Assembly (NCBI GenBank): GCA_051876105.1 | Contig: JBJEHN010000106.1 | Coordinates: 1 to 55,930, forward strand | From: Coriobacteriales bacterium | GTDB taxonomy: Bacteria; Actinomycetota; Coriobacteriia; Coriobacteriales; QAMH01 | Reading direction: 5' to 3' | Length of the DNA: 55,930 nt | Shown: positions 1 through 55,930 of the stretch, piece by piece | How the letters are laid out: each line of letters starts with the position of its first letter | Position numbering within the stretch: position 1 is the first letter of the stretch | The notes under the pieces: model-generated | The model's input: only the letters and a program-made list of their open reading frames with translations | Told to the model about the DNA's origin: nothing | Database searches by the model: none | Made by a program: the position numbers and the translations under genes

Positions 1-125
1 AAAGCCTTGTTTTGGGCGGGTTAGACCACCTACCAACTGCAAGGGGGGATTTAAACGGTAACAAACTCGCCGCTTGCAGGATTGTCGCGCGGCGTTGACC
101 TGCGGGGGAAGTACCCTGAGAGCCA

Positions 126-941
126 GTGACGCACCCTCTTTTCACCAGAAAGGACGCCCCCTCTCAGATGCTCTCCCCCGCCCAAGAGACTGCACGCACC
201 CTGCCTGCCGACGCCTCCCCCACCGCACAACCCAAGACCAGCGCCCCGCTGCCCGTCTCACTCAAGGGCATGGCGCGTGCAGAAATCACCAAGCGCATGA
301 TCGTCATGTTCGTGGGCTTCTTCTGCATCTCCATGGGGGTGGCGCTGCTCACCAAGTCCAACACCGGCACCTCCGCCATCTCTGTCATCCCCTACACGGC
401 ATCCGTCCTGCTGCCCTGGCCCAGCTACGGCACCTGGGTGGGCCTCTTCAACGCGCTGCTCGTGGTGGCGCAGATCGTCTTGCTGCGCAGCAAGTGCCAG
501 CCCGTGGACATCGCCATCCAGTTCGTCTTCTGCGTGAGCTTTGGGGCCTTCGTCGACCTCTCCATGTGGATTTTGGGTGCCTACAACCCGCAGGCCTATC
601 CGCTGCGCCTGCTCACGCTCTTCGCAGGCGTGGTGATGCTGGCGCTGGGAGCCTACATCACGCTGGCCTCGCGCGTGGGCGTGGGCGCGGGCGACGGCTT
701 TGCGCGTGCCATCTGCCAGCTCACGGGGATCGACTTCGGCCTGAGCCGCATCGTGTGCGACAGCACCTGGATGGTCATTGCCGCTGCGCTCAACCTCTTC
801 TTCTTCCAAGGCTTCATCACTGTGCGCGAGGGCACCGTGGCCACCGCGCTCTTCGCTGGGCTGTTCGTCAACTTCTTCTTGCGCGTGCTCAAGCCCCTCG
901 AGTACGCCATCATCCCCGAGAACCGCCCCTCTCAGCTCTAA
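126..941 (+). CDS. YczE/YyaS/YitT-type integral membrane protein
   Basis: About 6 hydrophobic segments; 'SMGVALLTKSNTGTSAISVIPY' and 'VREGTVATALFAG' are typical of YczE-like proteins; exact start uncertain. Confidence 0.8.
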   Translation: MTHPLFTRKDAPSQMLSPAQETARTLPADASPTAQPKTSAPLPVSLKGMARAEITKRMIVMFVGFFCISMGVALLTKSNTGTSAISVIPYTASVLLPWPSYGTWVGLFNALLVVAQIVLLRSKCQPVDIAIQFVFCVSFGAFVDLSMWILGAYNPQAYPLRLLTLFAGVVMLALGAYITLASRVGVGAGDGFARAICQLTGIDFGLSRIVCDSTWMVIAAALNLFFFQGFITVREGTVATALFAGLFVNFFLRVLKPLEYAIIPENRPSQL

Positions 942-985
942 GCAGCCCGCCTTCACTCATCACGAGCACAACCCCATCAGCCCCC

Positions 986-1127
986 TCACGTCTGAGTGCA
1001 GCGAGCATTAGCGGCGGAGTCGAAGGATCTCGAGCGGAGCCGCGAGACCGCTGTAATCGACTCGCTGTCTCGCGGCTTCGCTCGAGATCCTTCGACTCCG
1101 CGCCTTTGGCGCTGCGCTCAGGCTGAA
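986..1127. repeat. REP-like palindromic repeat, copy 1
   Basis: ~35-bp stem GCGGAGTCGAAGGATCTCGAGC... (1014-1048) pairing with ...GCTCGAGATCCTTCGACTCCGC (1067-1101); core shared with copies at ~7870 and ~23870. Confidence 0.85.
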
Positions 1128-1171
1128 AGAAGGCGTCCCACTATCCCCATTGTGGTCTAACAGCGCAAACG

Positions 1172-1211
1172 ACTGAGGGGCCGGCGAGCGCGTGGCTGCC
1201 GGCCCCTCAGT
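1172..1211. terminator. GC-rich hairpin between convergent genes
   Basis: 14-bp perfect stem ACTGAGGGGCCGGC/GCCGGCCCCTCAGT just downstream of the MFS stop. Confidence 0.6.
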
Positions 1212-1233
1212 GCGCTTGGCTGTGCGCGCAGCG

Positions 1234-2583
1234 CTACTTGTGGTTTTCGGGCTCGTCGCTCAAGGGCTTGTCCTTGGGCTTGGGGTTGATGAACAGCGCC
1301 GCGATGAGCATCACGACCGTGAGCGGGATGATGGTGTAGAGGCAGGCCTCCCAGTAGGTGTGGCCGGCGTCGATCATGCCGCCGTAGATGGGGCTGAAGC
1401 AGTTGCCGATGCACTGCGCGAACTGCAGCACCGCCATGCCCATGGTGGCCGCCATGGCGGACTTGTTCATGATGGTGGGCGCCAGGGGCCTCAGTCCGCC
1501 GCCGCCGATGCCGGCGCAGATGCCCATGAGGACGATGCCAATCCACACCATGGTGATGGAGCCGGTCTGGAACATCATGTAGAAGCAGAACAGGTAGATC
1601 ACGGCCACCAGGACGGGCATGATCCTCTTGAGCTTGAGGGGCAGCCTGTTGGTGATGGCACCACCAGCCGGGTTGGCTACGAGGCCGATCGTCGTGACGA
1701 CAGAGAGCCCCATGGCCGCGGCCTGCTCTGTGAAGCCCCAACCGCCGCCTTCCACAGAGGTCTGCAGGAAGGTGGGCAGGTAGGTGTTCACGATGCCCGT
1801 CTGGCCGGCGATGAACACGGCGAAGACGATGAAGAGCAGCCAGATGTCCTTGTTCTTGAGCAGCGCGATGCACTCGCCGATGTTGTTCTCGACGTTGTAG
1901 CTCGCGCCCTCGCCGCCGGGCACCTTGTAGAAGACGTTGAACAGGATCAGCGCCACGGTGGCGAAGATGATCACGAACCAGAACACGCCCTGCCAGCCGT
2001 ATGCAGCGGCAACGCTGGGGGTGACCAGCGCGTCGAGCGTGATGGAGAGCGGCACCCAGCAGCACCACAGGCCGAGCATGACGCCGCGCGTCTTATCGGG
2101 GAACCACAGGGTGATCAGCGTGGGCGCGGAGACACCCACCAGGCCGATGCCCAGGCCCTCGATGAAGCGTCCGATGTAGAGTGCGGTGATGTTGGTGCCC
2201 GCGAGTGCGGGGATGAGCCCGCCAATGATCACGCCCAGGGTGGCGATGGTGATGGTCCAGCGCAGGCCCAGCTTGCGGCATATGAACGCCGCCGGGAAGG
2301 CCAGCACGATGCCGATGAGCGAAACACAGGTCATCAGCATGCCAAAGCCGGCGCCGTCGAGCATGAAGCCGCCCTCCGGGCTGACGCCGGGCACATAGAT
2401 GAAGTACAGGGGGATGTTCACCAGCTTGAACTGGCCCAGCGGGGCCGCAAAGCTCACGAGGAAGGTGACAATCCAGATGATCCACGCATAGCGCGGAGTC
2501 TTCTCCTCAAAGCGGTTGACGTCGCTTTCAGCGTACGGGCGTGGCTGCTTGAGAGCAGCGCTGTCTTTTTCCATTAGTCTCAC
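1234..2583 (-). CDS. MFS transporter (paralog A)
   Basis: About 12 TM segments, MFS motifs 'GRFIEGLGIG' and 'WFPDKTRG'; near-duplicate of 8582..9922. Confidence 0.9.
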   Translation of the reverse strand: MRLMEKDSAALKQPRPYAESDVNRFEEKTPRYAWIIWIVTFLVSFAAPLGQFKLVNIPLYFIYVPGVSPEGGFMLDGAGFGMLMTCVSLIGIVLAFPAAFICRKLGLRWTITIATLGVIIGGLIPALAGTNITALYIGRFIEGLGIGLVGVSAPTLITLWFPDKTRGVMLGLWCCWVPLSITLDALVTPSVAAAYGWQGVFWFVIIFATVALILFNVFYKVPGGEGASYNVENNIGECIALLKNKDIWLLFIVFAVFIAGQTGIVNTYLPTFLQTSVEGGGWGFTEQAAAMGLSVVTTIGLVANPAGGAITNRLPLKLKRIMPVLVAVIYLFCFYMMFQTGSITMVWIGIVLMGICAGIGGGGLRPLAPTIMNKSAMAATMGMAVLQFAQCIGNCFSPIYGGMIDAGHTYWEACLYTIIPLTVVMLIAALFINPKPKDKPLSDEPENHK

Positions 2584-2658
2584 CTTCTCTAGAAAACTCC
2601 AGATACAGCGTGCCGAGGAACCGCCCCCGCCAGGGGCGGCGATGCAGTGAGCTGCATG

Positions 2659-3012
2659 CTACTGCGCGGGGATCTGCCTGACGGACCAGAGCATGGGGTC
2701 GCATGCGCGCCCGGTGCCGCAACCGCAGCGCACCGTGGGCTCTACGACCTTCGCCCAGTAGTTCTTGTCTGTCTGGTAGACCCATTGGATCTCGTCGAGG
2801 GTGCCGGTGATTGTGTACCACCACTCCATGCTGGGGCCGTACGGCGTGAAGCGCCCGTCTGTTGCGGACTCGCCGCAGCGGGTGCAGTAGATCTCAACCG
2901 CGCCCTCCCCTTCCGGCTTCTTGCGCTTGAGGGAGTTCTCCGGCGCCACCGCCTCCTCTGCAGGGATCGACGGCTCGACTTCCACTGGCTTGATCTCTTC
3001 CTTGTTGATCAT
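2659..3012 (-). CDS. Small Cys-containing hypothetical protein (CxxC...CxCxxxxxC)
   Basis: GGGGAG RBS, ATGA overlap with the upstream ORF, operon position between Fe-S subunit and MFS. Confidence 0.7.
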   Translation of the reverse strand: MINKEEIKPVEVEPSIPAEEAVAPENSLKRKKPEGEGAVEIYCTRCGESATDGRFTPYGPSMEWWYTITGTLDEIQWVYQTDKNYWAKVVEPTVRCGCGTGRACDPMLWSVRQIPAQ

Positions 3013-3260
3013 GGGTGCTCCCCCTTGCTCGATCCTTCAGACTCGCTGCGCGCGGCCACCGCACAGTGCTTGCTGCGATGCGCGCCCTGTTGCGCACCCG
3101 GGGGCCGCGGGATCCGCGCCCCGCAGGCGCTGCAGCGCTCTGCATCCTCTCCATTGAGCTGCCCGCAGACGGGGCAGCTCCCAGAGGCGTTGAGGGGGCG
3201 GGGCTCCACCTTGCCGCACAGGCCGCAGCGCACGCACACGCGGGTGTATCCGCCGCACAT
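3009..3260 (-). CDS. Small Cys-rich zinc-ribbon/Fe-S-like protein
   Basis: GGGAGG RBS; CxxCxxC, CPVC and CSAC motifs. Confidence 0.7.
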   Translation of the reverse strand: MCGGYTRVCVRCGLCGKVEPRPLNASGSCPVCGQLNGEDAERCSACGARIPRPPGAQQGAHRSKHCAVAARSESEGSSKGEHP

Positions 3261-3363
3261 GAGCCTCGCCTCCCTTCCTCACACTCTTCGCCTTGCTTGT
3301 GCGAGGCGGGGGCTCTCGTTGAGCTGAGAGCCCCACCTGCTGTCAAGAAAAGCGTGAACCTAG

Positions 3364-3723
3364 CTACTCAGCCGTGCCGGCCTTGGGCACGAAGAGCACG
3401 TGCTTGGTGGTTGCGGTGGCCAGCTTGGCGGCCAGCTCCTCAACCGGGCCATACTCCATACACAGCGACTGGCAGTGCTTGACGCATGTGGGCTTCTGGC
3501 CCTTCTCAAGGCGCTTGGCGCAGAGGTCGCACTCGTCCGTGGGGACGGGCACCGTGTCGAGCTGCCAGCTCTTCTTGTCGATCTGCCAGGGGCCCACTGT
3601 GGCCATCTTGATGCCGTAGCGCCCGATGGGGATGTCGTGCTCCACCGAGCAGGCCATCTCGCAGGTGCCGCAGCCAGTGCAGTACTCGTAGTTGATGAGG
3701 AGTCCGTAAGCCTTCTGTGCCAT
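3364..3723 (-). CDS. Small 4Fe-4S subunit of Mo enzyme 1
   Basis: Starts MAQKAYGLLINYEYCTGCGTCEMAC; CDLC...CVKHCQSLC; start trimmed to the ATG at 3723 after a GGAGG RBS. Confidence 0.9.
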   Translation of the reverse strand: MAQKAYGLLINYEYCTGCGTCEMACSVEHDIPIGRYGIKMATVGPWQIDKKSWQLDTVPVPTDECDLCAKRLEKGQKPTCVKHCQSLCMEYGPVEELAAKLATATTKHVLFVPKAGTAE

Positions 3724-3725
3724 GG

Positions 3726-6137
3726 TTAGGCCTCCATTTCTGCTTCGAGGGTGAAGTTGCGGAAGCTGCCCTCGGCAAAGCGGTCCTTGGGCTGTGCGGG
3801 CTCGGGCAGGGGGATCTCCTCCGGCGTGCACTTGTAGACCTTGCACAGGTAGCACTTGCTCTGGTTGCCAAAGCCGGTGTCGCCGCACTCAGAGGGCAGG
3901 CAGACGTTGATGTTGCGGGCATAGGTGGCAAAGCAGCCCTCGCCCTGATCCTCGGGGTCGGCCTCGGGGAACCACCAGCCGTGGTCGGCCTGCACCACGC
4001 GCGGGTCGACGATAGGCGTGACGCGCGCAACCTCGCGGCAGCGGCCGATGGGGCTCTCGATCCAGCACCAGTCGCCGTCCTCGATGCCCAGCTCGCGAGC
4101 CTTGTCCGGGTGGATCTCGAACTGCGGCTGCGGGAGCCTGGAGCGCAGGCGGCTCATCTGGCGGTGCTCAGAGTGGAACGACTCGTAGTGGCGAGCACCG
4201 GTGGTGAGCACCAGCGGGTACTCCTTGTAGAGCTCGGGCTGGCTGTAGGGGCTCATGGGCGGCTCGGCGAAGTACGGCAGCGGCTTCTGGCCCCAGGCTG
4301 CCAGCAGCGTGGACCACAGCTCGATGCGGCCCGTGGGGGTGTTGAAGCCCAGCTGGCCGTCCGGGCGCTGCTCGCCCTTCTCGTACTTGCGGTAGTGGAA
4401 CTCGGGGTAGATCCAGTTGAGCTTGCGGCTCTGGTCGTAGGTGATGCCGGCTTCCTCGATGAGGTAGGAGAAGTACTCCTCCAGCGTCTCGCCCGGCCAG
4501 AGATCCTTGTTCCAGCGGCGGCCCAGCTCCCAGTTGATCTGGAAGTCGTCCTTGGACTCGCCCATGGGCTCGCAAGCCTTGTTGGTGTTCTGGATGTAGT
4601 ACCACACGGAGCGCAGACCCTCGCGCTCGGGGTAGAAGCACAGCGGCAGGACCACGTCGCAGTTGGCCATGAGGGTCGGGGTCATGAAGCAGTCGACGCC
4701 CACGACGAACTCGCAGTTCTTGAGGCCCTTCTCAACGCGGGGCTCGGGGTCCTGGGCGCAGCAGGCCAGCGGGTTGGTGGACTGGATCCACGCGGCGCGG
4801 ATCTTGAACGGGCGCCCGGTGACGAGCTGGTCGATCATGGAGTCCGCCTGGCACTGGACCATGCCGGAGTTGGTGATCATCTCGTAGTTGGAGCCGATGC
4901 GCTCCTTCTCCTGGATCGGAGTGAAGACCTCGCGGGGATCAGGCGGAAGCCAGACCTCGGTGTTGTACGGGTCGTGGACGGTGATCATGCCGCCGGGGAT
5001 GTCGATCTGGCCGGTGATGCACCACAGGTTGCACAGCGCCTGGGAGGCGGTGACGCACTGGAGGTTCATGTCGATGGCCAGGCCCCACTGCACTGCCGTG
5101 GGCTTCTCTGCCATGTACTCGGCAGCGGCGATGATGTCTTCCTTGTCCAGCCAGGTGACCTCTGCTGCCCACTCGAGGTTGTAAGGCTCGCAGGCCTCCT
5201 TATACTCGTCGAAGCCGTAGCACCACTTGTCGACGAAGTCGTGGTCGTAGAGGTCGTTCTCCATGATGTACTTGCCCATGGCCAGGGCGAGCATGGAGTC
5301 TGTACCCGGGCGGATCTGCAGCCAGAGGTCGGCCTTTGCGGCCAGCCAGGTCAGGCGCGGGTCGACCACGATGAGCTTGGAGCCGCGCTTCATGCAGTCG
5401 ACGATCCAGTGGCCCAGGTTGCCGTCTGCGTTGGCGATCAGCGGGTTGTTGCCCCAGACGAAGATGTTCTTGGGGGCCACCCACTCGGGGTTGTCGTAGC
5501 GGTCCGGGAACTGCATGGAGAAGTCAGGGCAGGTGTAGCAGCCCTGGATGGTGTTGGCTGCGGCCACGCGGGGCACGTAGCAGGCGTTGCCGGAGTGGAA
5601 GTACGAGTACTGGATGGAGCCCAGCGCATAGCCCAGGCGGGCGTTGATGGGCGGAGTCACGCGGCCGGTGCCGGATGCGAAGATGATCGACTTTCCGCCG
5701 TACTCGTCGCGGATCTTGGTGAACTTCTCGTCGATCATGTCGTAGGCCTCATCCCAGGTGATGCGCTCCCACTTGTCCGCCTTACCGCGGTCCTTGGGGT
5801 CGCGCTTCATGGGGTAGAGCAGGCGGTCGGGGTGGTAGAGCGCCTCGGCCACGTCCAGGCAGCGCATGCACAGGCGGCCCTGATAGTAGGGATTCTCCTC
5901 GTCGCCCTCGACCTTGATGAACTTGCCCGTCTCCTTGTCTGTGTAGACGATGACGCCGCAGCCGTCGTGGCATCCCGGGGCAGACCAAGCGGCAGATCGG
6001 GTGCAGACCATGCCGTCTTCCTCCCACTGATACGGGAGGTCGCCGCCGGTGTACATGACCGGGGGCTCATTGAAGAAGGTGGGGCGCATGCCCTTCGATT
6101 CGTCGCTGTCGTGGGGAATGTCAATTCTCAGAGTCAT
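3726..6137 (-). CDS. Molybdopterin oxidoreductase 1, catechol dehydroxylase (Hcdh/Cadh)-like catalytic subunit
   Basis: WSAPGCHDGCG Fe-S region, GRLCMRC, SGNACYVPR putative Mo-Cys ligand, TPTGRIE, FHSEHRQ, HGWWFPE; no Tat signal. Confidence 0.9.
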   Translation of the reverse strand: MTLRIDIPHDSDESKGMRPTFFNEPPVMYTGGDLPYQWEEDGMVCTRSAAWSAPGCHDGCGVIVYTDKETGKFIKVEGDEENPYYQGRLCMRCLDVAEALYHPDRLLYPMKRDPKDRGKADKWERITWDEAYDMIDEKFTKIRDEYGGKSIIFASGTGRVTPPINARLGYALGSIQYSYFHSGNACYVPRVAAANTIQGCYTCPDFSMQFPDRYDNPEWVAPKNIFVWGNNPLIANADGNLGHWIVDCMKRGSKLIVVDPRLTWLAAKADLWLQIRPGTDSMLALAMGKYIMENDLYDHDFVDKWCYGFDEYKEACEPYNLEWAAEVTWLDKEDIIAAAEYMAEKPTAVQWGLAIDMNLQCVTASQALCNLWCITGQIDIPGGMITVHDPYNTEVWLPPDPREVFTPIQEKERIGSNYEMITNSGMVQCQADSMIDQLVTGRPFKIRAAWIQSTNPLACCAQDPEPRVEKGLKNCEFVVGVDCFMTPTLMANCDVVLPLCFYPEREGLRSVWYYIQNTNKACEPMGESKDDFQINWELGRRWNKDLWPGETLEEYFSYLIEEAGITYDQSRKLNWIYPEFHYRKYEKGEQRPDGQLGFNTPTGRIELWSTLLAAWGQKPLPYFAEPPMSPYSQPELYKEYPLVLTTGARHYESFHSEHRQMSRLRSRLPQPQFEIHPDKARELGIEDGDWCWIESPIGRCREVARVTPIVDPRVVQADHGWWFPEADPEDQGEGCFATYARNINVCLPSECGDTGFGNQSKCYLCKVYKCTPEEIPLPEPAQPKDRFAEGSFRNFTLEAEMEA

Positions 6138-6274
6138 ATGGAATCACTCTCCCTCTCTTTGTGCGTTCCCTCAAAAGCTCTCTCACCGAGGCAGGCCCTG
6201 GGGGTGGCCGCTCCTCCTTCCTGCGAGCCCCGCTGGCACCTGCCGGCTGTTCGGTGACCCCAACATAGGGCGCG

Positions 6275-6355
6275 CTCACTCAAGCTGCTTGGGCACAGGA
6301 GTTCCATTTGCAAGATTGGAACGCTGAGAACCGCCCCTCATACGCCGCGTACCAT
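6275..6355. promoter_or_regulatory. Candidate operator region of Mo enzyme 1
   Basis: CTCATACGCCGCGTACCAT (6337), CTCACTCAA half-site (6275), and inverted repeat GTTCCA-N10-TGGAAC (6301-6322). Confidence 0.4.
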
Positions 6356-6405
6356 GGTTTGAGCTCGGCAAACGCCTCCAGTGGGACGTCCGGCCCAAAC
6401 GAGGA

Positions 6406-7839
6406 CTAGATCTGGTCGAGGAGGGAGAGGAGCTCTTGCTGAGAGTGGACATTGGCCTGGCGGTAGAGGTTTGAGAGGTGCGTCTTGGTGGTGCTCTCGC
6501 TGATGAAGAGCTTCTCGGCTATGGCCTTTGCGTTGCGGCCCTGTGCCGCGTAGGAGAGGACCTCAGTCTCGCGCGGGGAGAGCTTGTAGCGCTTGGCCAG
6601 CTTGGCGCAGCGTTCTTCGATCGTGCTCTCGCGCGTGATCGCCGGGGGTTGCGCAGCAAAGGTGATGGTGCGGTAGCCCGGGGTCTCGACCTCCTGGTTG
6701 AAGGGCAGGAAGAACAGCGAGGCGAGGATGAAGGCCGCCACCACGGCGAGCGTGAGATAGAGCGTGGCGCTTGCGGCGGCGAGGTAGGCCACTAGCGTTC
6801 CCAAGAGCAGACCGCACGCAAAGCCGATGTTGGCCGCGAGCTTGCCGCGCGTGGAGGTGTAGAGGACAGAAAACTCGTTGCTTGCCGCCAGAGCCGCTAG
6901 GCAACCGCAGTGGATCGTGCGGAAGAGGAACCAGTACACCACAACCGCCCCCAGAGCGAGCACCTGCACCCCCTGCGAGGGGGCCAAGCTCAGCAGCAAC
7001 GCGCACGAGACAACGGCCGCAAAGAGACGCAGCGCCCCGGAGAACAGCAGCGTGCGGCGATTGCCCATGAGGGCAGAGACCGCGGCGTCCATGAGGATGG
7101 CGGCCGCACCCGCCCCCAGCACCGCCACTCCGCCCGCTTGGTAAAGAAGGATGAAGGCAAAGCCGAACGCCACGTTGAGCACGGCGCTCACGATGTCCAG
7201 GTGGACGGTGCCGCGGAAGAACTCCGCCGCCGGTGAAGCCTGCTTGTCTGGCACAGGGCGGCGGCGCGGGGTGATGAACATCACCAACAGCATGCTGCAC
7301 ACGAGCATCAGCTCGCACACAATGCCCAGCGCCAACTTGGGCAGCAGGGCCGTGCAGGCGATGAAGAGCACGCCGCCGATGCAGAAGATCACCGCATGGG
7401 CAAACTGGTTGTGGCACAACCCGCCGTGCACTGTGAAGTCGTCCCAAAGCATGAAGCCCATGGCGATTGAAACGCCGGCGCACAGCAGCCCGCCGTACGC
7501 CAGAGGCAACGGCAAGGGCACCGCCAAGGCATCGAGCACAATGAGCAGGGGCGAGATCGATCCGGGGATGAGGCTTGCCAGGAAGAAGAAGCGGGTGTGG
7601 CCCAGCGCCACGCTGTTGCGGTGCCTGAACCACAGCAGTAGCGCCTGGGTCCCCACGATGCTCCCCAAGAAGAATGCGGCCTGGCCCAGGTGGGCGGCAA
7701 CAAAGTCCGCCCCAACCGGCAACTCGATGAACGCCCCGAAGAAGGCCACCAGGTAGTAGCCGTAATACAGGCAGAAGCCCACTACAACGGTGAGCTGCAT
7801 AAAGCCCAGCCTCTTTGTCTCCACGAAACCCTCCCTCAC
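6406..7839 (-). CDS. Transmembrane one-component LuxR-family regulator
   Basis: About 12 TM N-terminal region plus C-terminal LuxR HTH (LSPRETEVL...GRNAKAIAEKLFISESTTKTHLSNLY). Confidence 0.9.
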   Translation of the reverse strand: MREGFVETKRLGFMQLTVVVGFCLYYGYYLVAFFGAFIELPVGADFVAAHLGQAAFFLGSIVGTQALLLWFRHRNSVALGHTRFFFLASLIPGSISPLLIVLDALAVPLPLPLAYGGLLCAGVSIAMGFMLWDDFTVHGGLCHNQFAHAVIFCIGGVLFIACTALLPKLALGIVCELMLVCSMLLVMFITPRRRPVPDKQASPAAEFFRGTVHLDIVSAVLNVAFGFAFILLYQAGGVAVLGAGAAAILMDAAVSALMGNRRTLLFSGALRLFAAVVSCALLLSLAPSQGVQVLALGAVVVYWFLFRTIHCGCLAALAASNEFSVLYTSTRGKLAANIGFACGLLLGTLVAYLAAASATLYLTLAVVAAFILASLFFLPFNQEVETPGYRTITFAAQPPAITRESTIEERCAKLAKRYKLSPRETEVLSYAAQGRNAKAIAEKLFISESTTKTHLSNLYRQANVHSQQELLSLLDQI

Positions 7840-7867
7840 GATGCAGAACGCAGCGAGCGTCAGGCCC

Positions 7868-8067
7868 CTCTCCCGTCATCCTGATCGCAGCGAGCGCAAG
7901 CGAGCGTCACCCCTCACGTCATCCTGATCGCAGCAAGCGTTAGCGAGCGGAGTCGAAGGATCTCGAGTTGAGCGGCGAGACCTCAGAAATCGACTCACTG
8001 TCTAGTGACTCAATTGGAGATCCTTCGACTCCGCGCCTTCGGCGCTCCGCTCAGGATGACGGGAGAG
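7868..8067. repeat. REP-like palindromic repeat, copy 2 (with duplicated left end)
   Basis: Perfect 17-bp terminal inverted repeat CTCTCCCGTCATCCTGA/TCAGGATGACGGGAGAG; internal GGAGTCGAAGGATCTC/GAGATCCTTCGACTCC stem. Confidence 0.85.
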
Positions 8068-8117
8068 AGCGGGACCAGGGCGCGGGCGGCTGCACGCGCC
8101 ACGCGCTGCACGGTGGT

Positions 8118-8324
8118 CTAGGCAGCCCCCATCTTGAGGTACGCGGCAACCGCCACCACAGCCACCAGCGCCACCGGCCACAGGAACTGCATGAGCTTGC
8201 CCTTGTCGACCACAATGGTCGACTTGCCCAGGTGCTCGGGGTCGATGTTGGTTTGGGGCTCGGCCTTTTCCCTGCGCGGGGCAGCCGCCTGCGCCGGGGT
8301 CATCTTGGTGCGCTTCCTCGTCAT
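8118..8324 (-). CDS. Small protein with C-terminal TM helix
   Basis: AGGAAAGGAG RBS before ATG 8324; hydrophobic FLWPVALVAVVAVAAYL. Confidence 0.65.
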   Translation of the reverse strand: MTRKRTKMTPAQAAAPRREKAEPQTNIDPEHLGKSTIVVDKGKLMQFLWPVALVAVVAVAAYLKMGAA

Positions 8325-8404
8325 CGCACGCTCCTTTCCTCGATACCCCGATTCTTCACGCAAACCCAGCTGTGAACATCCCCCACACCATATGCATATG
8401 CGGC

Positions 8405-8423
8405 CTCATCATCCTAGTATGAG
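8405..8423. promoter_or_regulatory. 19-bp imperfect palindrome (shared operator-like motif)
   Basis: CTCATCATCCTAGTATGAG upstream of the small gene and LuxR gene. Confidence 0.45.
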
Positions 8424-8462
8424 CCCCTTGACCTGCGCTTTTACCCCAGTGCTAGTACGCAG

Positions 8463-8508
8463 AAAAAACGGCAGGGCCGGCTTGTGGTTAGAGGGGGCCG
8501 GCCCTGCC
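8463..8508 (-). terminator. Intrinsic terminator after MFS paralog B
   Basis: GGCAGGGCCGG/CCGGCCCTGCC stem followed by a T6 tract on the minus strand. Confidence 0.7.
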
Positions 8509-8581
8509 TTCTGGCGCGCAGCGGGGGAAGGATCGTGCGCGCAAGATGAGTGCGCTACCGCATGACGTGCGGCGCGCGGTG

Positions 8582-9922
8582 TTACTTGTGGTTCTCTTCC
8601 TCCATGCTCAAGGGCTTGTCCTTGGGCTTGGGGTTGATGAACAGCGCCGCGATGAGCATCACCACGGAAAGCGGGATGATGGTGAGCAGGCAGGCGTCGA
8701 GGAAGCTGTGCCCGCCGTCGATCAAGCCGCCATAGATGGGGCTGAAGCAGTTGCCGATGCACTGCGCGAACTGCAGCACTGCCATGCCCATGGTGGCCGC
8801 CATGGCGGACTGGTTCATGATGGTGGGAGCCAGGGGCCTCAGGCCGCCGCCACCCGCGCCGCCGCAGATGCCCATGAGGACGATGCCCACCCACAGCAGG
8901 GTGCTCGAGCCGCTCTGGAACATCAGGTAGAAGCACAGCACGTAGGAGACAGCCACGAAGGCCGGCATGAGCCTCTTGAACTTGAGCGGCAGCTTGTTGG
9001 TGATGGCGCCACCCAAGGGGTTGGCCACCAGCGAGATGGCAGTGACCACGGAAAGGCCCAGGGCCGCCGTCTGCTCCGGATAGCCGTAACCGCCGGCATC
9101 AACCGGCGTTTGTAGGAAGACCGGCAGGTAGGTGTTCACGATGCCCGTCTGGCCGGCGATGAAGACCAAGAAGACCACGAAGAGCAGCCAGATGTTCTTG
9201 TTCTTGAGCAGGGCCAGGCACTCGCCGATGTTGTTCTCGACGTTGTAGCTAGCGCCTTCGCCTTCCGGCACCTTGTAGAAGATGTTGAACAGGATCAGCG
9301 CCACAGCCGCGAAGATGATCACAAACCAGAACACGCCCTGCCAGCCAAAGCTCGCGGCGATGCTGGGGGTGACCAGCGCGTCGAGCGTGATGGAGAGCGG
9401 CACCCAGCAGCACCACAGGCCGAGCATGACGCCTCGCGTCTTGTCCGGGAACCACAGGGTGATCAGAGTTGGCGCGGAGACACCCACCAGGCCGATGCCC
9501 AGGCCCTCGATGAAGCGGCCGATGTAGAGCGCCGTGATGTTGGTGCCAGCCAAAACGGGGATCAGGCCGCCGATAATCACGCCCAGGGTGGCGATGGTGA
9601 TGGTCCAGCGCAGGCCCAGCTTGCGGCAGATGAACGCCGCCGGGAAGGCCAGCACGATGCCGATGAGCGAAACACAGGTCATGAGCCAGCCAAAGCCGGC
9701 ACCGTCGAGCATGAAGCCGCCCTCAGGGCTGATACCGGGGATGAAGATGAAATACGTGGGGATGTTCACCAGCTTGAACTGGCCCAGCGGGGCCGCAAAG
9801 CTCACGAGGAAGGTGACGATCCAGATGACCCATGCGTAGCGCGGGGTCTTTTCCTCATAGCGGTTGATGGGGCTTTCGGCATAGGGCCGGGGTTGTTTCA
9901 GTACAGCACTGTCTTTTTCCAT
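8582..9922 (-). CDS. MFS transporter (paralog B)
   Basis: Same motifs and long identical stretches as 1234..2583. Confidence 0.9.
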   Translation of the reverse strand: MEKDSAVLKQPRPYAESPINRYEEKTPRYAWVIWIVTFLVSFAAPLGQFKLVNIPTYFIFIPGISPEGGFMLDGAGFGWLMTCVSLIGIVLAFPAAFICRKLGLRWTITIATLGVIIGGLIPVLAGTNITALYIGRFIEGLGIGLVGVSAPTLITLWFPDKTRGVMLGLWCCWVPLSITLDALVTPSIAASFGWQGVFWFVIIFAAVALILFNIFYKVPEGEGASYNVENNIGECLALLKNKNIWLLFVVFLVFIAGQTGIVNTYLPVFLQTPVDAGGYGYPEQTAALGLSVVTAISLVANPLGGAITNKLPLKFKRLMPAFVAVSYVLCFYLMFQSGSSTLLWVGIVLMGICGGAGGGGLRPLAPTIMNQSAMAATMGMAVLQFAQCIGNCFSPIYGGLIDGGHSFLDACLLTIIPLSVVMLIAALFINPKPKDKPLSMEEENHK

Positions 9923-10099
9923 GATGGTACTTTCTCTTGGAATCGCTTCTCAGATACAGTCATGTGCGAGTAACGAGCTGGGCTCGCACTCCCGCCCGCA
10001 ACGCGGGAGCAAACAGTGGCCATATCACCGCCTCTCTAAATCGAGCGACGCGCAATACCGCGCGGAGGCTATGGTCAACCTCCCCGCGGCAGCTGCCCC

Positions 10100-10663
10100 C
10101 TAGCGGCAGCAAGGCTCCTCTTCGAAGGGAACGGGGTCGTTTTCGACCTCCCATTCCTCGAAGATCACCGTGTTGTGGAACTTGTAAACGCCGTAGATGC
10201 CCGTGAACTTCAAACCGGCGCACTTGAAAGTGCCGCCTATGGAGGTCACGAACTCCGCAGCCCTCGTGTTGAAGCCCTTGCTGGGGAAGACATAGAAGTC
10301 CGCCACGGTATCTTTGCTGCCCAAGGGAGCGATGAAGATGCCGGAGCCGAACTCAACGGGGATGCCCTGGGTCTTCAGGCGCATGTTGGGGATGGCGATC
10401 TTGGGCTCGAAGCGGTCTACCCACTTGCGGTGCGCGAGCTTTGCCCACGCCGCCCAGACGTCGGTCTCCTTCATCGCATCGTCTGCAAAAAGGGCGTCGA
10501 AGTACTCGTTGTAGGTGCTCGCGTTTTGCGCGTAGACCTCGTAACCAGGGCGGAACTCCCCTGCCAGGGTCACGAAGAGGAAGAGCTTCTCGAGCTCGAC
10601 CCGCTTGCGCGGCGATGCGGCCTGGATGCTCTCATTGAGTTGCTTTGCGTTCATGGTGCTCAC
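10100..10663 (-). CDS. Hypothetical soluble protein
   Basis: GAGGTG RBS, host-like codon usage, natural composition; no motif recognised. Confidence 0.7.
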   Translation of the reverse strand: MSTMNAKQLNESIQAASPRKRVELEKLFLFVTLAGEFRPGYEVYAQNASTYNEYFDALFADDAMKETDVWAAWAKLAHRKWVDRFEPKIAIPNMRLKTQGIPVEFGSGIFIAPLGSKDTVADFYVFPSKGFNTRAAEFVTSIGGTFKCAGLKFTGIYGVYKFHNTVIFEEWEVENDPVPFEEEPCCR

Positions 10664-10745
10664 TCACCTCTTGTGCTGGGATTGCAGGGCGCAGTACCCA
10701 CGCCCCGGTGCAGCTGGGGCCGAACAGGATGACGTGGGGGGGATA

Positions 10746-10780
10746 GCTGGCGGGAGGAAGTGCTGCAACCTCCCGCCAGC
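10746..10780. terminator. Hairpin after Mo enzyme 2 operon
   Basis: GCTGGCGGGAGG/CCTCCCGCCAGC 12-bp stem. Confidence 0.55.
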
Positions 10781-10818
10781 GTGGTTCTAGGCAGCGGCGC
10801 TAGCCGCAAACGGCGCGC

Positions 10819-11178
10819 TTAAGCGCAGGGGGGAACCCAGAGGTACTGCCAAGGCTTGGCCTCGAGGTCCTTTGCGAGCTCCTCAACCGGGCCGAACTTC
10901 ATGCACTTGGCCTGGCAGTGGTACACGCAGGTAGGCTGCTTGCCTTCCTTCAAGCGGTTCTCGCACAGGTCGCAGATCTTGGAGAACGCGGGGATGAAGT
11001 CGTAGACGTAGTTGTCGGTCTCGTTGCCCTCGGCGTCCTTGATGGGCCAGGGGCCGTTCTGCATCAGCTTGACGCCCCACTGGCCGAGCGGGAGCTCATG
11101 CTCGGACTGGCAGGCCACCTCGCAGCTGTAGCAACCCGTGCAGTACTGGTAATCGACGAGAATTCCGTTGCGTGCCAT
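10819..11178 (-). CDS. Small 4Fe-4S subunit of Mo enzyme 2
   Basis: MARNGILVDYQYCTGCYSCEVAC...CDLC...CVYHCQAKC; TAATG coupling with the catalytic gene. Confidence 0.9.
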   Translation of the reverse strand: MARNGILVDYQYCTGCYSCEVACQSEHELPLGQWGVKLMQNGPWPIKDAEGNETDNYVYDFIPAFSKICDLCENRLKEGKQPTCVYHCQAKCMKFGPVEELAKDLEAKPWQYLWVPPCA

Positions 11179-13568
11179 TAGAGCTCCTCCTCCTTGCAGC
11201 GGTAGATCTTGCACAGGGTGCACTTAAGGTCTGCACCAAAGCCGGTCTTGCCGGGCTTGTTGGCCAGCAGCTGGTTGATGTTGGACTGGCGGAAGCCGTA
11301 CAGGCAGGGCTCGGCGCCGTCCTGCTCGGGGAACCACCAGCCGTGCTGTGCGGCGATGGTGCCCTCGTGGACCTCGTAGGTCACGCGTGCGCGCTGGCGT
11401 GCGCGGCCGCGGTGGTTCTCCATCCACACCCAGTCGCCCTCGCAGATGTTGTGCTTGGCGGCATCGCGCGGGTGGATCTGAACCCAGGGGTCCGGGGTGA
11501 GCTGGCGCAGATAGGGGATCTGGCGATGCTCGGAGTGGAAGAAGGAGGTGGTGCGGGCGCCGGTGATCATGATCATCGGGTAGTCCTCATAGAGGTCCGG
11601 GGTGGTCACAGGGCCGATGCCGGGCTCCTCGATGTAGGGCAGCGGGTCGTAGTCGAAGGCCTCGAACAGCGTGGAGTAGAACTCGACGCGGCCGGTGGGG
11701 GTGTTGAAGCCGGGCTGGCCGTCGGAGCGCATGAGGCCCTTCTCGTACTTCTTGTACTCGTACTTCTGGTAGGCCGGGCCGTGCTCCATCAGCTCGCGGA
11801 AGGTCATGCCCGAGGGCTTGACGATCTCGTCGTAGACCTCGTCCTCGGTAGCCCACGGCCAGCAGTTCTGCTCCAGCGGGCGGCCGATGGCCTTCTTGAA
11901 CTCGTCGTCGCGGTCGAAGAACTGGGAGAGCTCGCGGTTGATCTCGCAGTCAGACTTTGCCTCGCCCTGGGTGGCGCAGCCGCCGGTGATGGCGGAGAGG
12001 AAGTAGTAGTGCGCGCGGACGGAGTGCTTCTCTGCCCAGGTCTGAACGGGCAGGACGATGTCTGCGCAAGCCTGGATGGTGGGGGTCATGAAGATGTCGC
12101 ACGCGGCGATGAACTCAGGCTTCTTCATGGCCTTACACCAGCGGTCGACCTCGCAGCTCATGCAGGCGATGCCGTTGGAGGTCTGGATCCAGACGCCCTT
12201 CACGAGGCCCTGCTCCATGAACTCGAGGCACATGTCCGGCATAGCCTGGGTGAGGCCGTAGCGGTACATGGGGAATTCCTTCCAGCCAACGCGCTTCTTC
12301 TGGGTCTCCTCGGTGATGAGGTCGTAGATGCCCCAAGCGCCTGCGGAGGGCTGGTCGACGCCCATGGGGGACGCGGTGTAGCACATGCCACCGGGCACAT
12401 CGAGGTTGCCGGTGATGGTCCACAGAGCGGCGATAGCAGCGGCGCAGGGAGTGCCCTGGGACTGCATGTCGACAGCCAGACCCCACACGACGTTAGCGGG
12501 CTTGGAAGTGGCGAACAGGCGGGCAGCGGCGATGATCTTCTCCTTGGGAACCCAGGTCATCTCCTCGACCTGCTCGAGGGAGAGCTCGCGGGCGCGCTCG
12601 GCCAGCTCCTCGAAGCCGTAGGTCCAGTTGTCGACGAAGCCATGATCGTAGAGGTCCTCGTCGACGATGACCTTGATCATCGCCAGGGCGAGGGCGGTGT
12701 CGGTGCCGGGGCGCAGCTGCAGGTGGATGTCTGCGTGCGCTGCCAACCAGGTGACGCGGGGCTCGACGGAGATGAGCTTGCAGCCGAGCTTCATGGCGTC
12801 CGTGACCCAGTGGCCCATGAAGAAGTCCGGGTTGGAGATGGTGGGGTTGCAGCCCCAGACGATGGTGCACTCAGGGCAGGTCCACTCGGGATCGTCGTAG
12901 CGCAGCGGGCTGAACTGGGCGAAGTCGGCGATGAGCATGCCGCCGTAGGTCATGATCATCAGGGACAGGCGGGGCAGGTAGCAGGCGGTACCGGACAGGA
13001 AGCCGTACTCGTTGGGGCTACCCATGGTGTTGACCATACGGCCGACCTGCCACTGGTTGTCACGGGCGGTGCCGCGCAGGCCGTGGATGGAGTCGCCGCC
13101 GTAGGTCATAGCGATGCGGCGGAACTCCTTGTAGCAGGTCTCCAGGGCCTCGTCCCAGGAGATGCGGGTCCACTTGTTCTCGCCGCGCTCGCCAGCGCGC
13201 TTCATGGGGTACAGGATGCGGTCCGGGTGGAACTCGACCTGCTTGAAAGCCAGGCAGCGGGGGCACAGGGCGCCGCGGTTGTAGGGGTCGTCCGGGTCGC
13301 CTTCGAGCTTGATGAACTTGCCGGTCTCCTTGTCGGAGTAGATCAGGACGCCGCAGCCCTCATGGCAGCCGGGGGCAGACCAGACGGAGGTGCGGGTGAC
13401 GGTCATGCCGTCTTCCTCGTACTGCCACTCGCCAGGGTGCTTCCAGCGAGGGTCGATCACCTGAGCCTGGCCAGCACCGAAATTGAACTGGTTCTCCTCT
13501 TTGGAGTTACCGATATCGTTGCGGTCGACGCCGTCGATAGTGGTCTCCATGGGCTCTTTCTCAGCCAT
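11178..13568 (-). CDS. Molybdopterin oxidoreductase 2, catechol dehydroxylase-like catalytic subunit
   Basis: WSAPGCHEGCG, GALCPRC, SGTACYLPR, TPTGRVE, FHSEHRQ, HGWWFPE; start set at MAEKEP after a GAGGG RBS; no Tat signal. Confidence 0.9.
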   Translation of the reverse strand: MAEKEPMETTIDGVDRNDIGNSKEENQFNFGAGQAQVIDPRWKHPGEWQYEEDGMTVTRTSVWSAPGCHEGCGVLIYSDKETGKFIKLEGDPDDPYNRGALCPRCLAFKQVEFHPDRILYPMKRAGERGENKWTRISWDEALETCYKEFRRIAMTYGGDSIHGLRGTARDNQWQVGRMVNTMGSPNEYGFLSGTACYLPRLSLMIMTYGGMLIADFAQFSPLRYDDPEWTCPECTIVWGCNPTISNPDFFMGHWVTDAMKLGCKLISVEPRVTWLAAHADIHLQLRPGTDTALALAMIKVIVDEDLYDHGFVDNWTYGFEELAERARELSLEQVEEMTWVPKEKIIAAARLFATSKPANVVWGLAVDMQSQGTPCAAAIAALWTITGNLDVPGGMCYTASPMGVDQPSAGAWGIYDLITEETQKKRVGWKEFPMYRYGLTQAMPDMCLEFMEQGLVKGVWIQTSNGIACMSCEVDRWCKAMKKPEFIAACDIFMTPTIQACADIVLPVQTWAEKHSVRAHYYFLSAITGGCATQGEAKSDCEINRELSQFFDRDDEFKKAIGRPLEQNCWPWATEDEVYDEIVKPSGMTFRELMEHGPAYQKYEYKKYEKGLMRSDGQPGFNTPTGRVEFYSTLFEAFDYDPLPYIEEPGIGPVTTPDLYEDYPMIMITGARTTSFFHSEHRQIPYLRQLTPDPWVQIHPRDAAKHNICEGDWVWMENHRGRARQRARVTYEVHEGTIAAQHGWWFPEQDGAEPCLYGFRQSNINQLLANKPGKTGFGADLKCTLCKIYRCKEEEL

Positions 13569-13758
13569 AGTTCCCTCTTTCTCTCTCTTGGGAACGGCGC
13601 CTCTCCACGGCGCGCCCCAAAGCGGGATGGAGGAAATCACCTCGGATAGCACTGCCAGGTATCTTCCCCAGAGCAGCATTCCCCCAGCCCTCGACAGAGT
13701 GGATTTAAGCAGGGCCGAGTAATCCCTATCATCCCGCGATAGGTGCGTAATCCTGCAA

Positions 13759-13777
13759 ATCAGTACGCTGGTATGAG
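13759..13777. promoter_or_regulatory. 19-bp imperfect palindrome (shared operator-like motif)
   Basis: ATCAGTACGCTGGTATGAG (reverse complement CTCATACCAGCGTACTGAT) upstream of Mo enzyme 2. Confidence 0.45.
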
Positions 13778-13833
13778 ACGGAGTATGAGGCCATTGAGCT
13801 GGGAAAAGAGGGGTTTGAAGAAGCAGTGTCCCT

Positions 13834-13971
13834 GTCATTTCGACCGGAGGCGCGAAGCGCCGGAGTGGAGAATCTCAGGTTGAGCCGCAAGACCACCTCT
13901 CCCGACTCCCGGACCCCCGGCTCCACCCGAGATTTCTCCACGCGCTCGCTTACGCTCGCTTGGTTGATGAC
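13834..13971. repeat. REP-like palindromic repeat, divergent subfamily (copy 3)
   Basis: GTCATTTCGACCGGAG...GTGGAGAATCTC / GAGATTTCTCCAC...GATGAC; same architecture as the other copies. Confidence 0.7.
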
Positions 13972-14017
13972 GTGTTGAGGGGGCGCCGCTGACGAGGACG
14001 TGAGGGGCAGGTACCCT

Positions 14018-15535
14018 CTATTCGCTGCGGGTGAAGCGGGCGAGCTCTTCTTCGCTCAGGGGGTACTCCTCGATGAAGTCCATGAGCTTTTGCTGGGAGT
14101 GGATGTCGAACTTGCGGTAGATGCTGTAGATATGACTCTTGACGGTGTGTGGGGAGATGCAGAGCTTTTCCTGCAGGTAGGCGGCATTGCGGCCGCGCGC
14201 CAGGTAGCCCAGGATGTCGCTTTCGCGCGGGGAGAGCTTGTAGAGCTCTGCCGCGGCGGCGCACTTGGCATCGAAGATCTCGCTTTCAGAAAGCTCGACG
14301 GAGACGATCTGCTTTTCCCCGCTTTCTCCCATGAGCTTGGAGACAGCGTTTTGGTCGTGATGGTGGACGTCTGGCATGCAGAGCACGAAGACAAGCACCA
14401 GGCAGACAGCCATAGCCAGATGCATATAGCCGAAGATTTCTGAGTGGGCATCGGAGTAGAGGGTAATGCAGGAAGACAGCAGCCAGCCCAGGAAGAAGCC
14501 GATCGCGCGGAAGGAGAGGCGCAACGGCAGCTGGCGGAAGGCGGGCGCACACCAGCCGTTCTCCTTGGTCTTGCGCACCATGAGAGCGTAGTTTATCGCC
14601 ATGATGCCCGCCCAAGAGGCGACCATCAGGCCCACGATCACCAGCTGCAGGTGGTCTGGCGCGAAGGGCATGGTAATGCAGGTGAGCACTGTGAGGAAGA
14701 GCAGGGCGCGTTGGGCGACGGTGATGCCAACCTCCTTGCCAGCCAGGGTGAGCACGACCATGAGCGCCGCGCCGACAAGCACGAAGAGCAGGCCGATGAT
14801 GAGGGTCTTGCCGCCGCAGTTGAACAGGTAGACGAAGGTCGAGCCGAAGACCATGCCGTAGGCAACCATGAGGGGCTCGATCTCTCTGGTGAACTTCCAC
14901 TTGGGGGCTGTGAGCTCCTTGAGAGCGCATTTGTCGTTGGCGGGGCAGCGCGGGCTGATGTAGTGCACGAGCATGAGCGAGCCAAGGCCAAACGCGCCGG
15001 TGAACACGAACTGCAGCAGCGAGGGCATGGCCATGACGAGGGCGAAGAGCGCTGCGCCAGCGAGCATCGAGAAGCTGGTGAAGCGGTACTCCTCCCCGCT
15101 TTCCATGCGGCTGCAGATGTCGAGCCACAGGACCACGCCGCCAGCGCCGGCGATGCCGGTGAGGAGATTGGTGACGCAGTTGAGGGCCTCAGGCAGGTTG
15201 ATGCCAAAGCTCTCGGCGCAGGCGCAGCAGGGGGACAGCAGCATGCACACGCCGATGCCGATGAGCACCGGAGGCTCGAAGATGTTGAACGAGGCCCTGC
15301 GCCCTGCGACGTGGAAGCCCAAGTAACCAACCACAGTGCCCAAGAACACGAAGCTCTGGACCACATCCTTGTTGCCCAGGGGCAGGTCGCGCAGAATCTC
15401 AGAGTAGAACCAGTAGAAGCACACGAGCATCCAAGCGAAGTAGAGGGCAAAGCCCACCATACCCAACAACTCGATAGCGGTCAGATCAGACTTGCTTGTT
15501 CGATCTTTCTCCCCGTTGCCGGCGGACTCAGCCAT
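14018..15535 (-). CDS. Transmembrane one-component LuxR-family regulator
   Basis: Multi-TM domain plus LSPRESDILGYLARGRNAAYLQEKLCISPHTVKSHIYSIYRK HTH; start MAESAG after a GAGGGGGAG RBS. Confidence 0.9.
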   Translation of the reverse strand: MAESAGNGEKDRTSKSDLTAIELLGMVGFALYFAWMLVCFYWFYSEILRDLPLGNKDVVQSFVFLGTVVGYLGFHVAGRRASFNIFEPPVLIGIGVCMLLSPCCACAESFGINLPEALNCVTNLLTGIAGAGGVVLWLDICSRMESGEEYRFTSFSMLAGAALFALVMAMPSLLQFVFTGAFGLGSLMLVHYISPRCPANDKCALKELTAPKWKFTREIEPLMVAYGMVFGSTFVYLFNCGGKTLIIGLLFVLVGAALMVVLTLAGKEVGITVAQRALLFLTVLTCITMPFAPDHLQLVIVGLMVASWAGIMAINYALMVRKTKENGWCAPAFRQLPLRLSFRAIGFFLGWLLSSCITLYSDAHSEIFGYMHLAMAVCLVLVFVLCMPDVHHHDQNAVSKLMGESGEKQIVSVELSESEIFDAKCAAAAELYKLSPRESDILGYLARGRNAAYLQEKLCISPHTVKSHIYSIYRKFDIHSQQKLMDFIEEYPLSEEELARFTRSE

Positions 15536-15715
15536 TGAAATCTCCCCCTCGAACACTTGTGGCGTTTGTCCTTTTGGCGTCCTCCAAACGGTGCACAAAA
15601 CGCAGAATGTCTAGCTGACTTAGTGTAACCCTACAAAGATTCTACGTAAGCAAACTTATTATCTATTCTCTATAACGTTTATTTATCGATAGGGTATTTC
15701 AAATCGCGTGTGATA

Positions 15716-16219
15716 TTAATGCTGCCCCGGAGGTTTGATCCCCAGGCGCTGCGAAACGCTGGCTAGATCTGAAAAGCCCAGCTCCTTGCAAGCAGACGCC
15801 ACACCCGGTGTGGCGCCGGTGGCGTCATCGTCCATACCGTCGATCTTCTTGAGGACGGCAAAGCATGGGCGCTTGGCAGAAGCATCGTCTACCGGCGTCT
15901 GCCTGGCGTTCGCAGCTGCACTCGACTCACCCGGCAGCGCACCGCACGCCGGTGCCGGCGGGTTGTTGCCCACGTCAAGCAGCTGCGAGGCAGACGCCAT
16001 CGAGGTCGCAGAGCTCACGCCGTCTTCTCCCCCACCGCCGCCGAGCACCAGGCCCCAGGCCTCCATGCACTTGCCGCACTCCAGGCATACCTCGCAGCGC
16101 TTGTGAACGGTGAACTGCGAATTCCCGGCCTTGGACTCAGATTCGTCCTCAAAGCACCTGCCACAGAAGCGACACACCTTGCAGCGCGTGCCTGCCTTCC
16201 TCTGGGGTTGTTCGCTCAT
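15716..16219 (-). CDS. Cys-rich protein with two CxxCxxCxxC motifs and two flavinylation-like motifs
   Basis: CKVCRFCGRC, CEVCLECGKC, DGVSSAT, DDATGAT; GAGGGGAGGG RBS before ATG 16219. Confidence 0.7.
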   Translation of the reverse strand: MSEQPQRKAGTRCKVCRFCGRCFEDESESKAGNSQFTVHKRCEVCLECGKCMEAWGLVLGGGGGEDGVSSATSMASASQLLDVGNNPPAPACGALPGESSAAANARQTPVDDASAKRPCFAVLKKIDGMDDDATGATPGVASACKELGFSDLASVSQRLGIKPPGQH

Positions 16220-16333
16220 CTCTTCCCTCCCCTCTGGAAAACGTGGCAGAGCGCTCCGGGGATTGTTCGACCCGGAGCGCTCTGTCTTCACAGGGTTGCG
16301 GTTGCCCTCGGCACACCGCTCGGCGCATAACGC

Positions 16334-17794
16334 CTAGTGTTGCTCGGGCTTGCCAGCGGGAGCCTCGCCTGCAGCTGCAGCCTTAGGCTTGCTGGGCTTG
16401 ACGAGAACAGAGAGGACACAGCCCACGACGCCGATGGGGACCAGGGCCATGAAAGCCAGGCTCGGATCGACCATGATGCCGTTGGCAGCAGCCTCAGCAG
16501 CGGCCTGGCCGATTGCAGGGCCGAAGTCGGCCGGGGTGCCGCCAGCTGCCAGGACGGCCTGCTTGGCCTCGATGGCAACGTTGGAGGCTGCGGTGAGGCC
16601 CTCGTTGAAGGGGGCGAGCACATAGGAGGTCGCGATCTGGCCGGCGTACTGGCCGAGGGTCAGCAGCGAGAGGCCGAAGGCGACTGCGGTCTGGCCGCCC
16701 TTGAACACGAAGGTGGGGACCAGCGGACGGCAGCATGCGTTGAGCATCATGTTGCCCAGGCAGAAGAAGATCACGTAGGGGATGAAGAACTCGGCCTTGA
16801 AGGAGAGTGCAGAGCACACGGTGAGGCCGATGATGCCCACCACGACGCAGATGAACTTCTTGTCCTTGGGAGTCTTGTCCAGGATGAGGCCGCCGATGGG
16901 GGCCAGGGCGCCGCATGCGCAGATCAGGCCGCCGATGACGCCAGCGGTGGTGGCATCCCAGCCAAGGCCGCCGAGCAGGGTCGGGGTCTGCAGCCAGGTC
17001 TTGAGGTACTGAGAGAACGCATAGTTCATGTAGTTGAAGATGGCGAACATGAAGATGAGGCACCAGAGCTGGCGGCTCTTGAAGAACTTGAGGACGTCTT
17101 TGAGCGGCTTGCGCTCAGGGGAGACCTGGGAGCGCTCGTCCTCGCGCGGGCCGCGGAAGACCACGGCGAAGATGATGGCGACGACGACAACGAGGGCAAC
17201 CCACACCAGCTGCAGGGTGCCGACGTTCTGGCCGACGAGGTTGTAGATGCCGTCGTTGACGAAGTTTGAGCAGAAGATGCCGATGGGTGCCCAGGTAGAC
17301 CAGATGGCCATGGCGCGGCCGCGGGTTGCGTCGGGGAACCACAGGGACACGCAGGTGGGGCCAGCGACGATGGTGGTAGCCAGGCCCAGGCCCAGGACGA
17401 AGCGGCCCACCAGGAAGGCGTAGAAGTTGCCGCCCACGGTGAAGGCGCTGATCGCGCCGCCGACGATGGCCAGGGCCAGGCCGATGAGCGTGGTGACCTT
17501 GGCACCGAACTTGCGCACCAGGATGGTGGTGGGCAGGGCCATGATCAGGGCGCCGATGGGCACCAGGCCCATGACGTTGGAAAGCAGGGCATAGTTGGCC
17601 GGGTTCTGGAAGAACGGGTTGTTAGCCGTCAGCCAGCCCTTGAACACAGGGAAGGTCAGGCCAGGCAGCCACATCCAGATGAACACGATGCTGACCGCGG
17701 CCAGCAGGGACACAACGAGGCAGGGCCATGCGTAAGACGGGGTCTTTTCGGCCGGCTTAGCGGGGGCGCCTGCAGCTGCTGCAGTTGAAGTCAT
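16334..17794 (-). CDS. MFS transporter
   Basis: About 12 TM, 'GRFVLGLG', 'WFPDATRGRAMAIW'; start MTSTAA after a GAGGGG RBS. Confidence 0.9.
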   Translation of the reverse strand: MTSTAAAAGAPAKPAEKTPSYAWPCLVVSLLAAVSIVFIWMWLPGLTFPVFKGWLTANNPFFQNPANYALLSNVMGLVPIGALIMALPTTILVRKFGAKVTTLIGLALAIVGGAISAFTVGGNFYAFLVGRFVLGLGLATTIVAGPTCVSLWFPDATRGRAMAIWSTWAPIGIFCSNFVNDGIYNLVGQNVGTLQLVWVALVVVVAIIFAVVFRGPREDERSQVSPERKPLKDVLKFFKSRQLWCLIFMFAIFNYMNYAFSQYLKTWLQTPTLLGGLGWDATTAGVIGGLICACGALAPIGGLILDKTPKDKKFICVVVGIIGLTVCSALSFKAEFFIPYVIFFCLGNMMLNACCRPLVPTFVFKGGQTAVAFGLSLLTLGQYAGQIATSYVLAPFNEGLTAASNVAIEAKQAVLAAGGTPADFGPAIGQAAAEAAANGIMVDPSLAFMALVPIGVVGCVLSVLVKPSKPKAAAAGEAPAGKPEQH

Positions 17795-17912
17795 TGTCTT
17801 TCCCCTCTTTTGACTCGGGAAGGGGCACCGCCCTCCTTGCACGTGGCGGACCCCACACGCCGGCTGGTATCCCGCCAGCCGGCGTGTCTCATTAGTAAGT
17901 AGCGATCAACAA

Positions 17913-18968
17913 CTAGATGTTGAAGATCTTTGCGGCGTTGCCGCCGAGCATCAGGGCCTTGTCCTCATCGGCGATCTCGAGCGCGTTGATGGACTCGACG
18001 GAGCGGGCCATCCACTCGTAGAACACGGGGAAGGAAGAGCCCAGGAGCAGGTGATCGGCGCCACAGGTCTTGACGGCGCACTCGAGGACGTTCTTGCCCC
18101 AGCTCATGGGATGGGTGAGGTCGAAGTAGATGTTGTTGGCCAGGTAGCGGTCGTAGGCCTCGCGGTCCACGTTGGTGGCCAGGCGGTTCATGGCCTCCTT
18201 CTTCTTGGTGGACTTGTGCGGAGCCAGGATCTCCTGCAGGCCGAACCAGTTGCCGCCCATCATGGTGTGGATGAACTTGAGGTTGGGGAACTCGTCGAAC
18301 ATACCAGAGTAGATCTCGCGGCCGACTGCGGAGGCCTGGACGTGGATGCGGCCAAGCTCGCGGCGCAGGACGGTGTAGTCGACAAAGTTGCCGTAGGCGT
18401 TCTGACCGGGGGTGTGGTGGATCACAGCGGGGATCTTCTTGTCGTTCAGGACCTTGAGGTAAGGCTTGAACAGCGGGTCATCCAGGAAGCGGTCGCCGTA
18501 GCAGCAAGCGAACTGAACGCCCACGGCACCCATGTCGATGCAACGCTCAAGCTCGGCGATGTCCTCCTTGCGACCGTACGGGGGCAGGACTGCGTTAAAG
18601 CGCAGGCGGCCCTCAGACTGGCGGCACATCTCGGCTGCCTGGTCGTTGACGATCTTGCAGATGTCCAGGGGCAGCCACTCCTGCCACACGGGCATGCGGA
18701 GCAGGGCGACGTCGACGCCGGCCTCATCCATGGCACCGATCTTGGCCTCGAGGGTGTAGTCGCCCTCGACGTAGTTGAGAATCTGCTTGCCCTCGGGATA
18801 CTCCAGGATCATCTGCTCCTTGGCGCCGTCCGGGGTCTTGCCCAGGTAAGCCTTCATGCCAAAGCCCAGCGGAGCGGAGTACAGGAAGCCGTTCAGGACC
18901 TTCTCGTTGGTGAAGAGGTCGGTGGGCAGCATGTGCATGTTGATGTCAATTACGCGGTTCTCGCTCAT
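17913..18968 (-). CDS. Amidohydrolase family 2 protein (decarboxylase/hydratase-like)
   Basis: 'MDEAGVDVA', 'PAVIHH', 'FDEFPNLKFIHTMMGG', 'GADHLLLGSSFP', 'LGGNAAKIF'. Confidence 0.85.
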   Translation of the reverse strand: MSENRVIDINMHMLPTDLFTNEKVLNGFLYSAPLGFGMKAYLGKTPDGAKEQMILEYPEGKQILNYVEGDYTLEAKIGAMDEAGVDVALLRMPVWQEWLPLDICKIVNDQAAEMCRQSEGRLRFNAVLPPYGRKEDIAELERCIDMGAVGVQFACCYGDRFLDDPLFKPYLKVLNDKKIPAVIHHTPGQNAYGNFVDYTVLRRELGRIHVQASAVGREIYSGMFDEFPNLKFIHTMMGGNWFGLQEILAPHKSTKKKEAMNRLATNVDREAYDRYLANNIYFDLTHPMSWGKNVLECAVKTCGADHLLLGSSFPVFYEWMARSVESINALEIADEDKALMLGGNAAKIFNI

Positions 18969-19042
18969 GTGATCACTCCTTCTTGACAGTAGGTGCGGTG
19001 CAACGCTGCTGAGAGGGGGCGCTGCACCGCCGGTGGGTGGTG

Positions 19043-19234
19043 CTAGTTCTGGTAGATCGGGGTGACCTCGCCGCGAGCCATCTTCTTCATGTTCTCGCTG
19101 CAGCGGACACGCCAGTCAACGCGACCCTGCTCGCGTGCCCACTCGGGGACCTCGCGGGAGAACTCGCGGGGTGCGCGCACGTCAACGTGCATCAGGCGCT
19201 CTGCCACCTCGTATCCAAAGCTGTCGTCAACCAT
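19043..19234 (-). CDS. Small hypothetical protein (63 aa)
   Basis: GGAAGGAGGG RBS; operon position after the Fe-S subunit. Confidence 0.6.
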   Translation of the reverse strand: MVDDSFGYEVAERLMHVDVRAPREFSREVPEWAREQGRVDWRVRCSENMKKMARGEVTPIYQN

Positions 19235-19297
19235 TTGATTACCCTCCTTCCAATGCTCTCTCGCGCTAACTGAAAACCAAGGCCTCGGGGCCTTGAG

Positions 19298-19642
19298 TTA
19301 GGCCTCCTTGATGGGGACCAGGATCATCCCCGGCTTGTCGATCTTCGCGGCCAGCTCCTCCACGCTGCCGTACTCCAGGCACTGGGCCTGGCAGTGCTGC
19401 ACGCAGCTGGGGCGCTTGCCCTTGGCCACGCGGGACTCGCACAGGTCGCACCAGCGGGTGAACTGGGGGATGAAGTCGAGCTGCCAGTCCTTCCTGCCCT
19501 CCGTGATCTGCAGGGGGCCCAGCTGGGTGATGGTGATGCCGTACTTGGTCTCGTCGTACTCCTTCTCCTGCTGGCAGGCGACAACACAGGCCTCGCAGCC
19601 GGAGCAGTAGTTGACGTCGCAGAGAACTCCCTTGATGGTCAT
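19298..19642 (-). CDS. Small 4Fe-4S subunit of Mo enzyme 3
   Basis: MTIKGVLCDVNYCSGCEACVVAC...CDLC...CVQHCQAQC; GAGGAG RBS. Confidence 0.9.
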   Translation of the reverse strand: MTIKGVLCDVNYCSGCEACVVACQQEKEYDETKYGITITQLGPLQITEGRKDWQLDFIPQFTRWCDLCESRVAKGKRPSCVQHCQAQCLEYGSVEELAAKIDKPGMILVPIKEA

Positions 19643-19668
19643 TTGCGTTTCTCCTCTCTGAGCTGCGC

Positions 19669-22089
19669 TTACGCCCTGTAGATCTTGCACATCATGGCCT
19701 TGTAGTTGGCGCCGAAGCCGGACACGCCCGCGTCGAAGGGCACGAGGTTGTTGATGTTGGACTCGAAGGTGCCGAACAGGCCCTTCTTCTCGTCCTCGAG
19801 GTTCTCCTCCGCCTGGTCCTTGCGCTCGGGGAACCACCAGCCGTGCTCGCACTGCATGACGCGCGGGTCGTAGGTGGGGTCGTAGCAGGCCTTGTACTTG
19901 CACTTGCCGTGCCTGTTCTCGAGCCACATCCAGTCGCCGTCGGCGATGCCGTGCTCAGCGGCGGTCTCGGGGTGGATGTGGCACAGCGGGTCGGGGTGCA
20001 GGGCGCGCAGCTTCCTCATCTGGCGCTGCTCGGAGTGGAAGAAGTGCGGGATGCGCTGGCCGCTGGTGACGATGTAGGGGTACTCCCCCAGGTCCTCGGG
20101 GGCGGAGTAGGGGCTCTCGGCGGGCTCGACGTAGGAGGGCAGCGGGTTGAGGCCGGACCACTGGGTGTGGTGGAAGACCATCGAGTAGACCTCGGCGCGG
20201 CCGGTCTCGGTCTGGAAGCCCAGGCCGCCGTCAGCGCGCAGCAGGCCCTTCTCGTACTTGCGGTACTCGAACTTGGGGTACTTCCAGACCTTCTCCTTGA
20301 GCTCCTCCCAGGTGAAGCCGCCGTCCTCGAGCGCGTAGTCCCACATCTCCTCGACGGAGTCCCAGGGCCATGCGATGTCGGCGTTCTCCGGGCGGATGGC
20401 CTCGTTGAGGCGCTTGCCCAGCTCCAGGAAGATCGTGTTGTCGGCCTTGGTGTCGCCCACCGGCTCGATGGCCTTGGTGATGGCGGAGATGCGGTAGGGG
20501 TTCAGGCCGCCGAAGCCGTTGCGCTCGGAGAAGGTGGCGGCGGGCAGGACCACGTCCGCCAGGGCCATCATGGTCGGGGTCATGAACAGGTCCTCGACCA
20601 CGGCGAACTCCAGCGTCTTGTACCACTCGAGCTGCCTTTCTGCCTGGGCGCCCATGGTGGCCAGGAAGTTGTTGGTGGCGAAGTAGGCCGCGCGGATGGG
20701 GAACTCGCCGGCGAGCCACTTCTCGATGGTGGCGTTGGAGGAGAGGTTCTTGAAGCCGACGGCGAACATCGGGTAGCGCTCGATGCCGATGCGCTTCTTG
20801 TGCTCCTCCTCGGTGAGCAGCTCGTCGTAGCCCCAGGTGCCGGTCCAGTTGGGCTGCTCGATGCCCCAGCACGCGCGGCCGATCACGTTGCCGCCGGGGA
20901 CGTCGAGGTTGCCGGTGATGCACCACATGGCGACCAGGGAGTGGGCCGCCTGCTGGCCGCCGGTCTGCTGGTCGAGCGCCACGCCCCACTGGATGGCGGC
21001 GGGCTTGGCGGTGGCGTAGGTGCGCGCCACGCGGACGATGTCCTCCTTGTCGACCCAGCAGCGCTCGGCCAGCTCGTCGAGGTCGTACTCGCCCACGCGC
21101 TCGCACAGGGCGTCGAGGCCGTAGACCCACTTGTCGCAGAAGTCGGCGTCGTAGAGCCTCTCGTCGCAGATGACCTTGAGCATGGCCATGGCCAGGGCGC
21201 CGTCGCCGCCGGGGCGCACGCGCAGCCAGTCCTCGCCGGCGCGCGCGGCGATCCAGGTGAGGTTGGGGTCGACGACCGCGACCCTCATGCCGCGCTTCAT
21301 CAGGTCCATGATCCAGTGGCCGTAGAAGCCGTCGGCGTTGGAGTAGAAGGGCTGGTGGCCCCACACGATGCAGTACTCGGGCACCGCGTACTCGGGGTCG
21401 TCGTAGCGCTTGGGCAGGAACTGCGAGCAGTCCATGACGCAGGCGTCGCCGATCATGCACGCCATGGAGGCGATGCGGGGCAGGTAGCAGGAGTTGCCCG
21501 CGAAGTAGGGGACGCCCTCGTTGGGCGAGCCGATGGAGGCGTTGACGCGGGTGATCTGGTGGATGTCGCGGCCGGTGCCCTGGCAGCAGGCGATGGTGTC
21601 TGCGCCGTAGGTGTCCGCGACGCGCTTGAACTCGCGGACGATGATGTCGTAGGCCTCGTCCCAGCTGATGCGCTCGAAGCGGTCCTTGCCGCGGTCCTCG
21701 CGCTTGCGCTTCATGGGGTAGAGCAGGCGCTCGTCGTGGTAGATGTAGTCCGGGATGCACAGGCAGCGGCTGCACAGGCGGCCCTGGTTGTAGGGGTCCT
21801 CGGGGTCGCCCTCGACCTTGACGACCTTGCCGTCCTTCACGTAGGTGAGGATGCCGCACACGTTGTGGCAACCCGGGGCGGAGCGCGCCGTGGAGCGGAT
21901 GACGGTCATGCCGTCCTCCTCCCACGTCCAGGGGACGTCGGGGGTCTCGGCGCAGGGGGTGGGCTCGTAGCCGTACTCGGACTTGAGGGGCAGGCGCGTG
22001 CCGCGCTTGTACTCGCCCGGGGTGTAGCTGGGGTGGTTGGGGTCCAGCTGTCCGGGGGTGAAGGCGGCTGCTGTCTTTGCTTCTGCCAT
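19669..22089 (-). CDS. Molybdopterin oxidoreductase 3, catechol dehydroxylase-like catalytic subunit
   Basis: RSAPGCHNVCG, GRLCSRC, AGNSCYLPR, FHSEQRQ, HGWWFPE; start MAEAKT after an AGGAGG RBS; no Tat signal. Confidence 0.9.
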   Translation of the reverse strand: MAEAKTAAAFTPGQLDPNHPSYTPGEYKRGTRLPLKSEYGYEPTPCAETPDVPWTWEEDGMTVIRSTARSAPGCHNVCGILTYVKDGKVVKVEGDPEDPYNQGRLCSRCLCIPDYIYHDERLLYPMKRKREDRGKDRFERISWDEAYDIIVREFKRVADTYGADTIACCQGTGRDIHQITRVNASIGSPNEGVPYFAGNSCYLPRIASMACMIGDACVMDCSQFLPKRYDDPEYAVPEYCIVWGHQPFYSNADGFYGHWIMDLMKRGMRVAVVDPNLTWIAARAGEDWLRVRPGGDGALAMAMLKVICDERLYDADFCDKWVYGLDALCERVGEYDLDELAERCWVDKEDIVRVARTYATAKPAAIQWGVALDQQTGGQQAAHSLVAMWCITGNLDVPGGNVIGRACWGIEQPNWTGTWGYDELLTEEEHKKRIGIERYPMFAVGFKNLSSNATIEKWLAGEFPIRAAYFATNNFLATMGAQAERQLEWYKTLEFAVVEDLFMTPTMMALADVVLPAATFSERNGFGGLNPYRISAITKAIEPVGDTKADNTIFLELGKRLNEAIRPENADIAWPWDSVEEMWDYALEDGGFTWEELKEKVWKYPKFEYRKYEKGLLRADGGLGFQTETGRAEVYSMVFHHTQWSGLNPLPSYVEPAESPYSAPEDLGEYPYIVTSGQRIPHFFHSEQRQMRKLRALHPDPLCHIHPETAAEHGIADGDWMWLENRHGKCKYKACYDPTYDPRVMQCEHGWWFPERKDQAEENLEDEKKGLFGTFESNINNLVPFDAGVSGFGANYKAMMCKIYRA

Positions 22090-22236
22090 TCGTTCCTCCT
22101 TCGTGGTCTTGCGACTCTCTTCTCTCTCGCACCGGCCCTTGTAGGCCGGCCCTGCGATCTGCATCTGTGCCTCGCCCTCTGCTTGGCCCAGACTGCAAAA
22201 ATCGTCATCGCAGAGACTACGGGCGCTCATGTCAAG

Positions 22237-22317
22237 CACCCCCCGCTTGGGTGATGAAGAAGGCGAAATCAGCCCTGTTGAGTGAGCGCTGTTAGGCCCT
22301 CATACCAACGGTCTGAG
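22237..22317. promoter_or_regulatory. Three phased 19-bp operator-like boxes
   Basis: CACCCCCCGCTTGGGTGAT (22237), ATCAGCCCTGTTGAGTGAG (22268), CTCATACCAACGGTCTGAG (22299); starts exactly 31 bp apart. Confidence 0.55.
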
Positions 22318-22349
22318 GCCCTGAGCTGGGCAAACGCAAAGCAAGCGCC

Positions 22350-22380
22350 AAAAAAGGAGAGCCGCGTCATGCGCGGCTCC
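22350..22380 (-). terminator. Intrinsic terminator after the trigger-factor paralog
   Basis: GAGCCGCG/CGCGGCTC stem followed by a T-tract on the minus strand. Confidence 0.7.
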
Positions 22381-22414
22381 CCGGGGTGATGCGTGGTTGA
22401 GGCCGGCTTCTGGG

Positions 22415-23713
22415 CTAGTCCTCCTTGACGGTGACCACGGCGTTGGCGAGGACGTGGTCGGCGGCCTTGCGGCGCTCTGCAGTTTCACGCAGGACGAACC
22501 TGCGGCCCGTGGCCTCGAGCTGCGCCCTGGTCTGCGCCGGGTCAGCCTGAGGGTTGAGCTCGCGCGCTGCCTTGAGGTAGTCCTCATCTTCAAGCGTGAG
22601 CTTCTCGTGAGCGAAGACGCTGTCGAGCACGTAGCCTTGCACCAGCTGCTCGCGGCACTGCACCATCATCATCACGGAGAACTGCTGCTGGCCGCCGTTT
22701 TGCTCCACATAGTCCTTGTAGCTCACGCCCTGCTTGGAAAGCTGCTGGTCGAGCTCGCGCATGAGGTTGTCGCGCATGGCCTCGTAGGCTTCGTCCGGGA
22801 TGCGGCCCTCAAAGCGGTCCTCCAGCTCGAAGATGCACAGCTGGCGGCACTGGGCGTCGTAGGCCTCGCGGCTCTGGGCCTCGAGGCTCTTGCGGATATC
22901 CGCCTTGAGCTCGTCGACGCTCTTGAACACGGGCATGTTCGCAGCGAGCCAGCTGTTGGTGATGGCGGGGATGCACTCGACCTGGATCTCGATCACAGTG
23001 GCTGTGGTCTCGACCGTGGTGGTGGTCTCGTTGCCGGCCATGTCAACGTCCGGGCCCTCGAAGGTGAAGGTCTTGGTCTCGCCCGGCTTCATGCCGATGA
23101 TTTGCTCGTCGAAGCCCTGGGGCATGTAGCCCTGGCCGGTGACGTAGGTGCGCGCGGCACTGCTCAGGCCCGCGTTGCGCTTGCCGTTCTCAAAGCTCTC
23201 CATTTCGAGCAAGACGGCGTCGCCGCTGCGGACCTCGTGCTGCTCGGCCGCGCGGGTGTAGGTAGTGGAGCGCTTGGCGAGCTCTTCGAGCTGGCGCTCA
23301 ACCAGGCTCTCGTCCACCTTGAACGGCGGAACGGTGATATGGACGGGCTCGTAGGAGCTGAGCACGTAGTTGGGCTTGGGCAGCAGCTCCAGGGTGAAGC
23401 TCGCCTCCGCGCCGCGGCGCAGCGGGGTGGCGCTCTTGACCTCGGGCGGGAAGGCCGGCATCAGACCGCTGCGGTCGATGGCGTAGGGGATCAGGCACTC
23501 GAGTGCGGAGTCGCGCACGACGGAGTCGAGGTCCTTGATACCTAGCTTCTCCTCGACGATCTGGTTGACGGTCTTGCCCTTCTCGGGACGCAGGCCCGCG
23601 CCGTTCACAAACTGGAGGTAGGCGTTTGCAAAGGCGTCCTCAACCTCTTTGGCAGTTGCGCGCGCATCGAGCTGGATGCGCCCCTCGGGTAACTTCTTCT
23701 CCTTGATCTTCAC
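22415..23713 (-). CDS. tig: Trigger factor-like chaperone (paralog)
   Basis: FKBP-like 'GQGYMPQGFDEQIIGMKPGETKTF', 'FKSVDELKADIRKSLE' and C-domain; lacks the canonical GFRxGxxP loop. Confidence 0.8.
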   Translation of the reverse strand: MKIKEKKLPEGRIQLDARATAKEVEDAFANAYLQFVNGAGLRPEKGKTVNQIVEEKLGIKDLDSVVRDSALECLIPYAIDRSGLMPAFPPEVKSATPLRRGAEASFTLELLPKPNYVLSSYEPVHITVPPFKVDESLVERQLEELAKRSTTYTRAAEQHEVRSGDAVLLEMESFENGKRNAGLSSAARTYVTGQGYMPQGFDEQIIGMKPGETKTFTFEGPDVDMAGNETTTTVETTATVIEIQVECIPAITNSWLAANMPVFKSVDELKADIRKSLEAQSREAYDAQCRQLCIFELEDRFEGRIPDEAYEAMRDNLMRELDQQLSKQGVSYKDYVEQNGGQQQFSVMMMVQCREQLVQGYVLDSVFAHEKLTLEDEDYLKAARELNPQADPAQTRAQLEATGRRFVLRETAERRKAADHVLANAVVTVKED

Positions 23714-23820
23714 GGTAGTCCCTCTCTACTCGGGAAATAAGCTGCCCCGGATACTAGCCGCGCGGGCTAGACCCCCTATCCCCCACGTCAGTTGAATCTG
23801 GACCGCAGAGTCCAGGGCGT

Positions 23821-23839
23821 CTCATACCAGGAGTCTGAT
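23821..23839. promoter_or_regulatory. 19-bp imperfect palindrome (shared operator-like motif)
   Basis: CTCATACCAGGAGTCTGAT, 15/19 identical to the box at 22299. Confidence 0.5.
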
Positions 23840-23870
23840 ACAGCCCAAAAGCGCCTGTAAGCCGCTTCCC

Positions 23871-24010
23871 GTCATCCTGAGCGCAGCGCCGAAGGCGCGG
23901 AGTCGAAGGATCTCGAGTTGAGCTGCGAGACCGTGGCTCGATCGCAGCCGTCTCGCAGCTCTGTTGGAGATCCTTCGACTCCGGCGCTGCGCGCCTCCGC
24001 GCAGGATAAC
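23871..24010. repeat. REP-like palindromic repeat, copy 4
   Basis: GTCATCCTGAGC...GGAGTCGAAGGATCTC / GAGATCCTTCGACTCC...GCAGGATAAC. Confidence 0.85.
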
Positions 24011-24052
24011 GGGGAGGTTAGCCCAGCAGGACCTTCGTTCTAGGCTCAGGGA

Positions 24053-25021
24053 CTACTCGGCGGTGGTGGTGAGGGTGCCCTCTTGGTCGATGAAGACGGC
24101 GAGTTGGATGCCTTCACAGGAGCGGGCGAAGGCGAGACCCTCCTGGACCCCCAGGGCGCACAGCGTGGTGGAGTAGCCGTCTGCCACAAAGCTGCTGGCA
24201 GCCACGATAGTCGCGCTCAATGCGTCTGGGGTGATGGGCCAGCCGGTGCGCGGGTTGAGGATGTGGGAGTAGCGCGTGCCGTCTGGCGCGGTGAAGCAGC
24301 GCTCCGTGAGGCCGCTGGTGACAACGGAGCCCTCGAAGAGCTGCACGGAGGCCAGGGTCTGCCCTGGGGTGCGGGGGTCGCGGATGCCGATTGAGAAGGG
24401 TGTGCCGTCTGGACGGCCGCCGCGCACGGCGATGTTGCCGCCGAGGTTCACCACGAAGCTGCACAGCCCGGCGGCGGCCAGCTGCTCGCAGAGGCGGTCT
24501 GCGATGTAGCCCTTGGCGGTGCCGCCCACGTCGACCGAAGCCTGCGGGTCGGCCAGCTGCGCCCAGCGCTGCCCTGGGGCGCCGCCCAGCTGCAGCTGCT
24601 CCCACCCCACATGCTGCAGGGCAGCGCTGATGCGGGCCTGGCTGGGGAAGCGGCCGCTTTTGAAGTCCCAGAGCGCCAAGACCGGGCCGAGCGTGATGTC
24701 GAAGCACCCCTGCGAGCTGCGGCAGAAGCCGACGCTGCCCTCGAGGAGGCGGAAACTGTCCTCGCTGAGCTGCACGCGCGCGCCGCCGGCTGCGTTGAGG
24801 AGCGAGACCTCGCTGTGCGGCAGGGTCTTTGAGAAGAGGCGCTCAAAGCGGCGGCAGGTGTCTCGTGCGGCGAGCAGCGCGGGCTCCACTCGCTCGCGCG
24901 GGCCGTAGGCGCTCAAGCGCGCGAAGGTGTTGAAGGCAAGGAACTCGCAGCGGTGCGGCGCGCCCGGGGCGTCTGAGGGCTCGAAGCTCCAGCACTCTTC
25001 GAACGGAATTGCGTCAAGCAC
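24053..25021 (-). CDS. apbE: FAD:protein FMN transferase (ApbE family), no signal peptide
   Basis: 'FDITLGP', 'DVGGTAKGYIAD', 'NLGGNI', 'SVVTSG', 'HILNPRTGWP', 'ADGYSTT'. Confidence 0.9.
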   Translation of the reverse strand: MLDAIPFEECWSFEPSDAPGAPHRCEFLAFNTFARLSAYGPRERVEPALLAARDTCRRFERLFSKTLPHSEVSLLNAAGGARVQLSEDSFRLLEGSVGFCRSSQGCFDITLGPVLALWDFKSGRFPSQARISAALQHVGWEQLQLGGAPGQRWAQLADPQASVDVGGTAKGYIADRLCEQLAAAGLCSFVVNLGGNIAVRGGRPDGTPFSIGIRDPRTPGQTLASVQLFEGSVVTSGLTERCFTAPDGTRYSHILNPRTGWPITPDALSATIVAASSFVADGYSTTLCALGVQEGLAFARSCEGIQLAVFIDQEGTLTTTAE

Positions 25022-25172
25022 AAGCTCCCCTTCGTTTTAGTCTGACAGCGTCAAAAATCCTAGCATGAAGAGAATGCTAATAAGATCAATTTTCGTTAGG
25101 CTATAATCTCACTATTCGTTAATGTACACAGCCGCGTTGACGAGGGCGCGCCGAACCCAGCATTGGAGGGCC

Positions 25173-25382
25173 ATGAAGATCGGAACGAGCAACATCCTCG
25201 AAGGGACGATCGTCTACGTGCACGAAGGTGCCGTCAACGGCACCGTCGGCATCGAGCTTCCCTCTGGGCAGGTCATCTCCTCGAGCATCACGATGAACTC
25301 CATCGAGGAGCTTGGGCTCGAGGTTGGGATGATGGCCTACGCCTGCATCAAGGCAACCGACGTCATCATCTGTACGGACTAG
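25173..25382 (+). CDS. mop: TOBE-domain molybdate-binding protein (Mop/molbindin)
   Basis: MKIGTSNILEG...GAVN...SITMNSIEELGLEVG...IKATDVII; GGAGG RBS and TATAAT at 25102. Confidence 0.85.
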   Translation: MKIGTSNILEGTIVYVHEGAVNGTVGIELPSGQVISSSITMNSIEELGLEVGMMAYACIKATDVIICTD

Positions 25383-25444
25383 CACTCCCCCAATTCGCCA
25401 AACCCACCTGAAGCGCCTGCCCTCCGCAGGCGCATCTTCTTCGT

Positions 25445-26851
25445 CTACGGGGTGTAGAGGCGGTAGCCGTTGCGGCCCTCGCGCTTTGCGGAGTAGAGCA
25501 TCTTGTCGGCGCGGGCGAAGAGGTCGTGGTAGCTGATGTCGCAGTCGTCAACCGGCACCACGCCAGCGCTCAAGGTCACCGGGGGCTCGATCCCGTTTTG
25601 GAACGAGAACTCCGCCACGGCATGCTGGCAAGCCCCGATCCGCTGCGCCAGCTCCTCGTAGGCGCTGCCCAGGCTGCCGCGCAAGAAGACCACGAACTCG
25701 TCGCCGCCGATGCGCCCGGCTATGTCGCCTTCCCCGCACATGCCCAGTATCGCCTGCGCAACGGCCACGAGCAGTTTGTCCCCCATGAGGTGGCCGTAGG
25801 TGTCGTTCACATTCTTGAACTTATCCACATCCACCACCAGCAGGGCGCATTGCTGCCCTGGCTCGCGGCCCGCCAGCGCGGCGGTCACCAGCTCCTCGGT
25901 TGTTCCGCGGTTGAAGATGCCGGTGAGCGAGTCGTGCTGGGCGCGGCTGCGCAGCTCGCGCTCGCGGCGCATGGCGTCCTTCTGCTGGTCGATGTTGCGT
26001 ACGCAGACCAGCGCGATGCGCTTGCCCTCGCCGTTGGCAACGCGGGTGATCGCAAAGCTTGTCCAACGGTAGGTCTCTGCGTCGCCTTCGTCGCGCACGC
26101 GCAAGTCAAAGGAGATGAGCTTGTCCGGGTCCTCACTGAAGAGACGGCGGATGATCTGCTTGGTGTTGGTGTTGCCCCAGTAGAGCTGCTTGTCGTCCTT
26201 GTGAACGCGCCGCGAATAGGCGTAGAAGCCCGTCTTCTGGCGGCGATGCTCGCAGCCACAGCTGCCGGCCTCGCCGGGCACCGAGTCCTCGCGGCAGAAG
26301 AGCAGCTCGACCACGCCCGTATCCAGATCGAGGGTGAAGGCCTCGTCGAAGAGGGCCTCGAGCGAGTTGATGTACTGAACGCGCTGGAGGTCGCGCTGGG
26401 CGTGGGCGCGGTGCGAGAAGTTGTTCACCGCCAGGTAGAGCAGCGGCCCTTGCCCGGTGGCGCCCACCTTCTGCAGGCAGGCGTAGGTGACGAGGTAGCT
26501 TTCCTGCGTGGCGCGGCCGCTGCCGCCCTCGTCGACGCGCCAGGCGGCGTCTACACTCACGGACTCCGAACCCTCAGCAGCTTGGCGGCAGGCCTCCACA
26601 AAGCGCGGACGATCGAAGCGGGTGAGCAGCATGAAGAAGTTGGCGCGCACCTCCTCGCGCCCCAGGCCGCTGGCAAAGAGCCGCTCGAAGCGCTCGTCCC
26701 ACAGCACAGCCTGGGCGGTGCCGTCGCCTCTCAGCAGCAAGACGGCCGCGCCGTTCAGGAAGTGCCCCGCAAGGGCATAGGCGTCCCCTGCGTGCTCCCA
26801 CGCACGGGCGAACTCCGGTGCACAGCAGCTCAAGACCTCAGCACTGTCCAT
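25445..26851 (-). CDS. Diguanylate cyclase (sensor + GGDEF)
   Basis: 'HDSLTGIFNR', 'DVDKFKNVNDTYGH', intact 'RIGGDEF', 'ADKMLYSAK'; start at 26851 (alternative 26869). Confidence 0.9.
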   Translation of the reverse strand: MDSAEVLSCCAPEFARAWEHAGDAYALAGHFLNGAAVLLLRGDGTAQAVLWDERFERLFASGLGREEVRANFFMLLTRFDRPRFVEACRQAAEGSESVSVDAAWRVDEGGSGRATQESYLVTYACLQKVGATGQGPLLYLAVNNFSHRAHAQRDLQRVQYINSLEALFDEAFTLDLDTGVVELLFCREDSVPGEAGSCGCEHRRQKTGFYAYSRRVHKDDKQLYWGNTNTKQIIRRLFSEDPDKLISFDLRVRDEGDAETYRWTSFAITRVANGEGKRIALVCVRNIDQQKDAMRRERELRSRAQHDSLTGIFNRGTTEELVTAALAGREPGQQCALLVVDVDKFKNVNDTYGHLMGDKLLVAVAQAILGMCGEGDIAGRIGGDEFVVFLRGSLGSAYEELAQRIGACQHAVAEFSFQNGIEPPVTLSAGVVPVDDCDISYHDLFARADKMLYSAKREGRNGYRLYTP

Positions 26852-26903
26852 CAAAGTCTCCTCCCCCATTCAGTCTGCGCGCCGCATGAAGCAGCGGCGA
26901 GGC

Positions 26904-28565
26904 TTACGCGTACGCCTCTTCGAAACTGGTAAGCGACAACGGACGCGAAAAGAAGTAGCCCTGGATGCAGTCGATGCCGCAGGCGCGTACGGCATCGCGC
27001 TGCTGGGCGGTCTCAACGCCTTCAGCGCAGGTGCTGGCACCGCAGGCCTCGGCGAGGCTGTTCATCGTGGTGACGAACTGCGTGGTCTTGAGGTCGCCAA
27101 CCATGTTGTCCACGAACGACTTGTCCACCTTCACCACGTCAAAGCTCAGCGAGTTGAGGATCTCGAGCGAGGAGTAGCCGGTACCGAAGTCGTCGATGGC
27201 AAAGCGCACACCCACCCCGCGCAGCTGCGAGAGGATGAGCGCGAGGCGGGCCTTGTCGATGAGGCGGCAGCGCTCCGTGATCTCCAGGCAGAGGCTGCGC
27301 GCGGGGTAGCCGGTCTGCTTGAGCAGGCGCACCACCATCTCCACGAAGTCCGGCTGCTGCATCTGGCGGTACGAGAGGTTCACGCTCAAGGTGAAGGCGG
27401 GGTTGTTGAGGGCCAGGTGGAGCATGTCCTGCATAGCGCGGCCCAGAATCCACTCGCCCAGGCGGACGAAGAGCGGGTCGTTTTCGATGAGGGGGATGAA
27501 GCGCCCCGGTGGGACGAGGCCGTAGTCCGGGCTCTCCCAGCGCAGCAGGGCCTCGGCACCGCGCAAGGTGCCGTCCGCCGCGCCAACGATGGGCTGGTAG
27601 TGGAGCATGAAGCCGCGGCAGCCCTGCTCGATGCTCAAGCGCACGGAGTTGAGGATGGCGAGCATGCTCACGTTGTCCTCGTTCATGCCGTTGCTGAAGA
27701 GCATCAGCTCGCCGCCGCGCTGCGTTTTCGAGCAGCTGGCGCAGTGCTCCAGGCAGGGCAAGACGGTGCCGGGTGCCTCTGTGAAGTCTGCCAGGTCGAG
27801 CGCGCTGCCGTAGAGCGTGAGCATGGGACGGTAGCCGTCGACCTCGAGCTCGTACGCCACGCGCTTGCGGAGCCTCTCATAGCGCTCCGCAAGCTCGCCA
27901 AAGGGGATGGATTGCGTTAGCAGGACGAAGCGCACGCCGTCGATGCGGAAGAGCATGCCCTCGTCCTTGAACTCGCGGCGCAGGGTCTGCACGAGCTTGT
28001 GGATGACCACGTTGCCAAAGCCGTAGCCCCACATGTCGTTGATGGCAGAGAAGCGCGAGACGGCCACCAGCAGCAGGCACGCGCTGCGGCGGGCGGCGAA
28101 GAGCTCCTCGACCTGCTCGAAGAGGCCGTACTGGTTGAGGAAGCCGGTGAGCTTGTCTGCGCTATCCACAGAGCCGTTGTCGCGGATGATGCCCATGAAG
28201 AAGTCAGGCCTTCCGTGCTCGTCGCACAGGGCCGTGCCGCGCCCCGTACAGACGACGTAGGTGCCGCTGGCATCGAGCGCTCGGTACTGCATGTCGTAGC
28301 TGGGGGTCAGGCCGTTGAAGACGGCGTCGAGGCGGCCGCGGTAGACCTCCTTGTCGTCCGGGTGGACGTGCTCGCCCCAGACGGCGCCGGCGTTGTGCAT
28401 GAACTCCCCCGGCAGCCCAAAGCGGCGCACCGCGCTCGATGACCAACGCGAGTAGTCGTTGCGAACGTCGCACACGAAGATGAAGCCGTTCTCTGCCACG
28501 GACTCAACGGCGTGGAAGAGCTGGTTGAGCTCGTTGAGGCGGCGCGGTTCTATCTCGGCATCCAT
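26904..28565 (-). CDS. PAS + degenerate GGDEF + EAL phosphodiesterase
   Basis: 'VHPDD' PAS, degenerate 'RIDGVRF', 'YQPIV...EALLRW', 'DDFGTGYSSL', 'AEGVET', 'QGYFFSRP'. Confidence 0.9.
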   Translation of the reverse strand: MDAEIEPRRLNELNQLFHAVESVAENGFIFVCDVRNDYSRWSSSAVRRFGLPGEFMHNAGAVWGEHVHPDDKEVYRGRLDAVFNGLTPSYDMQYRALDASGTYVVCTGRGTALCDEHGRPDFFMGIIRDNGSVDSADKLTGFLNQYGLFEQVEELFAARRSACLLLVAVSRFSAINDMWGYGFGNVVIHKLVQTLRREFKDEGMLFRIDGVRFVLLTQSIPFGELAERYERLRKRVAYELEVDGYRPMLTLYGSALDLADFTEAPGTVLPCLEHCASCSKTQRGGELMLFSNGMNEDNVSMLAILNSVRLSIEQGCRGFMLHYQPIVGAADGTLRGAEALLRWESPDYGLVPPGRFIPLIENDPLFVRLGEWILGRAMQDMLHLALNNPAFTLSVNLSYRQMQQPDFVEMVVRLLKQTGYPARSLCLEITERCRLIDKARLALILSQLRGVGVRFAIDDFGTGYSSLEILNSLSFDVVKVDKSFVDNMVGDLKTTQFVTTMNSLAEACGASTCAEGVETAQQRDAVRACGIDCIQGYFFSRPLSLTSFEEAYA

Positions 28566-28664
28566 GCGGCTGTGCCCCCAGATCCTTTGAGAGACATTTA
28601 TTCTCGAATGGGAATTATAGTAGAACAAGAAGAGAGCGAGGCGCGCGGCCTGACCTGGCAGCGC

Positions 28665-29243
28665 TTATAGGCAGCTGAGCACGAGGAGCGCGGCCGCAAG
28701 GACGGTGCAGGTGATAACAACAGCCTTGAAGGGGGTGCGGGCGGCTGGCGGCAGGCTGATGTCGCGCGTGAGCGACTTGACGCCGGTGCAGAGGTGGATG
28801 CTCAGGAATACGGCGGCACAGACCATGGCCAGGCAGCTGAGCGGGGCGGCGGTCTGGGCGGGGACGGGAGCGAGCAGGCACAGCGAGAGCTGGTGCGCGG
28901 CGACGGCAGCGGCGAGCAGCACGCCGGTGAGCCATTTGAGCTTTTGGTGGGATCTCTTGCGCTCGCTGGCGGGGCGCACCGTGTCTGTGAACATGGTGTA
29001 GGTGGTAGCGGCGCTCAGGGCAACGTGCACGGCAACAGCCGCAGCGCCCACCCACACGACCCAGACGAAGCGCGAGGGCATGCCCGGCCACAGCATGAGC
29101 AGCGCACCGAGGACGACGTGCACGCAGAAGAGCAGCGAGAGCGCGGCAGCCAGCCAGCCGTTGGCGACGCGCGCCGGCGAGTGCGCATACTCGCGGTGGC
29201 CTTCGCGCTGTGTTTCCCCAGCCACCTCTCCCCTCCTGTTCAC
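28665..29243 (-). CDS. Membrane protein, possible cytochrome b-type anchor of the sdh-like operon
   Basis: About 5 TM helices containing His residues; downstream of the sdhB remnant. Confidence 0.65.
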   Translation of the reverse strand: MNRRGEVAGETQREGHREYAHSPARVANGWLAAALSLLFCVHVVLGALLMLWPGMPSRFVWVVWVGAAAVAVHVALSAATTYTMFTDTVRPASERKRSHQKLKWLTGVLLAAAVAAHQLSLCLLAPVPAQTAAPLSCLAMVCAAVFLSIHLCTGVKSLTRDISLPPAARTPFKAVVITCTVLAAALLVLSCL

Positions 29244-29264
29244 AACAGCCGTTCCAGCAGCAGT

Positions 29265-29560
29265 TTAGCGCCGCCAGAGCGCGGCGGCGTTGCTGCGGCT
29301 GATAAGCTCTTGCAGCGGCAGCTTGGCGGGGCACACGTCCTCGCAGGCCAGGGACTTGCCGCAGCCCTCGTAGAAGCCCTTGAGGTGCTGCTTGCGCACG
29401 GCGCTGCGGTGCTCGCTGCCGCGCGGCTCGGCCGAAAGCGGGCCGAAGGCAGCAGCGGCGGCCATGGCCCCGGTGAAGCTGCCTTCTGCATTGAAGTTGG
29501 GGCAGGCCTCGAGGCAACAGCCGCAGGCCAGGCAGCCGTTTGCCTCCGTCCGCAGCTCGC
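29265..29560 (-). pseudogene. sdhB: 3' remnant of succinate dehydrogenase/fumarate reductase Fe-S subunit
   Basis: CLACGCCLEACPN ... GCGKSLACEDVCP present; N-terminal 2Fe-2S domain and start codon absent. Confidence 0.75.
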
Positions 29561-30307
29561 GGCCTCCGTCATCAGCAGGGCCTTGCCGCTGCGTACGACC
29601 GCGGTGGGGTGGTACTGGATGAACTCGAGGTTGGAGAACTCGATGCCCAGACGCAGCAGCTCGGCCTGGACGCTGCCGCTGTTGAGCTTGGAACCCGTGA
29701 TCACGGGGAACATGCCACCCATGCCGCCACAGGCGATGATGACAGCGTCTGCGGGGAGATCCTCGTCGCGGCCGCTCCAGAGGTCGCGCACGCGCACGCC
29801 GCAGCAGCGGCCCTGGGCGGTGAGCAGGGTTTGGAAGCTGTGGCGGCTCAGGCGCTGCACCGTGCCGGCGGCCTCGTAGGGGCGCAGCTGCTGGATGAGC
29901 ACCGCCATGATCTGCTTGCCCGTCTGGCTCTTGGCGAAGACGGTGCGGGCCTCGCTCTGGCCGCCGAAGGGGCGCTGGGCAAGCTCTCCGCCCGCGAGGT
30001 TGAAGCCCGCACCGGAGCGCTCCAGCCACTCCACGATGCCCGGCGCGGCCTGCGCCATGCGCTCCACGTCTTCCTGCACTGCCAGACCGGCTGCAGAAGA
30101 GAGCGTGTCTGCCGCGTGGATGGAGGCCGAGTCGCCATGATGGGCGCTGTCGAGCGCGGCGTTGATGCCGCCCTCCGCCATCACAGACTGCGCGCGCTCC
30201 GAGGGCGCGTTGGAGACGAGCTGCACCTGCACGCCCTGCTGGGCCAGGTTGATCGCCGCGCTGCAACCGGCAAGGCCCGCGCCGACTACCGCCACCTTCA
30301 TGCTCAT
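29556..30307 (-). pseudogene. sdhA: 5' remnant of succinate dehydrogenase/fumarate reductase flavoprotein
   Basis: VVGAGLAG, SVMAEGGINAA, QRPFGG, LEFIQYHPT; homology stops at LMTEAA, about 250 aa in. Confidence 0.75.
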
Positions 30308-30837
30308 ACCCACATCACCTTCGCATACATGCAAAACGCCAGCGCGCAGACGAGCGCCAGCAGGGCCAACAGGGTTTGGACGGCGCGCAGGGGGCCCTTG
30401 CCGGCAGTGATGCCCAGCGAGAGCGCCAGCGCGGGCGCGCTCGTTACCAGGTGAACGCCCAGGCATGCCACGAACAGCAGCGAAAGGCCCAAGCGCACAG
30501 GGTCCCAGGCGAAGAGCTCGTAGCCGTTTGCGGTGACCCCGCCGAACGAGCCGGCGTGCCAGAAGACGATTGCTACCACGCCCAAGGCGCTGATGCGCTG
30601 CGCCCAGAAGCGCTTGTTAAGCGCCGGGTGCATGAAGACGGCGGCGCCGCGGCAGCTACGGATAAAGAAGACGATGCCCAGCAGCAAGTGGAGCGCGATG
30701 AGCACGACCGCTATGCGTGCGAAGAGCTTGAGGACCGGGACATAGCCTCCTGTGAGCAGCATGTAGCAGCCCAGCACAACGTGGATGACGATCACCACGT
30801 AGAGGGCCGCCCCCAAGAGAGCGTTCAACCTTCTCAC
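30304..30837 (-). CDS. Membrane protein, possible cytochrome b-type subunit
   Basis: About 5 TM helices with His, 'QRISA' motif; GTG after GGGAGG; ATGA overlap with the sdhA remnant. Confidence 0.7.
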   Translation of the reverse strand: MRRLNALLGAALYVVIVIHVVLGCYMLLTGGYVPVLKLFARIAVVLIALHLLLGIVFFIRSCRGAAVFMHPALNKRFWAQRISALGVVAIVFWHAGSFGGVTANGYELFAWDPVRLGLSLLFVACLGVHLVTSAPALALSLGITAGKGPLRAVQTLLALLALVCALAFCMYAKVMWV

Positions 30838-30985
30838 ATGCGCCTCCCTGGCGTACGGTGTGTTCGATGTGAGTAGTCTAGCGGTAAATCCGCAGGTCAA
30901 CAGCCACATCCTGCAATCTCCGCACCAAACGCCCCTCCCCTGCGCGCTGGCTTGGCGCGCCTGCGCAGCTGCGAGGTGATTGCCG

Positions 30986-31660
30986 CTAGCAGCTGTTGCG
31001 CATGCGCAGCTCCCCGCGCTGCCAGGCGGCGAAGATGGGATCGTAGAGGTTGATGAGCAGACCCTTGTAGTCGGGGCACCAGCCCTGCAAGAAGGCGATC
31101 ATCTCCTGCGTGTTGAAGCGCGCGAGGAAGCGGGCTTCCTCTAGGAGCTGCCGCAGCCACGCATCGATGTAGTCGAGGCCCTGGAGCTCTTCGCTGATGG
31201 GCGCGGAAAGCGGGTAGTCGATGCTTGCGGACACCTCGTGGGCGGCGAAGAAGGCGTCGTAGGCGCGCGGCAGCTCGCCGATGCTTGCCAGCGTGTCGCG
31301 CAGGGCGATGTTATTCAGCGGCGGCATGGCGGCCACGGCCTCCTGCCACAGACTCATCGTGGCGTCCATTCGAGCACAAAGCTCCTGGCGGCGCTGCGTC
31401 CACAGCCCCACGACGTCCTCGCTCGCCAAGGCGCGCAGGAGGGCCTTCTCGCTGGCAGCCTGCCCGCTGCCGAGCACGTAGAGCACAGAGTTCGCCAGCC
31501 CTGCGGCCTCTGCGGCAGACACGCTGCTCGACTCGCCGCAGGTGTAGAGGCTGCAGACATGCTGCATGAGCTCGGCAAAGCCGCGTTGCGAGGCCTCCAG
31601 CAGGCCCTCGTCCTGCAGCGCCAACCCGCCGGGGCTGGCAGCACTCGCACGATCACTCAT
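30986..31660 (-). CDS. DUF6179-like protein
   Basis: 'YTCGESSSV...A..L..SVLYVL', 'YDAFFAAHEV..SIDYPL', 'GLDYI', 'LLINLY'; recalled family pattern. Confidence 0.65.
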   Translation of the reverse strand: MSDRASAASPGGLALQDEGLLEASQRGFAELMQHVCSLYTCGESSSVSAAEAAGLANSVLYVLGSGQAASEKALLRALASEDVVGLWTQRRQELCARMDATMSLWQEAVAAMPPLNNIALRDTLASIGELPRAYDAFFAAHEVSASIDYPLSAPISEELQGLDYIDAWLRQLLEEARFLARFNTQEMIAFLQGWCPDYKGLLINLYDPIFAAWQRGELRMRNSC

Positions 31661-32204
31661 AGTCGTCCTCCCAGCGCTCGCCCAGCCAGCCCTCGGCTGT
31701 GATGTCGTCATGCCATTCCTGCGGCTCCCAGCGATAGACGCGACCCTCGTCGTCGACAAGCTCGTATGCGGCGAGCTCGTCGTGCATGGCGGCCGCGCTC
31801 AGCGCATCTGCAGCCAGAGACGCCGCCAGCTCCACGCTGCCCGCCGCCTCGCCGTTGTACGCGCGCCTGAGCTCGCTGAGGATCTGCTGGTCGCTGACCT
31901 GCGCGGCGTTGTCCTCCCTCAGCTCGTAGAACGCGGCCAACAGCTCGTGCAGGAGGGCTTCTGCGTTTTCGCGCTGCACATACGGCGAGCTGGCGAACTC
32001 GGTGACCAGCGCATCGAGCGCACCCGGACCAAAGCACACGCGCTGTGACGCAGCTAGCGCCTCGCGCTCAGCGCAAGCGAGCGATGCTACCTGAGCGCCT
32101 GAAAGCGCGATCCCCGCCTCGCTGAGCGCTGTGCGCGCCGCGCTGCCAAGAGCCGCGCCGCCGGCAGCGCTCCCCAACACCTGCAATAAGCCCAGATCAG
32201 CCAT
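31653..32204 (-). CDS. DUF6323-like protein
   Basis: 'RVCFG..ALDAL...FASSPYV...L.EL...FY'; overlaps its usual partner gene. Confidence 0.65.
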   Translation of the reverse strand: MADLGLLQVLGSAAGGAALGSAARTALSEAGIALSGAQVASLACAEREALAASQRVCFGPGALDALVTEFASSPYVQRENAEALLHELLAAFYELREDNAAQVSDQQILSELRRAYNGEAAGSVELAASLAADALSAAAMHDELAAYELVDDEGRVYRWEPQEWHDDITAEGWLGERWEDDYE

Positions 32205-32490
32205 ACCCCCACCTTCCCCGAGAAATGCGGTCAAGGCTTAATACAGCTGGAAACCCGCTAACGCAAGACTGGAATTGCGCCCCAACATGCGCGTTGGCAC
32301 GCTCAAACGCGAAATACTGGGCGCTGTCAGACCACAACGCATACATACCGACCAGGCTCTGTGCCCGTTGCCGCAGGCTCTAACCTCGCTGTGTGGACAC
32401 GCATGTGGCTCTCTACAGCCTGTTCAAATCCCTTCCCCGTGAGTACCATATCCCTTAGAGCTACCCATATCGAGGGAAAGGGAGCGAGCC

Positions 32491-32901
32491 ATGAGGGGAC
32501 TTGCTTCTAGGGGTGCTGGGCAGGCAAGGGACGCCCAGCGCGCCGGCGAGGAGCGGCGCACGATCCGCTCTGTCTGCGGCGGCTGCCACAACTGCTGCCC
32601 CATCAACGTCGAGGTCCAGGACAACCGCGTGCTCCGTGTGAGCGGCGTGCCGGGCGACCCGCGCACCGGCGGTGCCATCTGCTCGAAGGGGCAGGCCGGC
32701 CCGCAGATCGCGCACGACCCGCGTCGCCTACTCTACCCCGTGCGGCGCGCAGGCGAGCGCGGCGAGGGCAAGTGGAAGCGCGTGAGCTGGGACGATGCGC
32801 TCGACCCCATTTCGAGTCAGGCCAACTACACCATGTGCTTGGGGCGCGTGGACAAGATCGTCGGGGACGCCGCTCGCGGCGGCCGTGGGGAGAGGAGCTA
32901 G
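32491..32901 (+). pseudogene. Internally deleted Mo-oxidoreductase catalytic subunit
   Basis: N-terminal CGGCHNCC...CSKG...SWDDALD joined in frame to a C-terminal-type 'DPISSQANYTMCLGRVDK'; only 136 aa. Confidence 0.75.
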
Positions 32902-32904
32902 GCC

Positions 32905-33432
32905 ATGCAGTACGGATTCCACTTTGATGTGAAGCGCTGCGCGCAGTGCTTTGCCTGCGAGGTCGCCTGCAAGTCCGCCTACGGCGAGCGCCCGTACGTG
33001 ACCGAGGAGCCCGGCTCCTGCGGGCCGCGTCGCCGCCAGGTGGTGGAGCTGATGAGTGAGGACGGGCCCACGCCCATCCAGTACATCTCGATGGCCTGCA
33101 TGCACTGCGGCGATGCAGCCTGCCTCAACGTGTGCCCGGCGCGCGCCATCTACCGCGATCCGCAGTTCGGCGCGGTGCTGGTTGACCACAGCCGCTGCCT
33201 GGGCTGCCGCTACTGCAGCTGGGCCTGCGAGTTCGGCGCGCCGCAGTTTGGCCGCGACGGGCTGATGGTCAAGTGCGATATGTGCATCGACCGCCTGCGT
33301 GAGGGCCTGCAGCCCGCCTGCGTCGAGAGCTGCTGCGGCGGCGCGATCACGCTGGGACCTGTCGAGGGCGGCCTCAACCCTGTGCGCGAGAAGGCCGCAA
33401 AGCGTTTGTCTGCCGCAGAGAGACTGCTGTAG
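32905..33432 (+). CDS. 4Fe-4S dicluster subunit (DmsB-like)
   Basis: CAQCFACEVAC, CMHCGDAACLNVCP, CLGCRYCSWAC, KCDMC...CVESC. Confidence 0.9.
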   Translation: MQYGFHFDVKRCAQCFACEVACKSAYGERPYVTEEPGSCGPRRRQVVELMSEDGPTPIQYISMACMHCGDAACLNVCPARAIYRDPQFGAVLVDHSRCLGCRYCSWACEFGAPQFGRDGLMVKCDMCIDRLREGLQPACVESCCGGAITLGPVEGGLNPVREKAAKRLSAAERLL

Positions 33433-33440
33433 GTCCCGGG

Positions 33441-34433
33441 ATGGGTGGAGTGCGAAACCAAGAGCACGTGAGTGAGGCACCGCTGGTGCTGTTCACAGTG
33501 TGCGTGCCGGCTGCGGTGGGCGTGGCCGGCTGCGCGCTGCTGCTGGGGGGCGGGCTGCCCTTCGCGGTGCTGGCACTGCTGCTTGCAAGCGCCGGCATGG
33601 CGGGCTCTGTCTTCCATCTGGCCCGTCCGCTGCGAGCGCCGGGCAGCCTCCGCAACCTGCCGCGTTCTGCGCTCAGCCAAGAGATCGGCGCTGTCATAGC
33701 CTTCTGGGCCCTGCTGTGTCTGTGGCTTGCGGCGCTGGCTATACAGCCCCTTGCTTGCAGCGCCCTTGCCGCGGCAGGCCCCGGGCAGGAGCTGCCGCTG
33801 TGGGCCGGCGTGCCCTGGGGCGCTGTTGCCGTTGCGATGTGCGCCCTGGCAACGCTGTGGGGTGCATGCCTGCTGTGGGTGATCAACCGCGCTTATCGCG
33901 TCGAGACCCGCCCCGCTTGGGACGGCCCTGAGGGCCTCATGGAGCTTGCCGGCATCGCCTGTGGCTGCGGCGGGGCGCTGTACGCTCTGCTGCGATGCGC
34001 GCTGGCAGTGGCCGGCGGCACCTGGGGCGGTGGCGGCGTGGGTGCCGTTGCCCCCCTGGACCCTGCGGTCCCTGCAGTTGCAGCGCTGCTGGCCGTTGCA
34101 GCCGCCGTGCTCCAGGTGGCAGCTCACACGCGCCGCAAGGCCCGCATGAAAGCCCAGTCCTCTTCCAACGAGAAGGACGTGCGCACCGCCTTGACCCTGG
34201 AGAACATGACGGCGCTTGAGCCAAAGGCGCTCTTCGCTCTGTGCCTGAGCACCGCCGCAGCTGCGCTGGAGCTCTGCGCTGCCCTGCTCGCCTTCGCGCC
34301 ATCCTTCGCCTGGCCGCTGCTTTTGAGCTGGGTGCTCCTCTCCTTGCTGCAGCTGGCGGCTGCCGTCTTGCAGCGCACGCGCTTCTACCAGCTCCCCGCA
34401 GTGGTGAGGTGCGTGCCGCCCCTGCGCAAGTAG
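33441..34433 (+). CDS. DmsC-like membrane anchor
   Basis: 'EAPLVLFTV', 'SVFHLARPLRA...LRNL..SALSQEI', 'RTRFY'. Confidence 0.8.
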   Translation: MGGVRNQEHVSEAPLVLFTVCVPAAVGVAGCALLLGGGLPFAVLALLLASAGMAGSVFHLARPLRAPGSLRNLPRSALSQEIGAVIAFWALLCLWLAALAIQPLACSALAAAGPGQELPLWAGVPWGAVAVAMCALATLWGACLLWVINRAYRVETRPAWDGPEGLMELAGIACGCGGALYALLRCALAVAGGTWGGGGVGAVAPLDPAVPAVAALLAVAAAVLQVAAHTRRKARMKAQSSSNEKDVRTALTLENMTALEPKALFALCLSTAAAALELCAALLAFAPSFAWPLLLSWVLLSLLQLAAAVLQRTRFYQLPAVVRCVPPLRK

Positions 34434-34544
34434 GAAGGGCGCCGTGGTCGACGCGCTGGAAATCGGATATGCGATCAAGGACCGCAGGGGCGGGTTTAGC
34501 GGGTATGCTCTGCACGAGTTGCTGAACACGAGGGAGGAGCAAGC

Positions 34545-35003
34545 ATGCAGATTCTCAACAACGAGGGCGGGAAGTACGCCGCCAACATCGTGCAAGACGC
34601 CAGCGGAGGGCCGGGCATGGCACCTGACTTCAAGCCTATCTACGACGCCTTCGCCCAGCGTGTAGCGTGGATCGACGGCAGCGTGTGCCCCGGTGCGTTC
34701 CAGATGAACACGGCCTGGTACCGCGACGTCCCCGGGCGCGACCCCATCTTCGGCGAGCATGTTCACGACGACTGCGACGAGCTCATCGGCTTCTTCGGCA
34801 GCGACCCGGACAACCCCAGCGAGCTCGGCGGCAAGATCGAGTTCACCATCGGCGGCGAGCCCCACCTGCTCACCAAGTCGAGCATCATCTTCGTGCCGGC
34901 GGGCACTGCCCACAACCCCATGCGCATCCTGGAGGTCGAGCGCCCCATCTTCCACTTCAGTGTGGTGACCAAGCGCTCCTACACCACCGACATCTACAAG
35001 TAG
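34545..35003 (+). CDS. Cupin-fold protein
   Basis: HVH..CDELIGFFGSDP...IFVPAGTAHNP; GGAGG RBS. Confidence 0.8.
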   Translation: MQILNNEGGKYAANIVQDASGGPGMAPDFKPIYDAFAQRVAWIDGSVCPGAFQMNTAWYRDVPGRDPIFGEHVHDDCDELIGFFGSDPDNPSELGGKIEFTIGGEPHLLTKSSIIFVPAGTAHNPMRILEVERPIFHFSVVTKRSYTTDIYK

Positions 35004-35102
35004 GGCAAAGCGGTGAGCGGAGAGGGTTTTCGTCCCCACCCAGGGCGAGGTGTAGCGCCAGCTCGCGAGTTGGCAAGCTCCAACAACAATTAAAGCTTAG
35101 GC

Positions 35103-35152
35103 TTGAAACGAACAGAAGTTCGTGTATACTGTCGTTATCGAACAGATGTTCC
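35103..35152 (+). promoter_or_regulatory. Sigma70-type promoter with two LexA (SOS) boxes
   Basis: TTGAAA (35103) N16 TATACT (35125); CGAACAGAAGTTCG (35109-35122) and CGAACAGATGTTCC (35139-35152). Confidence 0.75.
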
Positions 35153-35183
35153 TGTTGTGCATCCAAGAGAGCGGGAGGACCTG

Positions 35184-35717
35184 ATGTTCTACTACAGCGA
35201 ATATAGCTCACCCTTTGCCGAGCTGACGATGGCGAGCGACGGCAGCTCTGTCTGCGGGCTATGGCTCAAAGGGCAGAAGTACTTTGGGGGCACGGTTGCG
35301 GAGGAGATGGTGCGCGAGGACGAGGCAGGCGGCCTTCCCCAGCTGCGGGAATGGCTTGATGCGTACTTTGCAGGCACTCCCCTGCCGCCCAGCACCGTGC
35401 CCCTCGCGCCTATCGGGAGCAGCTTTCGCCAGGCGGTGTGGGCAAAGCTGCTCGAGATACCCTACGGCGAGCTGACCACCTACGGGGCCATCGCCAAGCA
35501 GCTGAAGGCTGAGCGGGGCAAGGCGTCTGCACTGGCTGTGGGTGGCGCAGTGGGCCACAACCCCATCTCGATCATCATCCCCTGCCACCGCGTCGTAGGT
35601 GCTGGCGGCAACCTCACCGGCTATGCGGGTGGGCTGGACAAGAAGGTCTGGCTCCTTGAGCACGAAGGCGTTGACATGAGCAAGCTCTACCGCCCCAAGC
35701 ACGGCACAGCGCTCTGA
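35184..35717 (+). CDS. ogt: Methylated-DNA--protein-cysteine methyltransferase
   Basis: IPYG..TYG, AVGGAVGHNP, active-site PCHRV, GYAGG; GGGAGG RBS. Confidence 0.95.
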   Translation: MFYYSEYSSPFAELTMASDGSSVCGLWLKGQKYFGGTVAEEMVREDEAGGLPQLREWLDAYFAGTPLPPSTVPLAPIGSSFRQAVWAKLLEIPYGELTTYGAIAKQLKAERGKASALAVGGAVGHNPISIIIPCHRVVGAGGNLTGYAGGLDKKVWLLEHEGVDMSKLYRPKHGTAL

Positions 35718-35804
35718 TCAGGGCCACCTCTCTGCGCTTGCTCGCCAAATGAGAGGTGCGGGCTGCCGAGGGAGAGCAAACTGCCTCTTGTAAGGAGGTG
35801 CGTT

Positions 35805-36665
35805 ATGAACTGGCTAGACGATCTGAACAACGCGATGGATCTTATCGAGGAGCGCCTGCCCGGGGAGGTCTCCCTTGAGGAAGTTGCGCGCACAGCGGGG
35901 TGCTCGGCATTCCACCTGCAGCGCATGTTCCCTTACCTCACGGGGCTCACCTTGGCAGACTACCTGCGCCGCCGCAGGCTCAGCCTTGCGGCGATGGAGC
36001 TCGCGGACGGCCGCCGCGTGACAGATGTGGCCTTTGACTACGGCTACGACTCCCCCACCGCGTTCACCCGCGCGTTCAAAACCTTGCACGGCGTTGCGCC
36101 CAGCAAGGTCTCGCAGGGCGAGGCTCAGGTCAAAGCCTACCCGCGCCTCGTGTTCAGCCTCTCGGTAAAAGGAGACGAAGCGATGGAGTACACGATCAAG
36201 ACCATTCCCGCGTTCAGGGTCGTCGGCGCGCAGGCCGGAGACGACTGGAGCTTTGAAGAAGCCGGGCAGAAGGCAACCGAGTTCTGGGAGCAACTGGGCA
36301 CCAGCGGCCTGTACCCGCAGATCCTAGCCTGCAGGGACGGCTCCGGCCCCGATGCCCTGCTGGGCGTCTCGTTCTGCGATGACGGCGCGTTCAAGGGCTA
36401 CCTAGTGAGCGTGGCAACCAACGCCCCCTGCCCTGAGAACCTGGTGGAGCGCACGGTGCCAGAGGCAACCTACGCCGTGTTCCCCTGTGTGGGCGCGCTG
36501 CCGCAGGCTATGCAGGAGCTGCAGCGCCGCATCGTGCAGAAGTGGCTGCCCTCAAGCGGCTATGAATGGGCGGCCCGCGCAGACGTAGAGGTCTACTTCG
36601 ACGAGGACATGAGCTCACCCAGCTGCCGCAGCGAGGTTTGGCTCCCCATCGTCAAGCGGGTCTAA
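35805..36665 (+). CDS. AraC-family regulator with GyrI-like effector domain
   Basis: 'YLRRRRLSLAA', 'YGYDSPTAFTRAF', C-terminal 'WLPSSGYE...EVWLPI'. Confidence 0.9.
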   Translation: MNWLDDLNNAMDLIEERLPGEVSLEEVARTAGCSAFHLQRMFPYLTGLTLADYLRRRRLSLAAMELADGRRVTDVAFDYGYDSPTAFTRAFKTLHGVAPSKVSQGEAQVKAYPRLVFSLSVKGDEAMEYTIKTIPAFRVVGAQAGDDWSFEEAGQKATEFWEQLGTSGLYPQILACRDGSGPDALLGVSFCDDGAFKGYLVSVATNAPCPENLVERTVPEATYAVFPCVGALPQAMQELQRRIVQKWLPSSGYEWAARADVEVYFDEDMSSPSCRSEVWLPIVKRV

Positions 36666-36928
36666 CGGGCGGCAGCCTCGCCGCTTGTGGCCGCCTGGCT
36701 TGCGGTTGGTGTTTGGAGCCTCAAACAGGCCCAGTGGTTGGTGTTTGAAGGGAAAAGACCGCCGTAAGGCTCAAACGGGCATTTAAGACAACAACCAATG
36801 CAGGGTGCGTCAAAGCCGCGCTCTAGATGCGGAGCGCGAAAAGGCCGCGCGTAGCATGCAGGTAATGGAGAGGGTAGCTAGGTATACACTGGGTTGGTAT
36901 TGGGAGAGCATTGAGAGGGAGATCCATC

Positions 36929-37135
36929 ATGAGCCGCAAGATCCTCGTTGTCATCGGCAGCCCGCGCAAGGGCGGCAACACCACCATCCTGGCTGAGGCC
37001 TTTGCCCGCGGAGCGCGCGAGGCGGGCCACGAGGTCGAATTCGTGGACTCCGGCCGCGCGAAAATCGCCGGTTGCCTGGGGTGCGAGTACTGCTTCAAAC
37101 CTATCCACAATTTCATAAAGTGTACACAATTCTGA
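36929..37135 (+). pseudogene. Truncated 5' copy of flavodoxin-family gene (left island junction)
   Basis: 36929-37100 matches 50107-50278 with one mismatch, then diverges and stops. Confidence 0.85.
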
Positions 37136-37211
37136 GTGTATCTTCGGGCATAGGCGTCTTCGTGCATGCCTGTTAGAAGGTGCTGCGAAATTCGTCACCG
37201 GCAAGCCGCCG

Positions 37212-37862
37212 GTGGACTATGAGAAGTGGTACACGGACGAACAGGTCGAAGCCATCATCCAGAACCTCCGTACCTACCGCGACAAGGCGGTCTTCTCAAT
37301 CTCTCTGGACGGCCTGCGAGTCGACGAAATCCTGTCATCCAGGATCGACCTGTACAGCGCCAGCGATGGCACGCTGAAGCTCGCTCGCAGCAAGGGCAGA
37401 AGCGAGGGAGCGGGGCGGCTCTGCGTTCTCTCCGAAAGGTCACGCAATCTTCTCGAGGAGTACCTCTACAACGAGCGCAGCATTGTCGAGCAAAAGCTGA
37501 TCGAGGCTGGCTTGGTTGTGCCCCTCGAGCTGTTCTTGAACCTCCGCGAGCGCGAGGGCAGCTTCGGCAAGCCGATGGCCTACCACAACACCCTAGAAAT
37601 CATCAAACGTGCTGCCAAGCGCGCGGGACTGGACCCCGCCAAGATACGCACGCACTCGGGGAGAAGCACGAAGGCCGGCGAGCTGTTCAGGATACAGGCC
37701 AAGAACCCCGAGAAGATGACCGACAACCAGATCCTCGAGATCATGGGGTGGAAAAGCATGACCTCTGCGGAGCCCTACAAGAACAGGCAGGACCGCGAGA
37801 CGGCCGTCGAGAACTGGAAGCGGCTCGAGACAGCGAAGACTGAGAGGCACGCCGATGATTAG
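37212..37862 (+). pseudogene. Tyrosine recombinase, N-terminally truncated
   Basis: GLRVDE, HSGRST, MGW...EPY catalytic motifs; no N-terminal domain. Confidence 0.75.
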
Positions 37863-39777
37863 AAACCCCGAGCAGGCGCTGGTTTTCCTTAGGGAATGCA
37901 GCAAGGAACAACCGAAGCACCTGCGCTTCAAACACATAGTGACGACCCTCACAGCCGACGACCTGCAGCTCCTGGCCGATTGCATTGCGAGCAGGGAGCA
38001 ACTCACCTCCTGTAGCACCCTTATGTCAAAGTACACGCCGTATTCTTTCGAGATGCTAGTCGACAAAGCTGTCCCAGCGATGTTTGCCGATGAGGACATC
38101 GAGGACTGCATCCTCGATGTCCTCATCTCGATGCACGAGAACGAGACTTTGCACGCCATTTGTACAATGAGGCCACCGCTAACGGGAACATGCGCTTGCT
38201 GGGCAGTATCCCAAAAAGGGTGAACACGATTCTCTCCATGTTGGCCGAGCTCGCGGGGCAATACGGCATCGCAGGGCCAGCAGAGGTTGCAGAGTCGCAC
38301 GTACTCGTTTCGCTGACGCAGCTGAGCAGAAAGGGCCGAGCGGCCAGCACAATCGCAGGCCACCTGGCGAAAGTCAGAGAGTTCTTCCGCTACCTGATAC
38401 AAGAGGGGCGCTTGGATGCTGACCCGACTGCCAACATCAGGGTCGGGCAGGGCGTAGGCTACAGCAATGCAACCCGTGAAATCCCAGAGGACATCCTCGT
38501 CTTCATCGAAGACCATATCGACGAGATGAGGCCGCGCGAGTGCCGCCTCATCTTCAAGGTTGCAATGGAGACCGGATGGCGCATCTCCGATATCAGGAAC
38601 ATTCGCGTCGAGGACATCGGGAAAGAACCGACGGCGGATGGCCTAGCCGTAATCAGAACCCGGTCCTCTAAGACGGCGGCTGCCAGGGTGAAGAAGCAGC
38701 TGGGCGACAAGATATTCGCCGTAGTATCAGGCGAGCTGTACCGGGAGATCCTCGACTACGTCGACGAGACCGCTGCCCAGAGGGAGATGTACAGCATCGA
38801 CACGCTGTTCTTCTCAATCTCCAACGGAGCCAAGACGGAGTTCCCGGCATCAAAGCTCAACAAGTCCGTAAACGATCTCCTTGACAAGTACGGGATCAAG
38901 TCCGTCTGCGAGGACTACGACAACTTCACATCCAGGCAAACCCGCAAGACGGTCGCAGTCGAGCTGATCACCTCGGGAGCCGCTCCTGCTGCCGTGCAAA
39001 AACAGCTTGGACATACCAACCAGAGCACCACAGAGCGCATCTACGCGCAGGTGCGGGGCAAGAAGCTCGCCGAGCTGAACAACGAGTTCTACCAGGAGAA
39101 GTTCAATCTGATGTTTGTCGATTTGGTGAGGCCAACCAAGAACATGCCCGTAAGGAAGCGCCGTCTCTGCTTCGCAAGCATCGGCAACGCCAGCCTTAGG
39201 GCAGAGGTGAAGCGGTGGGTGCTCTCGAGGCTTGTTCAGGGACAGGAGCCGCCGTCCCTCAAGCAGATAATCACGTCTTCTATCAGGCCGTTCGCAGAAC
39301 TCGTCCCCGATGGCTGCCGCAGCTTCGCAGAGGTTTCCGGCCAGGTGGTCCTGGCGTTCCACGCATACCTGTTCTCCGGCGAGCAGAGCAGTTCCCTGAA
39401 GACGCGGCTGCAGCACTGGTACAGGGTGGAGGCGTTCTTGAAAGAGGCCGGCTTCTCGAGGCCCTACGAGGACATGAAGAAGCTTGTCGTAGAGAAGTAC
39501 CCTGACCGCGAGCGCAAGGAGGAGAAGTACATCCCCGATGCTGTGGCCCAACCCGAAGACCGGGGGGAAGGACTACAAAATCTACGGCTCAGATATCATG
39601 CCGAGGACACTCGAGAACTGCGACAGGTTCTTCTCCCGCCTCTGCGAATACCGGAAGATAGTCGATGAGAACGGTGAGCCGTACTCGGTCGCAACACACC
39701 AGTTCCGCCACAACGCCATCAGCGACCGCATGAACTCCGGCCTCTTCCGCGCTATCGACATCCTGCCCCTCGTGTGA
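37855..39777 (+). pseudogene. Two further tyrosine recombinases, frameshifted and fused
   Basis: TGWRISD...RQTRKT...LGH...YA (second), then a new N-terminal domain and HQFRH in another frame (third). Confidence 0.7.
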
Positions 39778-39835
39778 GCTGCGCCCGCAGGATGCCTCGG
39801 GCGCCTGCTTGGCGCAAAGGCTGGGCCTGCCCAGC

Positions 39836-40759
39836 TCAGCTGCCCTTCTTCCGGGCGCTGCCCTCGCTGGCGGCGCTCTTGAACCTCATCTTCGAGGCCA
39901 TGTCGACCAGGTTCATGACAGATGGGTTGGAAGACCCCTTCCTCCAAGCGATGCCCGAGCTCACCTCGATCACCGGCTGCGCGAGCGGGCGGTAGTCGAT
40001 GCGGTCGGCCAGGAGGTCGGACATGGAGTCCGTGACGATGGAGACGCCCATGCCCGTGGCCACCAGGCCGAGGATGGTCATGTAGCTGTCCGCCTCCTGC
40101 GCGATCTCGAAGGCGAAGTTCTCCTGCCGGGCGAGGGCGGCAATGAACGCGGCGGCCTCCGTGGCCGCGAGGCCCTGGTAGCTGATGACGCGCTCGGTCA
40201 TGAGGTCCGTGATCTTGAGCGACTCGCGCCCGGAGAGCTTGTGCCCCTTCGGCAAGGCGACGACGACCGACTCCCTGCGCAGGGGGATGTACTCCGCGCC
40301 CTCCGGCGCGCCCGCGTAGTTGGTCACGACGCAGGCGTCGAAGCGGTCCTCCTCGAAGTCCCTCTGCGTGGCCTGGATCCTCTCCGAGAGCATCACCTTC
40401 ACATCCGGGTAGCGCGCGCGGAAGGCGTTGATGACCTCGGGGAAGATGCTGTGGACCGTGCTCGACTCGTAGCCGATCCTGATGACGCCGCTGCGCCCCT
40501 GCGCGACGCGCCTGGCCTGATCCACCCCGTGGTCGAGCAGGGCCATCGCGGTGGCGCAGCTCTCCCTGAGGGACTCGCCAGCCTCCGTGAGGCGCACGGA
40601 GCGCGTGCTGCGCTCGAACAGCTGGAAGCCGAGCTCGCCTTCCAGCTTCTTGATCTGGAAGCTGAGGGGCTGCTCGGCCATGTGCAGGCTGCGGGCCGCC
40701 CTCCCGAAGTGGAGCGTCTCCGCCACCGCCAAGAAGTACTTCAGCTGCCTGAGCTCCAT
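39836..40759 (-). CDS. LysR-family regulator
   Basis: MELRQLKYFLAVAETLHFGRAA...LEGELGFQLFERSTRSVRLTEAG. Confidence 0.95.
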   Translation of the reverse strand: MELRQLKYFLAVAETLHFGRAARSLHMAEQPLSFQIKKLEGELGFQLFERSTRSVRLTEAGESLRESCATAMALLDHGVDQARRVAQGRSGVIRIGYESSTVHSIFPEVINAFRARYPDVKVMLSERIQATQRDFEEDRFDACVVTNYAGAPEGAEYIPLRRESVVVALPKGHKLSGRESLKITDLMTERVISYQGLAATEAAAFIAALARQENFAFEIAQEADSYMTILGLVATGMGVSIVTDSMSDLLADRIDYRPLAQPVIEVSSGIAWRKGSSNPSVMNLVDMASKMRFKSAASEGSARKKGS

Positions 40760-40903
40760 GTGGCCCGCCCTCCACGCGTCATTCATTAACACGAATCATG
40801 TGCCAATCCAAATGTAGTAGGTGGGAATGGAATGTCAATCCCCGCGTATCGTGGGCATCAGGAAGAAACGTCAATCTCCGGACAACACTGAGGAGGTGAT
40901 GTT

Positions 40904-41191
40904 ATGAAGATCCTGACGAGCGACGGCAGGGAGATGGCCAGCATCGACCTTCGCGTGGACAAGGGCGCGGGCACCTGCGACCCGGCGATCAGGTCGTGCG
41001 GGATGCTGGTCGAGGGCCCCAAGTGCGAGATCAGCCTCACCAGGGACCCGGCCTCCGGCGGCCTGCTGCTGAACCTGGGCCTCCCAGAGCTCATGGGCGG
41101 CTCGATCCTCCTTGAGAAAGACGACGTGAGGCAGGTCAAGTCCCTGATGAACAAGGACGCCGTCAAGTTCATGATCCAAGCCTTTATGTGA
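40904..41191 (+). CDS. Small hypothetical protein
   Basis: GGAGGTG RBS; first gene of the operon divergent from LysR. Confidence 0.7.
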   Translation: MKILTSDGREMASIDLRVDKGAGTCDPAIRSCGMLVEGPKCEISLTRDPASGGLLLNLGLPELMGGSILLEKDDVRQVKSLMNKDAVKFMIQAFM

Positions 41192-41272
41192 CGTACGCAC
41201 CGGCCCGCCGGCGCGGCGCGCTGCCGCGGCGCGGGCGAAGGGAACCGCTGGAGAAGAGAAGGGAGGGAAGAG

Positions 41273-41512
41273 ATGAGCGACAAGAGCTGCCGCATCGTGA
41301 ACGGCGAAGGCGGAACCATGATCGAGCTCAAGAGCGTGCGCGTCGAGGGGGACCGCCTGGTCGTGACCGGCGCACTCATGGGCGCATGGGACACCGACAT
41401 GTACCTCGACATCGACGGCCTCAAGGCCGCGATCGGGATCGTGGACATCCCGGAGATCATGGAGTTCCTGGTCAAGAACGTGCTTCAGATCAAGGTCTCG
41501 AAGGAAGGCTAG
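41273..41512 (+). CDS. Small hypothetical protein
   Basis: GGGAGG RBS, strong codon bias. Confidence 0.75.
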   Translation: MSDKSCRIVNGEGGTMIELKSVRVEGDRLVVTGALMGAWDTDMYLDIDGLKAAIGIVDIPEIMEFLVKNVLQIKVSKEG

Positions 41513-41581
41513 ACCCCGGCGCACCAGCGCCACGCAAACACGCGCCCCAGGCGCGCAGAAACCCCCTGTTAGGAGAATGAA

Positions 41582-43150
41582 ATGGCAGAGTACGACGTCA
41601 TCATCATCGGCGGCAACACCCCCGCCCTCGTTGCGGCCACCTACCTGTCCAAGGACGCCGGCCAGAAGGTCCTCATCCTGGAGAAGAGCCCGTTCATCGG
41701 CGGCACCGCCATGACCGTCGAGATGACCCCGGGCTTCAAGTTCCACCCCGCCGCAACCGGCGAGTTCTACGTGCACCCCAAGGTCAACAAGGAGCTCCAG
41801 CTCGAGAAGTACGGCCTGGAGGAGATCCCCTGCAACCCAACGCTGACCACCTCCTTCGGCAACGGCGAGTACCTGAGGCTGTTCCCCGACCACCAAAAGA
41901 CCGCCGAGGAGATCGCGCGCTTCTCCGAGCATGACGCCAAGGCCTACCTCGAGTTCATCAGGAACTGGGGCGCCGTGGGCCAGATGTTCGGCCTGGAGCA
42001 GATGAACGAGGCCCCTTCCATGGCCCAGTTCGTCTCCGCGATGTCGGCGAGCCCCGAGATGGAGCGCATGTGCCGCGACATGCTCTTCGGCACCACCACC
42101 GACATCCTCGACAACTACTTCGAGAACGACTACGTCAAGGCCGCCTTCCTCACCCTCAACGAGGGCAACGTCTCCGGCCCCTCCTCCGGCAACTTCTTCT
42201 TCAACCTCGGGCGCATCCTGCACCCCTGGGGCACCGTCAAGGGCGGCCTGAAGATGGTCGCGGAGGCCCTCGAGGCCTGCGCGCTCGACCACGGCGTGGA
42301 GATCCGCCGCGAGTCCGAGGTCACCAAGATCCTCGTCAAGGACGGCGCCGCCTATGGCGTCGAGGTCAACGGCTCCGAGCAGATCGGCTGCAAGGTCGTC
42401 GTGAGCGAGCTCGAGTGGCCCAAGACCTTCTTCGACCTGACCGGCACCGAGTTCCTGCCAGACACCTTCGTCCGCAACCTCAACGAGATCAAGTACGAGT
42501 GCGGCGGCGTCACCCTCAACCTCGCGCTCGACGAGCTGCCCGACTTCGGCTTCCCCGAGGAGTGCTACAACGGCTTCTTCGGCATCACCAAGCCCGGCTA
42601 CGACTACCAGGAGGAGGCGTTCGCGGAGTACAAGTGCAAGCGCATCCCCGAGCGCATGTGCTCGATGACCTACATCCCCTCCTACATCGAGCCCGGCGTC
42701 TACGCCCCCGAGGGCAAGCACGTCCTGGTCGGCTACGCCTTCCCGATCAACTACTTCCTCAAGGACCGCGAGTGGGACGAGGAGACCAAGAAGGAGCTGC
42801 TGGACAAGTGGATCGACTCCCTCAACGAGTTCGCCCCCGGCATCAAGGACCACGTCATCTACGCCGACGGCTACACCCCCAAGGAGCTTGAGGAGAAGTT
42901 CGGCATGACACACGGCGACCTGGGCCACGGCACCCTGCGCTGGTACCACGAGTTCGGCTACCGCCCCATGCCCGGCTACGCCAACTACCGCGTGCCCATC
43001 AAGAACCTCTACATGGCCGGCCAGAACGTGCACCCGCTCTCTGGCCTGGGCGGCGTCGGCGGCTTCAACGTCGCGCGCGCCATCATCAACGACTACAAGC
43101 TCGACGCGGCTGCCGAGGGCGGCAAGGACGAGTACTCCGACCGCTGGTAG
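41582..43150 (+). CDS. FAD-dependent oxidoreductase, phytoene desaturase-like family
   Basis: YDVIIIGG...LEK...IGG, KGG, APEGKH, TPKELE...GDLGH, YRVPIKNLYMAG..HP..G..G..GFNVA. Confidence 0.9.
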   Translation: MAEYDVIIIGGNTPALVAATYLSKDAGQKVLILEKSPFIGGTAMTVEMTPGFKFHPAATGEFYVHPKVNKELQLEKYGLEEIPCNPTLTTSFGNGEYLRLFPDHQKTAEEIARFSEHDAKAYLEFIRNWGAVGQMFGLEQMNEAPSMAQFVSAMSASPEMERMCRDMLFGTTTDILDNYFENDYVKAAFLTLNEGNVSGPSSGNFFFNLGRILHPWGTVKGGLKMVAEALEACALDHGVEIRRESEVTKILVKDGAAYGVEVNGSEQIGCKVVVSELEWPKTFFDLTGTEFLPDTFVRNLNEIKYECGGVTLNLALDELPDFGFPEECYNGFFGITKPGYDYQEEAFAEYKCKRIPERMCSMTYIPSYIEPGVYAPEGKHVLVGYAFPINYFLKDREWDEETKKELLDKWIDSLNEFAPGIKDHVIYADGYTPKELEEKFGMTHGDLGHGTLRWYHEFGYRPMPGYANYRVPIKNLYMAGQNVHPLSGLGGVGGFNVARAIINDYKLDAAAEGGKDEYSDRW

Positions 43151-43195
43151 GCAGCTGGCCTGAGGCCGCGAGGCGAGACATGAGCTGAGCCAACC

Positions 43196-43219
43196 GGAGC
43201 CCCGAGCAATCGGGGCTCC
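43196..43219 (+). terminator. Hairpin after the oxidoreductase
   Basis: GGAGCCCCGA/TCGGGGCTCC stem with GCAA loop. Confidence 0.55.
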
Positions 43220-43537
43220 ACTGGCACCGGCGCCTGTATGCGCTCTAAGGGGGAATTCATGGCAGAAATCATCATCTTGGAGGAGGGCGCCCCGAGGGGC
43301 TTCTTCAAGGGGAGCTCTGTGGCGTTCGGCGTCATGGGGACCGGGGATTTCAAGAGGGACAGGGAAGAGAGCGTCCGGCAACCCTGCCTGCAGCCAGATG
43401 GCAGCAGGGCGAGCTTCCTCTAGATTCGAGCCGAGTTGTTCCCAAAGCCATCACGGCTGGCTGTTTCCCAAGGTGGGAGCGCAGGGTTTTGGGAGAGCGC
43501 GAAAACCGATGCTGTGAGATTGGAAACGACCTTCAGG

Positions 43538-44242
43538 TTATTTCGTGGGGACCCACAGGCTCGAGGTGCCTGGCTTGCCCTGCCCCGACATGGAGACATA
43601 GCGCTCGACCATGAAGCGCATGGAGTCGTGCGCGTTGTTCTCGAAGATGAGGACATCCTCCTCGCTGTGCGCCATGGGCAGCGGGTGCATGCCCGTGATG
43701 CTGTACACTAGCAGTCCAACGCTCGAGTTCGTGAAGAAGGATGAGAAGAAGTCGATTATCAGGGGGTCCTCGATGCGGCCGCCGGCGGCGAAGCGGACGT
43801 CCTTCCTGAACTCGTGGTAGTACAGGTCAATGAGGTAGTCCTCGAAGTTCGGGACGTCGTGCGTGGTCAGCACCCTGCGGTAATAGGACTTGTCGCTGAG
43901 AGCCTCGTCGATGGCTGTCCAGAAGCCGCCAAGGTTGAGCGCGTCGGCCTCGTTCCTTGCGTCCACGTAGAACGGCATACTCGAGAAGCGGTCGTCGCTG
44001 CCCGCTGGGCCGAAGACAAGGGACTCCGGCGGGTAACGCTTCAGGAGGGCTCTGCCCATGTCGTGCCTGAACGTCCAGATGACGAGGTCGAGCTTGCCCC
44101 TGAAGTGGTAGTAGAAGGTGCTCTTATCGACCTCGCATTCGCGCACGATGTCCATGACGCTGACGCTGTCGATGCCGCGCGCGGTGATCAGCCTCTTGCC
44201 GGCCTCGGAGATCCCCCGCTTCACCAGATTGGACTTTGCCAT
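43538..44242 (-). CDS. TetR/AcrR-family regulator
   Basis: 'SVMDIVRECEVDKSTFYYHFRGKLDL' HTH. Confidence 0.85.
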   Translation of the reverse strand: MAKSNLVKRGISEAGKRLITARGIDSVSVMDIVRECEVDKSTFYYHFRGKLDLVIWTFRHDMGRALLKRYPPESLVFGPAGSDDRFSSMPFYVDARNEADALNLGGFWTAIDEALSDKSYYRRVLTTHDVPNFEDYLIDLYYHEFRKDVRFAAGGRIEDPLIIDFFSSFFTNSSVGLLVYSITGMHPLPMAHSEEDVLIFENNAHDSMRFMVERYVSMSGQGKPGTSSLWVPTK

Positions 44243-44359
44243 CGGCCCTCCCCCTCACTCAAGTCGATGCAGCTCGCAGATGGTGGGTGCCTCCCTGCGT
44301 GCTGAGCATAGCGTACCCGCCCCGTCCTCGCTTGCGCGAGCACTGCGGCGTACAGCCCC

Positions 44360-45142
44360 CTAGCATCCGTCTGTGAGGCAGCCGAGGGGGTCGCTGAACA
44401 CGCGCATCCCGTCTGGCCAGGCTGAGCAAACGAGCGTCAGCCCGTAGTCCCGTGCAAGGCGCACCGCGAACTCGGTTGGGATGGCTTTCGTCACGAGGGT
44501 GGGAATCCTGGCCCTAACGGCCTTACAGACTATCTCGGCTGGCACGCGCCCGCTCGAGAAGATCAGGGAGTGCTCGAGGTCGACGCCGTTTCTCAGGGCA
44601 TAGCCAATCACCTTATCGAAGGCGTTGTGGCGGCCGAGGTCCTCGCGGCAGCACAGCACCTCGTCCCCCGTGGCGAGTCTGCAGCTGTGGGAGCCCATCG
44701 TCCTCTTGTGTACGGGCGTGTCCTCGGCGAAGGCCTTGGCGAGCGAGAACACCTGCTCGATGCTCACCGGCACGGGGCTGAGCTTGTCAAAGCCGGCCGC
44801 GCCGGATACGTACTCCTCGACGCGCGCCCTCGAGGGGCGGGGGTCGACCCCAGCGGCGAGCTGTATGCCGATCCGGGCGCCGTCCGCGCTCACCCTCACG
44901 GAGACCACGTCGTCGACCGAGCGTATCACGCCCTCGGTGAAGAGCCTCCCCACCGCAAGGTCCACGAGCTCGTCAGCCGAGCAGATGAGCTCGCAGAACA
45001 GCGCGTCGTTGACGATCAGGCTCGCCAGGTGCTCTGTCTGCATGCTGCAGCGCTCAGCGATGGGGCGGCCGTCTGGCTTGATGCTGACGACGTCGCAGAA
45101 CGGCTCGGGCAGGGGCTCGCAGAACGCATCCAAAACCTTCAC
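44360..45142 (-). CDS. fdhD: FdhD-type Moco sulfurtransferase
   Basis: 'DLAVGRLFTEG', 'EDLGRHNAFDKVIG', 'SSGRV', 'AIPTEFAV'. Confidence 0.9.
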   Translation of the reverse strand: MKVLDAFCEPLPEPFCDVVSIKPDGRPIAERCSMQTEHLASLIVNDALFCELICSADELVDLAVGRLFTEGVIRSVDDVVSVRVSADGARIGIQLAAGVDPRPSRARVEEYVSGAAGFDKLSPVPVSIEQVFSLAKAFAEDTPVHKRTMGSHSCRLATGDEVLCCREDLGRHNAFDKVIGYALRNGVDLEHSLIFSSGRVPAEIVCKAVRARIPTLVTKAIPTEFAVRLARDYGLTLVCSAWPDGMRVFSDPLGCLTDGC

Positions 45143-45288
45143 GGGTCATCCTTTCGGGTAGGGGCGCTGGCGCCGTGCTGAGAATTGAGATGAGGGCCGC
45201 ACCGGCGTTGGCTAACCGGTGCGGCCCTTGGCAGCCCCCACGAAAAGGAGGTGTTGGGTGATGGGGGCCTGCCGCTGAGAGGAAAGGC

Positions 45289-46146
45289 TTACATGACGGG
45301 GGAGTAGGAGCCCGCCTTCATGAAGGTGAACCTGAGCGCGAAGGCGCCGATCACCTCACAGGCGCCCACGACGGCCCAGGCAAGGGCGGGCAGGCTGAAA
45401 CCGAGGGCCGGGACCAGACAGACGGCAAGCGGGACCACGATTCCCAGACCCACGGCGCCGAGCTTGAACGCGGCAGCGAGACTGCCCTTGGAGAGCAGCT
45501 GTGCGGACTCCATGCGCCCGCCGCGGGCCTTCTTGGCGCAGCGCAGGACAGAGAAGAGGGCCAGTGCGAGCACGAGCACCGCCACGCCGTTCCAAGAGCA
45601 CAGCGGCTCGAGCTGGACGTCGGGGAACAGCGCGGAGAGCGCCATGAGCGCACCGCTGCCGCTTGCGGCGGCGCTTGCCCCGAAGAGGACGGGAAGGCCG
45701 CTGTCGCCCCAGAGGGCCACGCCGCGCGAGTCGATCATGGTGAAGCTGTCGTAGACGGCCATGAAGACGGCGAGCAGGCACGAGGCGATTCCCAGCGCGC
45801 GGACGAGGACGGTGAGCTCAGGGCACAGGTAGAGGGCGGCGAAGTAGCAGGCGCCGATCACGCCGAACAGGAGCATGCCCCAGGCACCCTTGCTGATCCA
45901 GGAGTTGCCGAGCTTCTTGAATACCTTGAGGAAGCGGCCCGGCTTGCCGAGGTCGACCATCAAGAGCAGGCCCTTGACGACGAGCAGCGAGACGAAGGCG
46001 ATGAGTGCGCCCAGTGAGAAGCCGGTCATGATCGAGAAGACGAACATGCCCGCGGCCACGGTTCCAAAGGCCATCTCGGTGCACATGATCGCGCTGCTCC
46101 AGTCCCTTTGCTGGGAGTAGTCGATGGAAAGGTCGAAGGTTCTCAT
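45289..46146 (-). CDS. NrfD/PsrC-type membrane anchor
   Basis: 'DLGKPGRF...SWISKG', about 8 TM, 'LRF...AG'. Confidence 0.85.
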   Translation of the reverse strand: MRTFDLSIDYSQQRDWSSAIMCTEMAFGTVAAGMFVFSIMTGFSLGALIAFVSLLVVKGLLLMVDLGKPGRFLKVFKKLGNSWISKGAWGMLLFGVIGACYFAALYLCPELTVLVRALGIASCLLAVFMAVYDSFTMIDSRGVALWGDSGLPVLFGASAAASGSGALMALSALFPDVQLEPLCSWNGVAVLVLALALFSVLRCAKKARGGRMESAQLLSKGSLAAAFKLGAVGLGIVVPLAVCLVPALGFSLPALAWAVVGACEVIGAFALRFTFMKAGSYSPVM

Positions 46147-46158
46147 GTCTCTCCCTCC

Positions 46159-46746
46159 TTACGGCAAGTAGTAGACGTGCGGTGCGGTGCCGAGCTCGGA
46201 CCTGAGCGTGTAGCCGCGGCGGCGTTGGATCATGCCCATCAGGTCCTCCTCCCTGCCGAAGATGCGGGCGTCGGCCACGCAGGTCTGCACGCACGCGGGC
46301 TCGAGACCCTTCTCCAGGCGGGGCTTGCAGAACGTGCACTTGTCGACGGTGCCCACCGGGTGCTCGGCGTACTTCACCTTCTCGAACGGGCACAGCTGCT
46401 TGCCGAAGTACCCGTCGCCGTCCTCCATGAAGGTGCGGGCCTCGTAGGGGCAGGCCGTCACGCAGGCGCGGCAGCCCACGCACTCGCTGGGGTCGACGGT
46501 GACGATGCCGTCCTTGTCCTTGGACGTCGCGCCCGTGGGGCACACGTCCACGCACGGCGGGTTCTCGCAGTGCATGCAGAGCATCGGCAGGTTCACGCGC
46601 TTGACGTTGGGGTACTTGCCGATCTCCTTCTTCATGACCTTGGAGCGAAAGACGCCCGGGCGGGTGCCGTTCTCCTGCTTGCACATGGTTGCGCATGCGC
46701 CGCACCCGACACACCGCTTCATGTCGATGACCATGCAGTAAGTCAT
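46159..46746 (-). CDS. 4Fe-4S dicluster subunit (PsrB/PadC-like)
   Basis: CVGCGAC..MC, CMHCENPPCVDVCP, CVGCRACVTACPY, KCTFC; GGAGG RBS. Confidence 0.9.
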   Translation of the reverse strand: MTYCMVIDMKRCVGCGACATMCKQENGTRPGVFRSKVMKKEIGKYPNVKRVNLPMLCMHCENPPCVDVCPTGATSKDKDGIVTVDPSECVGCRACVTACPYEARTFMEDGDGYFGKQLCPFEKVKYAEHPVGTVDKCTFCKPRLEKGLEPACVQTCVADARIFGREEDLMGMIQRRRGYTLRSELGTAPHVYYLP

Positions 46747-46756
46747 AGCGCGCCTC

Positions 46757-49360
46757 CTAGCCCTTCTTCGTGATCTTGCAGCGGACGCACTGGTCGTACG
46801 CGGCAACGAGGTGGTCATAGTGGTCGTGGTCAACCGGACAGAGCTTCGCGAAGGCGACTCCCTTGCCCTGGGCTCGCCTGAAGAACTCGGAGCGGCTGTT
46901 GAAGCAGCCTGAGGAGCTGGCGATGACCTCGGGGTGCACGCCCTCCACGCAGACGATCCTGCCCTCCTCCTTGCTGCCGTGGGAGTTCTCGATGACGACC
47001 AGGTCGCCGTCCTTGAGCCCCTTGCGGCGGGCGGTCTCGGCGTTGATCTCGATGGTGTAGCCGTATGGGTCGGCCTCGTTGATCTCGTCGATCCAGGGGT
47101 TGTTCTGGAGGAACGAGTCGGTGTTGAGCGGGCTGGTGTAGTACACCGGTAGCAGGTCGTACTCGGGGTTCTTCACATAGAACTCGGTGCAGGGCTCCCA
47201 GCCCGGTAGAGGCTGGTAGTCCTCGATCTGCTGCCACTCGATGCCGGACTCCTTTACCGCGGCCTCGACCTGCGGCTTGTAGATGAGCGGGGCCTCGTAG
47301 TAGAACGGGATGCGCATGTCGGTGAAGGGGTAGAGGTAGACCTCCTCGGGCTTGCGCGGCCAGGTGTAGACGCCGTTCTTCTTGAACCAGTTCAGGCCGT
47401 GGCCGGTCCACTGCTTGTAGATGCGGTCGAGAATCTCTTCCCACCTGTACTCGCCCATGACGTCGAGCGCGTTGTCGCCCGTGAGGGGAATAATCGAGTT
47501 GAGCAGCCCGTAGAAGTTGGGCAGCTTGCCCACGCGCTTGGTCAGCTCGAGGATGATCTCCATGCTGCTGGGGCAGTTGTCCTTGGCGGGGACGACGGGC
47601 TGTCGAATGGTGACGGCCCACGGAGTCTCGAGGTCGCCGGGGGTGTGGTGGGTGTACTGCGCGTTGGGCGGCGGATCAAGGCGCTCGAGGTACTGGCACT
47701 CGGGCAGGATGAGGTCGGCGAAGTAGGTGGTATCGCTTAGGTAGATGTCGAGGCAGATGACGTATTTGAAGCTCTCCATGTAGCGGACCATGTCCTCCTC
47801 GGAGCCCCAGTTGCTCACCGGGTTGCCCGCGAAACAGAACAGCAGCTCCTGGTCCTTCTGACCGTACTCCTTGCCCCTTCCCTGGGTCATGTACGTGAAG
47901 TGGAGCTCAGCGGGGTTGAACGGCTGCAGGCCCAGCAGGCCCAGGTCCTGGCCGGTCTTGTCCCAGTGGGCCGCGGGCGTGGTCAGGGCGTCCTTGGACT
48001 TCTGGAAGTCGGAGGTGGTGCCGGTGTTGTAGTAGAGGCCGTTGTGGCCGAGCATGAGGTCCTCGTTGTCAACGGACGCAGGGTCCCAGGAGACGAAGCC
48101 GTGGTCGTTGCCGGTGCACTTGGCAGAGAAGCTGATCATGCCGCCGGGGACGTTGTAGGCGCCCACGAGCATGTTCAGGAACAGCACTGCCCATTCGGTG
48201 AGGAAGGCGTGCTTGTGGCGGGTGACGCCGGAGAACAGGTCTACGGAGACCGGGCGGTAGGGCATGGTCACGCCGTCGATGACGATGGTCTGGCCGATGC
48301 CCGCCGTCTCGCCGAACTCGCGGGAGAGCTGGCGGATGGTCTCGGCGGGGACGGTGGTGATGGTCTCGGCGTACTCGGGTGTGAACTGCCTCACCTTGTC
48401 AGCGTAGAGCTGGAAACCGGGGGAGCACTTCCTGCCGTTGACCTCGTAGACGCCCCAGAGCGCCTGGTCTTGGACGTCGTCTGCACGCAGGAGCTTCGCC
48501 GTGTTGTCGGTGGGGTCCCACACGAGAGGCTTGTTCGTCTCCTCGTCGCGCATGATAAGCCCCGTCTCGAGGTCGACGAGGTCGGCTGCGTTCGTGTACT
48601 TCTTAAGGTACTCGGCGTCGTAGATGCCCAGCTCGTGGACGAGGACGTAGCCCATAGACATGGCTAGGGCGCCGTCGGTACCCGGCCTGATGGGCACCCA
48701 TTGGTCGGAGGCCTGCGCGGAGGCGCCCATGTACGGGTCGACCGTCACCAGCTTGCAGCCCTTCTCCCTGGCCTCTGCCAGACGGTGCGCCGACATGTTG
48801 AAGCCGTGCCTGGTTGCGACGCCGGCGTTGGTGCCAAAGTTGATGACCATCTTGCACAGTCTGTAGTCGGGTGCGGCGTTGCCTGTGGTGCTGAACTGGT
48901 CGTACAGGCGGTGGATGCCTGCGCCGCAGATGTCAGAGCCCGTCCAGTTGACGCCCATGGCGCCCTTGCTCCACAGCATGAATATGTAGAACATGGAGTT
49001 GTTCGCGACCATGTTGTACGTCGTGATGTTCGTGGGGCCCTTTGCGTAGGCCTCCTGCCACTTCTTTGCGGCGATTTCGTACGCCTCGTCCCAGCTGATC
49101 TCCTTCCAGCCGGGGTCTTGATCGAATCCCTTCTTGGGGTTCGTTCTCACCAGCGGCTTGGTGACGCGGTCGGGGTCGTACAGCTGCATGATGCCGGTGG
49201 CACCCTTGCCGCACAACCTTCCACCGCCAGTCGGGCTGTCTGGATTGCCCTCGAGCTTCTCCACCACGCCGTCGACAACATGGGCACGGATTGAGCATCC
49301 GTTGAAGCACATGTTGCAGCTTGTGGGGATCCACTCGTCCTGCTTCCCCTTCTTGGCCAT
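46757..49360 (-). CDS. Molybdopterin oxidoreductase, PadB/Psr-like catalytic subunit without Tat signal
   Basis: WIPTSCNMCFNGC...LCGKG...YDPDRV.KPL.RTNPKKG..DPGWKEISWDEA; DICG putative ligand. Confidence 0.88.
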   Translation of the reverse strand: MAKKGKQDEWIPTSCNMCFNGCSIRAHVVDGVVEKLEGNPDSPTGGGRLCGKGATGIMQLYDPDRVTKPLVRTNPKKGFDQDPGWKEISWDEAYEIAAKKWQEAYAKGPTNITTYNMVANNSMFYIFMLWSKGAMGVNWTGSDICGAGIHRLYDQFSTTGNAAPDYRLCKMVINFGTNAGVATRHGFNMSAHRLAEAREKGCKLVTVDPYMGASAQASDQWVPIRPGTDGALAMSMGYVLVHELGIYDAEYLKKYTNAADLVDLETGLIMRDEETNKPLVWDPTDNTAKLLRADDVQDQALWGVYEVNGRKCSPGFQLYADKVRQFTPEYAETITTVPAETIRQLSREFGETAGIGQTIVIDGVTMPYRPVSVDLFSGVTRHKHAFLTEWAVLFLNMLVGAYNVPGGMISFSAKCTGNDHGFVSWDPASVDNEDLMLGHNGLYYNTGTTSDFQKSKDALTTPAAHWDKTGQDLGLLGLQPFNPAELHFTYMTQGRGKEYGQKDQELLFCFAGNPVSNWGSEEDMVRYMESFKYVICLDIYLSDTTYFADLILPECQYLERLDPPPNAQYTHHTPGDLETPWAVTIRQPVVPAKDNCPSSMEIILELTKRVGKLPNFYGLLNSIIPLTGDNALDVMGEYRWEEILDRIYKQWTGHGLNWFKKNGVYTWPRKPEEVYLYPFTDMRIPFYYEAPLIYKPQVEAAVKESGIEWQQIEDYQPLPGWEPCTEFYVKNPEYDLLPVYYTSPLNTDSFLQNNPWIDEINEADPYGYTIEINAETARRKGLKDGDLVVIENSHGSKEEGRIVCVEGVHPEVIASSSGCFNSRSEFFRRAQGKGVAFAKLCPVDHDHYDHLVAAYDQCVRCKITKKG

Positions 49361-49446
49361 GGCCCTCTCCTTTCACAGTTCCTCCCCCGCGTATGCCGGG
49401 GGTTGCTGCGAAGGTACTCGTGTTGATGGCCGGCGCGATACGCCCT

Positions 49447-49908
49447 CTAATCTGAAACAGTCCGCTTTTCCAACCGATTCGGGAAACCGTTCAGTTCTCC
49501 GAGGGGAAGCAACCCCAGCCAAGGCAAGGTGACGCTGAGGAGGTCCGCCGGCTCGCTGTTGCTCAGCTCGCAGATAGCGAAGCCGATGGCGACCTCGTCG
49601 GATTCACTGAGGCCCTCGGGCCTCTCGGGCGTCAGAACGCCCCTGATCTTCGCGGTTCCGATCTCGATGCCGCAGAGAGCCTCGTAGTACTCCCTGTCCT
49701 CATGCCTGATGTAGTGGAGAGGGCCTGTAGCTGGGTCGATGTGGTCCGACGCGGCGCGCTCGGCCTCACTCCCCATGCCGAGCTCGCTGACGGCCTTGTT
49801 GGCCGCCGTCATATAGCAGCCTCTGATGGAGGCAGGGCTGTAGCGGGGAAGCTCCAGCTCGGCGCTCAGCGACACGATGCGGTCTCTCAGCGCGCCGATG
49901 GAGAGCAC
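49447..49908 (-). pseudogene. Probable integrase-like C-terminal fragment near the right island end
   Basis: 'YSPASIRGCY...ASDH..PATGPLHY' resembles a degenerate recombinase catalytic end; no credible start. Confidence 0.35.
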
Positions 49909-50106
49909 CGAGACCGCCGACCTTTATGTACAAGAAGACAATCTCATACTAAGGATGCCATCACAAGGAGCAATTGGGCGGCGTTGGTCGATTAGCCGAG
50001 GCGTCGGCAAGCACCTGGCTCCCCTAAGCGCACGGCGCAGGACACGCGGCGGCGGTAGGGCTACACTGGGGTGGTATTGAGCGAATACGTTGTGAGGGAG
50101 GACACT

Positions 50107-50649
50107 ATGAGCCGCAAGATCCTCGTTGTCATCGGCAGCCCGCGCAAGGGCGGCAACACCACCATCCTGGCTGAGGCCTTTGCCCGCGGAGCGCGCGAGG
50201 CGGGCCACGAGGTCGAATTCGTGGACGCCGGCCGCGCGAAAATCGCCGGTTGCCTGGGGTGCGAGTACTGCTTCAAACACGAAGGGGTCTGCTGCCAGCA
50301 AGACGATATGCAGGAGTTCTACCCCAAGCTGCGCTGGTGTGACACGCTCGTCTACGCCACACCCATCTACTGCTTCACCTTCTCCGCGCAGATCAAGGCA
50401 TTCATCGACCGCATGTACTGCGGCATCGGCAAGCCCTTCGGCATCGCAGACACGGTGCTGCTGGCCGCCTTCGAGGACAAGGACCCAAGCGTGGCCAACT
50501 ACGTGGTCGACACCTACCGCGCGTTGACCAAGTACTGCCGCATGAACGACGCAGGCGTGGTCACCGTAGGCGGCGTGTACGAGAAGGGCGCCATCGAGGG
50601 CAACCCCGGGCTGCAAGAGGCCTACGAGCTGGGCAAGAGCCTGCAGTAA
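50107..50649 (+). CDS. Flavodoxin-family / NADPH-dependent FMN reductase (iron-sulfur flavoprotein-like)
   Basis: GSPRKGGNT, CLGCEYC...C..QDDM, ATPIY, KAFIDR. Confidence 0.9.
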   Translation: MSRKILVVIGSPRKGGNTTILAEAFARGAREAGHEVEFVDAGRAKIAGCLGCEYCFKHEGVCCQQDDMQEFYPKLRWCDTLVYATPIYCFTFSAQIKAFIDRMYCGIGKPFGIADTVLLAAFEDKDPSVANYVVDTYRALTKYCRMNDAGVVTVGGVYEKGAIEGNPGLQEAYELGKSLQ

Positions 50650-50790
50650 GCAGGAGCTGCCGCATTCCTCCCGGGTCGCAGCCTCAACAGCTGCGGCCCT
50701 TTGGCTATGTGCCAGCAACGCCCAATATGACCAATATGCAAGGTTTCGCAGGTTTTGAGGCGGGGTGCCTTTAGAATAGCCACCACGTGA

Positions 50791-53700
50791 ATGATTGAAA
50801 CCGCAAAGGATTCTGTGAGAGAGGTTGCCCGACGATGTCACCCCGCCCCACACCTCCCACCTCAGCCACCGACAACCCCCCCTGTCGCACTTGAGGAATT
50901 CTGCGACATGGAGCAGCTCTACCTCCTCCTCGACAACTGGGCCAAGTGCAGCGGCCTGTCTGCGGTGATTGTGGACGCCCAGGGCTGCGCAACCTCGAGC
51001 GACTTTGGCCTCACGGACTTCTGCGCGCTGGTCAAGGGGCACGAAGGCGGCCTCAAGACCTGCACCAACACCTGGAAGTCAAGCCACGAGGGCATCTACA
51101 TCTGCCCCATCGGCCTGCGCGACTTCTCCATCCCCATCACCCTGCCCGACGGCACGCTGCTCGGCCGCGTTATGGCGGGGCAGGCGCTGCTCGCCGGCCA
51201 GGACGAGGAGGAGATCTTGCGCAACGTGGTCGCCCTCGGCATAGACGAGGAAGAGGCGCGCGAAAAGCTCGCCGGTATGCACCGCAAGACGCAGCGCGAG
51301 ATGGACGGTGCCTACAGCCTCCTCAAGGAGATGCTCGGCTTCTTCATCGAGAAGAGCTACGACGCTTGGAAAGCGGCCAGCGCACTGCGCGAGGCCCCTG
51401 CCCGCCAGGACCGCACGCTCTCGCAGATCACGCAGATCATGTACAGCTACAATCTCACGATCGACGTCGAGACCGGCGCCTACTCGCTCATCACCGGCAC
51501 GGGCATGCGTCGCACCGTTGACGAGTACAAGCGCCATTCTCGCCACGACGAGCTGCGGGCCTTCCAGGACACGGCGATCGACCCGGCCTACCTGGGGCGC
51601 TTTCACCGGCTGACCTGCTTCGACCCGGAGCACTGCGCGCAGCTTGAAGACGGCTACCGCGGCTCGATGGAGTACCCCGTCCGCTACCCGGACTCAAACG
51701 AGACCGAATGGCACGAGGTCAACGTCTTCATCGGCACGGAGGAAGACGGCCGGCGCGTGGCAAACGTGCTGGGCCGCGACGTCACCCAGGCCCACCTGGC
51801 CCAGGAGCAGCGCGAGAACGAGGCTCGTGCCGCCGCAGCCAAAGACCAGATCCTCTCCGAGCTCACCAAGACGCTCTACTCCTACAACGCCACCGTCAAC
51901 CTCAACACGGGCAAGATGTCGCTCATCGTAGGCACGGGCATGGACGAGTTCGTGGAGCAGATCCGCCTCACAGACGACTACGAGAAAGGCTGCGAGGTGC
52001 TGCTGAGCCGCGCGCTGCCGGAGTTCCCGAAGGAGATGAACCGCCGGTTCTCGCTGGAGGCGCTGCGCAAGCAGAGCAACAAGCGCGGGCACATAGGCCA
52101 GATGGAGTACGCCGCGCAGACCAGCGAGGGCGTGGGCTGGTTCGAGGTCAACGCCTTCATGGGCGTAGACGAGGAGGGCAACCCCACCGCCAACATCCTC
52201 GGCCGCGACGTGACGGAGGCCCACAACGCCTTGGAGCGCCGCGAGAACGAGCTGCGAGCCGCCGCGGCAAAGGATGCCATCCTCTCGAGCATCACCAAGA
52301 CGCTCTACTCCTACAACCTCACGCTGCACCTGGTGAGCGGCAGGTACTCGCTCATCGTGGGCACGGGCATGGACGAGTTCGTGGAGATCTTCGAGTCCAC
52401 CAACGACTACGAGACCGCCTACCAGCGCAAGAAGGAGTACGTCACGCAGGAGACGCTGGAGGACTTCGAGGCGTTCAGCTCGCTGGAGGCGCTGCGCCAG
52501 ATGGCCGAGCACGGTGACGACGGCTACCAGGGCAAGCTGGAGTACTCGGTCGAGACTGAGCGCGGCATCGAGTGGCACGAGGTCAACGTCTTCTTAGGCT
52601 CGGACGAAAACGGCGAGCCCGTGGCCAACATCCTGGGCCGCGACGTGACGGAGGCGCACAACGAGGCAGACACCAGGGCCCAGCTGGAGATCGCCAAGGC
52701 CTCGAGCGCGGCAAAGACCGCCTTCCTCTTCAACATGAGCCACGACATCCGCACGCCGATGAACGCGATCATCGGCTTCACGGAGCTGCTGAACAAGCAC
52801 CTCGACGAACCGGAGCTGGCTCGCGCCTACATCGCCAAGATCCAGGCCTCCAACGAGTTCCTGTTGAGCCTGATCAACAACGTGCTCGAGATGGCGCGCA
52901 TCGAAAGCGGCAAGGAGACCCTGGACGAGGTCTACTGGGACGCCTACGAGTTCAACGACTCGCTGTTCGCGCTCTTCGACTCGCAGATGCGCGAGAAGGG
53001 CATCGAGTTCACGCGCAGCACGCAGGTCGAGCACCCCAAGATCATCTGTGACGAGACAAAGCTGCGCGAGATATTCCTCAACATCCTCTCCAACGCGCTC
53101 AAGTACACGCCCTCGGGCGGCAGAGTCACCATGACGCTGACCGAGCTGCCCTCTGCGCTGCCGGGCTACGCCATGTACCAGACCGTGATCGAGGACACGG
53201 GCATCGGCATGAGCGAGGACTTCCTGCCGCATATCTTCGAGGAGTTCACGCGCGAGCGCTCCAGCACGGAGAGCCGCGTGACGGGCACGGGGCTGGGCAT
53301 GCCCATCGTGCAGAAGCTGGTCGACCTCATGAAGGGCACCGTGGAGGTGGAGAGCCAGGTGGGCAAGGGCACGAGGTTCACCGTGACGCTGCCGCACCGC
53401 ATCGCCGCCGCCGAGGACCCGGCGCGCGAAGAGCGCCAGGTGGTGGCATGCCAGGCGCTCGACTTCACAGGGCGGCGCATCCTGCTGGCCGAGGACAACG
53501 ACCTCAACGCCGAGATCGCCAGCGCCATCCTGGAGGAGTCTGGCTTTGAGGTGGAGCGCGCGGAAGACGGCGTGATCTGCGTCGACATGCTGAGCAAGGC
53601 GGCGGCCGGCAGCTACGACCTCATCCTCATGGACATTCAGATGCCGAACATGAACGGCTACCGCGCCGCGCAGACCATCCGCAAGCTGCCAGATGAGGCC

Positions 53701-53853
53701 AAGGCGTCCATCCCCATCATCGCCATGACGGCCAATGCTTTCGAGGAGGACAGGCGCAACGCCTTTGCCGCGGGCATGAACGACCACGTGGCCAAGCCCT
53801 TCCGCGTCGACGAGCTGCTAGGAGCACTGGCCCGCGCCCTCCCCTCATCCTAA
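50791..53853 (+). CDS. Cytoplasmic hybrid histidine kinase/response regulator with PocR domain and three PAS-like repeats
   Basis: PocR 'TDFC...YICPIGLRDFSIPI', H-box FNMSHDIRTPMNAI, NALKYT, DTGIG, GTGLG, receiver LMDIQMP; start uncertain. Confidence 0.9.
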   Translation: MIETAKDSVREVARRCHPAPHLPPQPPTTPPVALEEFCDMEQLYLLLDNWAKCSGLSAVIVDAQGCATSSDFGLTDFCALVKGHEGGLKTCTNTWKSSHEGIYICPIGLRDFSIPITLPDGTLLGRVMAGQALLAGQDEEEILRNVVALGIDEEEAREKLAGMHRKTQREMDGAYSLLKEMLGFFIEKSYDAWKAASALREAPARQDRTLSQITQIMYSYNLTIDVETGAYSLITGTGMRRTVDEYKRHSRHDELRAFQDTAIDPAYLGRFHRLTCFDPEHCAQLEDGYRGSMEYPVRYPDSNETEWHEVNVFIGTEEDGRRVANVLGRDVTQAHLAQEQRENEARAAAAKDQILSELTKTLYSYNATVNLNTGKMSLIVGTGMDEFVEQIRLTDDYEKGCEVLLSRALPEFPKEMNRRFSLEALRKQSNKRGHIGQMEYAAQTSEGVGWFEVNAFMGVDEEGNPTANILGRDVTEAHNALERRENELRAAAAKDAILSSITKTLYSYNLTLHLVSGRYSLIVGTGMDEFVEIFESTNDYETAYQRKKEYVTQETLEDFEAFSSLEALRQMAEHGDDGYQGKLEYSVETERGIEWHEVNVFLGSDENGEPVANILGRDVTEAHNEADTRAQLEIAKASSAAKTAFLFNMSHDIRTPMNAIIGFTELLNKHLDEPELARAYIAKIQASNEFLLSLINNVLEMARIESGKETLDEVYWDAYEFNDSLFALFDSQMREKGIEFTRSTQVEHPKIICDETKLREIFLNILSNALKYTPSGGRVTMTLTELPSALPGYAMYQTVIEDTGIGMSEDFLPHIFEEFTRERSSTESRVTGTGLGMPIVQKLVDLMKGTVEVESQVGKGTRFTVTLPHRIAAAEDPAREERQVVACQALDFTGRRILLAEDNDLNAEIASAILEESGFEVERAEDGVICVDMLSKAAAGSYDLILMDIQMPNMNGYRAAQTIRKLPDEAKASIPIIAMTANAFEEDRRNAFAAGMNDHVAKPFRVDELLGALARALPSS

Positions 53854-54213
53854 GCGCGCAACGGCACCAGAAAGCAAGCGCTCGATGGCGGCGGCATCTT
53901 TGAGGGCAGCAGTGATCGACTCGCAGAGGTGGTCGCAGGCTCGCAGGAGCTCGTCGCTGGGGCAGCCGCAGCCGTCGAGAACCGCTTGGGGATCGGCTTG
54001 CACGCCGTTGTCTCTACGAAGCGACTAACGGCGCTCAATTGTTCCTTGAGATGACATCATCAATATGAGATTGTCTTCTTGAAGATGAGTGACAGGAAGG
54101 AGTACCCTGCAGCCTGAGCTTTCACGGTTTTCGGCTTGTTGAAAGCGCCTTCGCTAGTGCCGAAAAATGACGGTTGGCGGGTTGAAAGGCCCTTGAAAGC
54201 CGAAATACTGCGT

Positions 54214-54258
54214 TTGGCGGCCTGGAGGGAGGCAGTCTGCCTCCCTCCAGGCCGCCAA
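54214..54258. repeat. 45-bp palindrome (22-bp perfect arms, 1-nt centre)
   Basis: TTGGCGGCCTGGAGGGAGGCAG-T-CTGCCTCCCTCCAGGCCGCCAA. Confidence 0.85.
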
Positions 54259-54449
54259 TCAAGGAGAAGTACGGGATGTACGCCAAGCAAAACAAGGTGC
54301 CCCACCCCAACTACAACTGGAGCTTCGACGCAGACTAACGCCGGCGCAGCCCGCGGCGCTCAACCCAGCAAACCAGCACGTCAACGCACGGTTCCAGTAA
54401 TCCTAGCATCTTACTAGGTTTTTGCGAGGCTGAGCAGGGGGCGAGAAGC

Positions 54450-55079
54450 TCACCCCATAGGGCGGCTGAGGACGGCAGAGGCGAGCGCAAGGAGCTGAGG
54501 ATAGAGGGGGTGTTGGGCGTAGCGCTGAACGCGCTCTTGAAGCTGCGGCAGCCAGCTGAGGATGTAGTCGTCGCAAAACGCGCGGTAGGCCTGCGCGAAC
54601 TCTGCACGCCCGCCCTCCTCGCAGCTCTCTGACAGCAGCGCAGCGAAGAAGAGCAGGTAGCGCAGGTGGTCCGGGCAGTCGTGCTCGCCCGCGCCCAGCT
54701 CCAGGCCGAACATGCGGTAGAGCCCGGCCAGCTCCACGGCCGTGGGCCCCTGAACCTGCTGCTCGCCGTCCAAGTAATAGGAAGCATACGGCGGCGCGTA
54801 CATCTTGAAGCTCCCGATGAACAGCCGCGTGTACTCCAGCTGGGCTGCCTCCGCGCCCTGGGGCTGCGGCGTTGCCGGGGCGCAGAGCCCCTCCGCCACA
54901 GCCAGCAGCGCCTCGATCTCAACCCGCCACTGGGCACACGCCGCATCCCCCGCGCACGCGCGCAGGGGCGCCAGCGCCGCCTGCAGCCCCTGCACGGGGT
55001 ACGTGAGCGCAGCAGACAGCGCCTTGAGCAGCACAGACGGCGCAAGCTCGCACCCAGCCACAAGCACTCCCCCTACCAT
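54450..55079 (-). CDS. TorD/DmsD-family Mo-enzyme chaperone
   Basis: EYTRLFIG, APPYASYY, PDHL, W.P; start at 55079 or 55061. Confidence 0.85.
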   Translation of the reverse strand: MVGGVLVAGCELAPSVLLKALSAALTYPVQGLQAALAPLRACAGDAACAQWRVEIEALLAVAEGLCAPATPQPQGAEAAQLEYTRLFIGSFKMYAPPYASYYLDGEQQVQGPTAVELAGLYRMFGLELGAGEHDCPDHLRYLLFFAALLSESCEEGGRAEFAQAYRAFCDDYILSWLPQLQERVQRYAQHPLYPQLLALASAVLSRPMG

Positions 55080-55786
55080 GTCTTCTCGAACTGGCGGATG
55101 TAGAACACCGCGGGCTGCGTGCCTTCCTCCGGCTTGAGCACCTGGGGCTCGTAGGACTGCGTCAGCCCGTAGACCTCGCCGTAGATGTCCTCTATGTTGC
55201 CGAAGATGCGCGCCCCCGCCGGGCAGGAGTCCACGCAGTAGGGGTTGTCGCCGCTGTAGACCAGCTGCTTGCACATCTGGCACTTCAGCGGGCCGCCGGG
55301 CTTGGTGTTAGGCAGGCTGTAGGCGTCCAAGATGGGGTCGTGCGAAGGGAATCCCGCGCCCACCTGCTCCTGCACGGCCGCGCCGCTGGCGCTGCAGCCC
55401 TCGATCAGCTCCTCCACCGCGCCCACCTGCTGCGCAGCGCTCTGCCCGCCAACACGCGTAATGGCCCCGTACGGGCAGGCAGCCGCGCACAGCCCGCAGG
55501 CCACGCACTGCTGCGGCGTGTGCACCGTGAGCCCGTACTCGTCTTTGTGCATGGCGCCGGTGGGGCAGGCTTTGACGCAGGCCGCCTTGGTGCAGTGGTT
55601 GCACATGACCGGGCGGTAGCTGTACTCGACGTTTGGGAAGGTGCCCACCGTCTGGTTGATGTGGTAGCTCAGAAACGAGCCCGCAGGCACCTCGTTGTGC
55701 GTCTTGCAGGCAATCTCGCACGCGCCGCAACCCACGCAGCGATGCAGGTCGATCACCATCGCGTAGCGCGTCCTCCGCTCAGCCAT
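55073..55786 (-). CDS. 4Fe-4S subunit, ArrB-like
   Basis: MVIDLHRCVGCGAC, 'HINQTVGTFPNVEY', CNHC...CPTGAMHKD..GLT, long insert before KCQMC, 'LKPEEGTQPAVFYIRQF'. Confidence 0.85.
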   Translation of the reverse strand: MAERRTRYAMVIDLHRCVGCGACEIACKTHNEVPAGSFLSYHINQTVGTFPNVEYSYRPVMCNHCTKAACVKACPTGAMHKDEYGLTVHTPQQCVACGLCAAACPYGAITRVGGQSAAQQVGAVEELIEGCSASGAAVQEQVGAGFPSHDPILDAYSLPNTKPGGPLKCQMCKQLVYSGDNPYCVDSCPAGARIFGNIEDIYGEVYGLTQSYEPQVLKPEEGTQPAVFYIRQFEKTW

Positions 55787-55930
55787 TACTCGCTCACCTC
55801 CTTGCTACCGGCCAATGCGGCCCTCTCCTTCTCCTTAACCGGGCCGGCCACGGGGTTGGCAGCCCTCTCGACCCTCACGCGCGCAAAGCCGCCGTGGCGG
55901 GCGGTGTTGCTCGAGATGTGGTCGTAAACG
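55786..55930 (-). CDS. C-terminal end of Mo-oxidoreductase catalytic subunit (ArrA/ArxA-like), partial
   Basis: Hand translation VYDHISSNTARHGGFARVRVERA...KEVSE*; TAATG coupling to the Fe-S gene. Confidence 0.65.
   Translation of the reverse strand, partial: VYDHISSNTARHGGFARVRVERAANPVAGPVKEKERAALAGSKEVSE

What the first reader, a model, noticed from the sequence alone, without database searches (positions are those of the whole stretch)
15716..16219. Candidate cytoplasmic FMNylated Fe-S electron carrier for soluble Mo dehydroxylases
Seen: a 167-aa protein with no signal peptide or TM segment, two CxxCxxCxxC repeats (CKVCRFCGRC, CEVCLECGKC) and two motifs, DGVSSAT (16004-16024) and DDATGAT (15809-15829). 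It ends the gene run starting at Mo enzyme 3, and a signal-less ApbE lies 8 kb away in the same cluster. Known: ApbE attaches FMN to Thr/Ser in Dxx[ST]GA[ST]-like motifs, mostly on exported proteins. Inference: this is a covalently di-flavinylated metalloprotein feeding electrons to the anchor-less Mo enzymes. I do not recognise this architecture.
Basis: partly seen in the sequence, partly recalled or inferred. Interest (0 to 1): 0.85.

Follow-up and report, generated by a model that had tools for sequence, protein, structure and literature searches.

The report
Flavin-tagged small protein in urolithin cluster
A small, mostly unstructured cytoplasmic protein with two conserved sites for covalent flavin attachment sits in the gut-bacterial gene cluster that converts ellagic acid to urolithins, and may be a missing redox link for its soluble molybdenum enzymes.

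Summary
Window 15716-16219 (-) encodes a 167-aa protein with no Pfam family, signal peptide or TM segment. It has two CxxCxxCxxC runs and two ApbE-type motifs (DGVSSAT, DDATGAT).

- **Conservation:** of 67 homologues, 65 keep TGATPGV and 61 keep at least two motifs. The acceptor Thr72 and Thr137 are invariant in 49 aligned sequences.
- **Cys runs are optional:** 2, 1 or 0 runs in 51, 7 and 9 of the 67. The Gordonibacter form has none, but three motifs.
- **Context:** the gene is single-copy. All 24 related loci lie in the ellagic-acid-to-urolithin ('eam') cluster published for Gordonibacter and Ellagibacter: soluble Mo dehydroxylase, small 4Fe-4S subunit, Eah decarboxylase, MFS, LuxR.
- **ApbE link:** all 11 carriers in the window's family have ApbE, signal-less in 10. 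Four complete clusters lack the gene. Three of those genomes have no ApbE and one has only an exported ApbE.
- **Expression:** RNA-library contigs cover the Gordonibacter sp. 28C homologue.

Covalent flavinylation by a cytoplasmic ApbE is likely. Electron delivery to the Mo enzymes is inferred only. The gene always follows an MFS gene, and one genome fuses its C-terminal module to that MFS. It is a new variant of ApbE substrate. I found no description of it in my literature searches.

The parts
15716..16219 (-). ORF of the 167-aa small protein (P0001), stop codon included
   Evidence: 51 homologues at E<=0.01. No Pfam family at E<=0.01.
16154..16183 (-). Cys run 1, CKVCRFCGRC (C13-C22)
   Evidence: Nearly invariant in alignment A1 but absent from 9 of 67 family members. 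Only sub-threshold Fer4 hits.
16067..16096 (-). Cys run 2, CEVCLECGKC (C42-C51)
   Evidence: C42, C45, C48 and C51 are invariant in A1. Missing in the one-run forms (G014, G017, G018) and in the Cys-less forms.
16004..16024 (-). Flavinylation-type motif 1, DGVSSAT (D66-T72; predicted FMN acceptor T72)
   Evidence: D66 and T72 invariant, S69 nearly invariant. The same S-S-A-T form occurs in a true FMN_bind domain of this genome, DVVSSAT. A helix is predicted directly after the Thr.
15809..15829 (-). Flavinylation-type motif 2, DDATGAT (D131-T137; predicted FMN acceptor T137)
   Evidence: D131 and T134-V140 invariant. TGATPGV is present in 65 of 67 members. It fits the published D-x-x-[S/T]-G-A-[S/T] motif.
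15719..15829 (-). Conserved C-terminal module: DxxTGATPGV-x2-AC-x3-G ... GIKPPG (D131-H167), the constant core of the family
   Evidence: Invariant columns in A1 and A2. It is the only part with pLDDT about 80. It is found fused to the C-terminus of an MFS transporter in G251.
16334..17842 (-). MFS transporter directly upstream on the same strand
   Evidence: Pfam MFS_1, E 2e-31. An MFS gene is the nearest upstream gene in 23 of 24 related loci.
17913..18968 (-). Amidohydro_2 protein, orthologue (84% identity) of the decarboxylase-type gene in the Gordonibacter sp. 28C cluster that the paper names Eah
19298..19642 (-). Small 4Fe-4S subunit (114 aa) of the Mo enzyme; CxxCxxCxxxC plus five further conserved Cys
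19669..22089 (-). Soluble Mo-bisPGD catechol-dehydroxylase-type enzyme ('Mo enzyme 3'), no twin-arginine signal. 80-84% identical to the first Mo enzyme of the Gordonibacter sp. 28C eam cluster.
24053..25021 (-). Signal-less (cytoplasmic) ApbE flavin transferase
   Evidence: Pfam ApbE, E 3e-74. N-terminus without a hydrophobic stretch. The genome's second ApbE (contig C92) carries an RREF...LAGC lipoprotein signal.
14018..15598 (-). Membrane LuxR-type regulator directly downstream
   Evidence: GerE domain; conserved position.
11178..13568 (-). Second soluble Mo enzyme of the cluster ('Mo enzyme 2'), 87-89% identical to the second Mo enzyme of the Gordonibacter clusters
10819..11178 (-). Small 4Fe-4S subunit of Mo enzyme 2
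   Evidence: translation MARNGILVDYQYCTGCYSCEVAC....

Best explanation
The ORF encodes a small, largely disordered cytoplasmic protein. A signal-less ApbE attaches FMN covalently to two threonines, T72 and T137. Each threonine sits in a minimal remnant of an FMN_bind domain: the motif plus the helix that follows it.

The protein is an accessory component of the ellagic-acid-to-urolithin (eam) cluster. It acts as a tethered-flavin redox mediator for that cytoplasmic pathway. Most likely it takes electrons from a cytoplasmic donor and passes them to the 4Fe-4S subunit of the soluble alpha-beta catechol dehydroxylases. The N-terminal Cys runs bind an additional metal centre that is optional in the family.

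- **Shown:** motif conservation, gene context, co-occurrence with ApbE, cytoplasmic location, and RNA-library coverage of a homologue.
- **Inferred:** the flavinylation itself.
- **Inferred more weakly:** the direction and partner of electron transfer.
For: **Motifs**
- In 49 aligned homologues, D66, T72, D131 and T134-V140 are invariant although mean column identity is only 39%.
- Of 67 members, 65 keep TGATPGV, 61 have at least two motifs and 10 have three.
- The motifs fit D-x-x-[S/T]-G-A-[S/T]. The review says seven residues suffice for ApbE and that cytosolic ApbEs exist.
- This genome's own FMN_bind domains read DVVSSAT, DTISGAT, DAVSGAT and DTVSGAT.
- Sub-threshold FMN_bind hits in 9 of 24 members cover profile positions 38-68 of 77, the part that also holds the motif in this genome's partial FMN_bind matches.

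**Context**
- All 24 genome-contig loci hold other eam-cluster genes, and 19 of 24 hold the orthologue of Mo enzyme 3.
- The cluster matches the published eam cluster.
- No other protein among 15 in the window has the motif.

**ApbE link**
- ApbE lies within the fetched flanks in 6 of 24 loci, and in the window, in four different arrangements.
- In the window's family, 11 of 11 carrier genomes have ApbE. It is signal-less in 10, and one is cut by a contig end.
- Four complete clusters lack the gene. Three of those genomes (G006, G007, G009) have no ApbE and G031 has only an exported one.
- Gordonibacter sp. 28C has a signal-less ApbE.

**Need for a carrier**
- The Mo enzymes have no Tat signal or anchor.
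- The purified enzymes were assayed with methyl viologen and dithionite.
- The physiological electron route is stated to be unresolved.

**Expression**
- Contigs of three RNA libraries from one study cover the 28C homologue. One 8042-nt contig runs from the Mo enzyme to 28 nt past its stop codon.
Against: - There is no direct evidence of FMN attachment.
- In 22 motif-1 instances the 'A' position is Pro (SGPT). I saw no data on whether ApbE accepts this.
- The gene is dispensable for the cluster. Four complete eam clusters lack it.
- It is single-copy in 5 of 5 Gordonibacter and Adlercreutzia genomes. Strains of Gordonibacter typically encode over 30 catechol-dehydroxylase homologues. It therefore cannot be the general donor for soluble dehydroxylases.
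- The enzymes already carry a 4Fe-4S subunit.
- Signal-less ApbE also occurs in at least five genomes without the gene (G005, G022-G025), so ApbE is not dedicated to it.
- The nearest upstream gene is always an MFS transporter (23 of 24 loci). One genome fuses the C-terminal module to that MFS. This fits a transporter-linked role at least as well.
- Both AF2 models are poor (pLDDT 60.7 and 59.8).
Confidence: 0.45

Rival explanations
1. The flavinylated protein works with the MFS importer rather than the Mo enzyme. It would be a cytoplasmic, membrane-proximal flavin module that gates or couples uptake of ellagic acid to the cell's redox state, or that tethers the pathway enzymes to the transporter.
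For: - An MFS gene is the nearest upstream same-strand gene in 23 of 24 loci across three cluster architectures, with gaps as short as 9-29 nt.
- In G251 an in-frame deletion of about 400 nt joins the C-terminal module to the end of the MFS protein. The module there differs from Gordonibacter mostly at third codon positions.
Against: - Each cluster has two or three MFS genes among about ten, so adjacency is partly expected.
- The fusion is one case, in a metagenome-assembled genome.
- I know of no precedent for a flavin-dependent MFS (recalled, not searched).
- In the g8-type clusters the gene also directly precedes the Mo enzyme.
Confidence: 0.15
2. The protein is not flavinylated. The D-x-x-[ST]-x-x-T stretches are structural or docking elements, and the protein is a Cys-rich metal-binding (Zn or Fe) accessory factor, for example an assembly or regulatory factor for the cluster.
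For: - No Pfam family reaches its threshold.
- Motif 1 often deviates from the canonical G-A (SGPT, SHAT, SAAT).
- The Cys region resembles CxxCG-type knuckles.
- The models are disordered.
Against: - The Cys runs are the variable part and the motifs are the constant part.
- Some members gain a third motif when they lose the Cys runs.
- The gene is absent from cluster-bearing genomes that lack ApbE.
- ApbE is physically linked in seven loci.
Confidence: 0.15
3. The protein is flavinylated but serves as a redox sensor or co-regulator for the adjacent membrane LuxR-type regulator, reporting the cell's reducing power before the cluster is induced.
For: - The gene directly precedes the LuxR gene in the window-type, Ellagibacter-type and some other clusters.
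- One RNA-library contig bridges both genes.
- There is an invariant Cys seven residues after the acceptor Thr.
Against: - In the g8-type clusters and in three of the four Gordonibacter loci (L043, L045, L047) the LuxR gene is several kb away.
- LuxR genes persist in clusters without the small gene.
Confidence: 0.1
4. The protein is flavinylated but protective. It would keep autoxidisable polyhydroxy intermediates (ellagic acid, urolithin M5) reduced, or bind these planar molecules by stacking on the tethered flavins, instead of feeding the Mo enzymes.
For: - The gene is specific to the ellagic-acid cluster and is not found with other dehydroxylases.
- It is dispensable in some clusters.
Against: This is pure inference; no tool result bears on it directly.
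Confidence: 0.1

Closest known systems
FMN_bind-domain substrates of ApbE (NqrC, RnfG; the cytoplasmic NADH:fumarate reductase of Klebsiella pneumoniae, with its own signal-less ApbE)
   Same: - The same D-x-x-[S/T]-G-A-[S/T] motif with a Thr acceptor followed by a helix.
- A signal-less ApbE in the same genome.
- The Klebsiella case shows that cytoplasmic flavinylation exists (review PMC12052999, passages read).
   Different: - There is no FMN_bind fold. Only profile positions about 38-68 of 77 match, at 11-16 bits against a 22-bit cut-off. The PDB profile search gave no NqrC or RnfG hit.
- It is a free-standing protein of 84-211 aa, not a domain of an enzyme.
- It is mostly disordered in the models.
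[quoted passage not shown]
   Same: In the FMN_red group, one or two flavinylation motifs sit on an unstructured extension rather than in an FMN_bind fold (passages read).
   Different: Those motifs are attached to a folded flavin-binding domain that receives the FMN in cis. Here no such domain is present, so any pocket would have to be supplied in trans by a partner.
Multi-flavinylated 'beads-on-a-string' proteins (eLife 2021, PMC8238504; BBA Adv 2023, listing only)
   Same: Several flavinylation sites per chain (1-3 here) and a variable number between homologues.
   Different: Those are extracytosolic chains of full FMN_bind domains. This one is cytoplasmic and has no such domain.
Engineered Flavin-tag (seven-residue ApbE tag)
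   Same: It shows that a bare seven-residue motif at a terminus or in a loop is enough for ApbE. That is what this natural protein appears to offer.
   Different: The tag is an artificial labelling tool with no redox partner. This is a natural, conserved gene in a metabolic cluster.
Small 4Fe-4S subunits of Gordonibacter-type soluble catechol dehydroxylases
   Same: A small Cys-rich protein encoded with a soluble Mo enzyme.
   Different: - The true subunit is a separate gene (19298-19642) with CxxCxxCxxxC spacing.
- This protein has CxxCxxCxxC spacing and only sub-threshold Fer4 hits.
- Its Cys runs are dispensable.

Membership tests
ApbE substrates (post-translationally flavinylated proteins) | Sequence motif D-x-x-[S/T]-G-A-[S/T] with the acceptor Ser/Thr last | tested here: met
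   Motif 2, DDATGAT, fits exactly. Motif 1, DGVSSAT, has S for G, as does the FMN_bind domain DVVSSAT of this genome.
ApbE substrates (post-translationally flavinylated proteins) | Motif, and above all the acceptor Thr, conserved among homologues | tested here: met
   T72 and T137 are invariant in 49 sequences. 65 of 67 members have TGATPGV and 61 of 67 have at least two motifs.
ApbE substrates (post-translationally flavinylated proteins) | An ApbE in the same genome and the same compartment | tested here: met
   - Signal-less ApbE 7.8 kb away.
- 11 of 11 carrier genomes in the window's family have ApbE; it is signal-less in 10 and cut by a contig end in one.
- A signal-less ApbE is present in 4 of the 5 Gordonibacter and Adlercreutzia genomes checked; the fifth (G037) is unclear.
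ApbE substrates (post-translationally flavinylated proteins) | FMN covalently bound to the Thr through a phosphoester bond | not testable with these tools
   Needs co-expression, in-gel fluorescence and mass spectrometry.
Pfam FMN_bind (PF04205) | Score over the curated cut-off (22 bits) across the domain | tested here: not met
   P0001 has no hit at E<=5. 9 of 24 members score 11-16 bits, over profile positions about 38-68 of 77 only.
4Fe-4S ferredoxin-type domains (Pfam Fer4 clan) | CxxCxxCxxxC(P) spacing and a score over the cut-off | tested here: not met
   The spacing is CxxCxxCxxC. Fer4 hits in 7 of 24 members are all below the cut-off, best E 0.073. The metal is undetermined.
Ellagic-acid metabolism (eam) gene cluster of Coriobacteriia | [quoted passage not shown] | tested here: met
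   - All are present in the window.
- Identity is 80-89% to the Gordonibacter sp. 28C and G. pamelaeae loci.
- The description is in the paper.
- Which Mo enzyme is Eadh1 and which is Eadh2 I could not read, because the figure is not held.
Ellagic-acid metabolism (eam) gene cluster of Coriobacteriia | The small gene is a constant member of the cluster | tested here: not met
   In the window's family, 19 of 33 genomes have the Eah orthologue and 11 of those have the small gene. Four complete clusters lack it.

The most novel reading that the evidence does not exclude
A free-standing cytoplasmic 'flavin-on-a-string'. This would be an intrinsically disordered carrier protein whose covalently tethered FMNs are plugged in trans into partner proteins (dehydroxylase subunit, transporter or donor enzyme). 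It would work as a swinging-arm cofactor carrier, in the way acyl-carrier and lipoyl domains carry their groups. It would be the first of its kind for flavins and the first ApbE substrate with no flavin-binding fold of its own.
Probability: 0.25. Interest if true: 0.85.

Novelty: new variant of a known kind. Interest (0 to 1): 0.7.

Why it matters
**Two open questions meet here.**

1. Soluble 'Gordonibacter-type' catechol dehydroxylases make health-relevant metabolites such as urolithins. Their physiological electron supply is unknown. The enzymes were assayed with methyl viologen and dithionite, and a 2026 preprint states that the route from H2 is unresolved. This gene is a concrete, testable candidate inside the very cluster involved.

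2. ApbE flavinylation is regarded as mainly extracytosolic and tied to folded flavin-binding domains. A conserved cytoplasmic protein that offers only bare motifs on a disordered chain would widen what ApbE substrates can be. It would also be a natural counterpart of the engineered Flavin-tag.

**Practical use.** The presence or absence of the gene and of a cytoplasmic ApbE might help explain differences in urolithin production between strains that carry the cluster.

Tried and rejected
**Searches that gave nothing usable**
- Pfam at E<=0.01 on the protein: nothing.
- ESM Atlas: no usable hit.
- PDB profile search: only eukaryotic C2H2 zinc-finger chains, matching the CxxCG[KR]xF spacing of the Cys region. 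I rejected these as homology because no His ligands are present. There was no NqrC or RnfG hit.
- Representative-library search: 1779 hits at E<=0.001. Of the best 150, 21 are small single-stretch family members. The other 129 are proteins of 368-2963 aa with 5-32 matched stretches to profile positions about 3-58 only. I rejected these as Cys-repeat bias.
- Search for longer, fused relatives with residues 60-167: none at E<=0.001. The tool calls this weak evidence, and the G251 fusion was found another way.

**Structure and complex**
- Two AF2 models have pLDDT 60.7 and 59.8. I ran no fold search on them because the models are too poor.
- The complex prediction (Mo enzyme + 4Fe-4S subunit + residues 58-167 of the protein) did not complete. 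It gives no result either way.

**Other**
- The promoter and terminator scan of 15400-16500 found nothing.
- Depths of RNA contigs cannot rank genes. I use only which stretches the contigs cover and bridge. Run X6 holds only 19-171-nt pieces of other organisms' contigs and was disregarded.
- A rubredoxin-like or zinc-ribbon reading of the Cys runs was considered from recall. No tool result supports it, and I leave it open.
- Supplementary tables of the PNAS paper, which may list the 13 induced genes, could not be seen. Whether the small ORF is among them is therefore not known to me.

**Literature.** I found no description of this protein in these searches: plus term searches inside PMC12771579 (no 'FMN', 'hypothetical' or 'unknown function', and one unrelated 'flavin'), PMC8238504 and PMC11334425.
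Full report
**The observation**

The two CxxCxxCxxC runs (C13-C22, C42-C51) and the two motifs DGVSSAT (16004-16024) and DDATGAT (15809-15829) are at the stated places. The most hydrophobic 19-residue window scores 0.91, against 3.04 for the neighbouring transporter. There is therefore no membrane segment or signal peptide. Pfam finds no family at E<=0.01.

The ORF closes a same-strand run:
- a Mo-bisPGD enzyme (19669-22239; its likely start is the Met at 22089)
- an Amidohydro_2 protein (17913-18968)
- an MFS transporter (16334-17842)
- the ORF itself

An ApbE gene lies 7.8 kb further on (24053-25021). Its frame opens only about 30 residues before the conserved start of the domain and has no hydrophobic stretch. 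The motif pattern occurs 0 times in 8515 residues of 15 other proteins of the window.

**The family**

A word-indexed search gave 51 proteins at E<=0.01 among 179 candidates. I aligned 49 of these. Mean column identity is 39%. Even so, D66, T72, D131, T134-V140, C144, G148 and the C-terminal PPG are invariant.

The exhaustive profile search listed 150 best hits. Of these, 21 are small single-stretch relatives. The rest are very long Cys-repeat proteins that match only the Cys region, and I set them aside.

I counted 67 collected members:
- 65 have TGATPGV; the two without it stop short of the C-terminal module
- 51, 10 and 6 have two, three and one motif
- 51, 7 and 9 have two, one and no Cys run

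Cys-less forms sit at the same position in the cluster in G011, G030 and G032, and some carry an extra motif instead. The Gordonibacter sp. 28C protein (112 aa) reads DAVTGAT, DAVTAAT and DAATGAT and has no Cys run.

The constant core is therefore the motif-plus-helix modules, above all the C-terminal D-x-x-TGATPGV-x-x-AC...GIKPPG. The Cys runs are accessory.

Two AlphaFold models, of the window protein and of the 28C protein, are poor (pLDDT 60.7 and 59.8). They show only short helices that start right after each acceptor Thr. At permissive thresholds, 9 of 24 members touch Pfam FMN_bind at 11-16 bits (cut-off 22), over profile positions about 38-68 of 77. That region also holds the motif in this genome's partial FMN_bind matches. 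Seven of 24 members touch Fer4 models below threshold. A PDB profile search found no flavinylated protein.

**Where it lives**

The pattern scan of one genome per species returned 24 loci, from Gordonibacter (including G. pamelaeae and strain 28C), Ellagibacter, Adlercreutzia and uncultured Eggerthellaceae and Coriobacteriales.
- All 24 hold other genes of the same cluster.
- 19 hold the orthologue of Mo enzyme 3 at 79-94% identity. The other five are cut by contig or fetch ends.

The cluster holds a Mo enzyme with its small 4Fe-4S protein, Amidohydro_2, MFS, LuxR, a second Mo enzyme with its 4Fe-4S protein, and further MFS genes. This matches the 'eam' cluster that a 2025 paper links to ellagic acid metabolism in Gordonibacter and Ellagibacter. 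In that paper 13 genes of one cluster are induced more than 1000-fold by ellagic acid in strain 28C. Eah opens and decarboxylates ellagic acid, and Eadh1/2/3 remove hydroxyl groups. The purified enzymes were assayed with methyl viologen and dithionite. I read section 5 of the preprint and passages of the journal version. The text mentions no FMN, no hypothetical protein and no protein of unknown function. Its figures and supplements I could not see.

An earlier paper describes this Gordonibacter type of enzyme as lacking a Tat signal, partnered with a small 4Fe-4S protein, probably soluble, and next to MFS genes.

The small gene is single-copy in the window's genome and in 5 of 5 Gordonibacter and Adlercreutzia genomes. 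In a sample of 401 genomes of the class it was found in 6, five of them in one genus (5 of 5). It therefore belongs to this one cluster and not to soluble dehydroxylases in general.

**The link to ApbE**

The window's genome has two ApbE genes. One, on contig C92, has an RREF...LAGC lipoprotein signal and lies next to FMN_bind proteins. The other is the signal-less one in the window.

ApbE lies within the fetched flanks in 6 of 24 loci, in several arrangements, and all of these are signal-less.

In the window's family (33 genomes):

| Feature | Genomes |
|---|---|
| Small gene | 11 |
| Eah orthologue | 19 |
| ApbE | 22 |

- All 11 carriers have Eah and ApbE. The ApbE is signal-less in 10; the eleventh is cut by a contig end.
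- Eight genomes have Eah but not the small gene.
- In four of these the cluster is complete, with only 257-467 nt between the MFS and LuxR genes. Three of them (G006, G007, G009) have no ApbE even by a family search, and G031 has only the exported type.
- Of the other four, G026 has no ApbE, G003 has only a fragment, and G001 and G004 are unclear.
- These genomes are related to one another, so the counts are not independent. The absences fall in at least four genera or sub-lineages.

Against an exclusive link, signal-less ApbE also occurs in at least five genomes without the gene (G005, G022-G025). Strain 28C has a signal-less ApbE whose N-terminus resembles the window's.

The ApbE review states the motif D-x-x-[S/T]-G-A-[S/T]. 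It says seven residues suffice, that G-to-A and A-to-V changes roughly halve labelling, and that cytosolic ApbEs exist for a Klebsiella fumarate reductase.

**Expression**

Three RNA libraries from one coded study hold the 28C locus. When laid on 16.5 kb, one contig of 10171 nt spans 5207-15377. One of 8042 nt spans 2101-10142, from the Mo enzyme through both MFS genes to 28 nt beyond the small ORF's stop. Mean word depth over the cluster is 154-1860. At the flanks it is 0-59 at positions 1-1100 and 0-13 at 15401-16483. DNA carry-over should cover the locus evenly. The tool warns that contigs cannot show a transcript or rank genes, so I take this only as coverage in RNA libraries.

**An unexpected partner**

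In 23 of 24 loci the nearest upstream same-strand gene is an MFS transporter, across three cluster architectures.

In one Gordonibacter-like metagenome-assembled genome (G251), a deletion of about 400 nt joins the C-terminal module in frame to the end of that MFS protein. The module's DNA differs from Gordonibacter mainly at third codon positions. This confirms a cytoplasmic location, because it sits on the tail of the transporter. It also shows that the C-terminal module is the minimal unit. It keeps open a role with the transporter.

**Reading**

I hold covalent flavinylation by the cytoplasmic ApbE to be likely, roughly 0.7. A role as redox mediator of the ellagic-acid pathway is the best functional reading. 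Delivery of electrons to the 4Fe-4S subunit of the dehydroxylases is plausible but untested. My overall confidence in the full statement is 0.45.

The gene is accessory, since complete clusters exist without it. A 2026 preprint states that the way H2 drives these dehydroxylases is unresolved, so the question is open.

**Comparison and novelty**

The closest known things are:
- FMN_bind substrates of ApbE, including cytoplasmic ones
- FMN_red proteins with motifs on an unstructured tail
- multi-flavinylated chains
- the engineered Flavin-tag

This family differs from all of these. It is cytoplasmic, free-standing and without any flavin-binding fold, it has optional Cys runs, and it is tied to one metabolic cluster. 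My literature searches and term searches within the key papers found no description of it. I rate it a new variant of a known kind.

Noticed in passing
L098 (G251:C28) about 8204-10114 in locus orientation; same contig as L048: The C-terminal module of the family (DTATGATPGVASAC...NIKPPGMA) is fused in frame to the C-terminus of the upstream MFS transporter. The cause is a deletion of about 400 nt relative to Gordonibacter sp. 28C and G. pamelaeae.
   Followed up: partly
window 22415-23713 (-): A trigger-factor paralogue (Trigger_N, FKBP_C, Trigger_C) sits between ApbE and the Mo enzyme. It is also next to the Mo enzyme in G030, G032 and G003. It may be a dedicated folding helper.
   Followed up: no
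window 10100-10663 (-): A 187-aa protein with no Pfam family follows the second Mo enzyme and its 4Fe-4S subunit in most of the related clusters examined (44-93% identity).
   Followed up: no
L045 10224-11759 and 11953-13533 (+): In the Gordonibacter sp. 28C cluster the small gene is followed by a 511-aa protein with no Pfam family and a class-V aminotransferase (cysteine-desulfurase-like). Neither is in the window's cluster. RNA-library contigs cover both.
   Followed up: no
window 45289-49360 (-): A separate Mo enzyme (46757-49360) lies near an NrfD-type membrane anchor (45289-46146). This looks like a membrane-bound type, unlike the three anchor-less ones.
   Followed up: no
window 3726-7839 (-): A third soluble Mo enzyme (3726-6137) has its own LuxR-type regulator. 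The true regulator frame is 6406-7839. The overlapping 438-aa ORF 6563-7879 looks like an off-frame artefact.
   Followed up: partly
window 25445-28628 (-): A GGDEF protein and a PAS-GGDEF-EAL protein lie next to the ApbE gene.
   Followed up: no
window 28615-30909 (-): A FAD_binding_2 (fumarate-reductase-like) ORF of 408 aa overlaps neighbouring ORFs of 300 and 201 aa that have no family. The gene may be frameshifted or split.
   Followed up: no
window 38160-39668 (+) and 50791-53853 (+): A phage-type integrase, and a PocR-sensor hybrid histidine kinase with a receiver domain.
   Followed up: no
G000 contig C92 (L049, L051-L053): The genome's second ApbE lies in a 754-aa open frame with a lipoprotein signal in its middle. 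It is directly beside three FMN_bind domain matches. This is the usual extracytosolic flavinylation system.
   Followed up: partly
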